Source: an uncultured virus (IMG/VR IMGVR_UViG_3300036961_000217) (Duplodnaviria; Heunggongvirae; Uroviricota; Caudoviricetes). From it: DNA of 64,000 nt. How positions within the stretch are numbered: position 1 is the stretch's first letter; each line of letters opens with the position of its first letter. The stretch lies in IMG/VR virus record IMGVR_UViG_3300036961_000217; one strand, given 5' to 3'. The position numbers and the translations under genes are program-made. Under the pieces are notes generated by a model. The model made no database searches, had not been told where the DNA came from, and saw nothing but the letters and a program-made list of their open reading frames with translations. Positions 1 to 64,000 of this stretch are shown here, one piece after another.

Positions 1-34
1 TAAGCCAAACCTCGAAAGAAGCCATCAAACATAA

Positions 35-280
35 TTATCTCCCTTCTTTTTTACTGTCCCTTGAGTCTTTTCTGTCTCTTTCGATTACATAGATCCTATC
101 CGATTTTAACTCCCATCTCCCCCTTTCATTTCTGTCTCCAGGTTGCCATTCATAACGATGTCGAGTCTCTGTCCGAACAGTATCATTCTTTCCTTTTGGG
201 ATCACAACACTGTCTGCCTGACAGATCGACACCCACCCGATCACAGTAATTATAGCGATTTTCACAATTTTTCTCTTCAT
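35..280 (-). CDS. Small protein with N-terminal signal-like segment
   Basis: MKRKIVKIAIITVIGWVSICQA; GGAGG upstream. Confidence 0.6.
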   Translation of the reverse strand: MKRKIVKIAIITVIGWVSICQADSVVIPKGKNDTVRTETRHRYEWQPGDRNERGRWELKSDRIYVIERDRKDSRDSKKEGR

Positions 281-450
281 TTTCTTCCTCCAGAATTCTT
301 GTTAGGGTTGCCGCTACGAAATCAAATATCTTCTCTTTTCCTGAAAAGTATTGAGATATCGTTGTGTCCACTTTTTCATAAGCTTCTTTTGTAAACTTAT
401 CCATTTTCTGAAAATGCCTGCACAATTCTATAAAATTCTTGATTCTTTCT

Positions 451-954
451 TCAGTCATCTTCTCCTCCCATATTATCTAAAACAAACTCCATCCATTGAA
501 TGCAATTAGAAAGAGCTATATATAATTGATTGGCGATATACTTTTCACACATCTCCTCTTCAAAACCAAGAAACAAATTGTTCCATTTAGATATTAAATC
601 TTTTGATACCTCAATAATCGCTTCTGCTCGACAAATAGGACATTTACATTGTTCATTTTGTTCTTCATGTAGACTCTTGAATTTTTCCATATCAATTTTT
701 TTATTATTGCCGTCTACAATATTCCAAAATTCCTCTCTAGTGAAGTTGTGAGCATTGAGATAATATAATTCGTCACTTTTCAAATATATGAACATGCCAA
801 CATACTCTTCTTCAGCAGAGTGTTCAAATACGATCTTCTCTACTTTTGGTACTGTCTCCCTAATCGTATCAAAGAAGTAAATAGGATCTGGAGAAATTTC
901 TCTCACGAATTTTTCTATTTCATTCATCGATATCATTCTCCTTTTTTTATTCAA
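451..954 (-). CDS. Hypothetical phage protein
   Basis: 167 aa ORF coupled to neighbours. Confidence 0.65.
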   Translation of the reverse strand: MNKKRRMISMNEIEKFVREISPDPIYFFDTIRETVPKVEKIVFEHSAEEEYVGMFIYLKSDELYYLNAHNFTREEFWNIVDGNNKKIDMEKFKSLHEEQNEQCKCPICRAEAIIEVSKDLISKWNNLFLGFEEEMCEKYIANQLYIALSNCIQWMEFVLDNMGGEDD

Positions 955-1147
955 TGTTAATTTTTATTTCTAGATCATAATATTCTGGAAGAATTTGTTT
1001 TTCATTTATTGTCCGAATATTCACAACGTGTTGATGTCCATCGATATTGACATACCACAAACCTGTTTCCTCTTGAAACTTTCTAATTAGATTCAAGATG
1101 TCACTTCTGAGAGTTTCTTTCTTTTCAATTATTTCTTTAATATCCAT
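947..1147 (-). CDS. Hypothetical phage protein
   Basis: ORF with GGAG RBS. Confidence 0.6.
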   Translation of the reverse strand: MDIKEIIEKKETLRSDILNLIRKFQEETGLWYVNIDGHQHVVNIRTINEKQILPEYYDLEIKINIE

Positions 1148-1156
1148 GTCGTTCTC

Positions 1157-1744
1157 CTAATGTTTCATGAAAAATACGTCTCTGCCAATGCCATCGAGCT
1201 GGAAACAAATTCCACATTTTTCACAATTCCCAAAGCATTGAATCGCATCGATTGGAATCCTGGTTTCCTGATTGTCTTTTGTCTGAACCCACGCTCTCCT
1301 CATATTGGGATGAATATCTGTTCTTCCCCATCCGGTCCACATCGACAAAACTACTTGTAGATTATTAGAATTCTTTGAATCGAAATGTAATTGATGATTC
1401 TTTGTAAATACAAGAAATTTGATTTTATCGAATGAGTCTGCTATATTATCCATGCCAATGAAGAAACTCTGAGATGGAATATCTCCAGATACGAACCAAC
1501 GAAAGAATGAGGGCTTGTTTTTCCACAACCAATCTTCAATACTTCTAAAGAACCTCTCTTGGTCATCTAAGTAATATTGATAATTTTCATGCCATGCTTT
1601 TCTTGTATTTGGGTACATTTTATACGACTTGTTTGCGTAGCAATCTTGTTTACATGGCACATCTGGTTGACAAGAATCTTGTGGAAAGGAAATGTTTGCA
1701 ATTTTACCAAGCTTAATGTTCTCTTTGCTAACATGAATTTTCAT
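1157..1744 (-). CDS. Gp88-like Cys-rich phage protein
   Basis: CxxxxxCxxxCYA, FRWFVSGD and C-terminal CxxxCxxCxxC motifs; AAGGAGG RBS. Confidence 0.65.
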   Translation of the reverse strand: MKIHVSKENIKLGKIANISFPQDSCQPDVPCKQDCYANKSYKMYPNTRKAWHENYQYYLDDQERFFRSIEDWLWKNKPSFFRWFVSGDIPSQSFFIGMDNIADSFDKIKFLVFTKNHQLHFDSKNSNNLQVVLSMWTGWGRTDIHPNMRRAWVQTKDNQETRIPIDAIQCFGNCEKCGICFQLDGIGRDVFFMKH

Positions 1745-1816
1745 AGTTTCCTCCTTGTTAGTTGTTTACTTCCAGTACTCATTTCTGCCCACCATTTCTG
1801 ATAGGCAGAATCAATA

Positions 1817-4492
1817 CTAGAAAGCTTCCTTGCTTTGTCCCTTCAACGAATTGGCTCCTGTAATAATGCTATTCGCCAATTTAGTCTTAAACAATTTCAC
1901 AATTTTAGATTTATTTCCTGGATCAGACACGTCAGACGAGTCTTTCAGCCCTGCATCATAGAGGACTTTTGCTCTTTTTGCTCCCACACCCGGTATCGAA
2001 ACCAGATTGACAAGGCATTCTGGAATTCCATAAATTACGCGAGTAGCCAGAGACTTCCACAATTTATCCTTTTCCCATCGAGCATACAATGAATCAGTAA
2101 GGGCCATGCTCTGTACAACTCTTGGAACATCATAGCGAATTGTGCTCATGAAAGTCCTCAAACTGCCATTCGCTTCTTCCCCTGTCAAGCATTTATATGC
2201 AGCCAAAACCATGTGGATATTCATGAATGGCTTGATATTCCTGTCTCTCAATTCCCAACTGAGCCATTCACATTCATCCTTCAATTCCTTTGGGACGTAA
2301 CCGAGATCGTAACTTGGAACATTTGCCAATGCCCATGCAAGATCAATTTCATCTTGATGAGGTTTTTGCAGAATGTTTGAGCAATTCAAATATCTGGCAT
2401 AGACATCATATGGGCTGAAGTAGAGCCAGCTTGCCACCCTTCCAAGCCCAGTTACTTGAACATTCATTCCAGATGAATCTTTCTGAATCATCTGCATGTC
2501 AAATAACGCCTGCAGAAGATCCTCTGCATCATCGAGCATGAAATCAGGTTGTTGCATGAAGGCTAGTGATCGTTGAAACCAAGAGCAAATGTCTCTTGCA
2601 TTTTTAATTTCTCTAGATTCAATTTCACTTATGACATGAAATGCAAGTGTAGCTTTTTCATTCATAACGGAAAGAACTGGTATTGGATTAATAAACATGT
2701 CCATCCATCTATTAGAAGACCCTTTTGGAAGAATTAAATATACATCTCCAGCATCATCTACGCCATACCTACCAGCACGCCCACTAGCCTGAACAAGATC
2801 TCTAGGATCGATTTCATTAATCCCTCGATGACATCCATTTACGATGACGTTCCTGGCAGGTAATGTTAATCCCCAAGCACAGGTAGATGTTGCTATCATC
2901 ACCCTTAATCCATTAGTTCTATTCCTAAATGAATCTTCCAGTTCTTTTCTTGATTCTTTATCTTCATCTGCGTTGTGAAATTTTACCTCCTCCCCTCTTC
3001 TTTTAAAATCCTCAATAAGTTGTCTCCCATTTGTTTTGTCCCAAACAAAGATCAAAAACTTTTCTTTTGGTTTAGACATTGCTATATCAACTACCATACT
3101 TCTCTTTCTTGCCTGTGTTGCTCCATAATCCATTCTTCCCCAACTATTAATTATATTCTCATATTCAATTGGATGAATATCGAGATGTACTGGTCTCCAA
3201 GTGGAATGAAATATTTTTGTTTCTTTTCCATTTAATGAGGTTAACCAATTTCCAAGTTCTTTTACATTTGGCATTGTAGCAGATAGAAAAACAATTTGGG
3301 CTGATGGATTGATTTTTGTAAATCTCATAATACCGCTCTCGACTGCGTGACCACGATCCTTCACCCCGATTATGTGAGACTCATCACAAATTACCAATCC
3401 AACTTCCATTAGCCAGTAATTTTTTTCCTGCTTCATGCGCCTTGATCGAGAATCAGCCATTTCTGCAGTCATTACAATGATTTGCGATTTTCCAAGCTTC
3501 TTCTTCATAGCTTCACTGAGGACGTAATCCCCAGTGAGAATGGTGATTTCCTTCCCCTCGAATCGCTTTTGCCAATCATCGTATTTCTCTTGAGTCAGAG
3601 CTTTCAATGGAGAAAGATAGATCACTCTCTTTCCAGTTTCGAGAACAGGATCAATGAGAAGTTCTGCAGCAATGGTTTTTCCAGCCGATGTGTTGGCTGA
3701 AATCACCATGTTTACATCGTCCTTCGAGAATGGATAGACCATGGATTGCACAGGATTAAAATTCTCGAAAGGATAGGAATAATATGAAAATTCTGAAGTT
3801 GGAACTAGCTCAACTTTGCCGTCATCACCCAAAGAACTCTCAGGCTCAACATCCCCTGATTGTACCATTTCATTATCGACCGAAACTTCCTCTCCTTCCT
3901 TCTCTGCTCCTTCTTCTTTGCTTTCATCTCGAATCTCCTCTAGGCTATTTAAATAGTTTTCAAGAAAATTTGGGTCTGTTCCTTTCACTTGGGTTTCGAG
4001 CGTATCTCCACCACGGGGAGTTTGCTTGCCAAGGACATAAGCAAGTTGTCCTGAAGTCAGGGATTTATACTTGTCCAAACTTTCCAGTAGGGAATTGACA
4101 AATCTGGATTTTTTTAAAACCGGAGAGGATAGAATCGCTTTTACATAATCAGGATCGATGATGTTGACATTCTCAGCTTGTTTCATGAGATCTGCAATTC
4201 TATCCTTCACTCTGTCGTCAATCGTAGTTTTCCCTTCTACTCTGTTAATTCGTTTTCCCTTCCCTATCGGGCGTTGATTCTTGTTGTCCCATAAAATGAA
4301 TTTAATGGAATCCTTCCCATCGTCCCTGGTTATTCCTTCTGTTTTGTCAACGGAACTGAAGATTCGAATGAAGCAATCCTTCTTCTGCGTAGGGATTTGA
4401 TATACATATTCCATCGCACCTGAAGAATCTACCTCTTCGAATCCTTCGGGAAGAGTTTTCTCAAACTGTTCCTTCGTCAGTTGTACGAACAT
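1817..4492 (-). CDS. Ski2/Hel308-like SF2 helicase with N-terminal extension and C-terminal HhH
   Basis: Q motif FNPVQ, TSAGKT, PLKAL, DESH, SAT, QASGRAGR, IPGVGAKRA. Confidence 0.9.
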   Translation of the reverse strand: MFVQLTKEQFEKTLPEGFEEVDSSGAMEYVYQIPTQKKDCFIRIFSSVDKTEGITRDDGKDSIKFILWDNKNQRPIGKGKRINRVEGKTTIDDRVKDRIADLMKQAENVNIIDPDYVKAILSSPVLKKSRFVNSLLESLDKYKSLTSGQLAYVLGKQTPRGGDTLETQVKGTDPNFLENYLNSLEEIRDESKEEGAEKEGEEVSVDNEMVQSGDVEPESSLGDDGKVELVPTSEFSYYSYPFENFNPVQSMVYPFSKDDVNMVISANTSAGKTIAAELLIDPVLETGKRVIYLSPLKALTQEKYDDWQKRFEGKEITILTGDYVLSEAMKKKLGKSQIIVMTAEMADSRSRRMKQEKNYWLMEVGLVICDESHIIGVKDRGHAVESGIMRFTKINPSAQIVFLSATMPNVKELGNWLTSLNGKETKIFHSTWRPVHLDIHPIEYENIINSWGRMDYGATQARKRSMVVDIAMSKPKEKFLIFVWDKTNGRQLIEDFKRRGEEVKFHNADEDKESRKELEDSFRNRTNGLRVMIATSTCAWGLTLPARNVIVNGCHRGINEIDPRDLVQASGRAGRYGVDDAGDVYLILPKGSSNRWMDMFINPIPVLSVMNEKATLAFHVISEIESREIKNARDICSWFQRSLAFMQQPDFMLDDAEDLLQALFDMQMIQKDSSGMNVQVTGLGRVASWLYFSPYDVYARYLNCSNILQKPHQDEIDLAWALANVPSYDLGYVPKELKDECEWLSWELRDRNIKPFMNIHMVLAAYKCLTGEEANGSLRTFMSTIRYDVPRVVQSMALTDSLYARWEKDKLWKSLATRVIYGIPECLVNLVSIPGVGAKRAKVLYDAGLKDSSDVSDPGNKSKIVKLFKTKLANSIITGANSLKGQSKEAF

Positions 4493-4501
4493 CTTCTTCT
4501 C

Positions 4502-4774
4502 CTATTCAATCAATCCAAAATATTCCGCTACTTCTTTAGTAATCATAACAGTGGTGTGTGCATTTTGATAATAAGTATTTTTCCAACCAAAATTAGTTCT
4601 ATACTTGTTTGGTACATATTCACCCGTAGTGTATTTTCTATAACCACATGATATGTGAGAATCAACTTTATTTTCTTCCCCAATGACAATTCCATTTGAT
4701 GCACCACATCCATGACTTCTAGCAATGGCATTTGCGAATTGTCGAACAGTTTTGTACTTCTTGTAATCTTTCAT
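4502..4774 (-). CDS. Hypothetical phage protein (start moved to MKDYKK)
   Basis: AAGGAGAAAAACTATG leader. Confidence 0.7.
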   Translation of the reverse strand: MKDYKKYKTVRQFANAIARSHGCGASNGIVIGEENKVDSHISCGYRKYTTGEYVPNKYRTNFGWKNTYYQNAHTTVMITKEVAEYFGLIE

Positions 4775-4850
4775 AGTTTTTCTCCTTTGTTTATGGTTGA
4801 CATCTAGTACCACAACAAAGGACAGGATTTCTCCTGCCCTTGATCTAGTG

Positions 4851-5234
4851 CTAGATTTCGTCGTCCCAAACGATACGACCCGCAAATTCTCTTAAATGTT
4901 CTCCATCAAAATACCATTTCCATAATGTATCGTCCTCGCCTCTCATACAGATATAAGAACCTGCTTCTACAAATGGAGCAATTGCATGGAAGAGAACCTC
5001 GTCGTCACCAAATTTTTCACCATTGAAGTACAAATTCCAAATATCTCCATTCTCATTGAAATATGGCTCCCATCTCCATTCGAGTAAAGCCTCTTTGATA
5101 TGATCACAATTTTTGAAATCATTTACCCAAGAATAATTTTCACCTGGAATGTTTTTGATAGCTTCGAACATCTTGTCAAGATTCTCTTTTTTAACACGAA
5201 AATTACAGGCGATCTGTTTCATGTAGTATCCCAT
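4851..5234 (-). CDS. Hypothetical phage protein
   Basis: AAGGAGAAAACTATG leader. Confidence 0.75.
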   Translation of the reverse strand: MGYYMKQIACNFRVKKENLDKMFEAIKNIPGENYSWVNDFKNCDHIKEALLEWRWEPYFNENGDIWNLYFNGEKFGDDEVLFHAIAPFVEAGSYICMRGEDDTLWKWYFDGEHLREFAGRIVWDDEI

Positions 5235-5247
5235 AGTTTTCTCCTTT

Positions 5248-6255
5248 TTATCTATATTGATCTGTTACGTCTTCACCTGTTGCAACATCAAAGACCTGTA
5301 TGATCTCAATCATATCAGCAGATGCTTTTCCATCCGTAGCCCATGGCTCGTTAATTTGAGCATTTTCTGGAATCCTAATTTTTGCTTCTAATGGTCGATC
5401 AGGGTAATATACAGCACACCATGATCTAGATGCGAAATGAAAACCAGGATAGGAGCAAACGACCCTTTCATCAGAAGCGAATATTTCATTCTTTCTTAAT
5501 GTATTGAGTCCTATTTTGAATTTGTATTGATTATTGACGAGTCCCCTTCCAAATCTTTTCCAATAATAGTTACCATGTTCTACTCCCATTATTTTTATTA
5601 AATGTCTTGCTCTAGAGAGATCTGCTCCATAGAGATTTGCTCCATAGAGATTTGCTCTAGAGAGATCTGCTCCAGAGAGATTTGCTCCAGAGAGATTTGC
5701 TCCATAGAGATTTGCTCTAGAGAGATTTGCTCCAGAGAGATTTGCTCCATAGAGATTTGCTCTAGAGAGATCTGCTCCATAGAGATCTGCTCCATAGAGA
5801 TTTGCTCTAGAGAGATCTGCTCTAGAGAGATTTGCTCCAGAGAGATTTGCTCCATAGAGATTTGCTCTAGAGAGATTTGCTCCAGAGAGATCTGCTTCAG
5901 AGAGATCTGCTTCAGAGAGATTTGCTCCATAGAGATCTGCTCTAGAGAGATTTGCTCCATAGAGATTTGCTCTAGAGAGATCTGCTCCATAGAGATCTGC
6001 TCCATAGAGATTTGCTCCATAGAGATCTGCTCTAGAGAGATTTGCTCCATAGAGATTTGCTCTAGAGAGATCTGCTTCAGAGAGATTTGCTCCAGAGAGA
6101 TCTGCTCCATAGAGATTTGCTCTAGAGAGATTTGCTCTAGAGAGATCTGCTTCAGAGAGATTTGCTCCAGAGAGATCTGCTCTAGTGCCATCTTCGTTAT
6201 TACTTAGCCATGATGCGTGTTTTTCTAAAATAATAGTCAATTCTTCTTTTGTCAT
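5248..6255 (-). CDS. Pentapeptide repeat protein with unique C-terminal domain
   Basis: 38 A(D/N)L(S/Y)(G/R/E) units. Confidence 0.93.
5611..6180 (-). repeat. 15-bp coding tandem repeat, 38 units (GCA RAT CTC TMT RRA)
   Basis: Read directly from the sequence. Confidence 0.97.
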
Positions 6256-6265
6256 GTTTTTCCCC

Positions 6266-6538
6266 TTAGTATTTTAATTGTTCTTCTTCGTAGGAAATCT
6301 TACCAAGACAGTTGACATTGTTGACACGCAGGTCCAAATCCTCTAAATGTTCATATAATTGATCTCTTGCATCCTCTAGATCATATCCACCATGAATCGT
6401 TTCAAAGAAAAATTGATTTTCAGTAAATACATAACCAGAATTTGTTATTTTGAATTCACTGTATTTCAACTTCTCTTCCGGATCTTCTCCGTATTTCACA
6501 TCTAAAATTACAGACCATTCCCAGTAGTGTTTAGTCAT
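6266..6538 (-). CDS. Hypothetical protein
   Basis: Coupled ORF in early arm. Confidence 0.65.
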
Positions 6539-6821
6539 CGCCTACTCCTGCCATCCATCTATAGAGTTCACGTTCGCTTTTAAATATAAAATATGTTCCT
6601 TCGTCTGGAATAGGTTTGTTTTTTAGGTTCCAACAACATTTCGATCTAATAGCTGTTCCAAGCATTGGATGGTTACGATATATCATATATCTATGTCTCC
6701 TATCATTGTATGGTATAAATCCAATATATTCGTATGTGTCCAACAAAGTTCTAAAATTTTCGACCCAGATTGGAATTATCTCCTTGTCTTCTTGTTCTTT
6801 TTCAAAAATTACTCTTCTCAT
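6531..6821 (-). CDS. Hypothetical protein; weakly resembles 8936..9172
   Basis: Both share MxRV...YIG...N.xRYM...F.F...L..W. Confidence 0.65.
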   Translation of the reverse strand: MRRVIFEKEQEDKEIIPIWVENFRTLLDTYEYIGFIPYNDRRHRYMIYRNHPMLGTAIRSKCCWNLKNKPIPDEGTYFIFKSERELYRWMAGVGDD

Positions 6822-6832
6822 TTTGCCTCCCT

Positions 6833-7069
6833 TTAATCAATGAAGATTTGTTGTCCATAATCCTTGTTGTCTCCAGACAGTCTTTTCCATAACTTTCCTT
6901 CTGAATCTCTAAACAAATACATCATGATCTTGTCTTGTCCAGCAAGATACCAACCAATAATTTCTGCAACTTCTGGAGCTTCAAAAGCTAAGTTGTGGGT
7001 ATCAATTTGATCGAGAAACTTCTTTTTTAGTGTTTGTACTTTAATTAAGGACGATTCTTTAATTTCCAT
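6833..7069 (-). CDS. Hypothetical protein
   Basis: ORF in operon. Confidence 0.6.
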   Translation of the reverse strand: MEIKESSLIKVQTLKKKFLDQIDTHNLAFEAPEVAEIIGWYLAGQDKIMMYLFRDSEGKLWKRLSGDNKDYGQQIFID

Positions 7070-7079
7070 TTTTTATTCC

Positions 7080-7412
7080 TCATCTACTTAGCAAATGACA
7101 ATTACTCCAAGTTTCTCTCCTGTCATGTAAAGCAATTGGCTGTCTTGATGGAAATCGAGAATCATCAGTGTAGATGAATGTCCCACTCGCCATCCATGGT
7201 GTTAGTTCGTCTGTTTGCCCTGAGTCTTCACTTGGAGTTGCATAAAGATAATTACCATGCTTCTTTAGGTATACCGCAGGAAATTGTTTGTTTGGCTTAA
7301 ATGTTCCAAGTTCACGATCAGGGTCAATTAGGGTTAGGTAAGAGTATCCACTTAGTTCTCCTCCAAGTGAACCTATTTTCGTTCTATAAACACTAACATG
7401 TAAACCTCTCAT
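7080..7412 (-). CDS. Hypothetical phage protein
   Basis: ORF in operon; DSRF...PIALHDR motif recalled from phage proteins. Confidence 0.7.
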   Translation of the reverse strand: MRGLHVSVYRTKIGSLGGELSGYSYLTLIDPDRELGTFKPNKQFPAVYLKKHGNYLYATPSEDSGQTDELTPWMASGTFIYTDDSRFPSRQPIALHDRRETWSNCHLLSR

Positions 7413-7415
7413 TTT

Positions 7416-7646
7416 TTACTCCTGTGCCGTCATAATACAATCAATTGCCGTTTGCAATGCTTCATCTGCCTCTGACATTTGATCGATAGCAGACTGCATC
7501 ATATCCCCCTTTTCACCATTCTGGATAGATTCAGGAAGATTATCGAATGACTCTTGTTCACTATCCATAAGCATTTGCAAATCAGATCTGATTTCGTCAA
7601 TTTTTTGGGACAATTCATCCAATGCTTTTCTTCTGGCTTTATTCAT
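7416..7646 (-). CDS. Coiled-coil phage protein
   Basis: MNKARRK...EQESFDNLPESIQ; strong RBS. Confidence 0.8.
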   Translation of the reverse strand: MNKARRKALDELSQKIDEIRSDLQMLMDSEQESFDNLPESIQNGEKGDMMQSAIDQMSEADEALQTAIDCIMTAQE

Positions 7647-7737
7647 AGTTTTTCTCCTTTTTAAATTTTCTAGCCCTATGCAGAACACTCCTCACAATGA
7701 GAAATGCTCTGTAAGGGGCTAGAAGCCCCTCATTTGC

Positions 7738-8841
7738 CTAGTTCAGAGAATTGTCGATCACAGAGTCAAGAAGCCCTCCATTGTCCTTTGGAGGGGCAGA
7801 ATAATCGCCAGAACCGATAGCGCGTTGGGAAAGCGACTTATAGGGAACAGAAGGAAGATTTTGAGCCACTTCGTAGACCACATCAAGAGCGTTGTTTTTC
7901 AAATCAGCCCCGCTTCCAAACAAGGCAGACTCAGCTCTCGCACTAGCGGTATCATAACCCTCCCTTCTCTTTGTCACCTTTGCCGCTCGGAAATGATCGG
8001 TATGCTCCACAATGGCATTGAAAAGATTATACGCAGTCCCTTTAAATTCAGGGAATGCGTTTCCATCGTTGTTTTCATACAACTGCAAAATTTCCATCAA
8101 GACATTTTCTCTCTTGGTCTGAAATTTTGCATCTTCCTTAACAGGCCAGAGACGATTCACGATCTGCTCGAAACCCTCTTTGGTGACTCTATGATTGGCG
8201 AGAAAATCAAGTCTGTCGTGGAGAGTTTCAACAGTTTCAACAGTTCCCCTCAAAACACGCATCGCTTGAACCATTCTATCTCTGGCGTTTCTAGTGTGCT
8301 TGATCCTAACAATCTTACTCGCTTCACGCAGTCCTATCTGAATTGTATTTTGACAAACCTCCCGAATATCTCCAACATGAGGAGTCATAGCAAACGAGCC
8401 ATCGTGAGAGGAAACCACACTGAGGTATGTCTTATGAGTGTCGTCACCAATCTTGAAGTCTTGAGGAATCTTTGCCAGCATCCAAAATCTAGATCCATTG
8501 CCTAGCTGTCCTGCCGCCTCATAGTGTGCGCCGTCCATATTTCCTAGAACAGTGTCAATGAATTCAAATGCCAGTTGAGGTTGGATGATTCCGTAATTCT
8601 CTCCGCATGTACCATAAAAGACATCGTTATCTTTCCTGAAGACTCCCCATGCATCGATGAGATTCCCCTTCCATTCTAGTTGCCTGACTTCTACTTCATG
8701 ATCTAGATCTGTTACTTCAGCGACATGTTTCCATTGTTGAAGTCCTTGCTCGACAATGCCTTTGTTGTGCCATGCGGGAACATCCGCATAGAACGCAGCA
8801 TATCTACCAAGTTTTTCTGAATAATGAACGTTGTCGGCCAT
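7738..8841 (-). CDS. DUF932 family phage/plasmid protein
   Basis: PAWHNKG, SSHDGS, REVCQNT, HT, GTAYNLFNAIVEHTDH motifs. Confidence 0.88.
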   Translation of the reverse strand: MADNVHYSEKLGRYAAFYADVPAWHNKGIVEQGLQQWKHVAEVTDLDHEVEVRQLEWKGNLIDAWGVFRKDNDVFYGTCGENYGIIQPQLAFEFIDTVLGNMDGAHYEAAGQLGNGSRFWMLAKIPQDFKIGDDTHKTYLSVVSSHDGSFAMTPHVGDIREVCQNTIQIGLREASKIVRIKHTRNARDRMVQAMRVLRGTVETVETLHDRLDFLANHRVTKEGFEQIVNRLWPVKEDAKFQTKRENVLMEILQLYENNDGNAFPEFKGTAYNLFNAIVEHTDHFRAAKVTKRREGYDTASARAESALFGSGADLKNNALDVVYEVAQNLPSVPYKSLSQRAIGSGDYSAPPKDNGGLLDSVIDNSLN

Positions 8842-8935
8842 TGTCTTTCTCCTTTCAAAGAGAATTCTCGTGTCATACACTCAACACATTCACAATGAAT
8901 ATGCTGAATGAGGGACACGAATGTCCCTCTTTATT

Positions 8936-9172
8936 TTATCCTTTCAACCATTCCAAAAGTGTGTTAGCGTCTTGAAAGGAAAAGAACTCTGTTCTGTCTG
9001 GATCAGTTAAATCTAGCCACTTTTCTGGTCTAACACCGGCATATTTATGGATATAGGCCAACATATACCTTTCTTCATTGTATACTATCCCGATATACGG
9101 ACAGGCGTTATGCATACTTTCAAGAGACGTATATGTATCTGGTTTATATTCCACTAAAAAGACTCGTTTCAT
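8936..9172 (-). CDS. Hypothetical protein
   Basis: Strong RBS. Confidence 0.65.
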   Translation of the reverse strand: MKRVFLVEYKPDTYTSLESMHNACPYIGIVYNEERYMLAYIHKYAGVRPEKWLDLTDPDRTEFFSFQDANTLLEWLKG

Positions 9173-9182
9173 CTTTTTCTCC

Positions 9183-9629
9183 TTATTTCTTTTCTGGTCT
9201 AAAAGTAATAGAAAGTTCAGATTCCTTCATTGATTCTGCAACAACCAATTCAATTGCAGAATCATCCATCTTCATCTTCTTCAGATAGCATCTGAGAAGA
9301 TCTTCTTTGTTCTGTTTGACATATGCCAATACTTTATCAACCGTGTCGATTTTGAAATATTTCTTGAGACTGGTTTTCATGAGAGTGTCATCCAGGGACG
9401 GTTTCCTATCCAGGACCGTAGCAGAACCGATTCCAGACACCTTGATTCCGTCAATTTTTAGTTCGTCATAGATAATTTGAAGTAGAGATTCAGTATTCTC
9501 CTTTTTCTCCACCTTCAAACCATCCTCAATTTCCTTCAGTTCTTGCCTTCGAAGGAACAGGGTTTTGACTTTTCCCTGGACTTTCTTAGGCAGTTCATCC
9601 AACGTCCTGATTTTCTTTTCTTTTGTCAT
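9183..9629 (-). CDS. Lys-rich hypothetical protein
   Basis: Strong RBS; extended -10-like TGTTATAAT upstream (~9665-9673). Confidence 0.7.
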   Translation of the reverse strand: MTKEKKIRTLDELPKKVQGKVKTLFLRRQELKEIEDGLKVEKKENTESLLQIIYDELKIDGIKVSGIGSATVLDRKPSLDDTLMKTSLKKYFKIDTVDKVLAYVKQNKEDLLRCYLKKMKMDDSAIELVVAESMKESELSITFRPEKK

Positions 9630-9772
9630 GTTTTTCTCCTTGGTTAAAGTTTATTTTAAATAGATTATAACATAAGACCTACATTTCTTTCTCAAAAAAT
9701 GTAGGTTTCACAAGGATTTTTTAACATCCTCGTTTCCAGGCAGGGCTCCTTATCCTGCCAAGAACCAAAATG

Positions 9773-10018
9773 TTAAAAAGGCAATTCCTTTCCCCTAGAA
9801 ACCAAAATTCCCTTGTTGATACTGTCAACAAGGGTTTGTAGATTGCCATTAAAATGCCTTCCACGCCATCCACCTATGTAGCCGACATCCTCTACATAGG
9901 CTGTCATTCCCTTTTCGATAGGAAATACATTTACTTTTACGGAATTTCCTTCTTCGTCACCGACAAAAATTCCCTCTCCAGGGATAAATTTTGCCTTGTA
10001 GTTATGTGTTGATTTCAT
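9773..10018 (-). CDS. Hypothetical protein
   Basis: GGAGG RBS; ends in ELPF. Confidence 0.6.
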   Translation of the reverse strand: MKSTHNYKAKFIPGEGIFVGDEEGNSVKVNVFPIEKGMTAYVEDVGYIGGWRGRHFNGNLQTLVDSINKGILVSRGKELPF

Positions 10019-10044
10019 TCCTCCTCCTCTTCGTCCATATAATC

Positions 10045-10242
10045 CTATTCATGTCCACATACGTCACAATCAATAAGGTCGCCAAATTTGATTGCGTCCT
10101 TGTCTTCCCAATAATGAATAATTTGATGAGGACTCCTTATCAATTGTTCATCAAGGCAGTTCTCACATAGTGTAGAATGGTCTTCAGAGTCCTCCCACGC
10201 CACTCGAAACATCTTCTTTCTGTAAACTTCTACTTTTGCCAT
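10045..10242 (-). CDS. Small Cys-pair protein
   Basis: Two CxxC motifs; RBS. Confidence 0.6.
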   Translation of the reverse strand: MAKVEVYRKKMFRVAWEDSEDHSTLCENCLDEQLIRSPHQIIHYWEDKDAIKFGDLIDCDVCGHE

Positions 10243-10245
10243 GTT

Positions 10246-10815
10246 TTACTCCTTAATTGTCTTAAGCAGATCTTTGAGAGCATGAAATTTAGACACATCA
10301 TCTTTGAGTTGACGTATATAATAGCCAAGAGTTTTGTTAGTTTGGTACATATCTTCATTGGCTTGTTTATACTGCTCATTCTCATTTTTTAGTTTTGCAT
10401 TTTCCTTTTTTAATTTACCTAATCTCTTCCAATAGCTCTTGCGACAAGCATCAAATACACTTTCTTTTTCTCGGATCTCCAGTTCTCTCTTGTTAACAGA
10501 TTTCATTTGGTCTTCAACATATAAGTCACATTCTTCATATAGCTTTTTTCTTTGGATTCTAATTGTGGTTTGCTTGATAATCTCCTCACATGATTCTGGA
10601 GACAGTGTACAAGTACACACCCAAATGAAGGTTCTCCTTTGTTCTTGCGTGAGACTTTCGTAAATCTCGAAAATTTCTTTGTAATTAGCCGTTCCGATCA
10701 AATCCTGAAAATTACAAATCTCTTGCATACTAGTTTTTGTTGTGGTTCTGACACCATTCTTTTTAAAATCATCCAGTTTTTCCAGAATCTTTTCTTTTCT
10801 TAATTCAATGTCCAT
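10246..10815 (-). CDS. Coiled-coil hypothetical protein
   Basis: RBS before MDIELRK. Confidence 0.7.
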   Translation of the reverse strand: MDIELRKEKILEKLDDFKKNGVRTTTKTSMQEICNFQDLIGTANYKEIFEIYESLTQEQRRTFIWVCTCTLSPESCEEIIKQTTIRIQRKKLYEECDLYVEDQMKSVNKRELEIREKESVFDACRKSYWKRLGKLKKENAKLKNENEQYKQANEDMYQTNKTLGYYIRQLKDDVSKFHALKDLLKTIKE

Positions 10816-10891
10816 AGTTCTCTCCCTTTTGTTGACGGTTAGTAGCACATTCATATTCTCAAACCTTTACATTTGAGAATATGATTTACCA

Positions 10892-11557
10892 CTATTCGTC
10901 TAGAGACTTTCTCCACCCACACATTTGACACCAATCATACTGTCCATGCTTCGCTCCATATTTACCTGGACATTCTTCTGGAGTGAAATTTCTATCAAAT
11001 CTTTCCCACCAATCTCCTTGGTGCCTCCAGTTCGCTTCGAACATTTCATCAGTAGGTACGAAATCAGGATACCATCTCCTGATTTTGACCACTGCAGAAT
11101 GGTTATCTACAGTGCAGATTTTCCTTCTCTCTTCTTGCAATTCTTTATTGTATTGGGCATAGGGGGCCGGATAGATAACTGTCTTTTTCCTACCATATTC
11201 CATTTCTGTTGGATGTAGATAACAATTTTTGAAATGAGAGAACATGGCCTTAATCCAACATTGTACTCGTGGATGTTCAAATGGAAGTGGAACATAAAGC
11301 TCTTCCAATCTCCTTCGTAAATTTTCATAGGAGATTTTTCCGTCATCGACAACTACTCCAAATAGAACCATCTTTGGACCACGACCATGATTCCCATGTT
11401 GAGTGTAGATAGCTCTTGTGAAGTAAGTCGGATAACCTGGAGGATCTAAATAGCATCCATTTCCAGGGTCTTTCTGTAGTTGATACGTTGGAGGTTTGAC
11501 ATAAGTTTTGAGTTTTCGCAATTTGTCAAAGTTAATCGTTTCAATCGAATGTTGCAT
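10892..11557 (-). CDS. Hypothetical protein
   Basis: AAGGAGAAAACTATG before MQHSIE. Confidence 0.75.
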   Translation of the reverse strand: MQHSIETINFDKLRKLKTYVKPPTYQLQKDPGNGCYLDPPGYPTYFTRAIYTQHGNHGRGPKMVLFGVVVDDGKISYENLRRRLEELYVPLPFEHPRVQCWIKAMFSHFKNCYLHPTEMEYGRKKTVIYPAPYAQYNKELQEERRKICTVDNHSAVVKIRRWYPDFVPTDEMFEANWRHQGDWWERFDRNFTPEECPGKYGAKHGQYDWCQMCGWRKSLDE

Positions 11558-11573
11558 AGTTTTCTCCTTTTGT

Positions 11574-11858
11574 TTACCAATCAAAAGTTTCCAGATCATC
11601 ATAGATTGGATTTATTGAATCCAAACGAATCCAATCACATCCTCCTTCTACGGCTTCTGTAATCAAATTAATAAAAGCATTGGAAAATCCTTTTTTTGAT
11701 AAATTGTTTCTGTTGACCTCTGTCAATATCAAATATCCATATTCGTATTGATGTACAACCAGTCCAAATGTATCGTTCTCGTTTAACAAATCTCTGTCTT
11801 TCTCTGAAATGTGAGCTGTACTCACTTCCAGACATTTTGAAATTTCTCTTGGTTTCAT
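11574..11858 (-). CDS. DUF5983-like protein
   Basis: LEVSTAHI...YEYG...GCDWIRLD motif. Confidence 0.6.
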   Translation of the reverse strand: MKPREISKCLEVSTAHISEKDRDLLNENDTFGLVVHQYEYGYLILTEVNRNNLSKKGFSNAFINLITEAVEGGCDWIRLDSINPIYDDLETFDW

Positions 11859-11940
11859 AGTTTTCTCCTTTTGTTTTGGGTTAGAAACTCCATGAAAGGG
11901 ACATGCGAACATGTCCCTAACACACAATTTCTAATGCCAT

Positions 11941-12270
11941 TTAGATTCTGTAAGTTACTTCTCCAACCCACGTTTTCTTGAGTTCACGGATCTTGTCATT
12001 AATTGCTTTTAGCCGATCACCAGCTTCTGTTAAACGATCAATCAAATCCTCAATTTCAATTGCAGAGTACAAACGACTTTTACTCCAGGTCTTATTATTT
12101 AATCCATTTTCTGTTACAACATATTCCCCTTTTTCATCAAAATAAACTCTTGGTTTGCCATTAATGTATTCAAATGGAAGACTATCGTAACTTAACCCTT
12201 TAAATTCCAAAATCTCATATTTTGGAATTCCCCTGTCAAATACCTTCTTTACTTTTACTTTCATAGACAT
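11941..12270 (-). CDS. Hypothetical protein
   Basis: AAGGAGAAAACTATG leader. Confidence 0.7.
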   Translation of the reverse strand: MSMKVKVKKVFDRGIPKYEILEFKGLSYDSLPFEYINGKPRVYFDEKGEYVVTENGLNNKTWSKSRLYSAIEIEDLIDRLTEAGDRLKAINDKIRELKKTWVGEVTYRI

Positions 12271-12358
12271 AGTTTTCTCCTTGTTATGCTGCATTAATTT
12301 CCAAATCGTGAGACTCTACTTTTTCCTTCAAATCCTCCTCTACATAGTAATCGATCAT

Positions 12359-12877
12359 TTACTTACAATCTGAGAGAATCATTTCCCTCCATTCGTTCCC
12401 AAAAAATCCCCAGCAACTGTCTCTTTCTTCTTCGTTATCATCTACAATTCGATATCCATAAACCTCTCCTGTTAGATAATTGTCATACTCTTCTACTTCT
12501 GATCTTAATAAATTAATTACTTTTTCTTTAATTTTTTTTGTGACAAGTTTACATGAATATTCTTTTCTTACCTCCTCTTTAGTTACATAGACAAATCCAA
12601 TCTTTCCACTATCCCAAGGGCAGCTAAATGGATACGTTCTAATCGTCAATCCAGAATGGTCGTATAGATAAAGGGGAAGAGAAATTACATCTTTGGATTT
12701 TTCCAATTCCTTTGCATCCTCCAAAGACATATCATGTTTGTCTCCAAGGTTGTACCTACCATGAAAACAAACAAAATGGCCGAAATTGTCCCATTCTGTC
12801 CTTGGGTTTGGAGGGTCTTCATCCAGATAAATCTCGATCCTGTATCCCTTGTACTCTACTACTTCTAATGGCTTCAT
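12359..12877 (-). CDS. Phage/plasmid hypothetical protein (LPLYLYDHSG motif)
   Basis: NPRTEWDN, LPLYLYDHSG, WDSG, YLTGEVYGY, DSCWGFFG. Confidence 0.75.
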   Translation of the reverse strand: MKPLEVVEYKGYRIEIYLDEDPPNPRTEWDNFGHFVCFHGRYNLGDKHDMSLEDAKELEKSKDVISLPLYLYDHSGLTIRTYPFSCPWDSGKIGFVYVTKEEVRKEYSCKLVTKKIKEKVINLLRSEVEEYDNYLTGEVYGYRIVDDNEEERDSCWGFFGNEWREMILSDCK

Positions 12878-12952
12878 GTTTCTCTCCTTGGTTTATGGTT
12901 TACATCTAGTACCACAACAAAGGACAGGATTTCTCCTGTCCTTGATCTAGTG

Positions 12953-13258
12953 CTAGACAAACATGTTATCTTGGTACTCCCTTTTCTCTTTTGTTTTCCA
13001 GTTCCACAAATACCACTCAAACTTCTCTTGGAAAACTTTCCAGGGAACTGGCAGATATTTATTCATTCTATCTTTTGTGGTAACGGTTTTCCATCCTCCA
13101 GAATTAAGTTTGACTTTTCCGTCTTCATAAAAAGTGACAACATTAGTGTCATGAAGACGAACTACAATTCTGTTTTCAAGGTCTACAAGGTAGGTATTAT
13201 TCCCAATCTTTTTAGAGTTTCTACCTTTCAACATTTCTTTTACTTCTTCATAAGTCAT
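12953..13258 (-). CDS. Hypothetical phage protein
   Basis: LNSGGWKTVTTKDRMN motif; strong RBS. Confidence 0.7.
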   Translation of the reverse strand: MTYEEVKEMLKGRNSKKIGNNTYLVDLENRIVVRLHDTNVVTFYEDGKVKLNSGGWKTVTTKDRMNKYLPVPWKVFQEKFEWYLWNWKTKEKREYQDNMFV

Positions 13259-13329
13259 AGTTTTCTCCTTATAACTCAATTCTTGTTTCCGCTATTGCAA
13301 TTTCATTCAGATCAATTTTGTGTTTCATT

Positions 13330-13635
13330 TCACTCTCCTTTCATAAAATCTTTGATCTTCCTTTCCATTTTCCATGACCACAATTGTATCTTCCATGACC
13401 ATGAACGTATTCTATTTTTATAATCACATACTTTTATCTCATATCCATAGTTGCCGAAACTCACGTAAAACGAAAATCCGTCCCAGACATATTCCTTGTG
13501 AAATCTACCAATTCCATACTCTTTAAAATTGCAGTATGTAGTCCTGCAAATTGAGATTCCTAGCCCATAACATAGAACTCCCCTTGCAGGTCCATTTCTC
13601 CAAAAACACGAATCGTGTTCTAGATCTCTTGCCAT
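13330..13635 (-). CDS. Hypothetical protein
   Basis: Coupled to the CCA gene. Confidence 0.6.
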   Translation of the reverse strand: MARDLEHDSCFWRNGPARGVLCYGLGISICRTTYCNFKEYGIGRFHKEYVWDGFSFYVSFGNYGYEIKVCDYKNRIRSWSWKIQLWSWKMERKIKDFMKGE

Positions 13636-13636
13636 T

Positions 13637-14866
13637 TCATTCTCCTTTTTCTAGTTTTCTGAAAAGTTCCACTCTCCTCTGAAACAGAACCTGTCCAAGT
13701 AAAGGCCCAGGTTTAATTCCTTCTGCAACCAAGTCCTTTCCTGTCACGCCATCTTTTGCAGATAAAGCATCTGCAATCCTATCGTGAGCAGTGGCAAATT
13801 TCTCAACTTCCGAGAAGACATCTGCCCCTTCCCGACAAGTTGAATCTAGAAACGAGACTCGAAAGATATCATACAGATGCTTCTCATTCTCTAAAACAAA
13901 CTTCACAACCTTCCCTGGTTTCATCTTGGGAAGGTTTTTAATCCTCATATGCTCAGAGCTACATTTCACTCCAAATTCCTTTAGTTCATTAGGAATTCGA
14001 AGTCGTTTACAGAATTCCTCGATACAAGGCACACCTAACGAATCATGCCCGAAGTGATGAGGATGTTTGTCAGGATCGGTTTCGCCTTTGCCGAAATCAT
14101 GGCAGAGCAATCCAAACCTGATTTTAAATTCGTCAGTCGAATTCAACAGGTTCATGACATGACGAAAGGCAGTCCCGTCATGCATGTCAGAAACATGCAA
14201 TTTTGAGATTTCTGGAAACCAGTGATCTAGCAGACCACATGAGTCCAAAGTCTCGAAAAAACGGGCAGGAAACGCCTCACAGAGGGTCTTCTGCAACTCA
14301 ATCCAGACCCTTTCCCCTTTGAGATTTTTGATTTCCTCTTTCAAGGATTTCATAACCTCCAAGGTGTCAGGATGAACAGAAAACCCGAATCTGGAAACAA
14401 ATCTCGCAACCCGAAAAACCCTCAATGGATCTTCGGCAAATGCATCACTGACATGCCGAAGAATTCCATTTTCAAGATCTTCCTGTCCATTGAACGGGTC
14501 GAACAGTTCACCTGTCAGGCAGTCAATGGCCATTGCGTTAATGGTCAAATCACGCCTGAACAGATCCTGTTCAATGGTAACATTCTCGTCGGAGAAGAAT
14601 GTGAACCCATGGTAGCCCACGCCATTCTTTTTCTCTTTTCTGGCAAGGGCGATTTCACATTTCTGCCCGTCAATTTCTACAAGAAATACAGGGGCATCAT
14701 GCCCAACTGGTTTTTCCCATGGGATGTTTTCCAGGGATAAACCTGTCACGACATAATCCCTGTCCTTTGCAGAAATGCCAAGGAACTGGTCCCTGACAAA
14801 TCCGCCGACAATAAAAGCCCTACCACCAAGAGACTTGATGGAAAGGGCAAATTCTTTCTCAGTCAT
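13637..14866 (-). CDS. cca: Class II tRNA nucleotidyltransferase (CCA-adding) with HD domain
   Basis: VGGFVRD, DRD, ARKE..G.GYHGF, DLFRRDLTINAMA, EDPLRVFRVARF, ERVWIE, CHDFGK. Confidence 0.9.
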   Translation of the reverse strand: MTEKEFALSIKSLGGRAFIVGGFVRDQFLGISAKDRDYVVTGLSLENIPWEKPVGHDAPVFLVEIDGQKCEIALARKEKKNGVGYHGFTFFSDENVTIEQDLFRRDLTINAMAIDCLTGELFDPFNGQEDLENGILRHVSDAFAEDPLRVFRVARFVSRFGFSVHPDTLEVMKSLKEEIKNLKGERVWIELQKTLCEAFPARFFETLDSCGLLDHWFPEISKLHVSDMHDGTAFRHVMNLLNSTDEFKIRFGLLCHDFGKGETDPDKHPHHFGHDSLGVPCIEEFCKRLRIPNELKEFGVKCSSEHMRIKNLPKMKPGKVVKFVLENEKHLYDIFRVSFLDSTCREGADVFSEVEKFATAHDRIADALSAKDGVTGKDLVAEGIKPGPLLGQVLFQRRVELFRKLEKGE

Positions 14867-14928
14867 TTTAAACCTCCTTTTCTCCAGAAAACATGACAAT
14901 CTAGCAGACTCTCAAATTTCCTGGAAAC

Positions 14929-14969
14929 AAAAAAGCCCTGCAGGACATGGAACATAATCCTGCAGGGCT
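14929..14969 (-). terminator. Intrinsic terminator
   Basis: AGCCCTGCAGGA stem plus T-tract on the minus strand. Confidence 0.75.
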
Positions 14970-15632
14970 GGGAATTACACTGAAAGAATTGGTTTTCCTA
15001 CAGTGTAGGTCATAGAGTTATTGTATGCAATGATTGACTGAATTTCACGACGAGACAATTCAAGTCTTTCAAATTCCGAAAAATCGCGCAACCTGTTTTG
15101 TGTTGCGCGATAGATAGAACATTTCTCCTCCAGGTCTTTTTCGAAAAGCTGATCTGAAAGGAGGAGAGCGTGAATCATTTCTTCCCACATAACAATTCTC
15201 CTTCTTAGAGTTTCACGATTTTCCCGCCGAACATGCGACGGGCTTTTAAAGCTTTGCTTGAAGAAATATAGTATTGGTTCATAAACCTGGAAGTTTTTGG
15301 GAAAACGATCTTCCAGACATAGCCACATTGTTTCGCAAGTTTGTCGCTCATTTCTTCACCTCCACCGTTACGGTAAAGGTTTCTCTTCTACCGTTCAAAA
15401 CACGAACGGCAATGAATTGACCTGATTTAATGACTTCTGGCATAGCTTTCTCCTTGTAATTGAAGTTTGATTGAAACAGAGCGATATGCTCCAAGCATCT
15501 TTCATATTTCTATGAAAAATCCTTGCAACAAAAAACCCTGGAAATCTAAAAAATCAGATGATTGCAGCCTTCATAATTTCCAGAATTCTCCAGGGAAATT
15601 CATATAAAATCAAATTTCCCTGGAGAATATAA

Positions 15633-15995
15633 CTAGAACGTGTCACGAAATCTGACAAAACGGAAAATCGAAACTTTTGTTCCGTCAGGCTTCTCCTCCA
15701 CAACTCTGGCAGTAGTAGAGTGAATAACATGAATTTCGTGTTCTCTAAGACGTGTAGCAAGACGGGTAATAAAACCCGTCTCTCCCATTAAATGGACATA
15801 ATGAGTTTCAAACATGGTAACATAGCTCCAAATCTTAGCAAACCAAACATCAACTAAATCCTCAAGTTCGATGGAGGTCAATTCGGGACTTACATTTGGA
15901 AATCCCAGATCGATAATCTCACCAAATTCCTGAGCACTTTTCAATTGCTCAGGACTCCACTTTTCCGACGAATGATTGGAAACATTAATGAGCAT
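15633..15995 (-). CDS. Csx20-like CRISPR-associated protein, putative ring nuclease
   Basis: SNH...W..EQ; VHLMGE.GF; HSTT.R.VEE..DG.K.S.F.FVRFR, matching the recalled Csx20-type motif; AAGGAGG RBS. Confidence 0.7.
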   Translation of the reverse strand: MLINVSNHSSEKWSPEQLKSAQEFGEIIDLGFPNVSPELTSIELEDLVDVWFAKIWSYVTMFETHYVHLMGETGFITRLATRLREHEIHVIHSTTARVVEEKPDGTKVSIFRFVRFRDTF

Positions 15996-16344
15996 AACAA
16001 TCCTCCTTAAAATCAAAATTCCCTCCAACAAGGAAACATAGAACAATTCCATATTCCCTTGCAACAAGGAATGAGCCAGTTTTATGTCGTGGCTCACGAC
16101 ATGGAATTTCTAGCTGAGCTTCCACATTCCAACAAGCCCAGCTAGAATGATGCAATAACAGAATAATGTTTCCATTATTTCCCCTCCATTAAAGAGATAA
16201 TCGCAGACACCATGAACGTAACAAGCCAGACAAGGCAAACAAGTTCACCCTGCCCGAAGGAATGATTAAAAACTGAAAAATCAGCGAACATAGTGCTGAC
16301 ACAGCAGAGAATGGTGCTGACAAGAACAAGGATTTTCCCCATTT

Positions 16345-16551
16345 TTAAATCCCTCCAGTTAAATGAGATTTCTTTAAAGCACGGGTTTGCCTAGCCAATT
16401 CCAGGCAAATAGAGCAAATCCCACCTGAAACAGATTCCGAACAAACAAACCTGCAACCTGAACAATGGTTGCAGTGAACCTGTTTCTTGTCTTGTAAACA
16501 GCCAAAAACTCGCCCACATCTAATGCATTTGTACACAAAAGACGTTGTCAT
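16345..16551 (-). CDS. Small Cys-rich protein
   Basis: Several CxxC motifs; RBS. Confidence 0.55.
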   Translation of the reverse strand: MTTSFVYKCIRCGRVFGCLQDKKQVHCNHCSGCRFVCSESVSGGICSICLELARQTRALKKSHLTGGI

Positions 16552-16640
16552 AATAATCTCCTTTCGTAGTAAAATGCATTCCAGAAAATCAAGAAAATCA
16601 AACACATGAGTGTTTAACTTTCCAAAATTTCTGGAAAATA

Positions 16641-16682
16641 AAAAACCCCTGGAAAATCATATAAAATCAATTTTCCAGGAAA
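16641..16682 (-). terminator. Intrinsic terminator
   Basis: CCTGGAAAAT stem plus T-tract; related copy at ~15590-15623. Confidence 0.6.
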
Positions 16683-16696
16683 CTTCATGAAGAAAA

Positions 16697-16939
16697 TCAC
16701 TCCTCACAAACCTGGAAAGCAGAAATCTTTCCAGAAGAAATCAATTGACTTCCATACAGATTTGCTTCCTGAAAAGAATCAAACCTCCTCCTGATTTTTT
16801 TGGTTTTCCCATTTTTCTTTTTCCCATAAACAACATAGAACAAAGAAGATCTTGCCTCTTGTTCCTGGAACCAGCTAATAGCAGAATTCCTACCAATCTG
16901 CCATTCACTCAGGTCATTCGCAAACTTAAAATCGGACAT
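16697..16939 (-). CDS. Hypothetical protein
   Basis: GGAGG RBS. Confidence 0.6.
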   Translation of the reverse strand: MSDFKFANDLSEWQIGRNSAISWFQEQEARSSLFYVVYGKKKNGKTKKIRRRFDSFQEANLYGSQLISSGKISAFQVCEE

Positions 16940-17792
16940 AACAATCCTCCAAAACCAGATTTCTATAAAATGAAAATTCCCTCCAACAAGGAATTTTCAG
17001 AAAAAAACAGAACAGGTTTAAGTCAAAAAGAAGGGGTAGCACGCCAAAAATCGACATGCTACCCCAAAGGAAAACACCATCAACAAAATGAATACTAAGC
17101 TTTGTCGATGGTTGTCAGGATTCAAGCCTCACTGACATGGCTAGAGATCATAAGCCTTAGCTCATATGGCATAAGAGGAAAAGCACTCAGGAATCGTATG
17201 GCATCCTGATGTCACCATGAAGATGCTAGCCAAACAATGTCTAGCTCGACATATGATATGCCCACAAAAGTATAGCAGAGATTGGTCAAAAGATCGTCTT
17301 GGCAATGGCGAAACATTGCACCAAGGTTCAGCGTTGCGGGCTACATATGTGATAGTTGTCCTAGTCACATATCCCGTACATGGAGCTAATCAGCTCCACA
17401 CCTATCATCCCCCTGATAGGATCATTATCCGTTTCGCTACCTGGAACATGGAAGTCAGTATGCTAATCGGCATGGAAGTGTAGCAGGTCTACGGATTAAA
17501 CCTTCTTAGTCGCCTTCCACCAAAAATGTTCCTTCACTGAACATGTTTGGTGCTGCGTGAGTTTTGTTGTTCTCCGTCACCGGCCTAGCATGGTAACAAT
17601 CAAGGTACAATACCTTGATCAGTATCGTAAACGGTTTTGGCGGTAATGTACGGGTTATCGCCCTTGCCCTAATACGTTGCCGAAACATGTAATCCTATAC
17701 GGACTCGACATGTTTTGCATTCCGAGCCGGCTATGCTCATATTTAGCCTGCTAAACTCCATTATCAGGTTAACAAAAAACATCCTACAAACA

Positions 17793-17830
17793 CGAAAAGC
17801 CGACCACAAGTGAACATGGTCGGCTTTTCG
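17793..17830. terminator. Terminator-like hairpin, possibly bidirectional
   Basis: CGAAAAGCCGACCA / TGGTCGGCTTTTCG. Confidence 0.65.
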
Positions 17831-17891
17831 TATCGATAGAATGTAAAGCTACATGATTTCAAAAGCATCGATTTTACCCTTCCAGAAAGCA

Positions 17892-17927
17892 GGAAAGCCG
17901 TCAAGGTGTTACCCTTGACGGCTTTCC
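17892..17927 (-). terminator. Terminator after the 17944 gene
   Basis: 15-bp perfect stem GGAAAGCCGTCAAGG. Confidence 0.75.
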
Positions 17928-17943
17928 ATCGGGATTGGTTTGA

Positions 17944-18657
17944 TTATTCGGCTTTATCAGCGTTATCAGCAAGACCCCTTGCTTCTCCAACTTCGCGGAG
18001 GATGGTCATGAAGTTTGTTACCATATTGTCTTCGAAGAGCTTCTCCGCAAAGCGCCTGAACCCCTCTTTACTCAGCTTCAATTGACGAAGAGCTGCAAGG
18101 TCTTTCTCGAACTCCTTAGGGTCATCGCCCCGGCGTTCGGCTATTTCGACCGCATCTTTATCACTTGCGACAATGCCTTTTGACTTGACAAGGCCATAGT
18201 GATTCCGAATCGCGTCAAGCGATTCGCCCCTACAAAAGCGCCGGATGCAGTCAACCATGCCGGCCTTACCATTGTCGGTCTTAACCTTGACCAGAATCCC
18301 CTTAAGTACCTGCGCATTGCGAAAGGTTCCAAGATCGTAGAATTCATGACCGATTTCGTCGGCAAGCTTTGCAATGGCAGAGTATTGTTGCAAGGTGTTA
18401 ATCGCTAAGCGTTCAATCTTGCCATGCATCTTTGTCGCTACTTTCTTGATGGTCACTTCGTTAGCGGTTGCGTAGGCGTTCATGGCTCTGCCGATAGAAA
18501 CCGCACCCTTAAGGGCGCTTTCCTCTTGCTCTATTGCGTATCGTGCAAGGCTACCATACGAGTTTAGCATGCTAAACTCGTCAGGAGCGGTCTGGACGTC
18601 AGGAATGCTGGTGGTCTCAGGGGCCTCAGGATCAACGGTTTGGTTCTTCTTGCTCAT
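17944..18657 (-). CDS. Hypothetical protein, stand-alone transcription unit
   Basis: 237 aa, RBS, own terminator, GC-richer codons than neighbours. Confidence 0.8.
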   Translation of the reverse strand: MSKKNQTVDPEAPETTSIPDVQTAPDEFSMLNSYGSLARYAIEQEESALKGAVSIGRAMNAYATANEVTIKKVATKMHGKIERLAINTLQQYSAIAKLADEIGHEFYDLGTFRNAQVLKGILVKVKTDNGKAGMVDCIRRFCRGESLDAIRNHYGLVKSKGIVASDKDAVEIAERRGDDPKEFEKDLAALRQLKLSKEGFRRFAEKLFEDNMVTNFMTILREVGEARGLADNADKAE

Positions 18658-18790
18658 GTGTTTGTCCTTTCATGCTCAAGGTTATGGGTCAATAGGGCAT
18701 ACAGCATGCCCTTCACTTGTCGGTCACAAGACCAAGGACAAGTGGAGGGGGTGAATTGGCTTCCCAGGCTAATCTATGGGCATTGGGCGT

Positions 18791-18953
18791 ATACCCCCCC
18801 ACATGATTTTGTATTTTTTGAGATTCCTTAATAGATTTCATGTCATTCTGTACCCCCGCACAATTTCATATTTTTTGGAATTGCTTATATATTCTCATAG
18901 ATAATTCAAGCAGTGGTCTATCCAACACAATTTCATATTAATTGCTCAATAGG
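18791..18953. repeat. Three degenerate direct repeats (C-rich start, CAC-ATTTYRTATT...ATT(C/G)CT-AT)
   Basis: Copies at ~18791, ~18851 and ~18919. Confidence 0.6.
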
Positions 18954-19306
18954 TTTTATACAGCCTATCACAACAGAGAAAAAATAGGATTTCATTCCTT
19001 GGTTTTATTCCTGGAATTGAAATCCTGCTGAAGTTGGTTTTGTTTTTCTGGAAAGGGTTAAAAGGTTTTCGTGCTACGGGTAATTACACCGACTTTCCCC
19101 CAGGACTTGAATTGATGTGGTTTTTATGAAAACTCCTTTAAATCGGCTGAAATTGGCTGAAATTGGGTGTGTGTAATTTCAGGTACTTAGCTACGATTTT
19201 TTGGAAAATCGCCCATAGGGTTTTTCCAAAAAATTTCGCCTATAGAATGGCTCTGTACAACGATTCTTTAGAAAATAAGAGAAATTGAAAGCTTTTGCTG
19301 AAATTG

Positions 19307-19504
19307 TCATCTAAGCTTCCTGTTGATTACTTCTGATAAATCATAGAGTCTATCAAGAATTTCATCCACCTTGTTCTCAAGTGATGGTTTCCTGTTGAAT
19401 TCTTCAATTGCTTTTCTTATTGCTTGGCTGATTGTTTCGAATTCCTTCTTTGATTCGAGTTTTTTGATTTCCTCTTCTGGAATTCTTACCTGAATTGTTT
19501 TCAT
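19307..19504 (-). CDS. Ribbon-helix-helix (CopG-like) regulator
   Basis: TIQVRIPEEEIKKLE...TISQAIRKAIEEF. Confidence 0.75.
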   Translation of the reverse strand: MKTIQVRIPEEEIKKLESKKEFETISQAIRKAIEEFNRKPSLENKVDEILDRLYDLSEVINRKLR

Positions 19505-19815
19505 TAATGTTTTCCTTATGTTTTATTTTTTGGTACTGTTCTATAACGTGTTTTGGTACATTTTACATTACAGAACAGTACGGGTTTTAATTTCACTATG
19601 GTTTATATAGTAAAAATTCAATTACGTCTGGATAGGTAAATGAAACGCTATGTCCTCCTATTTTCAGGTAGCTTCCTCTAATCAGTGGGGTTTGATTGTT
19701 TTTCTCGTCCTGCAGGAGTTCATAGCACAATGGATTATTTATTGGAACTATTATTAGGATTTCCATTTTTCACTCTCGATCTGTAGGAATTTCAGTGAGA
19801 TAGTATTTTTGTTTG

Positions 19816-19867
<52 letters not shown>

Positions 19868-20879
19868 GATCTTTGGGTTTCCTGAATTGACCTGGAAATT
19901 GAAGCTGCCAATTTGAATTTGCTTGTTGTGGAATGCAAGCTCGTTGAGGACACTTGCAAAGGTGCTGTTGACATGTGCTATGATTTCTATTTCATTTGTT
20001 TTTATTTTGAGGCTCCCTTTTCATAACTCAGGATCGCTCTAATTTCGGTATTGGTTGATTTGATTTTGACATTGTATATCGGGGAAAGTTTTTTCACAAA
20101 ATTGGAGGACTCCCTGCTTTAGCTTCAAATTTGATTTCATGGATATCCTTGATTTCCTGATCATCAATTATAATAGATCCTTTTCCTCCATTTTTATTTA
20201 GTTCTATTTCTACATTGTGAGTGTCCATCTTATAACTCCAGTTTCTTGAAGTAGAACCAGATATTACTTCCCTTTTGCTTTTGCTCTGTTACGATGTAAT
20301 CTATTTCTCCAAACCTTATTGGTGCTTTTGAATTCAATAGGTCAGTGAAGAATTGAAAGTTTTCATCATCGATTGATGCTGCAATACGGAACTTAAGTAT
20401 TTCTGATTTATCAAGGTTCATTCTTGTACTCCTTCTAGTCTTTGTGATTCCATAATCCATTATACATTTTTGAATATGGCTCTTGATATACGATCCATAT
20501 GTTCCCTTTCTTATCTTGTTTAATATCCATAATCTTCATTACATGTAGTTGCTTAAATGGATTTAGGTCCCCATCTTGAAGTACATACTACTTACCTATC
20601 TCTGGTTTCGGCTTCTTTTTAAATGGCCACATATCCATCCTTTCTCTCACTTCATCTACAATGACAAACACAATCCACAACAAAAGTATCATCGTAGACA
20701 TACTTGCGCAAATGAGAACAGTGAACATTCCAAGGAAAGTAATAAAATGATGAAACTCCATCGATAAGTTTTCCATTTGTTTTACTCATTCATAAATTGA
20801 AACTGAGGTCTTGATTCTGATTTCATCATAATTATTGTAGATATCATCAGAATAGCCATTGCGATAATCAAGAAATATT

Positions 20880-21179
20880 TCATTTGTCCTCCTTTGGCAA
20901 TTTGGGAATAGACATCCAATAATCAACACCCCAATCAGCCCATCGTCTTCCTTCTTCGTCTACTAATTGTCCGATATCGAAATGGTCTTCGTTTTTAGTA
21001 GTAAACGGTCTCTTGCCACCTCTAATGACATGCTCTCCGTTATTTGGAAGCTCATCCTCAACTTTTTTCCATTGGTTTTCCAAGGCAGCGTTCCAGGCAG
21101 CTTCGATATCTCCTAGTATTGAATTATCCCTACATTCCTGAGAGTTTTTATATTTATTCCACCACTTATCGAATGTCAT
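20880..21179 (-). CDS. DUF551-like protein
   Basis: WKKVEDELP...VDYWMSIPKLP. Confidence 0.65.
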   Translation of the reverse strand: MTFDKWWNKYKNSQECRDNSILGDIEAAWNAALENQWKKVEDELPNNGEHVIRGGKRPFTTKNEDHFDIGQLVDEEGRRWADWGVDYWMSIPKLPKEDK

Positions 21180-21499
21180 CTATTATCCCCTTTGAGAGAA
21201 TTGTTATTCTGTCTGAATTTAAGTTTTTCGATATTAATTTTTGCTACTGAATTCAGATCGATTCTAAGCTCGGTTGCCAGTGCCGCAACGTACCAGAGTA
21301 CATCTCCGAGTTCATCGATAAGCTTAGCTTCCCTTGGAGATGTCATGTTTCCATGGTCATCCCTCATGATCTTCTTAATCTGGTTGCAAACCTCTCCTGC
21401 TTCACCGGCAAGGCCGATAGCAGGATAGTACACGTTGTTCCCCCTGTCTGGATAGAATGCGGTCTCTTGTGATTGTTCTTGATACTCATTCAGCGTCAT
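21176..21499 (-). CDS. MazG-like NTP pyrophosphohydrolase
   Basis: GLAGEAGEV, DELGDVLWY, NIEKL. Confidence 0.9.
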   Translation of the reverse strand: MTLNEYQEQSQETAFYPDRGNNVYYPAIGLAGEAGEVCNQIKKIMRDDHGNMTSPREAKLIDELGDVLWYVAALATELRIDLNSVAKINIEKLKFRQNNNSLKGDNR

Positions 21500-21731
21500 T
21501 GGAATTCCTTTTATAATGGGTTAGTAAAACATACATTGCTTCTTCATTCGTCCATATCCCTTTCAATTGCGTCTGCTATCCCAAGAAAATCTGCTATTGT
21601 CATTTTGAAAACACGTATCCAACCGCCATCGTTATTTTTTCTATACAGTGTTATTATATTACTGCCTTTTAATTCATTGTTGATATAATATTTTGCCATA
21701 CAACTTGACGCAATCACCTCTCTTTGTATCT

Positions 21732-22646
21732 TCATTTTATCTCCTTAAACAATCCTGGATATGACTTAAATATAAAATCATCTGTTGATATAAGATATCT
21801 ATTTACTATATCGAAATTTATCATGATTGAATTCTCTCTCTTAAGATATGCATAATATGATAAATTATTTAGAATAATTTCAAGCTCTCCAATGGTATCG
21901 AATGTTATTATACCATTTGCATCGAAATAATTGCCAATATTTTTCATCCCATTGTATATAGGGACGGTTCCTGTTGCGAAGCAGTCTAGTATTTTTTCTG
22001 AAAAGTAGTCTGGAACATCTGAATTTTCGACGACAATGGAGAACATATAATCTCTAAGTCCATCATCTTTAAATTCCAATTCATGTTCTCTTAAGATACC
22101 AAATACATCTACTTGGTCGAAATACCTGCCTAGATGGTCTGCAATATCGCATCGAAATATTTGCTTTGGTGTCGATCTTTTGGTGGACGCGAACATTGAA
22201 GCATGTTTATTCTTTTCATATACTCCTCTATTTTTGATCCATGTGGTGCTCGGAGGAAACCATAATCCTTTGTTTCCTAACATGTCGAGTAGTTGACGAT
22301 CATGAGTAAGTACATAGTGAAAATTTCTATGGTATTTTCTTATGTATTTATAAGCTTCACCAATTATTACCTCTGGCTCTATTAACATTGCGACTTTGTA
22401 CTTGCATGGGATTTTTTCTACAAATATAGTACATAGGTCAGTAAAAAATATGGTGTCGTCTGGATCTGAGTCGAATTCGTGAATCCATTCTATATACTTT
22501 GACCCCAGCATTGCAATTGATGATTGATGGGAAAACGACGTATCAACTATCTTGGCTTTTGTCTTATCTACTTTCAAAGTGCCCACCTGTCTCTTCCCTC
22601 CAATTCCATTCTTCGTCAAATAGTGTTGCCCAATCATCGTCATCAA
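21732..22646 (-). CDS. GT10 (alpha-1,3-fucosyltransferase-like) glycosyltransferase; true start probably ~22576
   Basis: YMFSIVVENS...YFSEKILDCFATGTVPIY.G motif. Confidence 0.8.
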   Translation of the reverse strand: MMTMIGQHYLTKNGIGGKRQVGTLKVDKTKAKIVDTSFSHQSSIAMLGSKYIEWIHEFDSDPDDTIFFTDLCTIFVEKIPCKYKVAMLIEPEVIIGEAYKYIRKYHRNFHYVLTHDRQLLDMLGNKGLWFPPSTTWIKNRGVYEKNKHASMFASTKRSTPKQIFRCDIADHLGRYFDQVDVFGILREHELEFKDDGLRDYMFSIVVENSDVPDYFSEKILDCFATGTVPIYNGMKNIGNYFDANGIITFDTIGELEIILNNLSYYAYLKRENSIMINFDIVNRYLISTDDFIFKSYPGLFKEIK

Positions 22647-22749
22647 GGTTTTCAGCCGCCCATTTACAATATGAAGATGGAATATCTTCTATATCGTGTC
22701 CAGAGTATTTTCCAAATGGGACGATTGTAGCATTCATATCAACCTCCAA
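22564..22749 (-). CDS. DUF3820-like small protein
   Basis: PFGKYSG..I.DIP.SY..W. Confidence 0.7.
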   Translation of the reverse strand: MEVDMNATIVPFGKYSGHDIEDIPSSYCKWAAENLDDDDWATLFDEEWNWREETGGHFESR

Positions 22750-22925
22750 TTAATTTTATTGCGATATCCATTATGCAATATATCAACATTGTTCCACCTC
22801 CAACTATCGAGACCAATACACACAATCCTGGAGCAGTTGTTAAGTGGCTTATCTTATCTAGACACATACCAAGTCCCATCCAAAATACAACCCAAAGCGA
22901 CATAAATATCCAAGGTTTCATTTTT

Positions 22926-23225
22926 TTATTCCTTCTTCTCTTGAGCCATAGCTTCAATTTCTTCGGTTAACAATTCATTCTCTCTTCTATTCCTAACAGA
23001 AATAGATTCGTATTTTACTGGTTTTCTTTTTTTTGACCCTAAACAAATGGGACATATTGCGTTTTTCTTGCTTTTTAATTGCCATCCATCTTCGATTGCC
23101 TGTTTTTTCAATAGTTTTATTTGGCCTATAGCATCAGACATCAAGTGAAAAATATCGGTTTGAAATATTTCCTCATCTCCACATTTCAAACAGACTATAC
23201 GCATTGATATTTTATACGATATCAC
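22926..23225 (-). CDS. Zn-ribbon hypothetical protein
   Basis: Two CxxC motifs. Confidence 0.55.
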   Translation of the reverse strand: MISYKISMRIVCLKCGDEEIFQTDIFHLMSDAIGQIKLLKKQAIEDGWQLKSKKNAICPICLGSKKRKPVKYESISVRNRRENELLTEEIEAMAQEKKE

Positions 23226-23424
23226 TGTTCTTGTTCCTCATCTCCCTCTTCGATGTGTCTTTTTGGTTCTCTATCCATTCTTACAAATTTCACATTCTCC
23301 AACACTATTGTGTTATCATCAATCCCTCTACTAGCAGAGTCTATGCATGTTTGTTCCATATCGATTCTCTGTTCTTCTGATATCTCGCAAATTCCGTAAT
23401 AACTCATATTATCTACTTGTAGTA

Positions 23425-24138
23425 TTATCGATATAAACATTCTTTATCTCCTATTATGATGTCCCATCTATCTAGATAGTCTTCTCTTTTTAATCTAAAT
23501 GATTTTTTAATATTAGTTTTATCAGGAGGTGGGATAATTATTGTTTTAATATTCATATGGTCGGATAGCTTAATGACCCCCCATTTGTCATGATGTCTCA
23601 TATATATTGCCAGTATTTCAATATTATGATCAATATTTTTTTGTACTTGTTTTATACTAACAATATAATTCATATTGTGATGACGGTCTTGCTCTCTACT
23701 GGTGACACAAATACAATTTCCATTTACATTAGTTATATTTTCATTGATTTTATCCCATCTAATATTAATGTTATTGTCTTTCATGATATTGGTAAATATC
23801 ATTCTTGCAATGGCATTGTGCTTCGTTGCATTCCTTGAACTGTCACCTGATAATATTTTCGATTCTGGATTACATGGGCATCCCATATTAGATATTTCAG
23901 CTTTTAAGTCGTCTTTTTTCTTTCTTCTAAATGAAGAATATGTTTCTCCATTAATATATCTAAACATTTGAGATATAAATTCTCTACTTCGATTGTACTT
24001 TCTAGCTATGGAAGCTAGACTCATAAATGGATTGGCTTTGACTCTTTCTAGATCATCTAAAAACTCCTTTCCATATAGTTCGTTCCAATCCTCCTCTACC
24101 TGCCTTCTTGTCCTTTTTTTTCTGCCTCTTTTTCCCAT
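23425..24138 (-). CDS. Putative HTH DNA-binding protein
   Basis: SLASIARKYNRSREFISQ; first gene of the leftward arm. Confidence 0.55.
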   Translation of the reverse strand: MGKRGRKKRTRRQVEEDWNELYGKEFLDDLERVKANPFMSLASIARKYNRSREFISQMFRYINGETYSSFRRKKKDDLKAEISNMGCPCNPESKILSGDSSRNATKHNAIARMIFTNIMKDNNINIRWDKINENITNVNGNCICVTSREQDRHHNMNYIVSIKQVQKNIDHNIEILAIYMRHHDKWGVIKLSDHMNIKTIIIPPPDKTNIKKSFRLKREDYLDRWDIIIGDKECLYR

Positions 24139-24209
24139 TTAGTCTCACTTTCTGTTTGATTATCGATCAAATTTTATCACAGTTTTCTTTTTTTTATGTT
24201 TTTTTAATT

Positions 24210-24223
24210 TTCGTGTATAATGT
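24210..24223 (+). promoter_or_regulatory. -10 element TCGTGTATAATGTA, also present at 38961-38974
   Basis: Identical 14-mer in two intergenic regions. Confidence 0.55.
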
Positions 24224-24710
24224 AGTGGTTTTCAATGAAAAAATCTTAAAATGGAGGTAAAAATGACCAAAAAGTGTGATTTTTGTTTAAAAAACGATGT
24301 AAAACTATTTAATATCCAAATGTTTTATGAGTTTTCAAACCGGATTTCTCATACGGTGATGTGTGAAAATTGTTTATCTTCCAGAGAATTTGTATATATT
24401 GACGAATCAAATATCATGAAATATTACAGGCCAACTGGAATTCGTCCTAGTTTGTTATTTGCAGAGGTTAAATATGAATAGTGACATCTCCATTGGCAAT
24501 TTGTATAGATGTGTAGTTTGTGGACACGAATTTGTTAAATTATATGATGAAGAACAAAATTATGTTCATTGTCCAAATTGCGATCCTAAACATATTCGAT
24601 TCAGCTGTTGTTTTCTAATGCAAAATGATGCCACTATTAGTGAAAAATTAGTATTAGATATGTTTGATAATGGTTTTTCAAAGATTATTTATTTTTAGTC
24701 GGAGTGAATT

Positions 24711-25391
24711 GTGATTGAGAATATATGGTATGAGTATGGAGTCTCTGATAAAACAGTGTCATTACTGTGTAAATGGATAGAAAAAAGAACACATATTGTC
24801 AATGGTCCATTCCTTCCAATGCATTCCCAAAGATTCATTATCAATAAAAAATACAACAAAAATGGTGTTGCCATATATTCAATGAATATACTTGAAGGCG
24901 TTGAACATGGAAGGTCAACGAGTCCAAAGGCGTTTACAAACATAGATGAATTTGGCTATGCATTTTATTGCCTAGACGATGAAGATATATTGATAATTTT
25001 ATCGTTTATTGATCCAATGAATGAATTAGAAAGTCGAAAGGAATGGATTAACTATTTAAAAGGGTTCAATATTAAGAAGTGCGATGAAAGGTTGGTATGT
25101 GCTATGGTTAAATTGCAAAAAGAAGCAGAGAAACGTGAACTTGTTCCATCAATTGAAGGAGAGATCAGGGGATGGGCGAATATCGCTGCATTCCTACGAT
25201 GTAGTATTCCAACTGCAATGAAATTGGCTATAGAAAAGAAACTTCCTATTTCGAGGCTTGGCACGGAAGTTTATAGTACGGAAACTGTGCTAAGGAATTT
25301 TTTGATGGAGAGGCTTGAGACTGCCCCTATTTGGAAAACAACTAAAAAGAAGAAAAAACGAGATGGAGGAAACAAAGATGGAACGGTATAG
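24711..25391 (+). CDS. Putative regulator with C-terminal HTH
   Basis: IRGWANIAAFLRCSIPTA...LPI motif. Confidence 0.6.
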   Translation: MIENIWYEYGVSDKTVSLLCKWIEKRTHIVNGPFLPMHSQRFIINKKYNKNGVAIYSMNILEGVEHGRSTSPKAFTNIDEFGYAFYCLDDEDILIILSFIDPMNELESRKEWINYLKGFNIKKCDERLVCAMVKLQKEAEKRELVPSIEGEIRGWANIAAFLRCSIPTAMKLAIEKKLPISRLGTEVYSTETVLRNFLMERLETAPIWKTTKKKKKRDGGNKDGTV

Positions 25392-25740
25392 AGCCGGGAA
25401 AATGGTTAAATTTATCTGTTCGAATTGCGATTATCCATTAAACGATATATTTTATGTTCCAGATCTGATTTGCCTCATATGTGGGGAGATTGAAATGACT
25501 CCTGTTTCAGTCCCTCATACTCATCGAGTTGACGATGTTGAAGCGGAAAATATCGGGATCAGTTCTGTCTTGGTTATCAAGGAATCACATATTGCAATTC
25601 ACACATGGCCATATTATCAGGCAGCAAGAATCGTCATTGATAGCTGTAAAGATTTTTCAGATCAAACTATTTTGACCTTCCTTCAAGAAAAATTAAAAAC
25701 ACAAAATATCAATGTAATACAAGAAGAATCTCATTCATGA
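25378..25740 (+). CDS. speD: S-adenosylmethionine decarboxylase-family pyruvoyl proenzyme
   Basis: GISSVLVIKESHIAIHTWP cleavage motif; DSCKDF. Confidence 0.85.
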   Translation: MERYRAGKMVKFICSNCDYPLNDIFYVPDLICLICGEIEMTPVSVPHTHRVDDVEAENIGISSVLVIKESHIAIHTWPYYQAARIVIDSCKDFSDQTILTFLQEKLKTQNINVIQEESHS

Positions 25741-25848
25741 TAGACATGACTTTTAATACTTTTTATTTTTTTTGAATTGACACCCTACACCTTACGTGCT
25801 AGATGATGTATAATTTGGAATAATAGTCTTTTACATTAAAGACTTATC

Positions 25849-25874
25849 AGCCAAGCTTCTTGCTTGGCTTTTTT
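25849..25874 (+). terminator. Intrinsic terminator just upstream of terS
   Basis: AGCCAAGC-TTCTT-GCTTGGCT-TTTTT. Confidence 0.75.
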
Positions 25875-25898
25875 GTTATCTGCAATTGGAGTGGAATC

Positions 25899-26603
25899 AT
25901 GAGGCGCATTCAAGTTAAAGACATCAAAATCAATCGTCCAACCAATTATCGTGAGCTTATGCAGGCTCATCGTGGGTATGGTTCGTCTAAGGATGAAGAC
26001 GGTCTCAATCTTCGCCAGAGAAAGTTTGTCGAATACTACATGGAGACTGGTAATCCTGGCGAGGCTTACAAAATGGCTGGAGGGATCGATTATCAGGATC
26101 AACAAATTACGAATCTTCGTGCCGCAAACATGTTGAAAAATCCCTATGTGAAAGAAGCCGTCAAGAAAAGACAGCAGCATTTTCAGAATAAGATGGAGAT
26201 CTCTCAAGAACGAGTTCTGCAGGAATACGCCTGTATCGCATTTTCAAAACTCACCGATTATTATGATGTTACCGAGAATGATGTTATCATAAAGAAACCA
26301 ACCGAACTTACTCCAGAGCAGCAAGCGGCTATTGCCGATATCTCCATTTTTGAAAATGTTGTTTCAGGTACTCGTCGCGTTGCAAAAGTCAAGCTTCATG
26401 ACAAGACTGAAGCATTGAAGTCTCTGAGCAAGTTCTTGGGCCTGTTCGAGAAAGACAATAAGCAGCGATCCAATGTCAATATCAAGATCGATGAAATTCT
26501 TTCTGGTCTTCCTCCTGAAATTGCAAATGCAGTCAGAAATAAGATTGTAAATGAAATAAAACCAATCGAATCGTATAATATGGATAACAGAACTATCAAT
26601 TAG
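25899..26603 (+). CDS. terS: Terminase small subunit
   Basis: RQRKFVEYY, LKNPYVK, VLQEYACIAF, KLHDK.AL..L.K.LGLF. Confidence 0.9.
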   Translation: MRRIQVKDIKINRPTNYRELMQAHRGYGSSKDEDGLNLRQRKFVEYYMETGNPGEAYKMAGGIDYQDQQITNLRAANMLKNPYVKEAVKKRQQHFQNKMEISQERVLQEYACIAFSKLTDYYDVTENDVIIKKPTELTPEQQAAIADISIFENVVSGTRRVAKVKLHDKTEALKSLSKFLGLFEKDNKQRSNVNIKIDEILSGLPPEIANAVRNKIVNEIKPIESYNMDNRTIN

Positions 26604-26611
26604 GTCATTTT

Positions 26612-29350
26612 ATGGAACAAGCTCAGATAGATCAGATAGTTCAAAATATCCTATTAAATTATCCTCCTGATTATCTAAAGCAATGGGCAGATAGTAATCA
26701 ATATCTTAAATATCAGAGTGACCCGATAGGGTTTGGAAGAGACATATTAAAGGAGACTTATACTACAGATGTAGAAAACATGATGCTCTCTGTTAGAGAT
26801 CATCAAATGACTGTTGCTATATCGGGTAATTCTACTGGGAAGTGCGTAGAAGAGAATGAACGCATTATCCTCTCGGATGGGACTCTTGTTGTAGCGAAGG
26901 ATTTGATAGGCCAAAAATTTTCGATTTTGTCTTTTGGAGACGACTGGAAGCAAAAATCTTGTTCTGCTTTTGCATTTGATAATGGAGTTCAGCCAGTATT
27001 TAAAGTATCTATTGACGGTGGAAGAGAGATAGTTAGGACAGGAAATCATCCGTTATGGGCCGCTAGATTAAAGAAGACTAAAAATTCGAAACATGCTTTA
27101 CTTACTGTTGTTGATATGGGATGGAAAACTATTTCTGAATTGTCTAGTGAAGATATCGTTGCTGTACCAACAAAACTCAATACCATTAGACATAATGAAC
27201 AGGACGAAGACGATATTAAATTAGCTGCCTACTTATTAGCTGATGGTTGTATTATTAATGATATTAGATTTACTAAAAAATGTGGTATTGTTAAGAACGA
27301 ATTCGTAGAAATTATAGAAAGAATGGGATGTATTGCAAAGAAAACTGCAGATCCAAATACAATAAGAATTACAACCGATGAAAAATATCATGGATATGAT
27401 TCGAATCCTATACGGAATATAGTTAAGAGTTGGGGAATATTTGGTACAAAATCAAAACACAAAAGATTTCCAGATTGGATTTGGAGACTTTCTGACGACC
27501 AATTAGGACTATTCCTTAATAGGTTGTTCTCTTGTGATGGATGGGCCTATTCTAAGATTACAAAAAAAGGAAATAGGACCGAAATAGGATATTCATCAGC
27601 ATCAAAAGACATGATTGAAGATGTTTATTTTGCAGCATTAAGACTTGGTATTAGAGGTGATATTGTATACAAACTTGCCAAATGTGACGGTAAAAGTTTC
27701 GATGCATGGGTATGGACAATAAGAGATAAAGTCAATATCGACTTATTTAATAAAAATATTGGTCTTTTTGGAAAGCAAGAAGCACTTGATAGATGTGTTG
27801 ATATTAACAATGATAAAACCAAGACATTAAAATGGCCATACGTTAATATTCCAAGTGGATATAAATGGGAAAAAGTAAAATCAGTAGAGTACATTGGCGA
27901 TAAACCGACAGTCGGGATAAGTGTTCCGACTACCAATGTTTATTTAACAGACTTCGTTGAACATAATACGCATAGTTCTGCTAGTTTGGCTTTATGGTTT
28001 TATTTATGTCACCCAAGCTCTCTTATATTTACTGCGGCAGCACCTCCTTTAGATAATTTAAAACGTCTTTTGTGGGGAGAAATTGGAAGAAAAATATCTA
28101 GATGTAAAGACGATATATTCAATGGACACACATATAATGTAATGCATTTATGTGACAGTGAATGGCATTATATTACAGGTGTTGCGATTCCTCAATCGGG
28201 TGCTCCAGAACAAAAGACAGCGAAATTCTCTGGGAAGCACAGTCCGTACATGCTCTTTATAGTGGATGAAGCAGATGCAGTACCAGATGAAATATTTACA
28301 GGTATCGAAGGTTGCATGTCAGGTGGCCATGTTCGTTTGCTCTGTATGTTTAACCCCAGAATCATGGCTGGCTATGTCTATCGCAAAATTAGAGACAATC
28401 AATGTAATGTGGTTCATCTGTCAGCCTTCAATCACCCCAATGTGGTAACTGGCAAGGAAGTCTATCCAGGGGCAGTTTCGAGAGAAATAACAGTAAAACG
28501 AATCAATGAATGTTCCATTCCTCTTTATGCTACCGACGAGCCTGATCAGTACACATTTGAAGTCCCAAAATTCTTAGTTGGATGTACCGCAAAAAACGAT
28601 AAGGGAGTTGTCTACCCTCCTCTTCAGCCTGGATATCGAAAGGTTACGGACGCTCGTTTCTTCCACCAAGTCTTAGGCAGGTTTGGTCCACAAGGAGCAA
28701 ATCAGTTAGTTCCTCAAGACGCTATTGATCGAGCAAGATATCGTTGGGACGATTGGGTAAGCAGACACGGTGAAAATCCTCCTGAATTGGTTAGGCCGAT
28801 TTATGGCTTAGATGTTGCCGACCTTGGAGATGACAGCAATTGTAGATGTAAGAGATATGGGGATTGGGTAGCAAGATTTACTAGTTGGAAAGGTATTCAT
28901 CCTAATGAGTCTGCAGAACGTGTTGCTGACGAAGCCAAGATTGACAGTTCACTTAATGTGAATGTGGATTCGATTGGTATTGGGGTAGATGTCGCCCCGT
29001 TGCTTAGAAAAGCAGGAGTCAAAGCTTCTGGAATAAATATAGCAGAAAAACCTACCAAGGAGTATAAGAAGGACGAAAAGAACGTACTAAAGTTCTTTAA
29101 ATTAAGGGATCAACTCTATTGGGATACTGCAGAGTGGATTAAGAGTGATTATTCAATGCTTCCTCCAGATGAAAGGCTTATTGAGGAAGCAATGTGTATC
29201 ACTTACGAAGAAGACAAGACGACACGAAAGATCCGAGTGCTGTCAAAGGATAAAATGAAGGATGCTTTAGGAAGAAGTCCAGATCATTGGGATTCGTTGA
29301 CATTGACATTTGCACCAAAACCTAGATCTCCAAAGGCTAGGATATTATGA
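26612..29350 (+). CDS. terL: Terminase large subunit containing an intein
   Basis: Split Walker A GNSTGK/T, IVDEA, GLDVA, GRSPD..DSL. Confidence 0.93.
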   Translation: MEQAQIDQIVQNILLNYPPDYLKQWADSNQYLKYQSDPIGFGRDILKETYTTDVENMMLSVRDHQMTVAISGNSTGKCVEENERIILSDGTLVVAKDLIGQKFSILSFGDDWKQKSCSAFAFDNGVQPVFKVSIDGGREIVRTGNHPLWAARLKKTKNSKHALLTVVDMGWKTISELSSEDIVAVPTKLNTIRHNEQDEDDIKLAAYLLADGCIINDIRFTKKCGIVKNEFVEIIERMGCIAKKTADPNTIRITTDEKYHGYDSNPIRNIVKSWGIFGTKSKHKRFPDWIWRLSDDQLGLFLNRLFSCDGWAYSKITKKGNRTEIGYSSASKDMIEDVYFAALRLGIRGDIVYKLAKCDGKSFDAWVWTIRDKVNIDLFNKNIGLFGKQEALDRCVDINNDKTKTLKWPYVNIPSGYKWEKVKSVEYIGDKPTVGISVPTTNVYLTDFVEHNTHSSASLALWFYLCHPSSLIFTAAAPPLDNLKRLLWGEIGRKISRCKDDIFNGHTYNVMHLCDSEWHYITGVAIPQSGAPEQKTAKFSGKHSPYMLFIVDEADAVPDEIFTGIEGCMSGGHVRLLCMFNPRIMAGYVYRKIRDNQCNVVHLSAFNHPNVVTGKEVYPGAVSREITVKRINECSIPLYATDEPDQYTFEVPKFLVGCTAKNDKGVVYPPLQPGYRKVTDARFFHQVLGRFGPQGANQLVPQDAIDRARYRWDDWVSRHGENPPELVRPIYGLDVADLGDDSNCRCKRYGDWVARFTSWKGIHPNESAERVADEAKIDSSLNVNVDSIGIGVDVAPLLRKAGVKASGINIAEKPTKEYKKDEKNVLKFFKLRDQLYWDTAEWIKSDYSMLPPDERLIEEAMCITYEEDKTTRKIRVLSKDKMKDALGRSPDHWDSLTLTFAPKPRSPKARIL
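26843..27967 (+). mobile_element. 375-aa intein with LAGLIDADG endonuclease
   Basis: C1 (CVEENE) to HN/T; LAAYLLADG and FLNRLFSCDG; TGNHP block B. Confidence 0.93.
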
Positions 29351-29585
29351 TGTGTTATCAACCACTATCAGGATCTTGTCCTATTTGCGGTTCTGAATAT
29401 GACAAGATCATTCATGGTGGTTTACCAATGAAACTTTGTAAAAATGAAAATTGTAGTTGTATCTGGGGATTTTGGAGTTGGTGGTTAAATGTCATTCCAT
29501 TTACCGGATGGCTTATTAAATACGAATCTTCGTATTGGTCGGCATTGTGGTTTTATCTTTTCGGAGACGTAGAAGGGGAATAAAG

Positions 29586-29978
29586 ATGAAGAAAATCGTT
29601 TGTATTATTCTTTCTATTTTTATGTTTGGTTGTGTTGGTTCTCAAGTTATTAGTCAAACTCAAGTTAAAACATTGGCAATGGATGTCGCATACATTGCAT
29701 ATCAGGTTTCTCCAGAATCTAAGATGTATATTGACACTATTTGTGCATTGAATGATAAGCTTGGAGATAATACTTCCATTAGAGATGAAATTAAAGTCCT
29801 TGTTGAACATGTTTGGGTTGAGTCTTGGAGGCTTAACCAGATTGGATTGGTGTTGGCAGTCAACAATCTCGTAGCACTTACTGGATTGGCTGATAGTGCG
29901 AATGTTGCGGTTAATAAATTGGAAGATTTGGTTTCAGGTATGTGTCTTGGAGCTAAATTAGCTGCAGAGCTTGAATGA
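29586..29978 (+). CDS. Putative lipoprotein near lysis genes
   Basis: MKKIVCIILSIFMFGC lipobox-like. Confidence 0.55.
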   Translation: MKKIVCIILSIFMFGCVGSQVISQTQVKTLAMDVAYIAYQVSPESKMYIDTICALNDKLGDNTSIRDEIKVLVEHVWVESWRLNQIGLVLAVNNLVALTGLADSANVAVNKLEDLVSGMCLGAKLAAELE

Positions 29979-30384
29979 TATGAGTTCCATTTTTGACGAT
30001 GTAGTAAGAATTAATGGTAAACTTGCCCCGTATGAGTGTTATTGGGATTTGCCAAATGAAGAGGTAGACAAACTATCCAATGGATGTGGGCCTGGAGATT
30101 GGAAAATAGATTTAGTTCCAGACTCACTCTTAGGATGTGATTTTACAGAATCTTGCAATATACACGATGTGATGTATCACTTTGGTAAGGACAATGTAGA
30201 CAAACAACTTGCTGACCGTGTTTTCTTATACAACATACTTTACGATGTTGATTGTCATTGTTCTAATAGTGGGATTTTGAATAGAATAGAAAGAGTAGCA
30301 CTACGAGAATCGGCTTTCAGTTATTATCGTGCTGTAAGCGATCTAGGCAATAATTCATTTTGGAAAGACAAAAGTGAAAAATAG
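29971..30384 (+). CDS. Phospholipase A2-like phage protein
   Basis: NGCGP, CNIHDVMY, ADRVF. Confidence 0.55.
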   Translation: MNDMSSIFDDVVRINGKLAPYECYWDLPNEEVDKLSNGCGPGDWKIDLVPDSLLGCDFTESCNIHDVMYHFGKDNVDKQLADRVFLYNILYDVDCHCSNSGILNRIERVALRESAFSYYRAVSDLGNNSFWKDKSEK

Positions 30385-30838
30385 TAATCTTAAAATGAAT
30401 CAATCTGGTATCGATATTATTAAAGATCGAGAAAAATTATATTTAAAAGCTTACTTGTGTCCATCTGGAATTCCCACTATTGGTTGGGGTCATACGCTTA
30501 AAGTCAAACTTGGAATGACATGTACAATAGAACAGGCCGAAGAATGGCTTAAAATCGATATCGAAGATTTTGAGAAGGCGATATACAATACTGTCAATGT
30601 AGATCTTAATGAAAACCAATTCTCAGCTTTGGTTTCGTTCGTATTTAATATTGGATATGGTGCATTTGTAAATAGCACTTTGTTAAGACTTCTCAACCTT
30701 GGAAATTACGAATCTGTTCCAGAACAATTGAGAAGATGGAAATATGGGTCTGTCAGAGGAGCAAAAACTGAACTTCCTGGTTTAGTTATCAGAAGAAACA
30801 TGGAAGCTGAACTCTGGTCTAAACCTATAGGATCATAA
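30374..30838 (+). CDS. GH24 lysozyme (endolysin)
   Basis: E...KAYLCPSGIPTIGWGHT, QFSALVSFVFNIG, GLVIRR..E. Confidence 0.93.
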   Translation: MKNSNLKMNQSGIDIIKDREKLYLKAYLCPSGIPTIGWGHTLKVKLGMTCTIEQAEEWLKIDIEDFEKAIYNTVNVDLNENQFSALVSFVFNIGYGAFVNSTLLRLLNLGNYESVPEQLRRWKYGSVRGAKTELPGLVIRRNMEAELWSKPIGS

Positions 30839-30842
30839 AAAT

Positions 30843-32342
30843 ATGAGACTGCCATTTGGAATTGAAATCAGACGACAAAAACAAAGTCCAAAAACCGAAA
30901 AAAATCCCCTTCTTCGGAGATTGTTGTCTCCATTCCAATATGGTAAGTCATTACTTTATGATACAGACGTAACAAGGCAATTAAACGCCTACCGATCATG
31001 GGTTTATTGCGCTGCAGGATTAAATGCGCAGTGTGTCGCTCAAACCCCTCTTAGATTGTATTTTGCAAAACCCGCCAAGAATATCAAGACTATTTTTCCT
31101 ACCAAGGCAGTGTCTGAAGAAAAAATTGACAATTTAAATAGATTCCATAATATATGGAAAATCCCCGCTGTAAGAAAATCAGTTGGAATAGAAGAGGTTG
31201 TTGAGCATCCCGTTCTTGATTTGTTTCGAACTGTCAATAATTTCAATAATAGTTTTGATTTGTGGGAACTTACGGAGCTTTATCAGGAATTGACTGGTAA
31301 TGCGTACTGGTTGATTCTAAAAGACAAGAAGCTGAAAGTTCCTAGAGAAATTTGGACTATTCCTCCCGATAGAATCACACCTATTCCAGATCCAGACAAG
31401 TTCATTTCTGGATACAAATATGTATACGGCACCACAGAATATACATTTCCTGAAAGTATAATTATTCATTTTAAATTCCCTAATCCTCATAATATGTACT
31501 TAGGAATTGCTCCTCTTAATGCCGGTATTGCTGCGTACAATACAAATGAGAACATGCAAGTTTACAACAATTCAATGTTTCAAAATATGGGAAGACCATC
31601 TGGATTTTTTGAGACGGACGATGTTCTTGATGAAGAAGATTTTCAAAGACTTAAGATTGAATTGCACGATGTCTATTCTGGAGTTCAGAATGTAGGTAAA
31701 ATGGGCCTTTTGGATCATGGCCTTACTTTCCAACAGGTAGGATTAAAACCTGATGAATTGGCATTTATCGATGGAAGAAAGGCAATCCGTGAAGAGATTT
31801 TTAATGTTTATGGTCAGTCTGTAAGTCTTTGGTCAGAGAATACAAATAGAGCTAATGCTGATGCAGCAGAAAGGCAATTTTATCGTAGAACTATCCGTCC
31901 AAGGTGTATTCGTTTAGCAGAAAAATTGAATGAAAAACTCTTGCCACGATATGATGGCAATTTATTTTTTGCTTTTGACGATCCTAGTACCGATGATAAA
32001 TTGATTGACGCTCAAATTCGTAAAATGGATATTGGATCTGGTGTAGTTACAATAAACGAGTCTCGTAAGAAGATGCATCTTCCTCCATTGAAAGATGGTG
32101 ACTCCCCGTTAATACAGATTCAATACGCTCCATTAAGCTCTGTTGTATCTGGAGCGACACTTAATAGTGATCCTGGAGCAACTGCACCTCTTAATGAAGA
32201 CAAACCTAATAATAAACCACCTAAAGACGAAGAAAAACTACCTAAAAATGTAAAACCTTCTAAAGCATTAGTTGAGCATATTTTAATGTCTATGCTTGAA
32301 GATAAGATATACAATCAGAAGCTTAAACAACTTAGCAAATAA
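30843..32342 (+). CDS. HK97-family portal protein
   Basis: WVYCA, HPVLDL, TGNAYW, IIHFK, TINESR. Confidence 0.93.
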   Translation: MRLPFGIEIRRQKQSPKTEKNPLLRRLLSPFQYGKSLLYDTDVTRQLNAYRSWVYCAAGLNAQCVAQTPLRLYFAKPAKNIKTIFPTKAVSEEKIDNLNRFHNIWKIPAVRKSVGIEEVVEHPVLDLFRTVNNFNNSFDLWELTELYQELTGNAYWLILKDKKLKVPREIWTIPPDRITPIPDPDKFISGYKYVYGTTEYTFPESIIIHFKFPNPHNMYLGIAPLNAGIAAYNTNENMQVYNNSMFQNMGRPSGFFETDDVLDEEDFQRLKIELHDVYSGVQNVGKMGLLDHGLTFQQVGLKPDELAFIDGRKAIREEIFNVYGQSVSLWSENTNRANADAAERQFYRRTIRPRCIRLAEKLNEKLLPRYDGNLFFAFDDPSTDDKLIDAQIRKMDIGSGVVTINESRKKMHLPPLKDGDSPLIQIQYAPLSSVVSGATLNSDPGATAPLNEDKPNNKPPKDEEKLPKNVKPSKALVEHILMSMLEDKIYNQKLKQLSK

Positions 32343-32354
32343 TTGGAGTGCCAA

Positions 32355-33734
32355 ATGAAGAAATTCATTTTATTTATCGTTTGTCTGTTTATCTCAACTA
32401 GTGTTTATGCCGGGCCATTTATTGCTGGTGGTGGAGCTGGCACTGGAGATATGGCTGAAGCAACATACTCCACAGACGGCAAAATTAAAACTTCAAAAGG
32501 AGGCACCGGACAGGACTCGTCCGCCTGGGATGGCTGCTATCCCAGCCTGGTCGGCGGCGTGTGGGGTTGTGACGACAATGACACGCGAATGCAGCGGCTG
32601 ATTGGTCTTGTGATAGGGACTGATGTACTTGCTCCGAATGGCAGTGCGGCTTCACTGACTAATTTCCCAACTCTTAATCAAAATACAACAGGTACGGCTT
32701 CTGCTCTTGCTGCCAACGGTGCTAACTGCTCGGCTGGTCAGGCTCCTCTCGGGGTGGATGCGGCTGGTGCGGTCGAGGGATGCTTTGCTGTCGAAACCGA
32801 CACCGGCTGTACGCATGACGGAGCTGGGAATATCACGTGCGCCAGCTACACGACGACTAGAACGGATGCCGCGCAATACTTCAAACTCTACGAAGCCACA
32901 AGTGATGGAAATTCTTCCGCAACATTTGCTGTGCCAGCCAAGGGGACCGGCCTTGCTGGAGATATCGACCTTACCTTCTCGAAGTCTTTAAGCTTCACAG
33001 GTACGTTTACGGACGGCAAACTGTGCACCTACGCTTCGAGTGGGGCTGTTATCTCGTGCAATACTGATGCTGCTGGCACGGGCACGATGACAACCGTCTC
33101 CGAGGATCACGTCGAGGTCGGAAGTGCCGATGTAACGCAGCTCAATTTTGGCGCAGGGTTTGATGTAGCCGATAACGGGACTATCGCTGAGATTACGCTA
33201 GAGAGCACGGTTGTCCGTGCGGGCGTAACCGAAGTCACCCGCTACCAGTATCTTCCAGCCGCATGGTTCGAGGACAATGCAACCTCTCCACCTGCCGCCG
33301 CCGCGGTCATCTCCGGCGAGGAAATCAAGGCCCGTTTGTTTGCCGATAATGAAACCTCCATCGTGCTCTGGCAGGTAGATCCTGAGTGGTCGGCGGGGCT
33401 CAAGTTCCGGGTCTATTATTCCTTGGTGGCTGATGGCGAGGCTGACGACACTGCTATTTTCCGGCTCAAGGGCTGCACTATCGGCAACAGCGAGGCGTTG
33501 ACTTGCACGGCAGGAGATCCAATAGGCGTGACGGATGAGATCGGCACAGATGATGATGCCAACCAGATGATGCTGACCGACTGGTCCGACGAGGTGACCT
33601 TGACCGGCGTTGCCGCCAATGAGCTGGCGCGGCTGACGTTCTACCGGGGCGAGGATGACGAGGCCGGGGAACTGAACGTGATCGGGATCGAGCTGAAATA
33701 TAAGGCCAAAGTCAGCGCTGCCAGCGACTACTAG
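32355..33734 (+). CDS. Fibre-like protein with Sec-type signal peptide
   Basis: MKKFILFIVCLFISTSVYA; GGTG and FPTLNQNTTGTA fibre-type motifs; paired Cys. Confidence 0.7.
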   Translation: MKKFILFIVCLFISTSVYAGPFIAGGGAGTGDMAEATYSTDGKIKTSKGGTGQDSSAWDGCYPSLVGGVWGCDDNDTRMQRLIGLVIGTDVLAPNGSAASLTNFPTLNQNTTGTASALAANGANCSAGQAPLGVDAAGAVEGCFAVETDTGCTHDGAGNITCASYTTTRTDAAQYFKLYEATSDGNSSATFAVPAKGTGLAGDIDLTFSKSLSFTGTFTDGKLCTYASSGAVISCNTDAAGTGTMTTVSEDHVEVGSADVTQLNFGAGFDVADNGTIAEITLESTVVRAGVTEVTRYQYLPAAWFEDNATSPPAAAAVISGEEIKARLFADNETSIVLWQVDPEWSAGLKFRVYYSLVADGEADDTAIFRLKGCTIGNSEALTCTAGDPIGVTDEIGTDDDANQMMLTDWSDEVTLTGVAANELARLTFYRGEDDEAGELNVIGIELKYKAKVSAASDY

Positions 33735-33746
33735 GAGGACTCGACC

Positions 33747-33939
33747 ATGAAACGACTTTGCTTGATTCTTTTCGTCCTCCTCCTCCTCCTCGCCGCGCCC
33801 GACGGGGCATTACGGAAATGTATGGACCTGGGCGGAGGTGGCGGCTGCGGTCAACCGGGCGATCCTTGCGGCGGTTGACCTGGCGGGAGGGTTGCGGGCC
33901 GGGGTGCTGAAGTCCCTCATCGAGGAGCAGGTGAAGTGA
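33747..33939 (+). pseudogene. Signal peptide joined out of frame to a C-terminal fragment
   Basis: MKRLCLILFVLLLLLAA, then +1 frame ...YGNVWTWAEVAAAVNR...EEQVK* coupled to the next gene. Confidence 0.45.
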
Positions 33940-34388
33940 ACTACTACAGACACTACGATGATTGTGAGACCGTTTCAACGAGTAGTATCAATGTCGGTTG
34001 CTCCTTTTGTGGGCGCGATCTGTCGAATTATTATGTAGTGACCTATTTGGATGGGCGGCCGATTTGTGATGAGTGTCTGGCCAAAGTGCGATTGTCGGTA
34101 CAGTGAGCAATCGATGGCAAATATATCTCTGCTGGTCAGACGGACGATATTTTCGTTATGGAAGCGCCAAGACGGAGCAAGGGGCGACAGATAGTCTTAG
34201 GTCAGCATTCAAGGACAGCTACTTCCGTGCGGAAGGTATCTATGTCGGCAAGATTCGCCACCCGGATGGATGGGTGAGCTATTTGAGTGCCGATAAACTC
34301 ACCCGCCAATGGCGGCGGAATGAGATCGGGGGTCGCCTGCAAGGGGCGTCCCCTGCAAGACTTGATAAGAGGAGTACATGGGATTTGT

Positions 34389-34835
34389 ATGACCAAAATT
34401 CTCATATCTGGCTTTCCTAAAACTGGGAAATCAACATTTGCAAATGAACTATCCAATCAGTATAAAAATATTCAGATACTACATACTGATGATTTAATTG
34501 AAAATCATAATTGGAAAGATTCGTCAGATATTGTTTCAAATTGGATCTTAGAAAATGAATATATAATAGAAGGAGTAACGGTCATAAGAGGGTTGAGAAA
34601 ATTAATAACGTCTTATCCACATAAAAGATTTGACGATATTACATTGTACTACTTGACCAAACCAAAAATTGAATTGAATACGAAACAATTTGCAATGGCA
34701 AAAGGAATTCAAACAATTTTTATGTCGATTCATGGATTATTAAAAGAGAGAGGATTAAATATCATCTTTCCAAAAGGTGAATGGAATTTACCAGTAATTA
34801 AAAAGGAATTTGTAAAAAGACGCTATAGAGTATAG
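34389..34835 (+). CDS. Small P-loop NTPase/kinase
   Basis: ILISGFPKTGKST, HTDD, IIEG. Confidence 0.75.
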   Translation: MTKILISGFPKTGKSTFANELSNQYKNIQILHTDDLIENHNWKDSSDIVSNWILENEYIIEGVTVIRGLRKLITSYPHKRFDDITLYYLTKPKIELNTKQFAMAKGIQTIFMSIHGLLKERGLNIIFPKGEWNLPVIKKEFVKRRYRV

Positions 34836-34935
34836 CGTGTATATATAGTCTAATTGTCGGATAAACACTTTCAATGTCGAAAGTTTAATATCCATATTAA
34901 GAGATTCTAGTCCATTGTGACGGAAGGATTATAAG

Positions 34936-37548
34936 ATGGAAGTTCAAAATAAGATGTTTGAAGTTGTAGAGAAGAAAGAGATCAACGATGAGGAAAGGTC
35001 TATTGTAGCATGGGGATCTCGTCCAGTACTCGATAGAGATATGGAAAAAATAGCCGCCGATGCAAAATGGGAACTTGACAATTTTAAGAAGAATCCTGTT
35101 TTGTGTATTTCCCATGATTATTCAAAATTACCTGTTGGCAAGGTACTTTGGACTAAAGTTACTTCAGAAGGATTGCGTTTTAAAGCCCAATTCGCCAAAA
35201 CTCCTACTGGAGAAGAACTTTGGACATTATACAAAGACGGTATAATGAATGCGTTTTCTATCGGATTTCTTCCATTGAAATATACTGAACCAGACATGGT
35301 TAAATCTGGAGAACCAAGGCGTATTTATGAACATCTAGAGTTGTTAGAGATTTCTTGTGTAAGTATTCCTTCATGTCCTGCGGCTATAATGGAAATGTAT
35401 AATGATGGCAAAATTAAAACAAAAGATTTTTCGGATGTTTTGGCAAAAATAAAGGAGGAATCACATGGGCAAATCGAAGCAGAAGAAAAAGCAATCTCAG
35501 AAAACGAAGAAGGAACAGCAGCCAGTGGCGACAGGGAAGAAAAAGAAGTAGTTACTAAACCTGAAACTACTGAGAATTATCATCATATTCCTGTCAGTGA
35601 AGGACATGATGGTCATAAGATTCGGACTATCAAGGTTACTGATGGTATTAAAGCCTTGTACTGTGTGGAATGTAAAGAAATAAAAACATATTTATTCGAT
35701 GTAGATAAATTCACCATGGAAGAAGCTCGTCAGTGGATTCAAGATCACAAGAAGGCTGTTGATACAGCAATGGACATTATTGATAAAGACGAAGAATTTG
35801 ACGGTCTTGATCTCAAGTTGGTTGATGAATACGAAGAAGTCGATATTAACATTGAATGTGGGAAAGAAGATGAAAAACCATGTGATCAGAAGTCTAAAGA
35901 AGACGAAGTAGAGGAAGAAGCTTATAGAGAACCAAAAAAGGAATTTGAAGAAATCCAAATCCCGTTTGGTGAGAGGGTTGTTCCAAAGGAATTTCAAGCT
36001 GAGCGTTGGAATAAATCGTTAAGCAAAACTTTTGATATTCAGAATGTTCCAAGTAAGCCTGCCTCATATACCATGCAGATTTATTGTGCTTTTCTTGAGT
36101 GCAAGGTGAAGAATGTTTATATGAACGATTTCTTTATCCATTCTCCATTGCTTGGCTCTTATCTTGCTGGATTTAAGAATAAAACCAATGATTTTACACT
36201 GAAAGATGTTCGTGCGTTCTCAAAGTATGAGCAGCTTGAATTTCCTCCTGTATATGAAGTGATTCAGATCAATAGCAAAACTCATGATGATTTTCTGATT
36301 GATGGATCTGCTTTTTATGAGATTGATGGGGTTCCTGTGGTTCTAAGTTTCACTCCTGATCGGTATGGACTTCATGCTACGATTTATACATCACGAAAAT
36401 ATATGGATTTCAATAAGGACTTGATGAAATCGGTTCATGAGTGGGTTGAAAAGGAAAATCCTCTCAAAGACGAAAAAATGGGCCTTAACGGTGAGTTTCT
36501 CGATATCGATCCTGCTGATGATTGGGATACGATTGTCCTCTCAGATGGCAATTTAAAGGCTGCAAAACATGCTCAGAAACTTATTGATGAAAAAGAAATG
36601 GGCTTCGATGGTCGTGGCATGTTGATGCTCGGAAAACCCGGAACCGGAAAAACCAAAGTATCTCGCATACTTATGTCCCAAACCAAACACACTTTCATCT
36701 GGGTAAGTTCGAAAGATCTCACAAATACATATTATCCAGAAGATAAAATTGCTCTAGGATTTAAATTGGCAAGGAAGCTTGCACCTTCGATTTTGTGCTT
36801 GGAAGACATCGATAATTGGATCAATGGCAAAATCGTTGACATGATGAAAACAGAGCTTGATGGAGTCAAGAAAAACACTGGTGTCATTACTATTATGACA
36901 ACCAACTCTCCTGAAAAGCTCCCTGATGCTCTGCTTGATCGTCCTGGTCGTTTCAGTGATATTCTCCATTTCGATTCTCCTACAAAAGAACTTCGTCAAC
37001 AAATGATCGAAAAGTGGATTGGAGAAATCAGTGAAGGAAGTATGAAATCTATCCTTGAAACTACTGAAGGGTACTCAGGCGCATACATGTGGGAACTGAT
37101 TCAATTTGCTAAAACTATGGCTGAAGATCATGAAATGGCGATTGAAGACGCCCTTGTTGAAAGCTTGGAGAAGCTTATTGGGCAGAAAGATCTTATTGCT
37201 CAAATTCGAGGAGAAAAGAAACAAGAGGATAACGAACCTGAAGAGAAAGAAATTGATGTGGAAGACATTGCTATCAAGGCAATGTACGAAACACTTGAAA
37301 AATCAGGTAGGACTATTTCTTCAAGAAATCAACAGAGAATTCGTGAAGCAATCGAAACTTTGAGTTCTTTGATTGACGCTGAAGAAAAAGTTGAAGAAGT
37401 AGATATCGAAGTTGAACAAGACAGTATAGATCCAGAAGAGGCTAAATCAGCACTTCAATCTATCGTGAAAGACTTCCTCTCTGAAAGACCAGATGTACAG
37501 ACTCTTATTGATGAACGTATCAAAAGAGCACAGGGGAGGATGTTCTGA
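34936..37548 (+). CDS. HK97-type prohead protease fused to an AAA+ ATPase
   Basis: DRD, NPVL..HD, FSIGF, LLEISCV; then GKPGTGKT, LEDID, TTN, DRPGRF. Confidence 0.9.
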   Translation: MEVQNKMFEVVEKKEINDEERSIVAWGSRPVLDRDMEKIAADAKWELDNFKKNPVLCISHDYSKLPVGKVLWTKVTSEGLRFKAQFAKTPTGEELWTLYKDGIMNAFSIGFLPLKYTEPDMVKSGEPRRIYEHLELLEISCVSIPSCPAAIMEMYNDGKIKTKDFSDVLAKIKEESHGQIEAEEKAISENEEGTAASGDREEKEVVTKPETTENYHHIPVSEGHDGHKIRTIKVTDGIKALYCVECKEIKTYLFDVDKFTMEEARQWIQDHKKAVDTAMDIIDKDEEFDGLDLKLVDEYEEVDINIECGKEDEKPCDQKSKEDEVEEEAYREPKKEFEEIQIPFGERVVPKEFQAERWNKSLSKTFDIQNVPSKPASYTMQIYCAFLECKVKNVYMNDFFIHSPLLGSYLAGFKNKTNDFTLKDVRAFSKYEQLEFPPVYEVIQINSKTHDDFLIDGSAFYEIDGVPVVLSFTPDRYGLHATIYTSRKYMDFNKDLMKSVHEWVEKENPLKDEKMGLNGEFLDIDPADDWDTIVLSDGNLKAAKHAQKLIDEKEMGFDGRGMLMLGKPGTGKTKVSRILMSQTKHTFIWVSSKDLTNTYYPEDKIALGFKLARKLAPSILCLEDIDNWINGKIVDMMKTELDGVKKNTGVITIMTTNSPEKLPDALLDRPGRFSDILHFDSPTKELRQQMIEKWIGEISEGSMKSILETTEGYSGAYMWELIQFAKTMAEDHEMAIEDALVESLEKLIGQKDLIAQIRGEKKQEDNEPEEKEIDVEDIAIKAMYETLEKSGRTISSRNQQRIREAIETLSSLIDAEEKVEEVDIEVEQDSIDPEEAKSALQSIVKDFLSERPDVQTLIDERIKRAQGRMF

Positions 37549-37684
37549 TAGTTGGTAGATGTTAGATCGCTGGAGATATTCTTGAGATATTAGGCGATTG
37601 GAGACATTACAACGTAAGGTAGTCAAACCCATGGAGATTAGTAGCTAATCTCCTATTTTTATTTAAATCAAAGGAGCAACACAA

Positions 37685-38935
37685 ATGAAAATTGAAGAGT
37701 TCAAGAGTCTTTTGAGTGACACTGTAAAGCCGATGCTTGAGGAACATGGTAAGGCGTCCGATGAGCGCATTATCGCCCTCATCGATGAGAAAATCGCAAA
37801 GGTGTCGGATGAGGTTCAGAAAACCTTTAAGATCGAAACCCACGATAATCGTGTAGACGATAAAAAGGGTGGGTTTAAACACTTTGGGCAGTTTCTTGGT
37901 GCTGTGCAGCAGTGTGGTTCGTCTGGTGGGCGCACCGTTTCAAAGGAACTTGCCGAATGGGAAACTATTTCCAAAGCAGCTGGTACTGGCCTGAGTGAAG
38001 CCGATGCTAATTATGCCGGTTTCCTGGTGCCTGAAGAGTTTCGTAACCAGCTCATGGTTCTTGTTGAGGAAGAGAATAATCTGCTTCCTCTCTGCGCTAA
38101 AATGCCCATGCAGAGCAACATTATCAAGATCCCCTACGTGGATGGCTTTGATAAGTCAGCTGGTCTGGTCTATGGTGGTGTGAAGTGGTACTGGGTTGCT
38201 GAAGAGGCTCAGGCTACCGAGACTCGTCCCAAGGTCGATATGCTCCAGATGGAACTTCATACTCTGGTCGGGTTGGCCTTTGCAACTGAGCAGCTGATTG
38301 CCGATTCTCCCACTTCTGTTGAAGCACTTCTGAAACAGGGTTTTCAGAGTGGGTTGAATTACGTTTACAATGAAGTTCTCCTCCATGGAACAGGGGTGGG
38401 ACAGCCGCTCGGCGTTGTAAACGCTCCTTGTGCGGTAACGGTTTCATACGAGACAGGTCAATCGACTACTACACCTATTCTTTTTGAAAATGTCGTGAAG
38501 ATGTATTCTCGTTCTACCAATCCTGGCAAGGCAGTTTGGGTAGCAAACATTGCATTGCTTCCCTATCTAGCGTCGATGTCATTGTCCGTAGGTACTGGTG
38601 GTGTCCCAGTTTGGCTCCCTGCGGGTGGCGCAGCTGGAATGCCTTATGCTACTCTGTTTGGTCGGCCTATTTATTGGAACGACCATTGTAGCGATGTTAA
38701 TACTACTGGTGATATTGCTTTTGTTGACTGGTCTCAATATTGGATTGGCTCCAAGGCAGGGAACGATATTCCCGACTATGCAACCAGTATTCACTTAAAA
38801 TTCGACTACTTACAGCAAGCTTTTCGTTTTTCCATAAGGACCGAGGGCCGTCCTGCCTGGCGTACATATTATACACCTCCAAAAGCAACTACTACCACGA
38901 GATCTCCGATAGTTTTATTGCAAACACGTGTGTAA
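37685..38935 (+). CDS. Major capsid protein (HK97 fold)
   Basis: AGFLVPEEF, WVAE, GTGVGQPLG, TLFGRPI. Confidence 0.95.
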   Translation: MKIEEFKSLLSDTVKPMLEEHGKASDERIIALIDEKIAKVSDEVQKTFKIETHDNRVDDKKGGFKHFGQFLGAVQQCGSSGGRTVSKELAEWETISKAAGTGLSEADANYAGFLVPEEFRNQLMVLVEEENNLLPLCAKMPMQSNIIKIPYVDGFDKSAGLVYGGVKWYWVAEEAQATETRPKVDMLQMELHTLVGLAFATEQLIADSPTSVEALLKQGFQSGLNYVYNEVLLHGTGVGQPLGVVNAPCAVTVSYETGQSTTTPILFENVVKMYSRSTNPGKAVWVANIALLPYLASMSLSVGTGGVPVWLPAGGAAGMPYATLFGRPIYWNDHCSDVNTTGDIAFVDWSQYWIGSKAGNDIPDYATSIHLKFDYLQQAFRFSIRTEGRPAWRTYYTPPKATTTTRSPIVLLQTRV

Positions 38936-38983
38936 TGAAATTTCGTGAATTATTGTGAGATCGTGTATAATGTAATTGTCCAT

Positions 38984-39071
38984 TTGACATGGCTAGGGTT
39001 CGCGGCCCGAAAACAATGATCCTGACATTGCCGCCATGTCAATTTAACAATTCAGGATGTTCTGTCAGGAG
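38984..39071 (+). ncRNA. Three-way-junction leader whose loop is complementary to the downstream RBS (C4-antisense-like)
   Basis: TTGACATGGC/GCCATGTCAA stem; loop ATCCTGA; TCAGGA at 39052 and 39065. Confidence 0.55.
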
Positions 39072-39078
39072 GACAACA

Positions 39079-39870
39079 TTGAATTGCAACGACATTTCTG
39101 TAATGAGTGATTTAAGGGAAAAATCAAAAAAACGTCCAAAAGTTAAGGCGATTTGTTTAAATTGTGGAGAAGAATTTCTGGTTTATCGCTCTCAAATCGA
39201 ATATAGGAATGGAGGTAAATTTTGTAGTAAAAATTGTAGATATCAATATATGAGAGGAGAAAATCATCCACGAAGCAAACCAAAGATCGATATAATTTGT
39301 GAGACATGTGGCAAATTATTTCATATTAATCAGTACAAGTCTAAGACTGCGAAATATTGTTCTTTAGACTGTAGGAACAAAGCATTGGTTGGAAGGTATG
39401 TTGGAGAAAAAAGCCCAGTATATTCTAGAGTATCTAAACAATGTCCGGTTTGTGGATTAGAATTTACTGTTAAACAATCACAAAATAATCGGTGTATTGA
39501 TAATTGTTGTTCGAAAGAATGCTCGATACAATGGGCTAGTTTGTCTGGCAAGTTTTGTGGAGAGAACAACCCTATGTTTGGAATAATTGGAGACCAGTCT
39601 CCAGCATGGAATGGAGGTTCTTCTAATTTCCCATATCCATTCGAATTTAACAAACAACTTAAACTAGATATTAGGACAAGAGATGAGTTTAAATGTAGAA
39701 TATGTGGGGAAAAGGAGGGAGACATAGCCTTTCCTGTTCACCATATAAATTACAATAGAAATGACAACTTTAATGAAAATTTAATACTACTTTGTGTTAG
39801 TTGTCACTCTAAAACAAATACCAATCGAAATTATTGGGAATCTTATCTAAACAGCCTGATGATTTCTTAA
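39079..39870 (+). CDS. Free-standing HNH endonuclease with Zn-ribbon repeats (TTG start)
   Basis: Three CxxCG...CS..C repeats; VHHINY..N...NL..LC..CH. Confidence 0.88.
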   Translation: MNCNDISVMSDLREKSKKRPKVKAICLNCGEEFLVYRSQIEYRNGGKFCSKNCRYQYMRGENHPRSKPKIDIICETCGKLFHINQYKSKTAKYCSLDCRNKALVGRYVGEKSPVYSRVSKQCPVCGLEFTVKQSQNNRCIDNCCSKECSIQWASLSGKFCGENNPMFGIIGDQSPAWNGGSSNFPYPFEFNKQLKLDIRTRDEFKCRICGEKEGDIAFPVHHINYNRNDNFNENLILLCVSCHSKTNTNRNYWESYLNSLMIS

Positions 39871-39941
39871 TATATCGATTTTTCTTTTGAATCACTCATT
39901 ACAGATTTTTCAACACTTAAACTTGTAAAGGAGCAACAATC

Positions 39942-40672
39942 ATGCAAGGAGCAATCAGTAAAACGGTAAAAGTAATTCATGTTCAGGGTGCTAAGGACAT
40001 GAATGGTACGGCTTTGACGGCTAAATAATTTGGCCCTTCATACAGTAATGTATGTTGCAAACTCCGTGAACTCAGGGAAAACCCTAACGTAAAGACGAGG
40101 GCAATCCTGATCCAAGACTGTTGAAAAACAGTAAGGAGCAACGACCATCCCGAAAGGGAGTACACTCAAGCGAGTGGAAGCGCGGAGCATCCTAAACGGA
40201 TGATGATATGGTCTGTTCTTCATGGAAACATGAAGCAGCTCTTAATGAGCGGTCTGAGATTAGCGATCTTAGATGAACATAAAAGGAATGGATAAACCTC
40301 AAGAACGCAGAGAAAGTCCGTTGGATCATTTCCTGTGGTGTCATCAATGCCAGCTCGTCTGCGGCAGTTACTTTGACTCAGGCCACTTCTGATGGTGGGA
40401 CTCCTGCTTCTCTGAGTCTTGATACTTATGACTCGATTAGTGGTGAGACTGTGACAGCAACTGCTGTTACGTCCGATACTTTTAATATTGTCACTGGGCA
40501 TAGCAATACCACTATCGTTATTGAAGTCAAAGCAAGTGATCTGAATGTTACGGATGGCTATGATTGGGTTACGCTTAATATTGCTTCTCCTGGTGGCTAT
40601 TCTACGCTCTACTCGGTGACTGCTGAAGTTTCAAATCTCAAATATGGAAGTGGTGCGACCGTTTTAGCGTAA
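39942..40672 (+). CDS. Capsid-adjacent structural gene, spliced join(39942..40022,40286..40672), 155 aa
   Basis: RBS; MQGAISK...GTALTA/EWINLKNAEK...VTLTQATSD in frame after intron removal. Confidence 0.85.
40023..40285 (+). ncRNA. Group I intron, 263 nt, no internal ORF
   Basis: P1 with U.G at the splice site; P3 CTCCGTG/CGCGGAG; GGCAATCCTGA; P7 GACCAT/ATGGTC; P9; terminal G. Confidence 0.9.
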
Positions 40673-40751
40673 AATGTAATAATTCTAACACATTACAAGA
40701 AATGGTCACTATAGAAATATGGTGGCCATTTCTATTTCAAGGAAGGTGTTT

Positions 40752-41045
40752 ATGAAAGGTGTCTGGATTGAGTTGACTTCAGAGTGGTTGGGATCTCCTC
40801 CAGGAACTAAGAAACACGTTTGGGTTCATGTTGCCAAGGAACTTATTGGACGAGGAGTTGCAAAGGAGATAGATGTTGAGGCTGGAGCGACCCAATCGGA
40901 CGTGAACAGGAGGATTATTCACCATACTCAGAATGAATTGAAAGAGGAGATTCAGGAAGAAGTAAAAGCTGTTGAGACTCCTTCTCAAGACAAGATGATT
41001 CGCAGACCCAAGGTAGGAAAAATATCAGGTCGAACTAGCAGGTAA
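40752..41045 (+). CDS. Small head-region protein
   Basis: RBS; AKELIGRGVA...DKMIR; typical position after capsid genes. Confidence 0.7.
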   Translation: MKGVWIELTSEWLGSPPGTKKHVWVHVAKELIGRGVAKEIDVEAGATQSDVNRRIIHHTQNELKEEIQEEVKAVETPSQDKMIRRPKVGKISGRTSR

Positions 41046-41090
41046 TTAGTCTTCTACAACGGTTTAAACCCGCGAAGAAAGGAATAGGAA

Positions 41091-42002
41091 ATGGCTAAAA
41101 CTGAACTTTTTGTTAGAAAATATGGTGGTGGTGTTTTCTCGGTAGTGAATGAAACAATGACCACTGGCAATGTATGGTATGTCGATTCAGGGGCTGGAAC
41201 TGATTCTGCCGCTTATGGGAAAAATCCAGATACTCCTTTTGCTACTCTTGATTATGCCATTGGAAAGTGTACTGCAAGCAATGGAGATATTATTTTCGTT
41301 ATGCCTGGTCATGCAGAATCCATTGTAGGTGCATCAACTCTGACTTTGGACATAGCAGGAGTAAAAATCATTGGTCTTGGTAGTGGTTTGACGATTCCTA
41401 CTTTTACCTATACCACTGATGCTACAGCTACTTTTAATATTACCGCTGCTAATTGCCATGTCGAGAATATCTACTTGTATGCTAACTATACCGGAGGTGT
41501 TACGGCTGGTATCACCGTTGGTGCATTGGCAGACGGACTTGTTCTTAAGAATATTATTATGGAAGAAGGCGCGAACACAACCGAGTTTCTAATTGGAATC
41601 AGCATTGCCGATGCTTGCAATCATGTGACTATTGATGGTCTCAAATTCTATGGTGTTGCCGGTGGAACGGATTCAAGTTGCATTGTTCTTGCTGGAGCTT
41701 CTAATTTCTCTATCATTAAAAATTGCGAGATTTATGGAGACTTCTCTGGTGCTGTAATTGATGCAACTGGTGCTGCGTCTACGTTTTTGACACTGAAAGA
41801 TAACATCCTCCACAATGTAGATACTGGAGCGGGTCTTACTTTTTCTGCCCATTCTTCTACTACTGGAATTTGTGCAAATCTCGCTGCTTTTGGTAATTTA
41901 GACACAGCAACTCCTGTCGGAGCTGCAATGGCATTTTTCCAGAGTCTTGTTACTAATGCTGCTGGTGCTCAAGGAATTTACAAACCGGCTCAGGATAGTT
42001 AA
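41091..42002 (+). CDS. Beta-helix virion-type protein, paralog A
   Basis: YVDSG...PFATLDYA, GDIIFVMPGH, beta-helix-like repeats. Confidence 0.8.
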   Translation: MAKTELFVRKYGGGVFSVVNETMTTGNVWYVDSGAGTDSAAYGKNPDTPFATLDYAIGKCTASNGDIIFVMPGHAESIVGASTLTLDIAGVKIIGLGSGLTIPTFTYTTDATATFNITAANCHVENIYLYANYTGGVTAGITVGALADGLVLKNIIMEEGANTTEFLIGISIADACNHVTIDGLKFYGVAGGTDSSCIVLAGASNFSIIKNCEIYGDFSGAVIDATGAASTFLTLKDNILHNVDTGAGLTFSAHSSTTGICANLAAFGNLDTATPVGAAMAFFQSLVTNAAGAQGIYKPAQDS

Positions 42003-43568
42003 TTAATAATTTCAATTACTTAGTGAGTAAGACTATATTGATCTTCTACAACGGTTTAAACCCGCGAAGAAAGGAATAGGAAATGGCTAAAACTGAACTT
42101 TTTGTTAGGAAACAAAATGCCGGTGTATTCACCGCAGTAAATGAAGATTCAACAACTGGTAATATTTGGTGGGTAGATTCCGGGGCTACTTCTGGTGGTG
42201 CTGATTCAGCTGGATATGGAAAGAGTCCTGCCTCTCCATTTCTGACTCTCGACTATGCTGTTGGTAATTGTACTGCTAGTAATGGGGATGTGATCTATGT
42301 CATGCCTGGGCATGAGGAAGATTTGGTTGGGGCAACCTCTCTAACCCTCGATGTGGCTGGTATCAAAGTCGTTGGTTTGGGAAGTGGACTTTCTATCCCG
42401 AAGTTTACCTTGAAAACTGCTGCCGCTGCAACTGTAAATATCACCGCTGCTAATTGCCATGTCGAGAATATCTACTTGTATGCTAACTATACCGGAGGTG
42501 TTACGGCTGGTATCACCGTTGGTGCATTGGCAGACGGACTTGTTCTTAAGAATATTATTATGGAAGAAGGCGCGAACACAACCGAGTTTCTAATTGGAAT
42601 CAGCATTGCCGATGCTTGCAATCATGTGACTATTGATGGTCTCAAATTCTATGGTGTTGCCGGTGGAACGGATTCAAGTTGCATTGTTCTTGCTGGAGCT
42701 TCTAATTTCTCTATCATTAAAAATTGCGAGATTTATGGAGACTTCTCTGGTGCTGTAATTGATGCAACTGGTGCTGCGTCTACGTTTTTGACACTGAAAG
42801 ATAACATCCTCCACAATGTAGATACTGGAGCGGGTCTTACTTTTTCTGCCCATTCTTCTACTACTGGAATTTGTGCAAATCTCGCTGCTTTTGGTAATTT
42901 AGACACAGCAACTCCTGTCGGAGCTGCAATGGCATTTTTCCAGAGTCTTGTTACTAATGCTGCTGGTGCTCAAGGAATTTACAAACCGGCTCAGGATAGT
43001 TAATTAATAATTTCAATTACTTAGTGAGTAAGACTATATTGATCTTCTACAACGGTTTAAACCCGCGAAGAAAGGAATAGGAAATGGCTAAAACTGAACT
43101 TTTTGTTAGGAAACAAAATGCCGGTGTATTCACCGCAGTAAATGAAGATTCAACAACTGGTAATATTTGGTGGGTAGATTCCGGGGCTACTTCTGGTGGT
43201 GCTGATTCAGCTGGATATGGAAAGAGTCCTGCCTCTCCATTTCTGACTCTCGACTATGCTGTTGGTAATTGTACTGCTAGTAATGGGGATGTGATCTATG
43301 TCATGCCTGGGCATGAGGAAGATTTGGTTGGGGCAACCTCTCTAACCCTCGATGTGGCTGGTATCAAAGTCGTTGGTTTGGGAAGTGGACTTTCTATCCC
43401 GAAGTTTACCTTGAAAACTGCTGCCGCTGCAACTGTAAATATCACCGCTGCTAATTGCCATGTCGAGAATATCTACTTGTATGCTAACTATACCGGAGGT
43501 GTTACGGCTGGTATCACCGTTGGTGCATTGGCAGACGGACTTGTTCTTAAGAATATTATTATGGAAGA
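41442..43568 (+). repeat. Tandem duplication, period 1001 bp
   Basis: 41442..42567 appears identical to 42443..43568. Confidence 0.92.
42083..43003 (+). CDS. Beta-helix protein, chimeric paralog B
   Basis: N-terminal half equals C, C-terminal half equals A. Confidence 0.75.
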   Translation: MAKTELFVRKQNAGVFTAVNEDSTTGNIWWVDSGATSGGADSAGYGKSPASPFLTLDYAVGNCTASNGDVIYVMPGHEEDLVGATSLTLDVAGIKVVGLGSGLSIPKFTLKTAAAATVNITAANCHVENIYLYANYTGGVTAGITVGALADGLVLKNIIMEEGANTTEFLIGISIADACNHVTIDGLKFYGVAGGTDSSCIVLAGASNFSIIKNCEIYGDFSGAVIDATGAASTFLTLKDNILHNVDTGAGLTFSAHSSTTGICANLAAFGNLDTATPVGAAMAFFQSLVTNAAGAQGIYKPAQDS

Positions 43569-44004
43569 GTCAGCGAATACTACTGAGTTTCTAATTGGAA
43601 TCAGCATTGCCGATGCTTGCAATCATGTGACTATTGATGGCCTGCAGTTCTTTGGTGTTGATGGTGGCAGTAATACTCAGTGTATTATCTTTGCTGGAGT
43701 TTCCAATTTTTCGGTGGTTAGAAACTGCCTGATCTATGGAGACTTCTCTGGTGCCGCCATAGATGCTCTTACTAAAGCATCGACTTATATGACCATTGCC
43801 AACAATCTTGTTTGGAATACAGATACGACTGCAGCTTTGGTTATTTCAGTTAAATCTGATACGACTGGTATGATGGCATATAACTATTGTTTTGCTCCTA
43901 AAAACAACATCTGTCCTGCGGGTGCAGCGATGGCTTATGTACAGAACTTTACAACTAATGTTGCTAACAAAAATGGATTTTACCTCCCTGCTGTGGACTC
44001 CTAA
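43084..44004 (+). CDS. Beta-helix protein, paralog C
   Basis: Same motifs as A, divergent C-terminus. Confidence 0.8.
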   Translation: MAKTELFVRKQNAGVFTAVNEDSTTGNIWWVDSGATSGGADSAGYGKSPASPFLTLDYAVGNCTASNGDVIYVMPGHEEDLVGATSLTLDVAGIKVVGLGSGLSIPKFTLKTAAAATVNITAANCHVENIYLYANYTGGVTAGITVGALADGLVLKNIIMEESANTTEFLIGISIADACNHVTIDGLQFFGVDGGSNTQCIIFAGVSNFSVVRNCLIYGDFSGAAIDALTKASTYMTIANNLVWNTDTTAALVISVKSDTTGMMAYNYCFAPKNNICPAGAAMAYVQNFTTNVANKNGFYLPAVDS

Positions 44005-44299
44005 GCCGTTGACATTATTGACGATCTGAGTTGTAAATTGGGACTAGATACAACAATATCTAGCCCCTTTCACATTAACCTTCATGGATAGGTGAAATGT
44101 GCAAAATCAAAAGAGAGATTATAGCCGTTCGTCGCAATTTAAGATGGCTACTTGATCATGCAAATTCTGCAGAAGCTTTTGGTGACTGCTTTGATATACT
44201 TTCAAGATCGTATGAGATATTAAGATCTGTCGAATTGGAATGTTTGTCACAACAAAATAATCCACATAATTCTTGTCTTTTAAATGAAGGTAGATGATT

Positions 44300-44776
44300 A
44301 TGAAAAAGCTGGTTTGTATATTGGTTATTATAACTGCAATTTTCCCTTCTTTTGCTTTTGCTGCGGCTGGAACTTGGGGAACCCCTGTCACTTCAAATGT
44401 TGCGAGTGGTTCTGCATTCAAAACATGGAGTATTACCTTTACGGCAAGTGCAGATAACGCCACCATTCCTAACTACACGACTACTGCAACTGATCAGGCG
44501 TTTATGAAGGGCTATTGGTTATTTTACGTCGAAACAGATCCTGGGTCTGTAGCTCCAACCGATGATTACGACATAACTATCACGAACGCTGCTGGTAGAG
44601 ACATCATGGGTGGCGCTTTATCAGATCGTGGAAACGCTACGACTGAAGTAGCTTTCGCTATTGATGCAGGGTTAACCAAACATTCTCCTCCTATTGATGG
44701 TGCTTTGACTATTGCTGTTAGCAACAATTCTGTTAATTCAGCTAAATCAACTATTAAGTTTTTCCTTTTTAGATAA
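44300..44776 (+). CDS. Signal-peptide-bearing late protein
   Basis: MKKLVCILVIITAIFPSFAFA; T/A/G-rich beta-type mature part. Confidence 0.75.
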   Translation: MKKLVCILVIITAIFPSFAFAAAGTWGTPVTSNVASGSAFKTWSITFTASADNATIPNYTTTATDQAFMKGYWLFYVETDPGSVAPTDDYDITITNAAGRDIMGGALSDRGNATTEVAFAIDAGLTKHSPPIDGALTIAVSNNSVNSAKSTIKFFLFR

Positions 44777-44809
44777 TTTAAATTTATCAGAAGGGTAGGA
44801 GGACCATGG

Positions 44810-45028
44810 GTGGAGATTCTAGACTTTATCAAAACACTGCAAGTGCCAGGATTGATTTTGGCGGGGATTGTTATCTACCTGATGTACAAAATACTAATGG
44901 CCCAGTTAGATCGCAACTCTCAATTGGCCAATCAACTATCAGAAAACAATGCTACGTTGCGGGAAATGAATGCTCTAATATCTCAAGTCTGCCAAAAAGT
45001 GGGAGTGTATACTGGGGGCAGGCCATGA
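44810..45028 (+). CDS. Small membrane protein, holin candidate
   Basis: One TM segment plus coiled coil; start may be ~44806-44810. Confidence 0.45.
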   Translation: MEILDFIKTLQVPGLILAGIVIYLMYKILMAQLDRNSQLANQLSENNATLREMNALISQVCQKVGVYTGGRP

Positions 45029-45196
45029 ACTGGATTAAACAATTAATTATTTTATGGAAGGGAAGTGGGCATGATCATGTAATAGAGGAATCTCAATCTC
45101 TTAATAAACAAATTCGAATCTCAATTGAAAAGAATCGTGCTTGTTTGGACGGAGAAGATTTTTGGATGAAAAATAATCGTGAAAAGGTAACTCCAA

Positions 45197-45811
45197 ATGG
45201 AGACTAGAAAACTTCTTATCTCTACTTTTTGGCCATTATTATTAATAGTGTTCATTTTAATATTTACACTGGATTATTTTAGTATAATTGATACCGCTTT
45301 ACAAAATTATTCCATTGTTGTCATTTTATCTGTGATGTGTTCTGTGTTTTTTGCTTCCTGGTGGTTTTCACAAAGAGATGCGACTCACATATATAAGTGG
45401 CTAACCTTTTTCTTTGTATCAATTGGTGTTTCAAATACAATTCAATTTATAGCTAGGTTGTATTGGTTATATGATAGAATACAATATTTATCGTTTGTTG
45501 AATCTTTCATCTATCAATATCGTGGAATATGTGAAATATTTAGTCTTATTTTTATGTTGTCTTTTATAATGGCGCAAAGATACGGAGTCGATTCTCTATC
45601 TATTATCCCTAGCAATATAGCTGTTTTGGAATTTCGTCAAAATAGAAGAGGGGATTGGACATGGGAAATTACAACTGGTAGTGGAGAAGTCCTTTCTCAT
45701 GGCACTAGAAGGCCAACGAGAGCTAACTTAATTATTTCTAAAATTCATATTATAAAACAAAAGCCGAAAGAAGCGAAGATTATAGCTGAGTTTAAGGAGG
45801 AAAAGAAATGA
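45197..45811 (+). CDS. Multi-pass membrane protein
   Basis: About four hydrophobic segments. Confidence 0.7.
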   Translation: METRKLLISTFWPLLLIVFILIFTLDYFSIIDTALQNYSIVVILSVMCSVFFASWWFSQRDATHIYKWLTFFFVSIGVSNTIQFIARLYWLYDRIQYLSFVESFIYQYRGICEIFSLIFMLSFIMAQRYGVDSLSIIPSNIAVLEFRQNRRGDWTWEITTGSGEVLSHGTRRPTRANLIISKIHIIKQKPKEAKIIAEFKEEKK

Positions 45812-46047
45812 ACCCGATTCCTTTTATCTCAAGTATGATGTCTCAAGACAATGGAAATCCATCTTCTATGAGAGGTGTTTTGGTCTTTGGAGTTATAGTG
45901 ATTGTTGGTGCATGGGCTTTCATTTGTTTTTCTTCTAGAACTCTTGTTCCTTTTGATACTACGCATATTACTGTTCTTGGTATGTTGTTAGCCGGTAAGG
46001 TTGTTCAGAAATCTCAAGAAGAAAAGACAGGGGAGAAAAAACAATGA
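45808..46047 (+). CDS. Two-TM protein, holin candidate
   Basis: GNPSSMR, two TM segments, charged tail. Confidence 0.55.
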   Translation: MNPIPFISSMMSQDNGNPSSMRGVLVFGVIVIVGAWAFICFSSRTLVPFDTTHITVLGMLLAGKVVQKSQEEKTGEKKQ

Positions 46048-46358
46048 AAAGAATATTGTTTATTGTTTTTACAATATTGGTCTTTTCTTCTTTGTCTTAT
46101 GCCGCTCGATTAGTAAGCGATAATTCTACTGAATCACCGCAGACATGTGAGTTTGATGGTGTTTCAATTCCGTGTGTCCTTAACGCTCATGGTGGCATTG
46201 ATACTCCAGTTACTATTGCCGATCTTGGTGTTGGTACTAAGATCATTAAGGCCAGATATTGTGTCCAGGATGGCCTTTGGTGTTCGGAGTGGTCGAGCCC
46301 TTTATCGGTTACGGTTCCCGCTTTGAATCGACCGGGAACCATCAAATTATCGAAGTAG
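46044..46358 (+). CDS. Signal-peptide protein with two Cys pairs
   Basis: MKRILFIVFTILVFSSLSYA; CEFDGVSIPC, CVQDGLWC. Confidence 0.7.
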   Translation: MKRILFIVFTILVFSSLSYAARLVSDNSTESPQTCEFDGVSIPCVLNAHGGIDTPVTIADLGVGTKIIKARYCVQDGLWCSEWSSPLSVTVPALNRPGTIKLSK

Positions 46359-46374
46359 GAATCTGGAACTGGTA

Positions 46375-47616
46375 ATGAGTGAGATAGTAGCCCTCCGCAA
46401 AGAAAACGGCAAGATGTTTGATGCCGGGCGAGACGCCAAGAGTGGCAGGCCCAGCTACACGCTTGAGGCTAGGACTGGGCCGATCCACTACAAGGAAGAG
46501 TACAAAGATACCGACCCCTGGCTTGATCTGGATGAGACGTATTGTGAGGAGAGCAAGGCGGGATTGGTCTATCCCAAGATGCCGAACATCGTCACGGTGT
46601 TCCAGGACCGCTGTGGCTACCAGATTCAGTCCCGCTCGAATCCCGATCACATCGCCAGGGTCGAGCTGGTCTCCATCGATGGTCAGAACGTGACCGCCTG
46701 GCAGGATTCGGCAACACTCAAAGTCTATGCCCGAGTCCATCCATACCGAGTGGGCATCTGGAAGGACTTCTCAGGCGCAAGCAAAGCCAAGTCTACAACG
46801 ATGCGCTGGCGTGTGACTGAGCTGGGTAACGCCAAGAAAGATAGCCATCCGTTTGCATTCAGAGACCAGCCCGAAGCTTACAGTATTGCTGACCTGGCCA
46901 GCCTTGACCCCGAAGCGATGAAGAAGGCCAAGGTTGCCATCGAGACGGCCCGGACTCGGATCGACGACACCTCGTGGTACTGGGACGAGCTTATCCCGGC
47001 TGAGGCCAAGTTAGTTGACACTGACTGGCAGGTGGGGGTTGCGACGGACGATGGCCGGTGGTGCGGAAATTCGGAAAATCCGTACACTGGCTATGATCTT
47101 ACAATTGGTCAGGCTGGGCTTTTACATTACCGTAATTTCTATTTGTTTAGAAGTCTCGGAATACAGGGTGGCTCAACTATAAATAGTGCTTATGTGACCC
47201 TTCGTGCAAAAGGAAAAGGATATTTGCCGTGTTATGGTCGGCATACAGCAAAATTGGCGATCAATCCAGGCCCACCGACTAAACAGGCTGATGTTACCCC
47301 AAAGACGACAGCATACGTGGATTGGAGACGTGGTAGTTGGTTCACTAACACTAATTATAATTCACCAAGTCATGCAAGTATAGTTCAGGAAGTGGTGAAT
47401 CAATCAGGATTTTCGACAAGCAGCAACATACTCATGTTTGATTACGATAATGGTAGCTCGAACGGATACTATGTCATAAGTTATTCTTACAGTAATTCAT
47501 CAAGCTATGCTCCAAAATTGACCGTCACCTGGACTGAGCCCACCCTACGTGGGCACATCTATGTTCCAAACGTTTCCTGGCTTTCAAAATCACTTCTAAA
47601 ACGAAGGGAGATCTAA
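46375..47616 (+). CDS. Mosaic virion-type protein
   Basis: GC-rich N-terminal part, AT-richer C-terminal domain (INSAYVTL...PKLTVTW). Confidence 0.7.
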   Translation: MSEIVALRKENGKMFDAGRDAKSGRPSYTLEARTGPIHYKEEYKDTDPWLDLDETYCEESKAGLVYPKMPNIVTVFQDRCGYQIQSRSNPDHIARVELVSIDGQNVTAWQDSATLKVYARVHPYRVGIWKDFSGASKAKSTTMRWRVTELGNAKKDSHPFAFRDQPEAYSIADLASLDPEAMKKAKVAIETARTRIDDTSWYWDELIPAEAKLVDTDWQVGVATDDGRWCGNSENPYTGYDLTIGQAGLLHYRNFYLFRSLGIQGGSTINSAYVTLRAKGKGYLPCYGRHTAKLAINPGPPTKQADVTPKTTAYVDWRRGSWFTNTNYNSPSHASIVQEVVNQSGFSTSSNILMFDYDNGSSNGYYVISYSYSNSSSYAPKLTVTWTEPTLRGHIYVPNVSWLSKSLLKRREI

Positions 47617-47618
47617 CA

Positions 47619-48065
47619 ATGGCAGGTGTAATCGCGGTAGCCAATACCGCCGAGGTTGCCTTAACTGCTGCAACGGCCAAAACCGTGCTGCAATTGATCG
47701 CAGCGAGTAATCACCCCGTGAAGGTCAAATCTTGGGGCGTCTTCTTTGATGGGGCCAGCGTAACTGATGAACCCGTTCAGGTCCGCTTACTGCGCCAAAC
47801 CAGTGCCGGAACCATGTCATCCCTCACCCCGGTGGAACGCTCACTGACCGGTGTAACGCTGCAGACCACCGCGCAGCATACGGCCACGGAGGAACCATCG
47901 GCGGGCAATGTCCTCGCCGCACGCGAGGTTCACCCCCAGGGCGGCTATCAAGAAATTTTCCCCGCAGGCGATGAGGTTATGATCGGCTCTGCCGGTCGTT
48001 TGGGGATCGAATGCACTGCCCCGGCCAAGGTCAATGTTCGTGCCGAGATCGTCTTCGAGGAATAA
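47619..48065 (+). CDS. Putative structural protein
   Basis: VALTAATAKTVLQ; beta-rich. Confidence 0.7.
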   Translation: MAGVIAVANTAEVALTAATAKTVLQLIAASNHPVKVKSWGVFFDGASVTDEPVQVRLLRQTSAGTMSSLTPVERSLTGVTLQTTAQHTATEEPSAGNVLAAREVHPQGGYQEIFPAGDEVMIGSAGRLGIECTAPAKVNVRAEIVFEE

Positions 48066-48068
48066 GTC

Positions 48069-49109
48069 GTGATTCGCCCGGCATCCAAACGCAGCCCCTA
48101 CCTGCACCGCCCATGCGGGCAAACGACTGCCTCTTACGTCTATGAGGGCGATTGTACCCTCAGCATCACCCCCGAGCACAGTGAAGCTGCAACTTGGGCA
48201 CCATCGACTGAGGTTGCGCTCAGCCTTGCATCTGAGCATAGCATCATTCTGAGTGTTGCCACCACTGTCGAAGCTCAGGTTGCGCTCTCTCCGGAAAGCT
48301 TGCCAGGGCTGGTCGTCCTTCCGCCATCCGAAGTAACAATCACCGCCACTCCGCAATCAGGGACGCTCGCAGGCTTTGCGCCGGCAACCGAGAGCGCCGT
48401 TACCTTGGCACCACAAGGCTCTGTGGCCAACACCTTTGCTCCATCCTCAGAGCAATCGCTCAGTCTTCTCGGGGAAGCTCAAACACTCGTCTCTCTGAAT
48501 CCAGAAACGCTTCTTGAAGTGGCATTGGCACCAGAGCATGAGCTTCTCTTTGTCGCTTCCTGTGATGTGGAGGCCATTCTTTCCCTGACTCCCGAGCATG
48601 GTGTGGTCCTCGCCTTCGCTGCACTCACGGAAGCGACGGTCTCTCTCGTTCCAGAAGCGGACGTTACTACAACTATCCCAACAATCTATGAATACCTTGG
48701 GGAAGTATCCTGCTCGCTCAAGAGCGAACATTCCGTTTTGTTTGCGGCTCTTCCTTCAAGCCAGCTATCCGTCACGCTCTCTCCGGAGAGCATTGCGGCA
48801 ACGGCCTGGCAACCAAGCACGGATGTATCGCTCACCCTGCTGCCGGAGCATACCCCTGAAGTAGTTTTCGCCCCCTCACCCGAAATGCTGCTGATTCTCC
48901 AGCCAGAGCATTCACTCCTGGCCACCATGCAGGCTGACGCCGACCTCGTCTTAGCACTTTCTCCGGCCGGATCATTTCTCTTCATCACAAGCACTCCCTG
49001 GACCACGCTTTCCCTGGAACTCCTGATGGACCAGTACACGGCAACCCTTGCCGTAGAGCAGATCACAGCAACCCTGCAACCGGCAACCTATAGCGCAACC
49101 CTTGAATAG
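48069..49109 (+). CDS. Repeat-rich fibre-like protein
   Basis: Recurring ~23-aa E.xLsLxPEH units. Confidence 0.7.
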   Translation: MIRPASKRSPYLHRPCGQTTASYVYEGDCTLSITPEHSEAATWAPSTEVALSLASEHSIILSVATTVEAQVALSPESLPGLVVLPPSEVTITATPQSGTLAGFAPATESAVTLAPQGSVANTFAPSSEQSLSLLGEAQTLVSLNPETLLEVALAPEHELLFVASCDVEAILSLTPEHGVVLAFAALTEATVSLVPEADVTTTIPTIYEYLGEVSCSLKSEHSVLFAALPSSQLSVTLSPESIAATAWQPSTDVSLTLLPEHTPEVVFAPSPEMLLILQPEHSLLATMQADADLVLALSPAGSFLFITSTPWTTLSLELLMDQYTATLAVEQITATLQPATYSATLE

Positions 49110-49118
49110 GAGCAGCAC

Positions 49119-49517
49119 ATGGCGAAACTGGTGAATGAGGGAGAGAATAGAGTTCTCAACATCCTCTACGGTGAAACGGCAGTAGATGCCACCCTCTATC
49201 TCGGTCTCTACACCGATGAGACTGAGCCTGCAGAAACAGCTGGACTGGCCGATCTGACAGAGGTTTCCGGCACTGGCTATGAGCGAAAGGCTCTCACTCG
49301 CGGGAGCAACTGGACGATAACCGACGACCTGGCCAGTTACGCGCAGCAGATCTTCACGGCCGGCGGCGAATGGGGCCTTGTGTCGGGATATTTCATCGGC
49401 ACCAGCACCGATGATTCAGGCAAGTTGCTGTTTGTGGAACACTTCACCAACGGCCCCTATCCCATCTACAACAACGGCGACCAGGTCAAGGTAACGCCCA
49501 AGGTCCGGGCCGCATAA
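49119..49517 (+). CDS. Putative structural (fibre-associated) protein
   Basis: LYLGLYT...EVSGTGYER...GKLL motif. Confidence 0.75.
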   Translation: MAKLVNEGENRVLNILYGETAVDATLYLGLYTDETEPAETAGLADLTEVSGTGYERKALTRGSNWTITDDLASYAQQIFTAGGEWGLVSGYFIGTSTDDSGKLLFVEHFTNGPYPIYNNGDQVKVTPKVRAA

Positions 49518-49747
49518 CAAAGGAGAGCTCAATGAAAAAGTTTGTTCTGGCAATAGCCCTCTGTCTGGCACTTGGCGCCTGCACAGTCGATCAGGGCGGT
49601 CAAGGGCAATCGCATGACGATCCGCTGCAACTCGACCGACTGGTGGATTGTCGATCACAATGGCACTCTCACCGCCAGCTAAGGACCTGTAAGGACCTGC
49701 AAGGGGGGCTTGACGCCCCCCATATCTTTGGGAGGGAGGGGAATACC

Positions 49748-50066
49748 AATGGCAATTACCGTCTATCGTGGGGACGATAAAACTCTTACCGGCTATGTCA
49801 CCGATGCCAACAACCTGGCAATTAATATCACCGGCTGGACCCTGGTCTTCTCTGCTGCTCCCAAACGCGGCGACCCAGTCACATTCCAGATCAATGCTGT
49901 GATCACCGATGCCGCCGCCGGCAAATTCACCATCGATCTTTCCCGTGCAACCCACACCAAAGACGTCGCCCGCTATGTATTCGACATCCAGGCCACGACC
50001 CCAGACCACAAAGTGCACACCATCATAATGGACCAGCTATCCATTGTGCAGGATGTGACCCCATAA
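49748..50066 (+). CDS. BppU N-terminal-like structural protein
   Basis: VYRGDD...INITG...DAAAGKF...YVFDIQ...VQDVT. Confidence 0.65.
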
Positions 50067-50077
50067 AGGGATCTCCC

Positions 50078-50236
50078 ATGATTCGCTACGCCCTCGCTCT
50101 GCTCTTTGTTGTAACTGCCAATTTACAATATCCAGCTACTTCAAAGTCAGGGATGTATTATCTGACGTTTACATTGACGCTAGATACCGGAGCAACGATG
50201 GAATTTGACTTTAATCGTGTCAAGGTAAAGGACTAA
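50078..50236 (+). pseudogene. 52-aa chimera of a GC-rich hydrophobic start and an AT-rich C-terminus
   Basis: MIRYALALLFV + VTANLQYPATSKSGMYYLTFTLTL...FNRVKVKD. Confidence 0.4.
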
Positions 50237-50240
50237 TAAA

Positions 50241-51080
50241 ATGGCCTTGGTCGATCTTGATGATCTCATAAGTTATATGGATTCTCCTGGAGTAGAAGAC
50301 GATCCTAATCTGGAAACTATTCAAGCAGCTATTGAAGACCAGATTAGCAAGTATTGTCGTAGAACATTTGAATCTACGGCATATACTCTTGAAAGATATA
50401 GTGGTGATGGAACTCAACACTTAAGTCTTAAGAACTATCCCGTTATATCTTTGTCCTTATTAAGTATTGGGTCTGATGATATAATTCGTGTTTGCAATAC
50501 AAACACTGGAACATTTGCTTCCATTTCAGTTACATCAACGGGTGTCTCTTTAGACAAAGATGGGACAGCCACTTCTTTGACATTTGCGGCATATACAACT
50601 ATGTCTACTATGGTTGCAGCTATTAATGCAACAAGTGGTTGGTCTGCAACCTTATTGAGTTCTACTTATGATGACTATAAATCTAATTTTTTGCTTAAGA
50701 AATTCGGATTGAATTGTATTGATTCTAACTATGTTTATTTGTCAATTCCAAGTGATCCAGAATATGATTTCGAAGTATTTGAAGATCGCGGAATAATATA
50801 CCGTCATTCTGGTTTCCCGTCTGGAAATCACAATATTTTTGTTACATACACTGCAGGTTATGCGACTATTCCAGATGATCTTCAATTAGCAGCGAAAATC
50901 TTTTGCAAGGATTTTTACAATAAAAATAAAAATGAAGCGATTGGCCTTCAGTCATATCGGATTGGAGATGTTAGCTATTCTTTCAGTGGGAATACAATGA
51001 AAGACAATGCTACGGATTCATTTATCCCGGCAGAAGCCATGGCGATCCTGAATCGGTATCGTAAAAGGTTGGTAAAATGA
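50241..51080 (+). CDS. Head-tail connector (gp6/gp15-like)
   Basis: KYCRRTF, YTAGYATIPDDLQLA, AILNRYR. Confidence 0.85.
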   Translation: MALVDLDDLISYMDSPGVEDDPNLETIQAAIEDQISKYCRRTFESTAYTLERYSGDGTQHLSLKNYPVISLSLLSIGSDDIIRVCNTNTGTFASISVTSTGVSLDKDGTATSLTFAAYTTMSTMVAAINATSGWSATLLSSTYDDYKSNFLLKKFGLNCIDSNYVYLSIPSDPEYDFEVFEDRGIIYRHSGFPSGNHNIFVTYTAGYATIPDDLQLAAKIFCKDFYNKNKNEAIGLQSYRIGDVSYSFSGNTMKDNATDSFIPAEAMAILNRYRKRLVK

Positions 51081-51421
51081 GATTACCCGGACCTAAAACT
51101 ACTATGGCCGTACAAAGAGTCACCGAGACTGCAGATGGTCTTGGTGGTGTTACCGAATCTTGGAGTAACATTGCGAATATTGAGGGTATTCTCTCGGCTG
51201 GAGGAAACACTACAGCCCGTTTTGTCGGTAGAGAAAAGATGATTCATGGAAAATCAACTGTTCTATCTTCATTGATATTTTATTGTGATGTTCCAGAAGG
51301 CATCACGATCACAGAAAAAGATCGAATGTATTACAATAGTATGGCATACGACATCGTGTTTGTTTATAATCCAGGAAATATGAATCATCATCTTGAAATT
51401 TCATTATTTGAGGTTCAGTAA
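51077..51421 (+). CDS. Head closure/adaptor (gp16-like)
   Basis: DGLGG..ESW, ITEKDR, YDI; position. Confidence 0.85.
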   Translation: MRLPGPKTTMAVQRVTETADGLGGVTESWSNIANIEGILSAGGNTTARFVGREKMIHGKSTVLSSLIFYCDVPEGITITEKDRMYYNSMAYDIVFVYNPGNMNHHLEISLFEVQ

Positions 51422-52548
51422 TGCCAAGAATATTGTTTTCAACTATAAATCCATATGAACCTGGGACTGCTCAATGGAAGCAATTTATACAAGGTCTTCG
51501 TGCATATCATGAGGCCAGATCACAACGAGTAGAGCAACGCAAACTTGGCGACAAACTTACAACACAAGAACAAGAAATATATCTTGAAGTTTCTGCTACC
51601 ACCAAGAACAAAAAAACAGAAACTGTTATTAGAAAAAGAGGAGGGGTAGTTCAACCAAGAACATCGACTATCGCCCTTACAGAGAATGTAGAGGCGAAAC
51701 TCCCCATGTTACAAAATCCAAGGAGATTCTCCGTTGGACAAAGAGGTGGCGAAAAAACAGCGGTACCAATATCGTATGAGCCAGGGAAATTTGTTAAACC
51801 AGAAGTTACCTATTTCTTTGACTCTCTTAGACATAAAGCTAGTGAGGCAACTGCTGAAGCATTAAAAGAGATCGGAAAACGAATGGTAACTTCTATAAAG
51901 CAGAGTATGAAACCTGGAAATTATAGGCCATATAGAAGCAGAAGATCGAAAAAGTATCCTGGATTAATAGCCACTAGGAGAATGAAAGAAATAACAGCCA
52001 TGGTTACGCCAGGAAGTAATTTAGAATCATATGGCGCATCCAAAAAAATGGTTCATGAATTGTGGAGAAAAACCTCATCAACAAGGGCATCGAAAATATA
52101 CCCTGCTGGTACAATGTATTCAACTGGATCATTGAAAGATAAGTTTGGAAATAAAATAGGATCTCGTATTCAATATCTTGAAGCTGATACAAGGGGAGGA
52201 ATTCACTATTCAAGTAAACCAGGAAACGCTCCTGCTCCTGATACTGAAACCTTAAAGAATTCTGTGACCTACGATATTGTAGAGATAGCTCGTGGATCTT
52301 ATGAATTAAGACTGATTGCTGACACTAAATATGCTAAAATACTGGAATTGGGAAGCGCAACTAAAAATATTGCTCCCAGACCTTATTTAAGAAGGGCTTT
52401 TGATCGCATAAGGTTTCAACAAGAATTTGCACGGCTTTTTAGAATTAACTGGGAAAAGGGGAAGACGTATTCAACACGAGTTGCATTAGAGAGAAAATTT
52501 TCTGGATTCACTCAAGCATACAATAGAATCTATGGAATGGAATGGTAA
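51421..52548 (+). CDS. HK97 gp10-like tail component with long basic N-terminus
   Basis: SKPGNAPAPDT..LKNS, YAKILELG, APRPYLRRA. Confidence 0.75.
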   Translation: MPRILFSTINPYEPGTAQWKQFIQGLRAYHEARSQRVEQRKLGDKLTTQEQEIYLEVSATTKNKKTETVIRKRGGVVQPRTSTIALTENVEAKLPMLQNPRRFSVGQRGGEKTAVPISYEPGKFVKPEVTYFFDSLRHKASEATAEALKEIGKRMVTSIKQSMKPGNYRPYRSRRSKKYPGLIATRRMKEITAMVTPGSNLESYGASKKMVHELWRKTSSTRASKIYPAGTMYSTGSLKDKFGNKIGSRIQYLEADTRGGIHYSSKPGNAPAPDTETLKNSVTYDIVEIARGSYELRLIADTKYAKILELGSATKNIAPRPYLRRAFDRIRFQQEFARLFRINWEKGKTYSTRVALERKFSGFTQAYNRIYGMEW

Positions 52549-52554
52549 ACACCG

Positions 52555-52965
52555 ATGAAAGTACTCCAAACTGGAATATACAATCTAGTTACTGCTCTTA
52601 GTGAGGGTCTCCATAATGATTTCTACAATGATATTTCCGGTAGATTTTATTTTGGTTACGCACCACAGAATTCGACTTTCCCATTTTGCGTCTACCATAT
52701 AATTAATACTGCATACGATTATGAATTCAGAGAGGAATTCGAAGAGTCAGTGGTTCAATTCAATATATGTCATAAATCACCTTCGTCGTCAACAGTTGGA
52801 GACATACAATCACATCTTCAGACATTGTTTGATTGGTCTTCTCCTACTGTTACCGGATACTCTGTTATCCAAGTCGAAAGAATATTTTCGACTGTTGATT
52901 GGTACGACGATGAAGGTGTTTGGGAAATAATCATTCAATATAAATTCTGGTTAAAGAAGAACTAA
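52555..52965 (+). CDS. Tail terminator (DUF3168-like)
   Basis: APQNSTFPFCVY; position. Confidence 0.8.
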   Translation: MKVLQTGIYNLVTALSEGLHNDFYNDISGRFYFGYAPQNSTFPFCVYHIINTAYDYEFREEFEESVVQFNICHKSPSSSTVGDIQSHLQTLFDWSSPTVTGYSVIQVERIFSTVDWYDDEGVWEIIIQYKFWLKKN

Positions 52966-52968
52966 TTT

Positions 52969-55218
52969 ATGCGAATTCACTTGGGTTGCGGAAATAGTTA
53001 TTTGGAGAACTATCAGAATGTTGAGTTGCCTGAAAATAAGCATCTCAAAGCTGATGTATATGCCGACATACGAACATTAGATTATCCATCTGGTTCTGTA
53101 GGAGAAATCTTTTTAAGTCATGTATTCGAGCATTTTGACCGCCCTACTGCTATCGCATTATTGATTAAATGGAATAGATGGCTAAGGATGCATGGAATTT
53201 TAAGAATAACGGTTCCTGATTTCGAAGAAAACGTTAAGGCATTTTTGACATCTTCATTTGAAGATAGACATAGATTATTAAGACACATATTTGGGTCGCA
53301 TGAAGCTGAATGGGCTGTCCATTGCGATGGTTGGTATTTTGATAAGTTTAAGTATATTTTATATCATTTGGGTTTTGAGCTAGAATATGGAGCTAGAATA
53401 TTAGTACAATCGTCTCCAATGAGGTACGATCTTAACATTGTAGCGAGAAAAGTCTCTGACATTGAAAACTTGGATGAGAGTATCGAATCGATATTACCTC
53501 TTTCTCTATTTGGACAAGAAGAAAAGCTATACGACAATTGGAAAGATAAGATTTTTAGTTTCTTTGGAAAAGTGGAATCAAACGTTGTAGATAGAAGTAG
53601 GACGATCCTATTTTTCAGTAAAGATCGTGCCATGCAGCTTGATTGTGCACTAGGGACACTTTATAAATATTGTGAAGACATTTCCAATACAGATGTAATT
53701 GTTTTATACTTATGTTCCAATCCAGATTATGAAGTACAATATGCTAGATTAGTTGATTTCTATCCAAATGTCAAATTCTATAAAGAGACATCATTTAAAA
53801 ATAATTTGGTATATCTAATAGCGGGATATCAGTATTGTTTATTTTGTGTAGACGACTGTATATTCACAAGACCATTTGTTCTTGATGATATGATCGATAT
53901 TCTTGAATACATGCCAACTGTTATTGGGTTTTCGTTGAGACTTGGAGAAAATATAAAACGATGTTACATGCATGGTGATGCAGAGCAATTCATTCCTAAA
54001 TATGAATGTTGCGGAAAAGGGATTGTTTTTAATTGGACAGAAGGGCAGCATGATTTTGGATATCCTATAGAAGTATCTAGTTCAATATATAGGACGGAAG
54101 ATATCCTAAATATTGTCAATAGATTTCCGATAGAAAATCCCAATATGTTAGAAGTGGTTCTTGATGGCAATAAAGAACTGTTAGATATAAAAAACATGTT
54201 GGCTTGTTATAAACAATCTGTTGCGTTTTGCAATGCGATAAATAAGGTTCAAAATTTAATAGACAATAGAAGTGGAAAGATTTCATCGGAATATTTAGCT
54301 AATGAATTTCATTGTGGAAAGAGAATTAAAATAGACAGGTTTGAAAATATCGATCTTGATTCTCCACATGACGAGATCGAACCTGTTCTTGAAAGGAAAA
54401 ACCTAGTCACTGAAAATCCATTATTGTCGATCATTATTCCAACGTATAATGGAAAAGACAATCTTAGAGAATGTCTAGCTTCAGTTTGTAGGAATACAGA
54501 TCATTCATTTGAAATAATAGTTGTAAATAATGGAACTGAGTATGCAGAATCAACGGTCAATGAAATATCACGTAGAATTCATCTTATAAACAACCAAGAT
54601 AATTTTGGACCCGCTGTCGCAAAAAATCAAGGACTAAGAAAGGCTTCTGGAGAATATATTGTCTTTCTTGATGATGATACCATAGTAACAAGACATTGGG
54701 ATAGTAAATTTTTAGAATATATGGAAAAATTACCTCAAGTTGGAATGATTGGACCAAGATCTAATTGGGCTTCTGGATATCAACTCGTATCTGATTTTAA
54801 TTACTCAAATATTCTTGAGCTTGAAAAATTCTCACAAGACTTTGGGAAATACTCAAAGGGACTGGTTGCATCAATTAGGCTTATTCATTTCTGTCTTTTT
54901 ATGAGAAAAGAAGTTGTCCAGAAAATTGGTGCCATAGATGAAAGTTTCGGTTTATATGGGTATGAAGATGACGATTATTCATTAAGAGCACACATAGCCG
55001 GTTTAAATCCCGCAGTAGCAAAGAATATCTTTATTCATCATACTGGAGGTCCAGTAAAAAACGCAGACAAAGAATACGTAGACAGAATGAATAATGCTTG
55101 GAGTATCTACAAACAAAAATGGGATATTCCAGATCACATTAGTAGAGAAGATGGACCCGATTACATAGAAATAGCGACACAAGAATTTGATTCAAACAAA
55201 CATTACTTGGAATTATAA
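52969..55218 (+). CDS. Methyltransferase-like domain fused to glycosyltransferase domains
   Basis: HLGCG, SHVFEH, VPD; FSKDRAMQL..VDD; SIIIPTYN, FLDDD, GYEDDD. Confidence 0.85.
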   Translation: MRIHLGCGNSYLENYQNVELPENKHLKADVYADIRTLDYPSGSVGEIFLSHVFEHFDRPTAIALLIKWNRWLRMHGILRITVPDFEENVKAFLTSSFEDRHRLLRHIFGSHEAEWAVHCDGWYFDKFKYILYHLGFELEYGARILVQSSPMRYDLNIVARKVSDIENLDESIESILPLSLFGQEEKLYDNWKDKIFSFFGKVESNVVDRSRTILFFSKDRAMQLDCALGTLYKYCEDISNTDVIVLYLCSNPDYEVQYARLVDFYPNVKFYKETSFKNNLVYLIAGYQYCLFCVDDCIFTRPFVLDDMIDILEYMPTVIGFSLRLGENIKRCYMHGDAEQFIPKYECCGKGIVFNWTEGQHDFGYPIEVSSSIYRTEDILNIVNRFPIENPNMLEVVLDGNKELLDIKNMLACYKQSVAFCNAINKVQNLIDNRSGKISSEYLANEFHCGKRIKIDRFENIDLDSPHDEIEPVLERKNLVTENPLLSIIIPTYNGKDNLRECLASVCRNTDHSFEIIVVNNGTEYAESTVNEISRRIHLINNQDNFGPAVAKNQGLRKASGEYIVFLDDDTIVTRHWDSKFLEYMEKLPQVGMIGPRSNWASGYQLVSDFNYSNILELEKFSQDFGKYSKGLVASIRLIHFCLFMRKEVVQKIGAIDESFGLYGYEDDDYSLRAHIAGLNPAVAKNIFIHHTGGPVKNADKEYVDRMNNAWSIYKQKWDIPDHISREDGPDYIEIATQEFDSNKHYLEL

Positions 55219-55226
55219 GAGGCTTT

Positions 55227-55943
55227 ATGAATTTCGATGGAAAACTTGGCATTTGTTTCCCTCTGGTTGATGATCGCTTATTTCGTAGTTTCTTTATTTC
55301 TTGGCTTACACTGATAAAACCAAGTAATTATGAAGTCATCATCCCGGACATAGCGCCAGCAAACTTTCCAGAAAGTCATGCTGCAGTAAGAAACAACATG
55401 GTCAAAAAAGCCCTAGAATGTGATTGTACTGATATCTGGATGGCCGATACAGACCAGATTTATCCAAAGGATACTTTAGTAAAACTCTTTAGTCACAATC
55501 TCCCGGTAGTATGTGGAAAGGTACATAGAAGATATCCTCCATTCGATCCTATTCTCTATCAAAAAACAAAGTGGAAATATAAATTCTTCGATACCCCAAG
55601 AGACAAATGGAAGAATGGAGAACTGATAGAAGTAGAAGCAACTGGTGCAGCATGTATGTTGATACGTTCCGAGGTTTTCGAAAAAGTAGAACAACCTTGG
55701 TTTAGAGTTCTCAGACCAAACAAGCGTAGAGATTACCCTGTTGGCGAGGACGTATATTTTTGGGTAAATGTGAGAAAGGCAGGATATCGTATCTTTGTCG
55801 ATACCTCAATTGAGGTAGGTCACATCGCATCGTTAACCATTAACAAAAATTTCTATGATTTGTATCGATTAGCGGTTGGTCGTGAGGAACCGTTCCTTAC
55901 TGCCGAACCTAAAAAGAAGAAAGGTACAACTAATAACCAATAA
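55227..55943 (+). CDS. GT-A fold glycosyltransferase
   Basis: RN..V, DTD, TGAACMLI, GEDVYF, GH. Confidence 0.85.
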   Translation: MNFDGKLGICFPLVDDRLFRSFFISWLTLIKPSNYEVIIPDIAPANFPESHAAVRNNMVKKALECDCTDIWMADTDQIYPKDTLVKLFSHNLPVVCGKVHRRYPPFDPILYQKTKWKYKFFDTPRDKWKNGELIEVEATGAACMLIRSEVFEKVEQPWFRVLRPNKRRDYPVGEDVYFWVNVRKAGYRIFVDTSIEVGHIASLTINKNFYDLYRLAVGREEPFLTAEPKKKKGTTNNQ

Positions 55944-55978
55944 TTATCTCTAACTTATTGAAATGAAAGGATTTTCTC

Positions 55979-56407
55979 ATGGCAACTTTTTCCGGCAGAA
56001 ATTGTACTGTTCGTATTGGGGATACGGCTGTAGTAGGACAGGGTCGTTGGAATATGGAAGGCGTATCGGTTGATGAAATTGATACCACGGCATTTGGATC
56101 TACCTGGAAGACGTTTGAAGCTGGTATGTCAGATGGTGGGCAGATTACGTTTGATGGCTATTTCGATCCTACCGATACAGCTGGTCAGGTAGCATTAATT
56201 ACAGCCAACCAGGAAGGTACTCATATCACCTCTGGAACAACCTCACTGCGATTCTATTACTCAACAGGGAGTTATTATACTCCTTGCACCACTAATCCAG
56301 ATAGCTTCCTGATGATAACAAATTATTCAGTGTCCGCCGACAAAAGTGATATTTGCAGGGTAAGTTTCACCGCAAAAGTGTCGGGTAAGATGAGCCAGGT
56401 AGGGTAA
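55979..56407 (+). CDS. Tail tube protein
   Basis: EIDTTAFG..WK...G..DGG.ITFDG; position. Confidence 0.85.
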   Translation: MATFSGRNCTVRIGDTAVVGQGRWNMEGVSVDEIDTTAFGSTWKTFEAGMSDGGQITFDGYFDPTDTAGQVALITANQEGTHITSGTTSLRFYYSTGSYYTPCTTNPDSFLMITNYSVSADKSDICRVSFTAKVSGKMSQVG

Positions 56408-56464
56408 GTGGAACTATGTGTAGTTAAATCAACTAGATATTAATAGAAGCAAAATATTTTGATC

Positions 56465-56546
56465 CCTCCAGAAAAAAGTTTGAATGTTAATGGTCTTTTG
56501 TGCTATAATAAGACTGTTAATTGATTTATAAACTTTTTTCTGGAGG
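56465..56546 (+). promoter_or_regulatory. 17-bp inverted repeat covering the RBS, with an internal sigma70-like promoter
   Basis: CCTCCAGAAAAAAGTTT / AAACTTTTTTCTGGAGG; TTGAAT-18-TATAAT with TG extension. Confidence 0.75.
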
Positions 56547-56551
56547 TTTTT

Positions 56552-57646
56552 ATGAAGAGTTCTAAGTTAATTGGCAAGAAGTTTGGGAAGCTCACAATCG
56601 ATAACGCAGGGTCTTTCAATGGAAGGATTATCTGTGATGTTACATGTGAGTGTGGCACTAAAAAGACTGTTTACTGGTCGAATCTATCTAGTGGTGGGAC
56701 GCAGAGTTGTGGTTGTGCCAAAAGAGAGTTGCTAGATAGTCCTCTGATCTTTGTTGGGGCTAGATTTGAAAGATTGGAGATTATCGACATTGTGTTTGAA
56801 AACAATCGTAAGATGTGCGTTGTCAGATGCGATTGTGGAACTGAAAAAAAGGTTCAAACAGGATCATTACTATCTGGCAAGGTCAAAAGTTGTGGTTGTT
56901 TAAAGAAAGAAATGGATCAAAAAAGAATAGTCCCAGTAGAGCTTGGACAGCGATTTGGAAGATTGGTTGTAAGAAGGATAAGACAGATTAAGGGTGAGTT
57001 CTATTGTTATTGTAAATGCGATTGTGGGGAAAATGTTGTAGTGGCCAAAAGTGCTTTGACAAGAAAGGCTAACAACACGCAGAGTTGTGGTTGTTATAGA
57101 GATGACAGAACAAGAGAAACAAGCCGAACACATGGTCTAAGTAAAGAAAGATTGTATAATCTCTGTATTCATGCTAGGATGAGAGTTGTCCAAAATCTTA
57201 GAGGATATGGAGAAGTAGGAATCGAAGAGTCTTGGAAAGATGATATTGAAAAGATGTACTATGATTTGAAACCAATATATGATCGATATGCTAGGAAGTA
57301 TGGGGAAGAAAACATATCAATAGATCGTATTGACAACTCAAAGGGATATTTTAAAGGTAATATTGGATTTACTACCAAAGCTGTTCAATCTGATAATCGT
57401 GGTCCTCGTAACGACCAGAAATGTTTTGAAGCTGTAAATATTGTGACTGGTGAAAAATATTGTTGTAATAATCTACATGAATTTGAAAGAAGATTCGGAG
57501 TGAAAGCTAATAATATTCATAGTGCTATGAATAGAGGTGGCTTTAGCGGTGATTTCCACTTTCGTAGGATAGATACAAATTGTTATCCCGAAGACCAGAA
57601 GAAATTAGAATCTGGATGGCGGCGTTGTTTAAAAGAAATAACTTAA
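56552..57646 (+). CDS. Free-standing HNH-type homing endonuclease
   Basis: Three FGRL..C.CDCG...SCGC repeats; SIDRIDNSKGY. Confidence 0.85.
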   Translation: MKSSKLIGKKFGKLTIDNAGSFNGRIICDVTCECGTKKTVYWSNLSSGGTQSCGCAKRELLDSPLIFVGARFERLEIIDIVFENNRKMCVVRCDCGTEKKVQTGSLLSGKVKSCGCLKKEMDQKRIVPVELGQRFGRLVVRRIRQIKGEFYCYCKCDCGENVVVAKSALTRKANNTQSCGCYRDDRTRETSRTHGLSKERLYNLCIHARMRVVQNLRGYGEVGIEESWKDDIEKMYYDLKPIYDRYARKYGEENISIDRIDNSKGYFKGNIGFTTKAVQSDNRGPRNDQKCFEAVNIVTGEKYCCNNLHEFERRFGVKANNIHSAMNRGGFSGDFHFRRIDTNCYPEDQKKLESGWRRCLKEIT

Positions 57647-57713
57647 CCCTCTAGCCCGAAGGGAAGATACTGGATCTTCCTTATTATAGCAACACTCTTT
57701 AAGGAGCAACAAA

Positions 57714-58160
57714 ATGAGATTCTCTTTATCAAAACTTAATCCTTCAACACGTTTCTATTTTCATGAGAATGGAAACAAAACAGAAAACTGGGTTGAACTT
57801 CGCCTTGCGTCTGATGACGACAACAAGCGATTTTTCAATTCAATTGGGGTAAAAGAAAAAGTAACAAACGTATTTAATCCAAAAACAAGACAGATGGACA
57901 GGCAGACTTTCTTTGACACGAACGATTCACAGCGCGACCAGTTCAACGAGGAAGTATGGGATTTCTCAATTACCGATTGGAATCTTCTTTCCGATGAGGA
58001 CGACGAAGATGGGGAACCTGCAACCATTCCTTGTAACAAGGAAAACAAGATTAAGTTCATGAGGGGATCTCCTCTGTTTGCAACCTGGATTGCCAATTGT
58101 CTTGAGAACTTACGTGAATCATTGGCAGGGGCGGGTGAAGCAGAAACAAAAAACTTCTAG
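57714..58160 (+). CDS. Tail assembly chaperone (G-like)
   Basis: DW.L, IPCNKENK; ends in slippery A AAA AAC. Confidence 0.85.
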   Translation: MRFSLSKLNPSTRFYFHENGNKTENWVELRLASDDDNKRFFNSIGVKEKVTNVFNPKTRQMDRQTFFDTNDSQRDQFNEEVWDFSITDWNLLSDEDDEDGEPATIPCNKENKIKFMRGSPLFATWIANCLENLRESLAGAGEAETKNF

Positions 58161-58498
58161 AGTATGCAGAGGCTTTATCCACTAAACCTGAATGTGAGGG
58201 ATGTAGAGATTTAAAAGCCTTGTATGACAAGCCCGTTCCGTGTGATGAAGACGGAATGTGTGCGTATTTGCCGATTCTAGCGCCTGAGAACTCAGACGCT
58301 ATTTTTGTTTGGAGCATGACACAGGACCAGCTCAGAACTGCAGGAATGGATGGAACCCCATTCGCTCCTGATCACAATGCAGTTTGGACTTTCATGGATA
58401 AGTTTGAAATAGAGTATCAGCAAGAGACGTTTCAGAAAGTAATCTTATTATTCTCCCATTTTCTTAGAAAAATGCATGAGGGAAAAAAGAATGGCTGA
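58154..58498 (+). CDS. -1 frameshift extension of the chaperone (GT-like)
   Basis: Open -1 frame from the slippery site into the 58220 ORF. Confidence 0.75.
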   Translation, partial: LLEYAEALSTKPECEGCRDLKALYDKPVPCDEDGMCAYLPILAPENSDAIFVWSMTQDQLRTAGMDGTPFAPDHNAVWTFMDKFEIEYQQETFQKVILLFSHFLRKMHEGKKNG

Positions 58499-61400
58499 AT
58501 CAGTTGGAGCTGCAGTATTTACAGTTGATGCCGATATTAGCAGATTCGATCAAAGACTTTCTGAGGCACAGTCTCGTGCTGTTCGTGCTGTCCAAGGCAT
58601 TAATGCATCATTACAGAGTATTCAAGGTGCTGACGTTGTAATTAATCAAGTTGGCACCTTGAATCTCAGTAATGAAATCAATCAGATTAAAGCGTATAGG
58701 GGAGAATTAGGTGCCTTAAAGACCCAATTACATACGCTTCGTAATACTCCTACAACAAGAGCTACTATGTTGGCATCTGGTCGTACTGCTGGATACGACA
58801 CTGGTGCAACTATGACATTGAAGAATTATGAAACTGAAATGGCTAGAGTGGTTGCAGGGGTTAAAGCGAAAGAATCACAAGTAGCGACTATTATATCGGA
58901 AACAACTGCTAAAATTAAAGCTTCAATGGCAGAAAGGGTTGCCGCGTCAAAACAGTTTCGCAATGCCATTACTAGGCAATATGAAAGATTGAAGGGTGGA
59001 TATTTTCCAGGAATTGGAGAACCTACTAAAGATATTACCGTTCCTGGTTTAGATCCAAAAAACATGAGAACAAGAGCCGTTATGTCCTCAACCGCTGTTG
59101 GTACTGCAAGTGTTGGAGCCACTAGCGGAAAATACTCTACTGGTTCTTACGCAGAAAGTGTATTAAAAGAAGCAGAATTGTTAAGATCTGGTTATGAAGA
59201 TCAATTGGCAATGATGGAAAAATATAATGTTAGACGGAATGCTGTTTATGAATCTGGAATACAGAGATTTCAAACCATATCGAGACAAGAGGAAGTCGCT
59301 TTAGAACAGCATAATGCTAAAATGAAGGCTTTGATGAAGAGTGGGTATCAGGGCATTGGTTTTGAAGATTATATAGATAGATATCCATATTCATCTGGTA
59401 AAAAAGCTACTGCTGTTGGCTCATTAGAAATGAGCAGGGAAGAAGTTAACTTTAAGAGGATTGCACAAAATAAAGCCAGGGAATATAGTAATATAGGTAC
59501 ATCAATGTTCCTTGGAGATTTTAAATCTTCAGAAGAAGCATCAAAAGCTCTCGCTAAAGTTAATAAAGAATCTACAGCTATGAGCAAAGCTATGAAAGAA
59601 GCGCACGAACCAGCTTCATTATTAGATCGTGCTTTAGGTCGTCTTAGCAGAACATTGTTTGCATTTACTGGTGTATATGCATTTGTAGAATTGATATCGA
59701 GTCTCCATCAAGCAGTTTCAGCCGGTGTTGAATTTAATAGAACGATTGAGAATACACGAATTGGTATGTCAGCACTTTTAGAAGCAGAAGGTCAATTTAC
59801 TCGAAGTGGAGCTGTCTTAACTGGTATCGATTCAATGAATGCTGCTCTTAATCAATCCGATCAAATCATTAAACAGCTTCAATATGATAACCTTCAAACT
59901 GTTGCCACGTTTGAACAATTAGTCAGAGCGTATCAATCTGCTATGGCTCCAGGTCTTGCTGCTGGTTTTGATTTAAAACAAATTAGGCAGTTTACATTGT
60001 CTATGGTCCAAGCTGCAGCTGCAATGCAGTTACCATTTGAACAAATGGCAGAAGAAATTAGATCTCTACTTCGTGGTACAATTACTCCTAGAAATACTAT
60101 TATTGCTACTAACTTAGGTATCACAAATGAAGATATTAGAAAATACAAAGGTGACGCTAAAGGTTTGTTTGATTTCATCATGGGCAAACTTGAAAAGTTT
60201 AATGCTTATGGACCATTGATGGCAAATACTTTTAGTGGTTTGTTTTCTAATTTAACCGATATGTTTCGACTGGTTGCTGGTACAGCTGGAGCACCATTCT
60301 TTGAATATCTAAAAACAGTCATGCGAGATTTGATTGAGTATCTTGTAGATATCAACAAGGAATCTGGGGCTATTACAATTAGGCCGACAGCACTAAAAGC
60401 TATGCAAGATTTTTATGAAATTATTCAATCTATAACTTCATTAATGCTAAATTTAACTAAAATGATGACTGGAATAACAGCTGCCCTAGGTACTATTTTA
60501 AGTCATATTAAATCGGAATTGAGTCCAATTCTATCTATAATAGAAAACATTATAAAGAAAAATGATGCAGCTAGAAAAGAGGTTGAAAGTAGAGGAGGTA
60601 AGTACGATATATGGAGTGATAGTGGATATATGGACGCAGGTGTTGAAGCTGCAATGGGAATTGTAACGGCACCAGTAGCATCGGTTTCTGAGGCGTATAA
60701 AAATAGTAGTGAGAAATTGCAGTCATATATGACACTATTAATTATCACTAAAAACGCTATGGATAGTTTAGAAGCATCTGGTGATAATCAATCCAAACTA
60801 TTTTACGAGTTAGCTGCTACATATGGAAGAACTAAAGTAGAAGTAGAGAATTATTCTAAGGAAGTCGCAAAGACAATAGATGAAACACATAATTTTGCAA
60901 TGGAAATGATGTATGCTGGTAATGCAATGGACAATATTGCATATAGCGCAACCAATGCCACAAGGGATATTGATGATTTTTATGCTGCTCTTAAAAAAGC
61001 CGGAGGCGTTGATCTTTCAAAAATGGGGGCGAGTTTAGATGATAAGATCGAAAATCTTGAAATAGAAATTGCTGCATTGGAATCTGGTGTCAAGAGAGGA
61101 GCCAGGGTTGATGCGACTGTAAAATTAGAAAAAGCAAATAGAGAATTGAAAAAAACGACACAATTGATGCAAGATGTCCCCGGTGTTTCTGATCCAGTAT
61201 TGGTAAAAGCTTTTAATCAAGCTAAGGATAATCAAGTAAAAGCGCAAAAATTATATGATTTAACTATCAAAAGGGAAGATATTGATGACTCTCAAAGGTC
61301 GGCGGAAAAAGCTTATCGTAAAAAAAGTGGTGGTGGAGGTGGAGGAGGAAGACCAATCTCGGTTGAGAAAATAGCTAATGAAATGCGTGAACTTGAGAAG

Positions 61401-62582
61401 GAAAAGGAGAAATGGAATAGAAAACTTTTAGATATGGATACTGATTATGACATCAAGAGACTTGAAGCTTCTGGACGAACTTTCGATGCTCAGATTATGC
61501 AGATCGATAAACAATCAAAAGCCCAAATGGAAGAGTACCAAAGCAATATAGATGATCTTCAAGCTAAAATTACAGAATACAAAACTAAAAATCTTGATGA
61601 AAATGCAAGAAACGAGTTGAATAAAACAGCAACAATGCTGGATTTTCTGAAAGAGAAGCAAGAAGAGTATAATAGCAAGGTTGAAAGAGAAGCAAATCTA
61701 GAAAAAGATCTTGCAAAACAGCAAGATCAAGCGAAAATGGCAAAAGATATTGTTGATCTCAATCTTCAATATGCTGAAATGGTAGGGACAAGAGAAGAAA
61801 TTTTAGCTCTTACAATAAAACAAATCGAGGCAGAAGCGGAGCTTCGTAAAATAGAAAATCCTCAATATGCTAAGGAAATAGAAAGAAACAAGAACGCGCA
61901 AATAGCTAGAACTAAAGCTTTGGAAGGAGACGATTTTGGTGCTGGTTTTATGGTTACAGCTCGTGACGCATTTCAAGAGCTTGGTGGTTGGGGCAAAATT
62001 GGTGCCGATGCATTTACAATGCTCTCAGATTCAATATCAAGTACAGCAGACACGCTTACTGAATTCTTAACAACAGGAAAGATTGAATTTGCTGATTTCG
62101 CCAATAGCATTATCAAAGACATGATTCGAATTATTACACAGCGACTTATAATGAATGCAGTATTTGGCGTTATTAATTTGATTAGTCCGTTAAGTGGAGC
62201 TGCATCAGGAGGAATCGGGAATTTATTATCTGGATCTAAAATTATGTCTACTCAAGCATTTCATAATGGATTGGGAACAGTAAGTAAGATGGTTCCTGAT
62301 TCGTACTTCTTCAATGCTCCTCGTCTTCATGATGGTCTTGCTGCCGATGAGTATCCTGCGATTCTTCAGAAGGGTGAAGCAGTTATCCCGAAGAATCATT
62401 CGTTGGCTAACACGAGCAATATTACCGTTAATATCACTCAGAATGGCGACAGTGGAAATGCCTCAGACGCTCAAATACTGGCAAAAATAGTTGCTAAGGC
62501 TGTTGATGAAAAGATCCAGCAGAGTTTTCGAAAACAGATGCGTAATGGTGGAATCTTAGATTCACATAAGAGGGTTGCATAA
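58491..62582 (+). CDS. Tape measure protein
   Basis: About 1360 aa, helical; TFSGLFSNLTD; lambda-H-like C-terminus. Confidence 0.93.
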   Translation: MAESVGAAVFTVDADISRFDQRLSEAQSRAVRAVQGINASLQSIQGADVVINQVGTLNLSNEINQIKAYRGELGALKTQLHTLRNTPTTRATMLASGRTAGYDTGATMTLKNYETEMARVVAGVKAKESQVATIISETTAKIKASMAERVAASKQFRNAITRQYERLKGGYFPGIGEPTKDITVPGLDPKNMRTRAVMSSTAVGTASVGATSGKYSTGSYAESVLKEAELLRSGYEDQLAMMEKYNVRRNAVYESGIQRFQTISRQEEVALEQHNAKMKALMKSGYQGIGFEDYIDRYPYSSGKKATAVGSLEMSREEVNFKRIAQNKAREYSNIGTSMFLGDFKSSEEASKALAKVNKESTAMSKAMKEAHEPASLLDRALGRLSRTLFAFTGVYAFVELISSLHQAVSAGVEFNRTIENTRIGMSALLEAEGQFTRSGAVLTGIDSMNAALNQSDQIIKQLQYDNLQTVATFEQLVRAYQSAMAPGLAAGFDLKQIRQFTLSMVQAAAAMQLPFEQMAEEIRSLLRGTITPRNTIIATNLGITNEDIRKYKGDAKGLFDFIMGKLEKFNAYGPLMANTFSGLFSNLTDMFRLVAGTAGAPFFEYLKTVMRDLIEYLVDINKESGAITIRPTALKAMQDFYEIIQSITSLMLNLTKMMTGITAALGTILSHIKSELSPILSIIENIIKKNDAARKEVESRGGKYDIWSDSGYMDAGVEAAMGIVTAPVASVSEAYKNSSEKLQSYMTLLIITKNAMDSLEASGDNQSKLFYELAATYGRTKVEVENYSKEVAKTIDETHNFAMEMMYAGNAMDNIAYSATNATRDIDDFYAALKKAGGVDLSKMGASLDDKIENLEIEIAALESGVKRGARVDATVKLEKANRELKKTTQLMQDVPGVSDPVLVKAFNQAKDNQVKAQKLYDLTIKREDIDDSQRSAEKAYRKKSGGGGGGGRPISVEKIANEMRELEKEKEKWNRKLLDMDTDYDIKRLEASGRTFDAQIMQIDKQSKAQMEEYQSNIDDLQAKITEYKTKNLDENARNELNKTATMLDFLKEKQEEYNSKVEREANLEKDLAKQQDQAKMAKDIVDLNLQYAEMVGTREEILALTIKQIEAEAELRKIENPQYAKEIERNKNAQIARTKALEGDDFGAGFMVTARDAFQELGGWGKIGADAFTMLSDSISSTADTLTEFLTTGKIEFADFANSIIKDMIRIITQRLIMNAVFGVINLISPLSGAASGGIGNLLSGSKIMSTQAFHNGLGTVSKMVPDSYFFNAPRLHDGLAADEYPAILQKGEAVIPKNHSLANTSNITVNITQNGDSGNASDAQILAKIVAKAVDEKIQQSFRKQMRNGGILDSHKRVA

Positions 62583-62583
62583 A

Positions 62584-63087
62584 ATGGCAGACGACTTCTC
62601 AATAGAACCTAGCTATGCTATCCAAATGGATGAAAATGTAGAGGTTAACAAGGCTGACTTTGGAGATGGCTATTCTCAAAGAACGGTTTCTGGATTAAAT
62701 AATATCAAGACGATTTGGAAACTGGTATGGGAAGGTATCTCTACAGCCAATGCCAATTCATTAATAGCCTTGTTTCGAGGGCGTAGAGGAGTCGATGTTA
62801 TTCTGTGGACTCCTAAAAGAGCAGTGACTACAGCAAGTAAGGTAGTCTATAAAAACAATCATTATTACTGCAAGCTGACTCATATTTCAGAAACAGGTAA
62901 TGCTCCAGGAAATACGACATACTGGGGAAGCTCTAGTGGAGCAACCGCAACGTGGACTAGCGGCATGGAATATTACGATGGCACATCCACAGAACAGAAG
63001 TGGATTTGTTCTAGTTGGTCGAGATCATTTAACTCCAATGAATTTGATACAGTGAGTGCTACTTTTGAGAGAGTCTTTGATCTTTAA
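62584..63087 (+). CDS. Lambda gpM-like distal tail protein with insertion
   Basis: FGDGYSQR..GLN, WTP, SATFERVF. Confidence 0.85.
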   Translation: MADDFSIEPSYAIQMDENVEVNKADFGDGYSQRTVSGLNNIKTIWKLVWEGISTANANSLIALFRGRRGVDVILWTPKRAVTTASKVVYKNNHYYCKLTHISETGNAPGNTTYWGSSSGATATWTSGMEYYDGTSTEQKWICSSWSRSFNSNEFDTVSATFERVFDL

Positions 63088-63096
63088 GGAGGCATA

Positions 63097-64000
63097 GTGG
63101 CAGACCATCCTTTTGCAACAGATGTTTATAAACCTGATCTTGGGGAAGAGGTCGAGCTTTTTATTCTTGATCCGACCGCAATAGACTCTTCTCTCTCAGT
63201 GATGTATTTTTGTTCATCTGTAAAATACAATTCTGCTGTGAAATGGAAGAATGCTGCCGGTGATGGATGGGTGGATTATTCTCCTATTCCTATCGAAGCA
63301 GAAGGTTTTGAGTCTACGGGCCAAGGCACATTGCCGAGACCTAAGATCAGAATCAATAATGTTGGTGCTTTGGGTGCATTACAGGGGCCTCTCTTCACGA
63401 CCATGCGGGATTACAACGACCTTCTTGGAGCCAAGATCACTAGATATAAAACTCTTGGTAAATATCTCTATGGAAATACAACTCAAGATTACGATGCCCA
63501 CTTCCCTCCTGATGTTTATTTGATCAATCAAAAGACAGCTCAAAATCCTATATATGTTGAATGGGAACTGGCTCCTTATTTTGACTGTCAGGGGATTAAA
63601 TTGCCTAGACGATTGATTCTTAAAGACATATGCCAGCTCAGATACCGGGTGTGGGATGCTGCCAATGCACAGTGGATCTACGATGATACCGAGAATGCCT
63701 GCCCGATTCAGAATCGACTGTTGACTGTAGATGGCAATGAATTTGATTTCTCAGAGGTTGGAAACTGGCATCTCGAGACTGGTTGGTCGATCAGTGGCGG
63801 CAAGCTCAATCACGCCGCCGGACACTCTGCGCCAGGTGAATGGTTCATGGCATACATTTGGTCCTTCGCCAAGCCGTCCATCGGCGTCTATTGCGAGTTT
63901 GACGCAACAGTATCGGCAGGATTGTGTTATTTCGGAATCTATCGTGAGGATATTCCTGGTTATGGCGGTTGGGGTGATGGTTGGGTGACTGTCAATGAAA
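63097..64000 (+). CDS. Lambda gpL-like tail tip protein, runs off the window (absent from ORF track)
   Basis: GTG with RBS; PIEAEGFE..G.G.LPRP, DLLGAKITR, VEWELA, LPRR. Confidence 0.88.
   Translation, partial: MADHPFATDVYKPDLGEEVELFILDPTAIDSSLSVMYFCSSVKYNSAVKWKNAAGDGWVDYSPIPIEAEGFESTGQGTLPRPKIRINNVGALGALQGPLFTTMRDYNDLLGAKITRYKTLGKYLYGNTTQDYDAHFPPDVYLINQKTAQNPIYVEWELAPYFDCQGIKLPRRLILKDICQLRYRVWDAANAQWIYDDTENACPIQNRLLTVDGNEFDFSEVGNWHLETGWSISGGKLNHAAGHSAPGEWFMAYIWSFAKPSIGVYCEFDATVSAGLCYFGIYREDIPGYGGWGDGWVTVNE

Follow-up and report, generated by a model that had tools for sequence, protein, structure and literature searches.

The window analysed here, the whole 64,000-nt stretch of DNA from an uncultured tailed phage, carries a small gene whose 120-aa product almost certainly belongs to the Csx20 family in the broad sense, to judge from profile matches and conserved residues, and is a real, probably functional member of it. 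AcrIII-1 is the main viral enzyme so far proven to destroy the second messenger of type III CRISPR systems. By analogy with characterised cellular Csx20, the phage protein is quite likely to have ring-nuclease activity, and we favour, with moderate confidence, the reading in which it acts as a functional anti-type III CRISPR ring nuclease by signal destruction. A sequence-only reading of the same DNA had proposed an anti-CRISPR ring nuclease at this gene, and sequence analysis, within its reach, supports the proposal. If phages do deploy Csx20, a second and unrelated enzyme family would join the AcrIII-1 strategy, and the occurrence of many Csx20 genes outside CRISPR loci would be easier to explain. 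The anti-CRISPR idea for phage csx20 is already in print: in the excerpts on which we draw, Hoikkala et al. 2025 (PMC12409355) and a 2026 NAR paper (PMC13551039) raise or allow a counter-defence reading of mobile csx20. Because the hypothesis has been published, the window copy raises no new question; what it contributes is a single testable, well-preserved case from a lineage of uncultivated phages for which a syntenic relative is available.

The window belongs to a tailed phage, with PHROGs matches in 18 of 31 large ORFs at E <= 1e-5 (Table 1), and has a GC content of 39.6%. Up to about 24.2 kb the genes point leftward, and the structural genes point rightward; the csx20-like gene lies on the leftward arm, opposite the structural arm, together with small unannotated ORFs and nucleotide-metabolism genes. 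No cas genes were found among 73 window ORFs (PADLOC, E <= 1e-5) and no CRISPR-like spaced repeats in the window, in agreement with the earlier statement that it holds neither cas genes nor arrays. The sole cas-labelled row, a weak match to Cas3d, was rejected as a helicase-domain echo in the 891-aa helicase. A search of the window for tRNA genes found none. Megablast of positions 13000-19000 and tblastn of the protein gave no match to cultured phages among 50,697 phage records, a set that may omit records near the window's genome; the HMMs of PMC12409355 are also more sensitive than tblastn with one sequence. With the portal, the CCA-adding enzyme and the capsid as tblastn queries, distant matches alone were obtained (at most 44% identity), from phages of many hosts. 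The window also holds a Kyanoviridae Gp96 Pfam match and a pentapeptide-repeat ORF, which hint weakly at a cyanobacterial host, one that we do not claim.

Table 1. Positions of the csx20-like gene, its flanking elements and the annotated phage genes in the window.
Feature	Position	Strand	Detail	Basis
csx20-like gene	15633..15995	(-)	120 codons + TAG stop	ORF call, translation
Shine-Dalgarno AAGGAGGA	16001..16008	(-)	5 nt upstream of ATG 15995	read directly from sequence
Structured 5' leader, long hairpin	16018..16072	(-)		RNA folding; shuffles
Perfect 16-nt inverted repeat, loop TTGATTTTATATGA	15585..15628	(-)	5 nt past stop; 100% complementary	
Helicase, 891 aa	1817-4492			PHROGs
tRNA nucleotidyltransferase (CCA-adding enzyme)	13637-14899		0.7 kb downstream of csx20-like gene	PHROGs
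Small terminase	25860-26603			PHROGs
Large terminase	26612-29350			PHROGs
Portal	30843-32342			PHROGs
Protease	34936-37548			PHROGs
Major head protein	37685-38935			PHROGs
Head-tail adaptor	50241-51080			PHROGs
Tape measure	58476-62582			PHROGs
Minor tail	63097 onward			PHROGs

The csx20-like ORF starts at ATG 15995 (-) and ends in a TAG stop codon at 15635-15633. The ORF call, together with AAGGAGGA ahead of the ATG, bears out both the 120-aa protein and the strong ribosome-binding site that had been read at position 15995. An in-frame GTG at 16097, which would give 154 aa, was rejected as the start because homologues begin at M-[LF]-I-N; this common beginning, seen in the 6-row and 67-row alignments described below, marks ATG 15995 as the true start.

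Membership in the Csx20 family was assessed by profile searches. The protein matched the PADLOC Csx20 profile PDLC01397 with an E-value of 7.6e-32 and 108.3 bits, over residues 1-118 and profile positions 1-113 of 114, a match that by its statistics lies far beyond chance; at nearly full length, it confirms the Csx20-like identity first proposed from motifs. Other PADLOC matches were to the Csx20 module of CARF2--CARF_HEPN_CSX20 (3.9e-19) and to Csx15/20/peptidase (2e-12). The curated Csx20 equivalog of NCBIfam, NF040559, was missed, at 30.2 bits against a cut-off of 70 bits (E 4.6e-7, residues 49-118 only), a point against the favoured reading; the protein thus counts as Csx20 in a broad sense and belongs to a different branch from the NF040559 seed. 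A Pfam-A scan at E <= 10 gave YqeC only (E 0.085), with no DUF1874 and no CARF model, and the best PHROGs match of the protein reached just E 0.027. In sequence terms, then, the earlier statement that the protein is unrelated to AcrIII-1 stands on the lack of a DUF1874 match; in structural terms it does not, since the authors of PMC12409355 describe Csx16, Csx20 and Crn2-type proteins, in the text excerpted, as distantly alike in structure.

In a word-based search, 6 of 13 candidates were retained at E <= 1e-3; they were 70-100% identical and all metagenomic, and the precomputed Pfam label PF27247.1 is attached to six of the six close sequences. The source records of these close metagenomic proteins carry no informative name. 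A profile of the six, searched against 1.84 billion cluster representatives, matched 1975 at E <= 1e-3, 1091 at E <= 1e-10 and 3 at E <= 1e-30. Among the best 150 of the 1975 representatives, 88 were no longer than 200 aa, 10 measured 201-399 aa and 52 were of at least 400 aa; the long ones were mostly matched at the C-terminus, an arrangement which we take to be the known Csx1/Csm6-Csx20 fusion architecture.

A 67-row alignment was made up of stand-alone members with 36-80% identity to the 120-aa protein. Eight columns of this alignment are invariant (N4, H8, Q17, P33, G71, E72, F113 and F116) and 16 more are conserved in at least 90% of rows (S6, N7, W13, A21, D29, F32, P37, H68, L83, S93, T94, T95, R97, K107, F111 and R117); the phage protein retains 8 of 8 and 16 of 16, respectively. 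Its N-terminal motif reads S6-N7-H8-SSEK-W13-SP-E16-Q17, its central motif M70-G71-E72-T73-G74 and its C-terminal motif S93-T94-T95-A-R97-VVE-E101-KP-D104-G105-T-K107-V-S109-I-F111-R-F113-V-R-F116-R117. The sequence-only reading had named the central motif as 'hGE.G', with which the protein agrees, and had given the C-terminal motif exactly; the spacing in its 'SNH...W' was one residue short.

The nearest virus record, G001 (locus L002), is a 63-kb IMG/VR contig with 25% of sampled words in common with the window. Its csx20 protein is 77% identical to that of the window, and over 118 codons we obtained pS 0.61, pN 0.18 and dN/dS of about 0.16, which indicates purifying selection on the csx20-like gene. 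That the gene might be an inactive relic, carried along after its function was lost, is hardly credible on these data: an intact frame stands behind a strong ribosome-binding site, dN/dS is low in a comparison where synonymous change is near saturation, no family-invariant residue has been lost, and the predictions of fold and dimer that follow are confident.

An AlphaFold2 model computed with the 67-row alignment had a pLDDT of 96.5 and a pTM of 0.86. Its first part comprises beta1 (2-5), an alpha helix (15-24), a beta strand (27-29), an alpha helix (41-56), a beta strand (66-69) and an alpha helix (73-85), and this beta-alpha-beta core is followed at the C-terminus by a long beta hairpin (89-101 / 107-118). 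The order of these elements places the SNH and MGE motifs in loops directly after two core strands. CARF domains bind their ligand at loops following core strands. A Foldseek search of the PDB gave no match at E <= 0.001, with Cad1-CARF entries at E about 1e-2, and a sequence profile search of the PDB gave no match under E 0.88. The top structural neighbours of the model were SAVED domains of CBASS effectors (8tl0, SAVED-CHAT, 7.8; 7rwk, Cap5 SAVED, 7.1; 8ysq, Cap5 SAVED, 6.5; 8fm1, Cap5 SAVED, 6.4), and the list continued with 9c68 (Cad1-CARF, 6.4), 9w3u (Csm6, 6.2), 8bao (Can2, 5.8), 6vm6 (Cap4, 5.7), 8phb (Cami1, 5.7), 7ygh (Crn1 Sso2081 with cA4, 5.3) and 7qda (CalpL, 5.2). The model suggests a small CARF/SAVED-like alpha/beta domain.

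A dimer prediction, which the sequence-only reading had suggested as a check, was run with two AMP molecules riding along unscored and returned a symmetric homodimer at 0.77, as against 0.00 for the best of 3 controls. In calibration, 20 of 30 proteins solved as one-chain pairs scored this high, as did 1 of 23 solved single chains; these counts apply roughly, as the calibration was made without ligand and with other alignments. Contact agreement between the runs was 100% and partner pLDDT was at least 91, so that the modelling supports a symmetric homodimer. The symmetric interface (residues 37-41, 44, 70-74, 76-78, 80-81, 92, 94-96, 114-115 and 117-120) takes in the conserved MGETG and STT segments. 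In the arrangement that we propose, the loops after strand 1 (N4, S6-N7-H8) and strand 4 (H68, G71-E72) would line the dimer axis, as would the S93-T94-T95-x-R97 strand and K107.

Such a pocket foretells binding and not chemistry, and the protein could in principle serve as a cOA sponge, which would bind and sequester the signal and cleave it slowly or never. The phage proteins Tad and Acb2 are sponges for other signals. A sponge role was also suggested by the authors of PMC12409355 for Csx15, which in the text excerpted was inactive in their assay. We regard a sponge as improbable here: cA4 in 100-fold excess is turned over by the Csx20 that has been characterised (PMC12409355), and the phage protein keeps the invariant polar residues H8, Q17 and E72 as well as the near-invariant S6, N7, H68, S93-T95, R97 and K107.

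That Csx20 is linked to cOA degradation, to which the sequence-only reading had pointed, is now an experimental result. According to the excerpts of Hoikkala et al. 2025 (PMC12409355), purified Csx20 degraded cA4 completely at 100-fold substrate excess, cA3 was fully degraded only with tenfold more enzyme, and cA6 was not degraded; the protein was modelled as a dimer with a conserved face. By the same account, no ring nuclease is more common in type III loci than Csx20 (78 loci), its link to Csx1 is strong, and it was recorded in 4 of 28,114 phage genomes. The excerpts of PMC13551039 describe operons, for example in Pasteurella multocida, in which csx20 homologues are paired with the RHH regulator Aca14, and the experiments that they present concern that regulator, not Csx20. 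Among titles and abstracts of the literature on Csx20, we found none that tests a viral copy.

Under the anti-type III reading, the host type III CRISPR Cas10 would make cA4 on detecting phage RNA, and the Csx20 dimer would bind this cA4 and cleave it to linear products, by analogy with the characterised cellular Csx20. With cA4 lost, the cA4-dependent effectors (Csx1, Can1/2, Cam1 and the like) would stay off. The net effect would be the logic of AcrIII-1 carried out by a different protein family.

Other viral copies of the gene were sought by a pattern scan of IMG/VR, which yielded 10 loci, 8 with full-length homologues at 35-76% identity, among which are two near-identical contigs and G001 itself, and 2 with partial matches to residues 2-41. 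Six viral contexts were examined with PHROGs (92 ORFs), and five of them contain phage-typical genes: the large terminase in L006; RecT, a replication initiator, a ParB-methyltransferase and both terminase subunits in L009; RecT, an exonuclease and a DNA methyltransferase in L007; an integrase, a repressor and a DnaD-like loader in L003; and an HNH endonuclease and a methyltransferase in L005. In the sixth, a 361-kb contig (L011), none of 14 ORFs had a PHROGs match. This gene content indicates that csx20 recurs across unrelated phages, often close to methyltransferases.

The order of genes in G001 is syntenic with that in the window, with a 237-aa protein, an 80-aa ORF, Zn-ribbon ORFs, a 55-aa membrane-like ORF, csx20 and the CCA-adding enzyme. 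The conserved downstream position of the CCA-enzyme gene in both phages, and the P-loop kinase-like ORF that lies between it and csx20 in G001, would suit a phage housekeeping or regulatory protein that processes nucleotides or RNA ends, for example 2',3'-cyclic phosphate ends in concert with the tRNA nucleotidyltransferase. We consider such a function very unlikely, as no RNA-end role is known for any Csx20 member, the other viral csx20 contigs have no CCA-enzyme neighbour among their PHROGs matches, and the linkage of the two genes may just reflect a common accessory-gene region.

Cellular homologues were found with one narrow peptide pattern drawn from an 11-row alignment, which gave 12 loci, a small and pattern-biased sample; L023, a partial match at the end of its contig, and L025, matched at 27% over residues 2-48, were set aside before the PADLOC scan. 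Three of the remaining 10 bacterial or archaeal loci are type III-A (PADLOC, E <= 1e-8, 116 ORFs). Locus L016 has Cas10, Csm3, Csm4 and Csm5, two Csx1/Csm6-type CARF-HEPN genes, then Csx20, and then Cas1 and Cas2; L017 has Csx20 with Cas1 and Cas2 at a contig end; and L018 has Csm2-5, a CARF-PD-DExK effector and a 570-aa CARF-HEPN-Csx20 fusion. At the other seven no cas genes were found within 7 kb, from which it follows that the family also occurs outside CRISPR loci, a distribution that fits carriage by mobile elements and also allows other roles. Locus L015, with methyltransferases and PrimPol, suggests another mobile element.

Among these other roles would be that of a ring nuclease directed mainly against non-CRISPR cOA defence, such as cA3 CBASS or other SAVED/CARF effectors, or of one with a range broadened to cA3 and cA4. 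The full degradation of cA3 at tenfold higher enzyme (PMC12409355), the SAVED domains of CBASS effectors at the top of the structural neighbours and the seven of 10 cellular loci without cas genes are all in its favour; we nevertheless rate it as unlikely.

A quick tree of 84 rows, which include every sequence submitted to it, was poorly resolved, with 4 of its 81 inner branches starred. The 120-aa protein falls in a 5-row clade with a support of 99, whose other members are the G001 copy and three proteins from metagenomes, and the nearest representatives outside this clade are about 44-51% identical. Viral rows account for at least 4 label changes on the tree as drawn, of which the well-supported branches force 1; given the weak support, the tree establishes neither a single nor multiple viral acquisitions of csx20.

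The gene is flanked on both sides by RNA elements. The leader (15985-16110, minus strand) folded at -41.2 kcal/mol, compared with -26.4 +/- 3.4 for shuffled sequences (z -4.35), and none of 200 shuffles equalled it; the hairpin of its own that had been ascribed to the gene is therefore present. This hairpin is built of two copies of the motif TTCCTTGTTG(G/C)A(G/A)GG(A/G)A, one exact (16019-16035) and one variant (16055-16071), and the motif also precedes the 80-aa ORF, at 16977-16993. In the window it occurs five times, against 0.99 expected, a number that none of 100 shuffles reached, and in the related viral contig (L002) it stands before several small genes, with 6 matches against 0.23 expected. 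The shorter motif TTGTTGCAAGG alone was not enriched in the window (4 matches against 1.42 expected, with as many in 7 of 100 shuffles). Past the stop codon, the perfect inverted repeat folds at -28.8 kcal/mol (z -5.98 against shuffles) and appears to be a processing hairpin or one of terminator type; it lacks a canonical T run. A terminator-like sister hairpin at 16646-16681 has the same loop TTGATTTTATATGA, copies of which lie at 15600-15613 and 16657-16670; this loop motif was not enriched in the window (3 against 2.41 expected, with as many in 44 of 100 shuffles).

No Aca-type regulator was found beside the csx20-like gene, the neighbouring ORFs having no HTH or RHH Pfam match at E <= 1e-3. 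The only RHH-like ORF, of 65 aa, lies at 19307-19504, 3.3 kb from the gene, with sub-threshold E-values of 0.009-0.057. Such a regulator often, though not always, accompanies anti-CRISPR genes, and its absence counts against the favoured reading. It is doubtful that the protein is a specialised viral Csx20, faster than cellular Csx20 or broader in acting on cA3 and cA4, and possibly part of a small early anti-defence regulon sharing one palindromic leader cassette, the TTCCTTGTTGGAGGGAA hairpin with AAGGAGGA; were it so, the phage could disarm cA3-based defences of the CBASS type as well as type III CRISPR, and the cassette would represent a regulatory solution other than the Aca repressors of acr operons.

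With cellular Csx20 the phage protein has in common the profile match, a single domain of about 120 aa, the conserved motifs, a predicted symmetric dimer and possibly a CARF-like fold, and relatives on its branch are found in type III-A loci beside Csx1-type effectors. It differs from them in lying in a genome without cas genes and in scoring under the NCBIfam cut-off (30.2 against 70 bits). Like the phage and mobile csx20 described in the excerpts of PMC12409355 and PMC13551039, the gene is stand-alone, outside a CRISPR locus and proposed to be a co-opted counter-defence gene. Unlike the csx20-aca14 operons of the latter (PMC13551039), it has no adjacent RHH or HTH Aca gene, and has instead a palindromic leader cassette common to neighbouring small genes. 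In comparison with Crn1 of the Sso2081 type, phage Csx20 has no sequence match, is smaller and is without the extra C-terminal part of Crn1. From AcrIII-1/Crn2 (DUF1874), to which it has no sequence relationship, it is set apart as a member of another family, whose fold may be CARF-like and Rossmann-derived; the action proposed for it would be the same, that of a small homodimer which destroys cA4 against type III effectors (PMC12409355).

Alleles of the gene for the putative ring nuclease, csx20, differ unevenly along its length: between the window phage and L002, a region of a related 63-kb viral contig that carries a syntenic copy, pS is 0.54 over codons 1-92 and 0.88 from codon 93 to the end. 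In the alignment of close relatives, the metagenomic protein P0003 follows the window type over its 94 N-terminal residues but ends in an L002-type C-terminal tail (KRNVxEK-DSIKTSVFEFCRFRD), and a second relative, P0004, is the reverse mosaic, with an L002-type N-terminus and a window-type tail. As judged by alignment, these patterns suggest that phage alleles have recombined inside csx20. The profile search representatives P0007 (293 aa) and P0013 (304 aa) each carry two tandem Csx20 domains in a single chain, forming a covalent pseudo-dimer; members of the P0007 cluster are found on up to 63 contigs each.

Several different small leftward genes in the window phage and in L002 are preceded by the same leader cassette, in which a strong Shine-Dalgarno sequence comes after the palindromic motif TTCCTTGTTGGAGGGAA (Table). 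The cassette also lies upstream of an L002 gene that has no counterpart in the window, and just half of the palindromic motif is left upstream of the L002 csx20. The leader cassette could serve a co-regulated gene set as its operator or as a control element acting at the RNA level.

Table. Coordinates of features in the window and in the related region L002.
Feature	Sequence	Coordinates	Strand	Remarks
ORF, 335 aa	Window	5248-6255	-	Pentapeptide repeats
CCA-adding tRNA nucleotidyltransferase	Window	13637-14899	-	Downstream of csx20
TTCCTTGTTGGAGGGAA-type motif copies	Window	16019-16035, 16055-16071, 16977-16993		
ORF, 65 aa	Window	19307-19504	-	Sub-threshold ribbon-helix-helix matches
Large terminase ORF, 912 aa	Window	26612-29350	+	
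Protease/ATPase ORF, 870 aa	Window	34936-37548	+	
int-alpA RNA match	Window	38986-39056		
HNH endonuclease ORF	Window	38989-39870		
Group I intron core, complete	Window	40013-40235	+	Rfam, 89.3 bits, E 1.7e-21
Three tandem ORFs, 303-306 aa	Window	41091-42002, 42083-43003, 43084-44004	+	
TTCCTTGTTGGAGGGAA-type motif copies	L002	6311-6327, 7248-7264, 7284-7300		
ORFs of the kinase-like/CCA-adding enzyme neighbourhood	L002	9311-9727, 9705-10958		

The terminase match of the large terminase ORF starts only at residue 513, and the PADLOC HEase model for homing endonucleases hits residues 161-348 (E 4.2e-10). This could reflect an intein, or a homing endonuclease that has been inserted or fused. The 870-aa ORF of the head module is, by its domain matches, an unusual fusion, in which N-terminal residues 1-200 are head-maturation protease or scaffold-like and C-terminal residues 540-800 form an AAA-type ATPase part with weak IetA and clamp-loader-like matches. 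The HNH ORF comes immediately after the major head gene (37685-38935), and the group I intron core lies closely downstream of the HNH ORF; the capsid gene region thus probably contains a mobile intron. Farther along, the first and second of the three tandem ORFs are 88% identical overall, with the last ~190 residues identical and the first ~110 variable, and neither was matched in the PHROGs scan. The tandem ORFs look like a recently duplicated structural or decoration gene that is diversifying N-terminally.

A cyanobacterial host is weakly hinted at by the 335-aa ORF, which is built of ~39 tandem 15-nt units, and by a Pfam match to Kyanoviridae Gp96 at 12953-13279.

In both phages csx20 has the CCA-adding enzyme gene as a conserved neighbour on its downstream side, and in L002 an additional P-loop (GLPGSGKST) kinase-like ORF is located between the two genes; an RNA-repair module may lie beside the ring nuclease gene. 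On the same strand as csx20, 3.3 kb upstream and not adjacent to it, the 65-aa ORF matches DUF6290 (E 0.009), MatP_C RHH (E 0.03) and RHH_1 (E 0.057), none of them significantly. This ribbon-helix-helix-like ORF is of interest because of the published link between csx20 homologues and Aca14, the ribbon-helix-helix regulator found in an operon with them elsewhere (PMC13551039).

Follow-up and report, generated by a model that had tools for sequence, protein, structure and literature searches.

A prohead-protease polyprotein with a AAA+ ATPase cassette in uncultured tailed phages

To our knowledge, ATP is regarded as dispensable for the assembly of procapsids and their proteolytic maturation in tailed phages and herpesviruses until the terminase acts. 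What, then, is the role of a complete AAA+ ATPase that is encoded within the gene of a prohead protease? The question is raised by a 64,000-nucleotide stretch of DNA (the window) of an uncultured wastewater phage, in which the capsid-trimming protease and an ATPase module form one chain of 870 amino acids (P0001). An earlier note on this DNA had described the fusion, pointed out that prohead proteases normally work without ATP, and suggested that the ATPase acts as a capsid chaperone, as an unfoldase or as cargo that is packaged via the protease and delivered at infection. As far as the literature searched goes, the ATP independence of prohead proteases stands, and no description of a protease-ATPase fusion was found there. 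From the N- to the C-terminus, P0001 consists of an S78 prohead protease, a small His/Cys domain, an N-domain, the AAA+ domain and a helical tail, for which we built our own domain HMMs from an alignment of the P0001 family (protease 20-161, 'ENY' His/Cys domain 205-275, N-domain 356-539, AAA 557-758, tail 787-870). Pfam, PHROG and these family HMMs bear out the anatomy proposed earlier throughout, including the linkers, the domain of ~170 residues in front of the AAA module and the scaffold-like tail.

The protein is encoded by a single uninterrupted reading frame (34936..37548) with an ATG start and 0 internal stops; this and all features given below lie on the plus strand. Four IMG/VR contigs from four metagenomes encode the complete 870 residues at 99-100% identity, and the 90% cluster of P0001 holds 18 members from several sources, with a length of 870 aa in 12 of the 15 members listed. 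In addition, contigs from four studies (three DNA runs and one run of an RNA library) cover the ORF, the RNA library being read as contigs, with depth there no measure of expression level. These contigs differ from the ORF by substitutions only (two amino-acid changes, the rest silent, and the stop TGA replaced by TAA), without any indel or joint inside it in the four runs. Neither the stop or frameshift nor the misassembly that the earlier note had allowed for was thus present in the IMG/VR or run contigs, and, as hundreds of diverged homologues have the identical domain order, the chance that two genes were joined by misassembly or sequencing error is practically negligible. Two other candidates were rejected: an internal start before the N-domain, since Met is missing between residue 262 and the N-domain, within which the next Met occurs, and an intein nature of the ATPase cassette, since splicing residues are missing at the flanks and the cassette is a folded ATPase.

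The protease domain (residues 20-161, 34993..35418) is of the HK97 gp4 type and matches Pfam Peptidase_S78 (PF04586) at residues 35-153 (E 6e-10, 39.9 bits, cut-off 21) as well as the head maturation protease family phrog_80 at residues 1-187 (E 7.4e-22). All 25 aligned proteases keep H60, S108 and E138, the first two of which we take to be the catalytic residues by their correspondence to H65 and S114 of HK97 gp4. The domain is followed by a first acidic linker (residues 162-204, 35419..35547), which holds the recombination junction with the relative P0003 (see below), and by the His/Cys domain (residues 205-275, 35548..35760), which is defined by its family HMM and occurs in ATPase-less relatives, too. 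H224, H227, C243 and C246 of this domain are kept in only 13-15 of 25 aligned proteins, and an ESM Atlas search with it returned only unnamed viral clusters at scores of 0.82-0.85. The second acidic linker (residues 276-355, 35761..36000) contains, near residue 330, the upstream border of the exchangeable cassette. Asp and Glu account for 14/43, 30/80 and 11/28 residues of the three linkers of P0001.

The ATPase itself belongs to the classic clade and includes a lid (residues 557-758, 36604..37209), as indicated by Pfam, motifs, the AF2 model and structure matches. Pfam AAA (PF00004) covers residues 562-680 with an E-value of 2.9e-20, and the motifs comprise a Walker A (GKPGTGKT), a Walker B of the ED type (LEDID), sensor-1 N657 and the second region of homology DRPGRF. 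Across 147 family members, each of the Walker A residues G566, G569, G571, K572 and T573, the ED order of E623-D624, N657 and each residue of D668-R669-P670-G671-R672-F673 is found in all 147. ED in place of DE in the Walker B is described in the YjoB study as an exceptional trait of YjoB and Bcs1, both of which work through an internal chamber (PMC9565160). Pore loop 1 is non-canonical: P0001 reads TNTYYP and the family consensus is roughly F-[YHW]-[YR]-x-G, with Y, H or W at position 597 in 69/147 and Y at 598 in 48/147 members. Besides, the pore-loop-2 stretch is ~10 residues shorter in P0001 than in VAT. With phmmer, YjoB reached 65.9 bits against P0001 in a single stretch and the best VAT domain 58.7 bits. 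A family-profile search of PDB sequences scored Cdc48, p97, VAT and AFG2 best, and YjoB and Bcs1 were missing from the best 60 matches, which leaves kinship possible. Inteins were detected inside the AAA domain of 3 of the 20 ATPase-bearing members among 29 proteins scanned. As inteins mostly occupy conserved functional sites, we count them in favour of a conserved, functional AAA domain in the explanation given below.

The domain in front of the ATPase (residues 356-539, 36001..36552) is family-specific and defined by AF2 models; it adopts a predicted alpha+beta fold and is preceded by a conserved RWNKxLSKxFD peptide. The two AF2 models had pLDDT values of 93.3 and 92.8. Searched with Foldseek, the two-domain model returned YjoB or Bcs1 entries at all of ranks 1-14, over 373-433 alignment columns. 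VIA-align gave a Z of 21.0 for YjoB (7w42_B, 353 residues aligned) and 19.4 for Bcs1 (9gsn_A, 336 aligned); the remaining listed ATPases align over ~218-249 residues, and plain AAA domains fall behind by only ~1.5 in Z. It is only in these two-domain matches that the N-domain is aligned to those of YjoB and Bcs1. Used alone in a wide VIA-align search, it found Bcs1 (6ukp_A) at rank 13 with a Z of 5.7 and an rmsd of 3.6 Å over 104 residues, while the best Z, 7.4, went to unrelated alpha+beta domains and YjoB was absent from the best 50 matches listed, again with kinship still possible. Foldseek placed Bcs1 entries at E 4e-3 to 1e-2 for the N-domain alone, with nothing at E≤0.001. A superposition at 3.6 Å over 104 residues is at the level given for YjoB versus Bcs1 in PMC9565160. 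Judged by the models, the ATPase cassette resembles Bcs1/YjoB chaperones, which are its best two-domain structural matches; the modelled N-domain taken alone gives no decisive pointer to either.

Like P0001, Bacillus subtilis YjoB (PDB 7W42) and mitochondrial Bcs1 (9GSN, 6UKS) place an N-domain before just one AAA domain of the classic clade and have the ED Walker B, and they give the best matches across both domains in Foldseek and VIA-align. However, the N-domain of P0001 has no sequence similarity to theirs and only weak fold similarity when alone, and the module sits within a viral protease polyprotein. Unlike Bcs1, P0001 has no N-terminal transmembrane anchor: a 19-residue Kyte-Doolittle window with a mean of at least 1.6 occurs nowhere in P0001, and the maximum, 1.42, lies in the protease core. 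Stand-alone BCS1 homologues of phages have been noted by Iyer et al. 2021, who propose a head-assembly role for those of jumbo phages; 'prohead protease' occurs 0 times in the main text of that paper, and no fusion to one is described there (PMC7824862). These stand-alone ATPases share the ED Walker B (IFCEDID in gp69 of Pseudomonas phage Littlefix) but are separate genes, Littlefix gp69 adjoining rIIA/rIIB outside the head module, and their N-terminal parts are unmatched by the N-domain HMM of the P0001 family.

How widespread is the fusion, and how tightly are its parts bound to each other? At E≤1e-30, P0001 matches 489 representative clusters (50% identity) from metagenomes, and its relatives are found in MAGs of four bacterial phyla. 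Among cultured phages, none of the 521 matching INPHARED records covers at least 80% of P0001. The nearest virus record, a fragment rated 44% complete (G001), contains no match to it. The survey of homologues with and without the insert, which the earlier note had suggested, found both kinds. Protease, N-domain and AAA are combined in 129 of the 147 members examined, with the protease first in 128 of these 129, whereas the ATPase is missing in 15 of 19 IMG/VR loci of P0001's own protease clade. An ATPase-less protein, P0007, is 99% identical to P0001 over residues 1-329 and 97% over 772-870, and has 119 other residues where P0001 carries residues 330-771, the 442-residue cassette. Conversely, P0003 joins P0001's cassette to a different protease. 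Over 8001 pairs, the identities of protease and cassette are weakly correlated (Spearman 0.145), and mean identity is 44% for the cassette (N-domain and AAA) and 33% for the protease. The major capsid proteins (MCPs) of ATPase-less loci are 30-45% identical to that of the window, compared with 44% for the MCP of the ATPase-bearing locus L007. By these sequence comparisons, the cassette is an optional and exchangeable module, and its slot lacks it or holds other inserts in close and distant relatives of the protease. Pfam recognised nothing in the long C-terminal extensions of members of 1100-1535 aa or in the inserts of ATPase-less relatives, with the sole exception of L022, a protease-MCP fusion. 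In 15 members scanned against PHROGs, 14 matched AAA families only and one (P0125) protease families as well; the family HMM found the protease in P0125, P0199 and P0206 and missed it in the other 12, and no second kind of carrier for the ATPase appeared among the 15.

Downstream of the cassette lies a helical C-terminal tail (residues 772-870, 37249..37545; HMM 787-870), delimited by the identity to P0007, the tail HMM and a weak match to phrog_3017. It carries a K-x-G-R-x-(L/I)-S-x-x-N motif and a basic end and is common to ATPase-less prohead proteases, the HMM matching nine proteins that consist of protease, 'ENY' domain and tail. Long forms of the HK97 gp4-type S78 proteases are alike in this helical tail and in the gene position between portal and MCP, as they are in a catalytic domain at the N-terminus whose His and Ser are invariant; in comparison, P0001 adds the small His/Cys domain and the cassette before the tail. 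As far as sequence can tell, the tail is homologous to those of ordinary long prohead proteases, with the cassette placed between protease and tail and flanked by acidic linkers, and we regard it as a putative capsid-targeting or scaffold-like part. Duda, Oh and Hendrix reportedly found in 2013 that the C-terminal part of HK97 gp4 sends foreign proteins into proheads. The portal gene (30843..32342; PF04860, phrog_2662 and phrog_12) precedes the polyprotein, and the gene for an MCP of HK97 fold (37685..38935; PF05065 from residue 112, phrog_10) follows it. The order portal, polyprotein, MCP recurs in the distant relatives L007 and L008, no separate scaffold gene is found in the portal/MCP context of these three loci, and the MCP lies 3' of the protease gene in 12 further loci. 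The MCP begins with a delta-like helical domain of ~97-110 aa, whose K-AAG boundary is kept in 12 of 13 aligned relatives. A cleavage motif shared between MCP (GRTVSKEL, before K-AAG) and tail (GRTISSRN) was considered and dropped, as the resemblance is too loose to call. Proteases are present at ~60 copies per prohead in HK97 and ~90 in D3, according to figures quoted in PMC12749128.

The explanation we prefer, plausible though still short of an even chance, is that P0001 is a modular prohead-protease polyprotein in which a ring chaperone is carried into the procapsid by the protease tail. The tail would tie P0001 to the delta domain of the MCP, by analogy to HK97, and each procapsid would thereby take up tens of copies of the ATPase. 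Inside the procapsid or shortly before, these copies may assemble into rings of six or seven subunits around an internal chamber. Such rings would be holdases or remodellers that use ATP on folded proteins, as opposed to threading unfoldases, and cleavage of the acidic linkers by the protease would follow. Because the cassette has diverged less than the protease among very different phages, the favoured client would be a conserved head component at the procapsid stage, with the MCP delta domain, a capsomer or the protease itself as candidates. More tentative is the idea that a large group of uncultured tailed phages has an ATP-driven step in procapsid assembly or maturation before DNA packaging, in which Bcs1/YjoB-like rings, tethered in the shell by the protease tail, hold, position or release folded head components. 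Such tethered rings might, for example, control when the protease becomes active, or their six or seven tails might serve as a template for capsomers. A cassette that is optional and shuffled among protease lineages could also be a passenger destined for the next host or an accessory that phages can spare.

A passenger of this kind would enter the head via the protease tail, be freed by cleavage and leave with the ejected DNA; once in the next host, it might, for instance, remodel a host or defence protein or put it out of action. The internal proteins of T4 and Dar of P1, which are packaged into the head, processed by the protease and act after injection, provide precedent. Moreover, a module that is optional and exchangeable, occupies a slot which also holds other inserts and is placed between protease and targeting tail fits packaged cargo and capsid chaperone alike. 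However, the higher conservation of N-domain and AAA compared to the protease, together with the spread over MAGs of four bacterial phyla, points to a conserved client rather than to fast-evolving host targets. Furthermore, a ring of ~300 kDa would presumably need to dissociate and unfold to traverse the tail, and features of ejection proteins were not seen. On balance, we consider delivery into the next host rather unlikely.

Less probable still is a chaperone that works in the cytoplasm, where the ring would hold or escort the MCP or the protease before or during shell assembly without being kept inside, so that the fusion would serve stoichiometry and co-localisation only. YjoB is, according to PMC9565160, an aggregation-suppressing holdase that uses its chamber, and Iyer et al. 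2021 propose in their discussion of phage BCS1 homologues that these bind and translocate folded head-bound proteins (PMC7824862). Against this, the ATPase lies upstream of a tail common to encapsidated proteases and would be dragged inside unless cut first, and sister phages whose MCPs are just as closely related do not need the ATPase to assemble.

A Lon- or FtsH-like mechanism, with the AAA ring unfolding scaffold or delta domains and threading them into the S78 protease to which it is fused, seems to us improbable, and the unfoldase role is the least supported of the three put forward in the earlier note. In favour of such a mechanism are the intact ATPase motifs, the frequent aromatics in pore loop 1 and the finding that 129 of 147 members have AAA and protease in a single chain, a feature shared with Lon and FtsH. 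In contrast to these enzymes, the domain order of P0001 is reversed, long flexible linkers lie in between, and the protease is of the herpesvirus/HK97 fold family and not S16 or M41. The protease lies at the N-terminus, one domain and ~200 residues of flexible acidic linker away from the ring, and is not stacked under it. In addition, pore loop 1 lacks the canonical aromatic-hydrophobic-Gly pattern, the pore-loop-2 stretch is shortened and the Walker B is of the ED type as in chamber chaperones. Finally, the cassette combines freely with unrelated protease lineages, and close relatives of the protease work without it.

Hundreds of phage lineages keep a conserved and intact ATPase within the protease gene, and the best two-domain matches of this ATPase are chaperones of folded proteins. 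If the ATPase acts on head components, the fusion would reveal an unrecognised energy-using step in head morphogenesis; if it is cargo, it would represent a natural route for loading enzymes into capsids via the protease tail, which may be useful for engineering capsid cargo. In both cases, the fusion is the first genomic link of phage BCS1-like ATPases to the head, a link that in print, as far as the main text of PMC7824862 goes, was only conjectured. Near-identical phages with and without the ATPase allele offer a ready-made natural experiment.

An earlier note had read one ORF as a prohead protease fused to a complete AAA+ ATPase, with acidic linkers, a small His/Cys domain and a protease-like tail, and Pfam, PHROGs and HMMs of the family itself recover all of these elements. 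The ORF at 34936-37548 (+) has an ATG start and 870 codons with zero internal stops. It begins with a Peptidase_S78 domain (PF04586, residues 35-153, Pfam E 6e-10, 39.9 bits at a cut-off of 21), also matched as head maturation protease phrog_80 (residues 1-187, PHROGs E 7.4e-22), and continues to an AAA domain (PF00004, residues 562-680, Pfam E 2.9e-20), around which residues about 541-800 match several phage AAA families with no function assigned in PHROGs. HMMs made on the family's own alignment set the limits at 20-161 for the protease, 205-275 for the His/Cys (ENY) domain, 356-539 for a further N-domain, 557-758 for the AAA domain and 787-870 for the tail, which weakly matches another protease family (phrog_3017, PHROGs E 0.0032). 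The three linkers are acidic (D+E in 14/43, 30/80 and 11/28 residues), and no transmembrane helix was found in the protein.

The complete 870 aa recur at 99-100% identity in four IMG/VR contigs from four metagenomes, and 18 sequences (JGI, ENA, Logan) make up the cluster at 90% identity, with 870 aa in 12 of the 15 members listed. The stretch or part of it occurs in 20 sequencing runs from 16 studies, six recorded as RNA, whose sources are wastewater, activated sludge, digesters and biogas reactors. Contigs of four runs (three DNA libraries and one RNA library, four studies) span the ORF and differ there by substitutions alone, with zero joints and one indel, at 37664, beyond the ORF; the ten substitutions within it comprise two amino-acid changes (H402P, Y784C), seven silent changes and one stop changed from TGA to TAA. 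The stop, frameshift or misassembly that the earlier note had considered as splitting the domains was thus found in neither set of contigs, and an artefact, contradicted by the intact ORF in the former and the lack of any indel in the ORF in the latter, is practically negligible as an origin of the fusion.

In an exhaustive HMMER search across 1.84 billion representatives, 489 proteins reached E<=1e-30, with a conserved core at residues ~355-760. Among the 147 proteins that we examined (the query and 146 of the best 150), N-domain and AAA domain are present in all, and 129 match the protease by an HMM derived from the same alignment. The protease stands first in 128 of these, P0125 being permuted; eight of the 18 proteins lacking a protease match start at most 50 residues from the N-domain and may be cut gene calls. 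The less sensitive Pfam search, applied to 29 proteins, detected PF04586 in only 6 of 20 ATPase-bearing ones. The fusion is absent from cultured phages: 521 INPHARED records have a match, to the protease alone or to the AAA domain alone, and none covers at least 80% of the query. Among prokaryotes, scanned by pattern with a single genome for each species, four relatives came to light, every one in a MAG (Cloacimonadota, Thermoanaerobaculia, Melioribacteraceae, Pirellulales).

N-domain and AAA module together form a cassette (about residues 330-771) that is optional and shuffled in its distribution. The homologue P0007 (547 aa) shares 99% identity with residues 1-329 and 97% with 772-870, and replaces 330-771 by 119 other residues that comprise a zinc-ribbon-like CPDC...C stretch together with a charged linker and a helix; another, P0003, has a different protease domain and then identical sequence from about residue 183 on. 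At 19 IMG/VR loci of the window's protease clade, the ATPase is present in four, all copies of the window phage, and absent from 15, whose proteases (275-844 aa) have variable middle parts with no Pfam family where scanned. Identity to the window's capsid protein (MCP) is 30-45% for the MCPs of the loci lacking the ATPase and 44% for that of L007, a distant ATPase-bearing relative; since these values are similar with or without the ATPase, the type of capsid protein is no predictor of the module. Over 127 fusions (8001 pairs), the protease averages 33% identity versus 44% for N-domain plus AAA, the two correlate weakly (Spearman 0.145), and pairs with proteases at least 70% identical have a mean cassette identity of just 54%. 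Inteins lie inside the AAA domain near the P-loop in three homologues (P0042, P0201, P0210), one with an HNH_3 endonuclease.

The AlphaFold2 model of residues 340-770 (pLDDT 93.3, pTM 0.87) retrieved in Foldseek, at ranks 1-14, exclusively the chaperones YjoB of Bacillus subtilis and mitochondrial Bcs1, and the 373-433 alignment columns mean that both domains are covered. VIA-align gave Z 21.0 for YjoB (7w42_B, 353 residues aligned) and Z 19.4 for Bcs1 (9gsn_A, 336 aligned); the other listed ATPases (proteasomal, p97, FtsH and others) aligned over ~218-249 residues with Z up to 19.5. Folded alone (pLDDT 92.8), the N-domain had nothing at Z >=8 among 48,161 chains in VIA-align: unrelated alpha+beta domains came top (Z 7.4), Bcs1 (6ukp_A) ranked 13th (Z 5.7, rmsd 3.6 Å, 104 aligned), and YjoB was absent from the matches listed. 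Foldseek found nothing for it at E<=0.001, with helix-grip proteins on top and five Bcs1 entries at E 4e-3 to 1e-2. Searched against PDB sequences, the family profile ranks Cdc48, p97, VAT and AFG2 first; with the single sequence as query, the one stretch matched in YjoB scores higher (65.9 bits) than any single domain of VAT (58.7 at best). Neither the N-domain alone nor the sequence profile singles out Bcs1 or YjoB.

Walker A, E623-D624-x-D626, sensor-1 N657 and D668-R669-P670-G671-R672-F673 are invariant in 147/147 proteins. The ED Walker B and the N-domain plus AAA architecture are both found in Bcs1 and YjoB, for which portions of PMC9565160 describe this Walker B as exceptional among classic AAA proteins, a common N-domain fold, and an internal chamber serving folded or aggregation-prone clients. 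The cassette ATPase is Bcs1/YjoB-like in architecture and Walker B, a label that stops short of clade membership because the results for the N-domain and the profile, and the lack of a transmembrane helix, speak against simple filing. The cultured N4-like Pseudomonas phage Littlefix encodes a stand-alone AAA protein of 490 aa with IFCEDID (gp69, L024 5284-6756), annotated as hypothetical and adjoining rIIA/rIIB, whose N-terminal part has no match to the N-domain of the fusion family.

By gene content, the window phage is siphovirus-like, and the fusion follows the portal (30843-32342) and precedes the HK97-fold MCP (37685-38935); further genes encode TerS, lysozyme, an HNH endonuclease, head completion proteins, a lambda-like tail tube and a 1368-aa tape measure protein. 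The order TerL, portal, fusion, MCP is repeated in two distant relatives, on 144- and 159-kb contigs binned with a Melioribacteraceae and a Pirellulales MAG. No separate scaffold gene is among the window's annotated genes. The Pfam Phage_capsid match begins at MCP residue 112, and the initial ~97 residues look helical and close at a K-AAG boundary kept in 12 of 13 aligned relatives, so the MCP bears a delta-type scaffold domain like that of HK97.

Several other features accompany these genes. TerL (26612-29350 (+), 912 aa) matches terminase at residues 513-904 only, and its insert (~159-452, LAGLIDADG_3 and Intein_splicing) looks, from these matches, like an intein that carries a homing endonuclease. 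A small P-loop protein (34287-34835 (+), GFPKTGKST, weak AAA_18 and KTI12 matches) lies just upstream of the fusion and was not seen at the corresponding place in L007 or in L008, another distant ATPase-bearing relative. GC-rich islands at 32343-33734 (+) (52%) and 46375-49109 (+) (50-56%) stand out from a phage otherwise at 34-43% GC; their ORFs have zero Pfam or PHROG matches, and the first, between portal and protease, is a Thr/Gly/Ala-rich protein of 463 aa with a signal-peptide-like start. Three tandem paralogues (41091-44004 (+), 303-306 aa, 68-88% mutual identity) with no family match follow the MCP at a distance of about 2 kb. Two other metagenomic copies of the phage (L002, 4944-6368, and L003) differ from the window at 38808-39927: ~1.4 kb of unrelated DNA replaces the final ~43 MCP codons and the HNH endonuclease gene, leaving an MCP ORF of 380 aa. 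Here a mobile element, which may be an intron or an intein, is polymorphic. The leftward arm (1817-15328 (-)) encodes a DEAD-box helicase, a 335-aa pentapeptide-repeat protein, DUF932, MazG, a CCA-adding/poly(A) polymerase-like enzyme and a family-10 glycosyltransferase.

In the fusion, the order is protease, cassette, tail, the catalytic motifs of both enzymes are whole, and the tail is homologous to the tails of ordinary long prohead proteases. On the model of HK97 gp4, with its C-terminal part as tether, the tail would hold the chain to the delta domains within the assembling shell. Duda et al. 2013 reportedly found the C-terminal part of gp4 sufficient to bring foreign proteins into proheads. 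Proheads contain about 60 protease copies in HK97 and about 90 in D3, according to a section of PMC12749128, so that tens of ATPase chains would be enclosed, sufficient for several rings. By analogy with YjoB and Bcs1, such rings would have a chamber in which folded proteins are held or moved, as opposed to being threaded, and the acidic linkers would be likely cleavage places.

As to the client, we lean tentatively towards a conserved, phage-internal protein that is handled in the procapsid, because across hosts of several phyla conservation is higher in the cassette than in the protease. Delivery of the ATPase to the next host seems rather unlikely, and a cytoplasmic chaperone that is not encapsidated is more doubtful still. 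The least probable role is that of a Lon-like unfoldase-protease: Walker B reads ED instead of the DE of threading unfoldases, pore loop 1, with TNTYYP in this protein and approximately F-[YHW]-[YR]-x-G across the family, departs from the canonical K-aromatic-hydrophobic-G, and the pore-loop-2 stretch after Walker B is ~10 residues shorter than in VAT.

No account of an AAA+ ATPase joined to a prohead protease turned up in a full-text literature search. BCS1 orthologues are recorded in jumbo phages by Iyer et al. 2021 (PMC7824862), in whose main text the term "prohead protease" does not occur. The fusion is a real, widespread and so far undescribed variant of the prohead protease, which merits solid interest as a pointer to an ATP-dependent function linked with the capsid.
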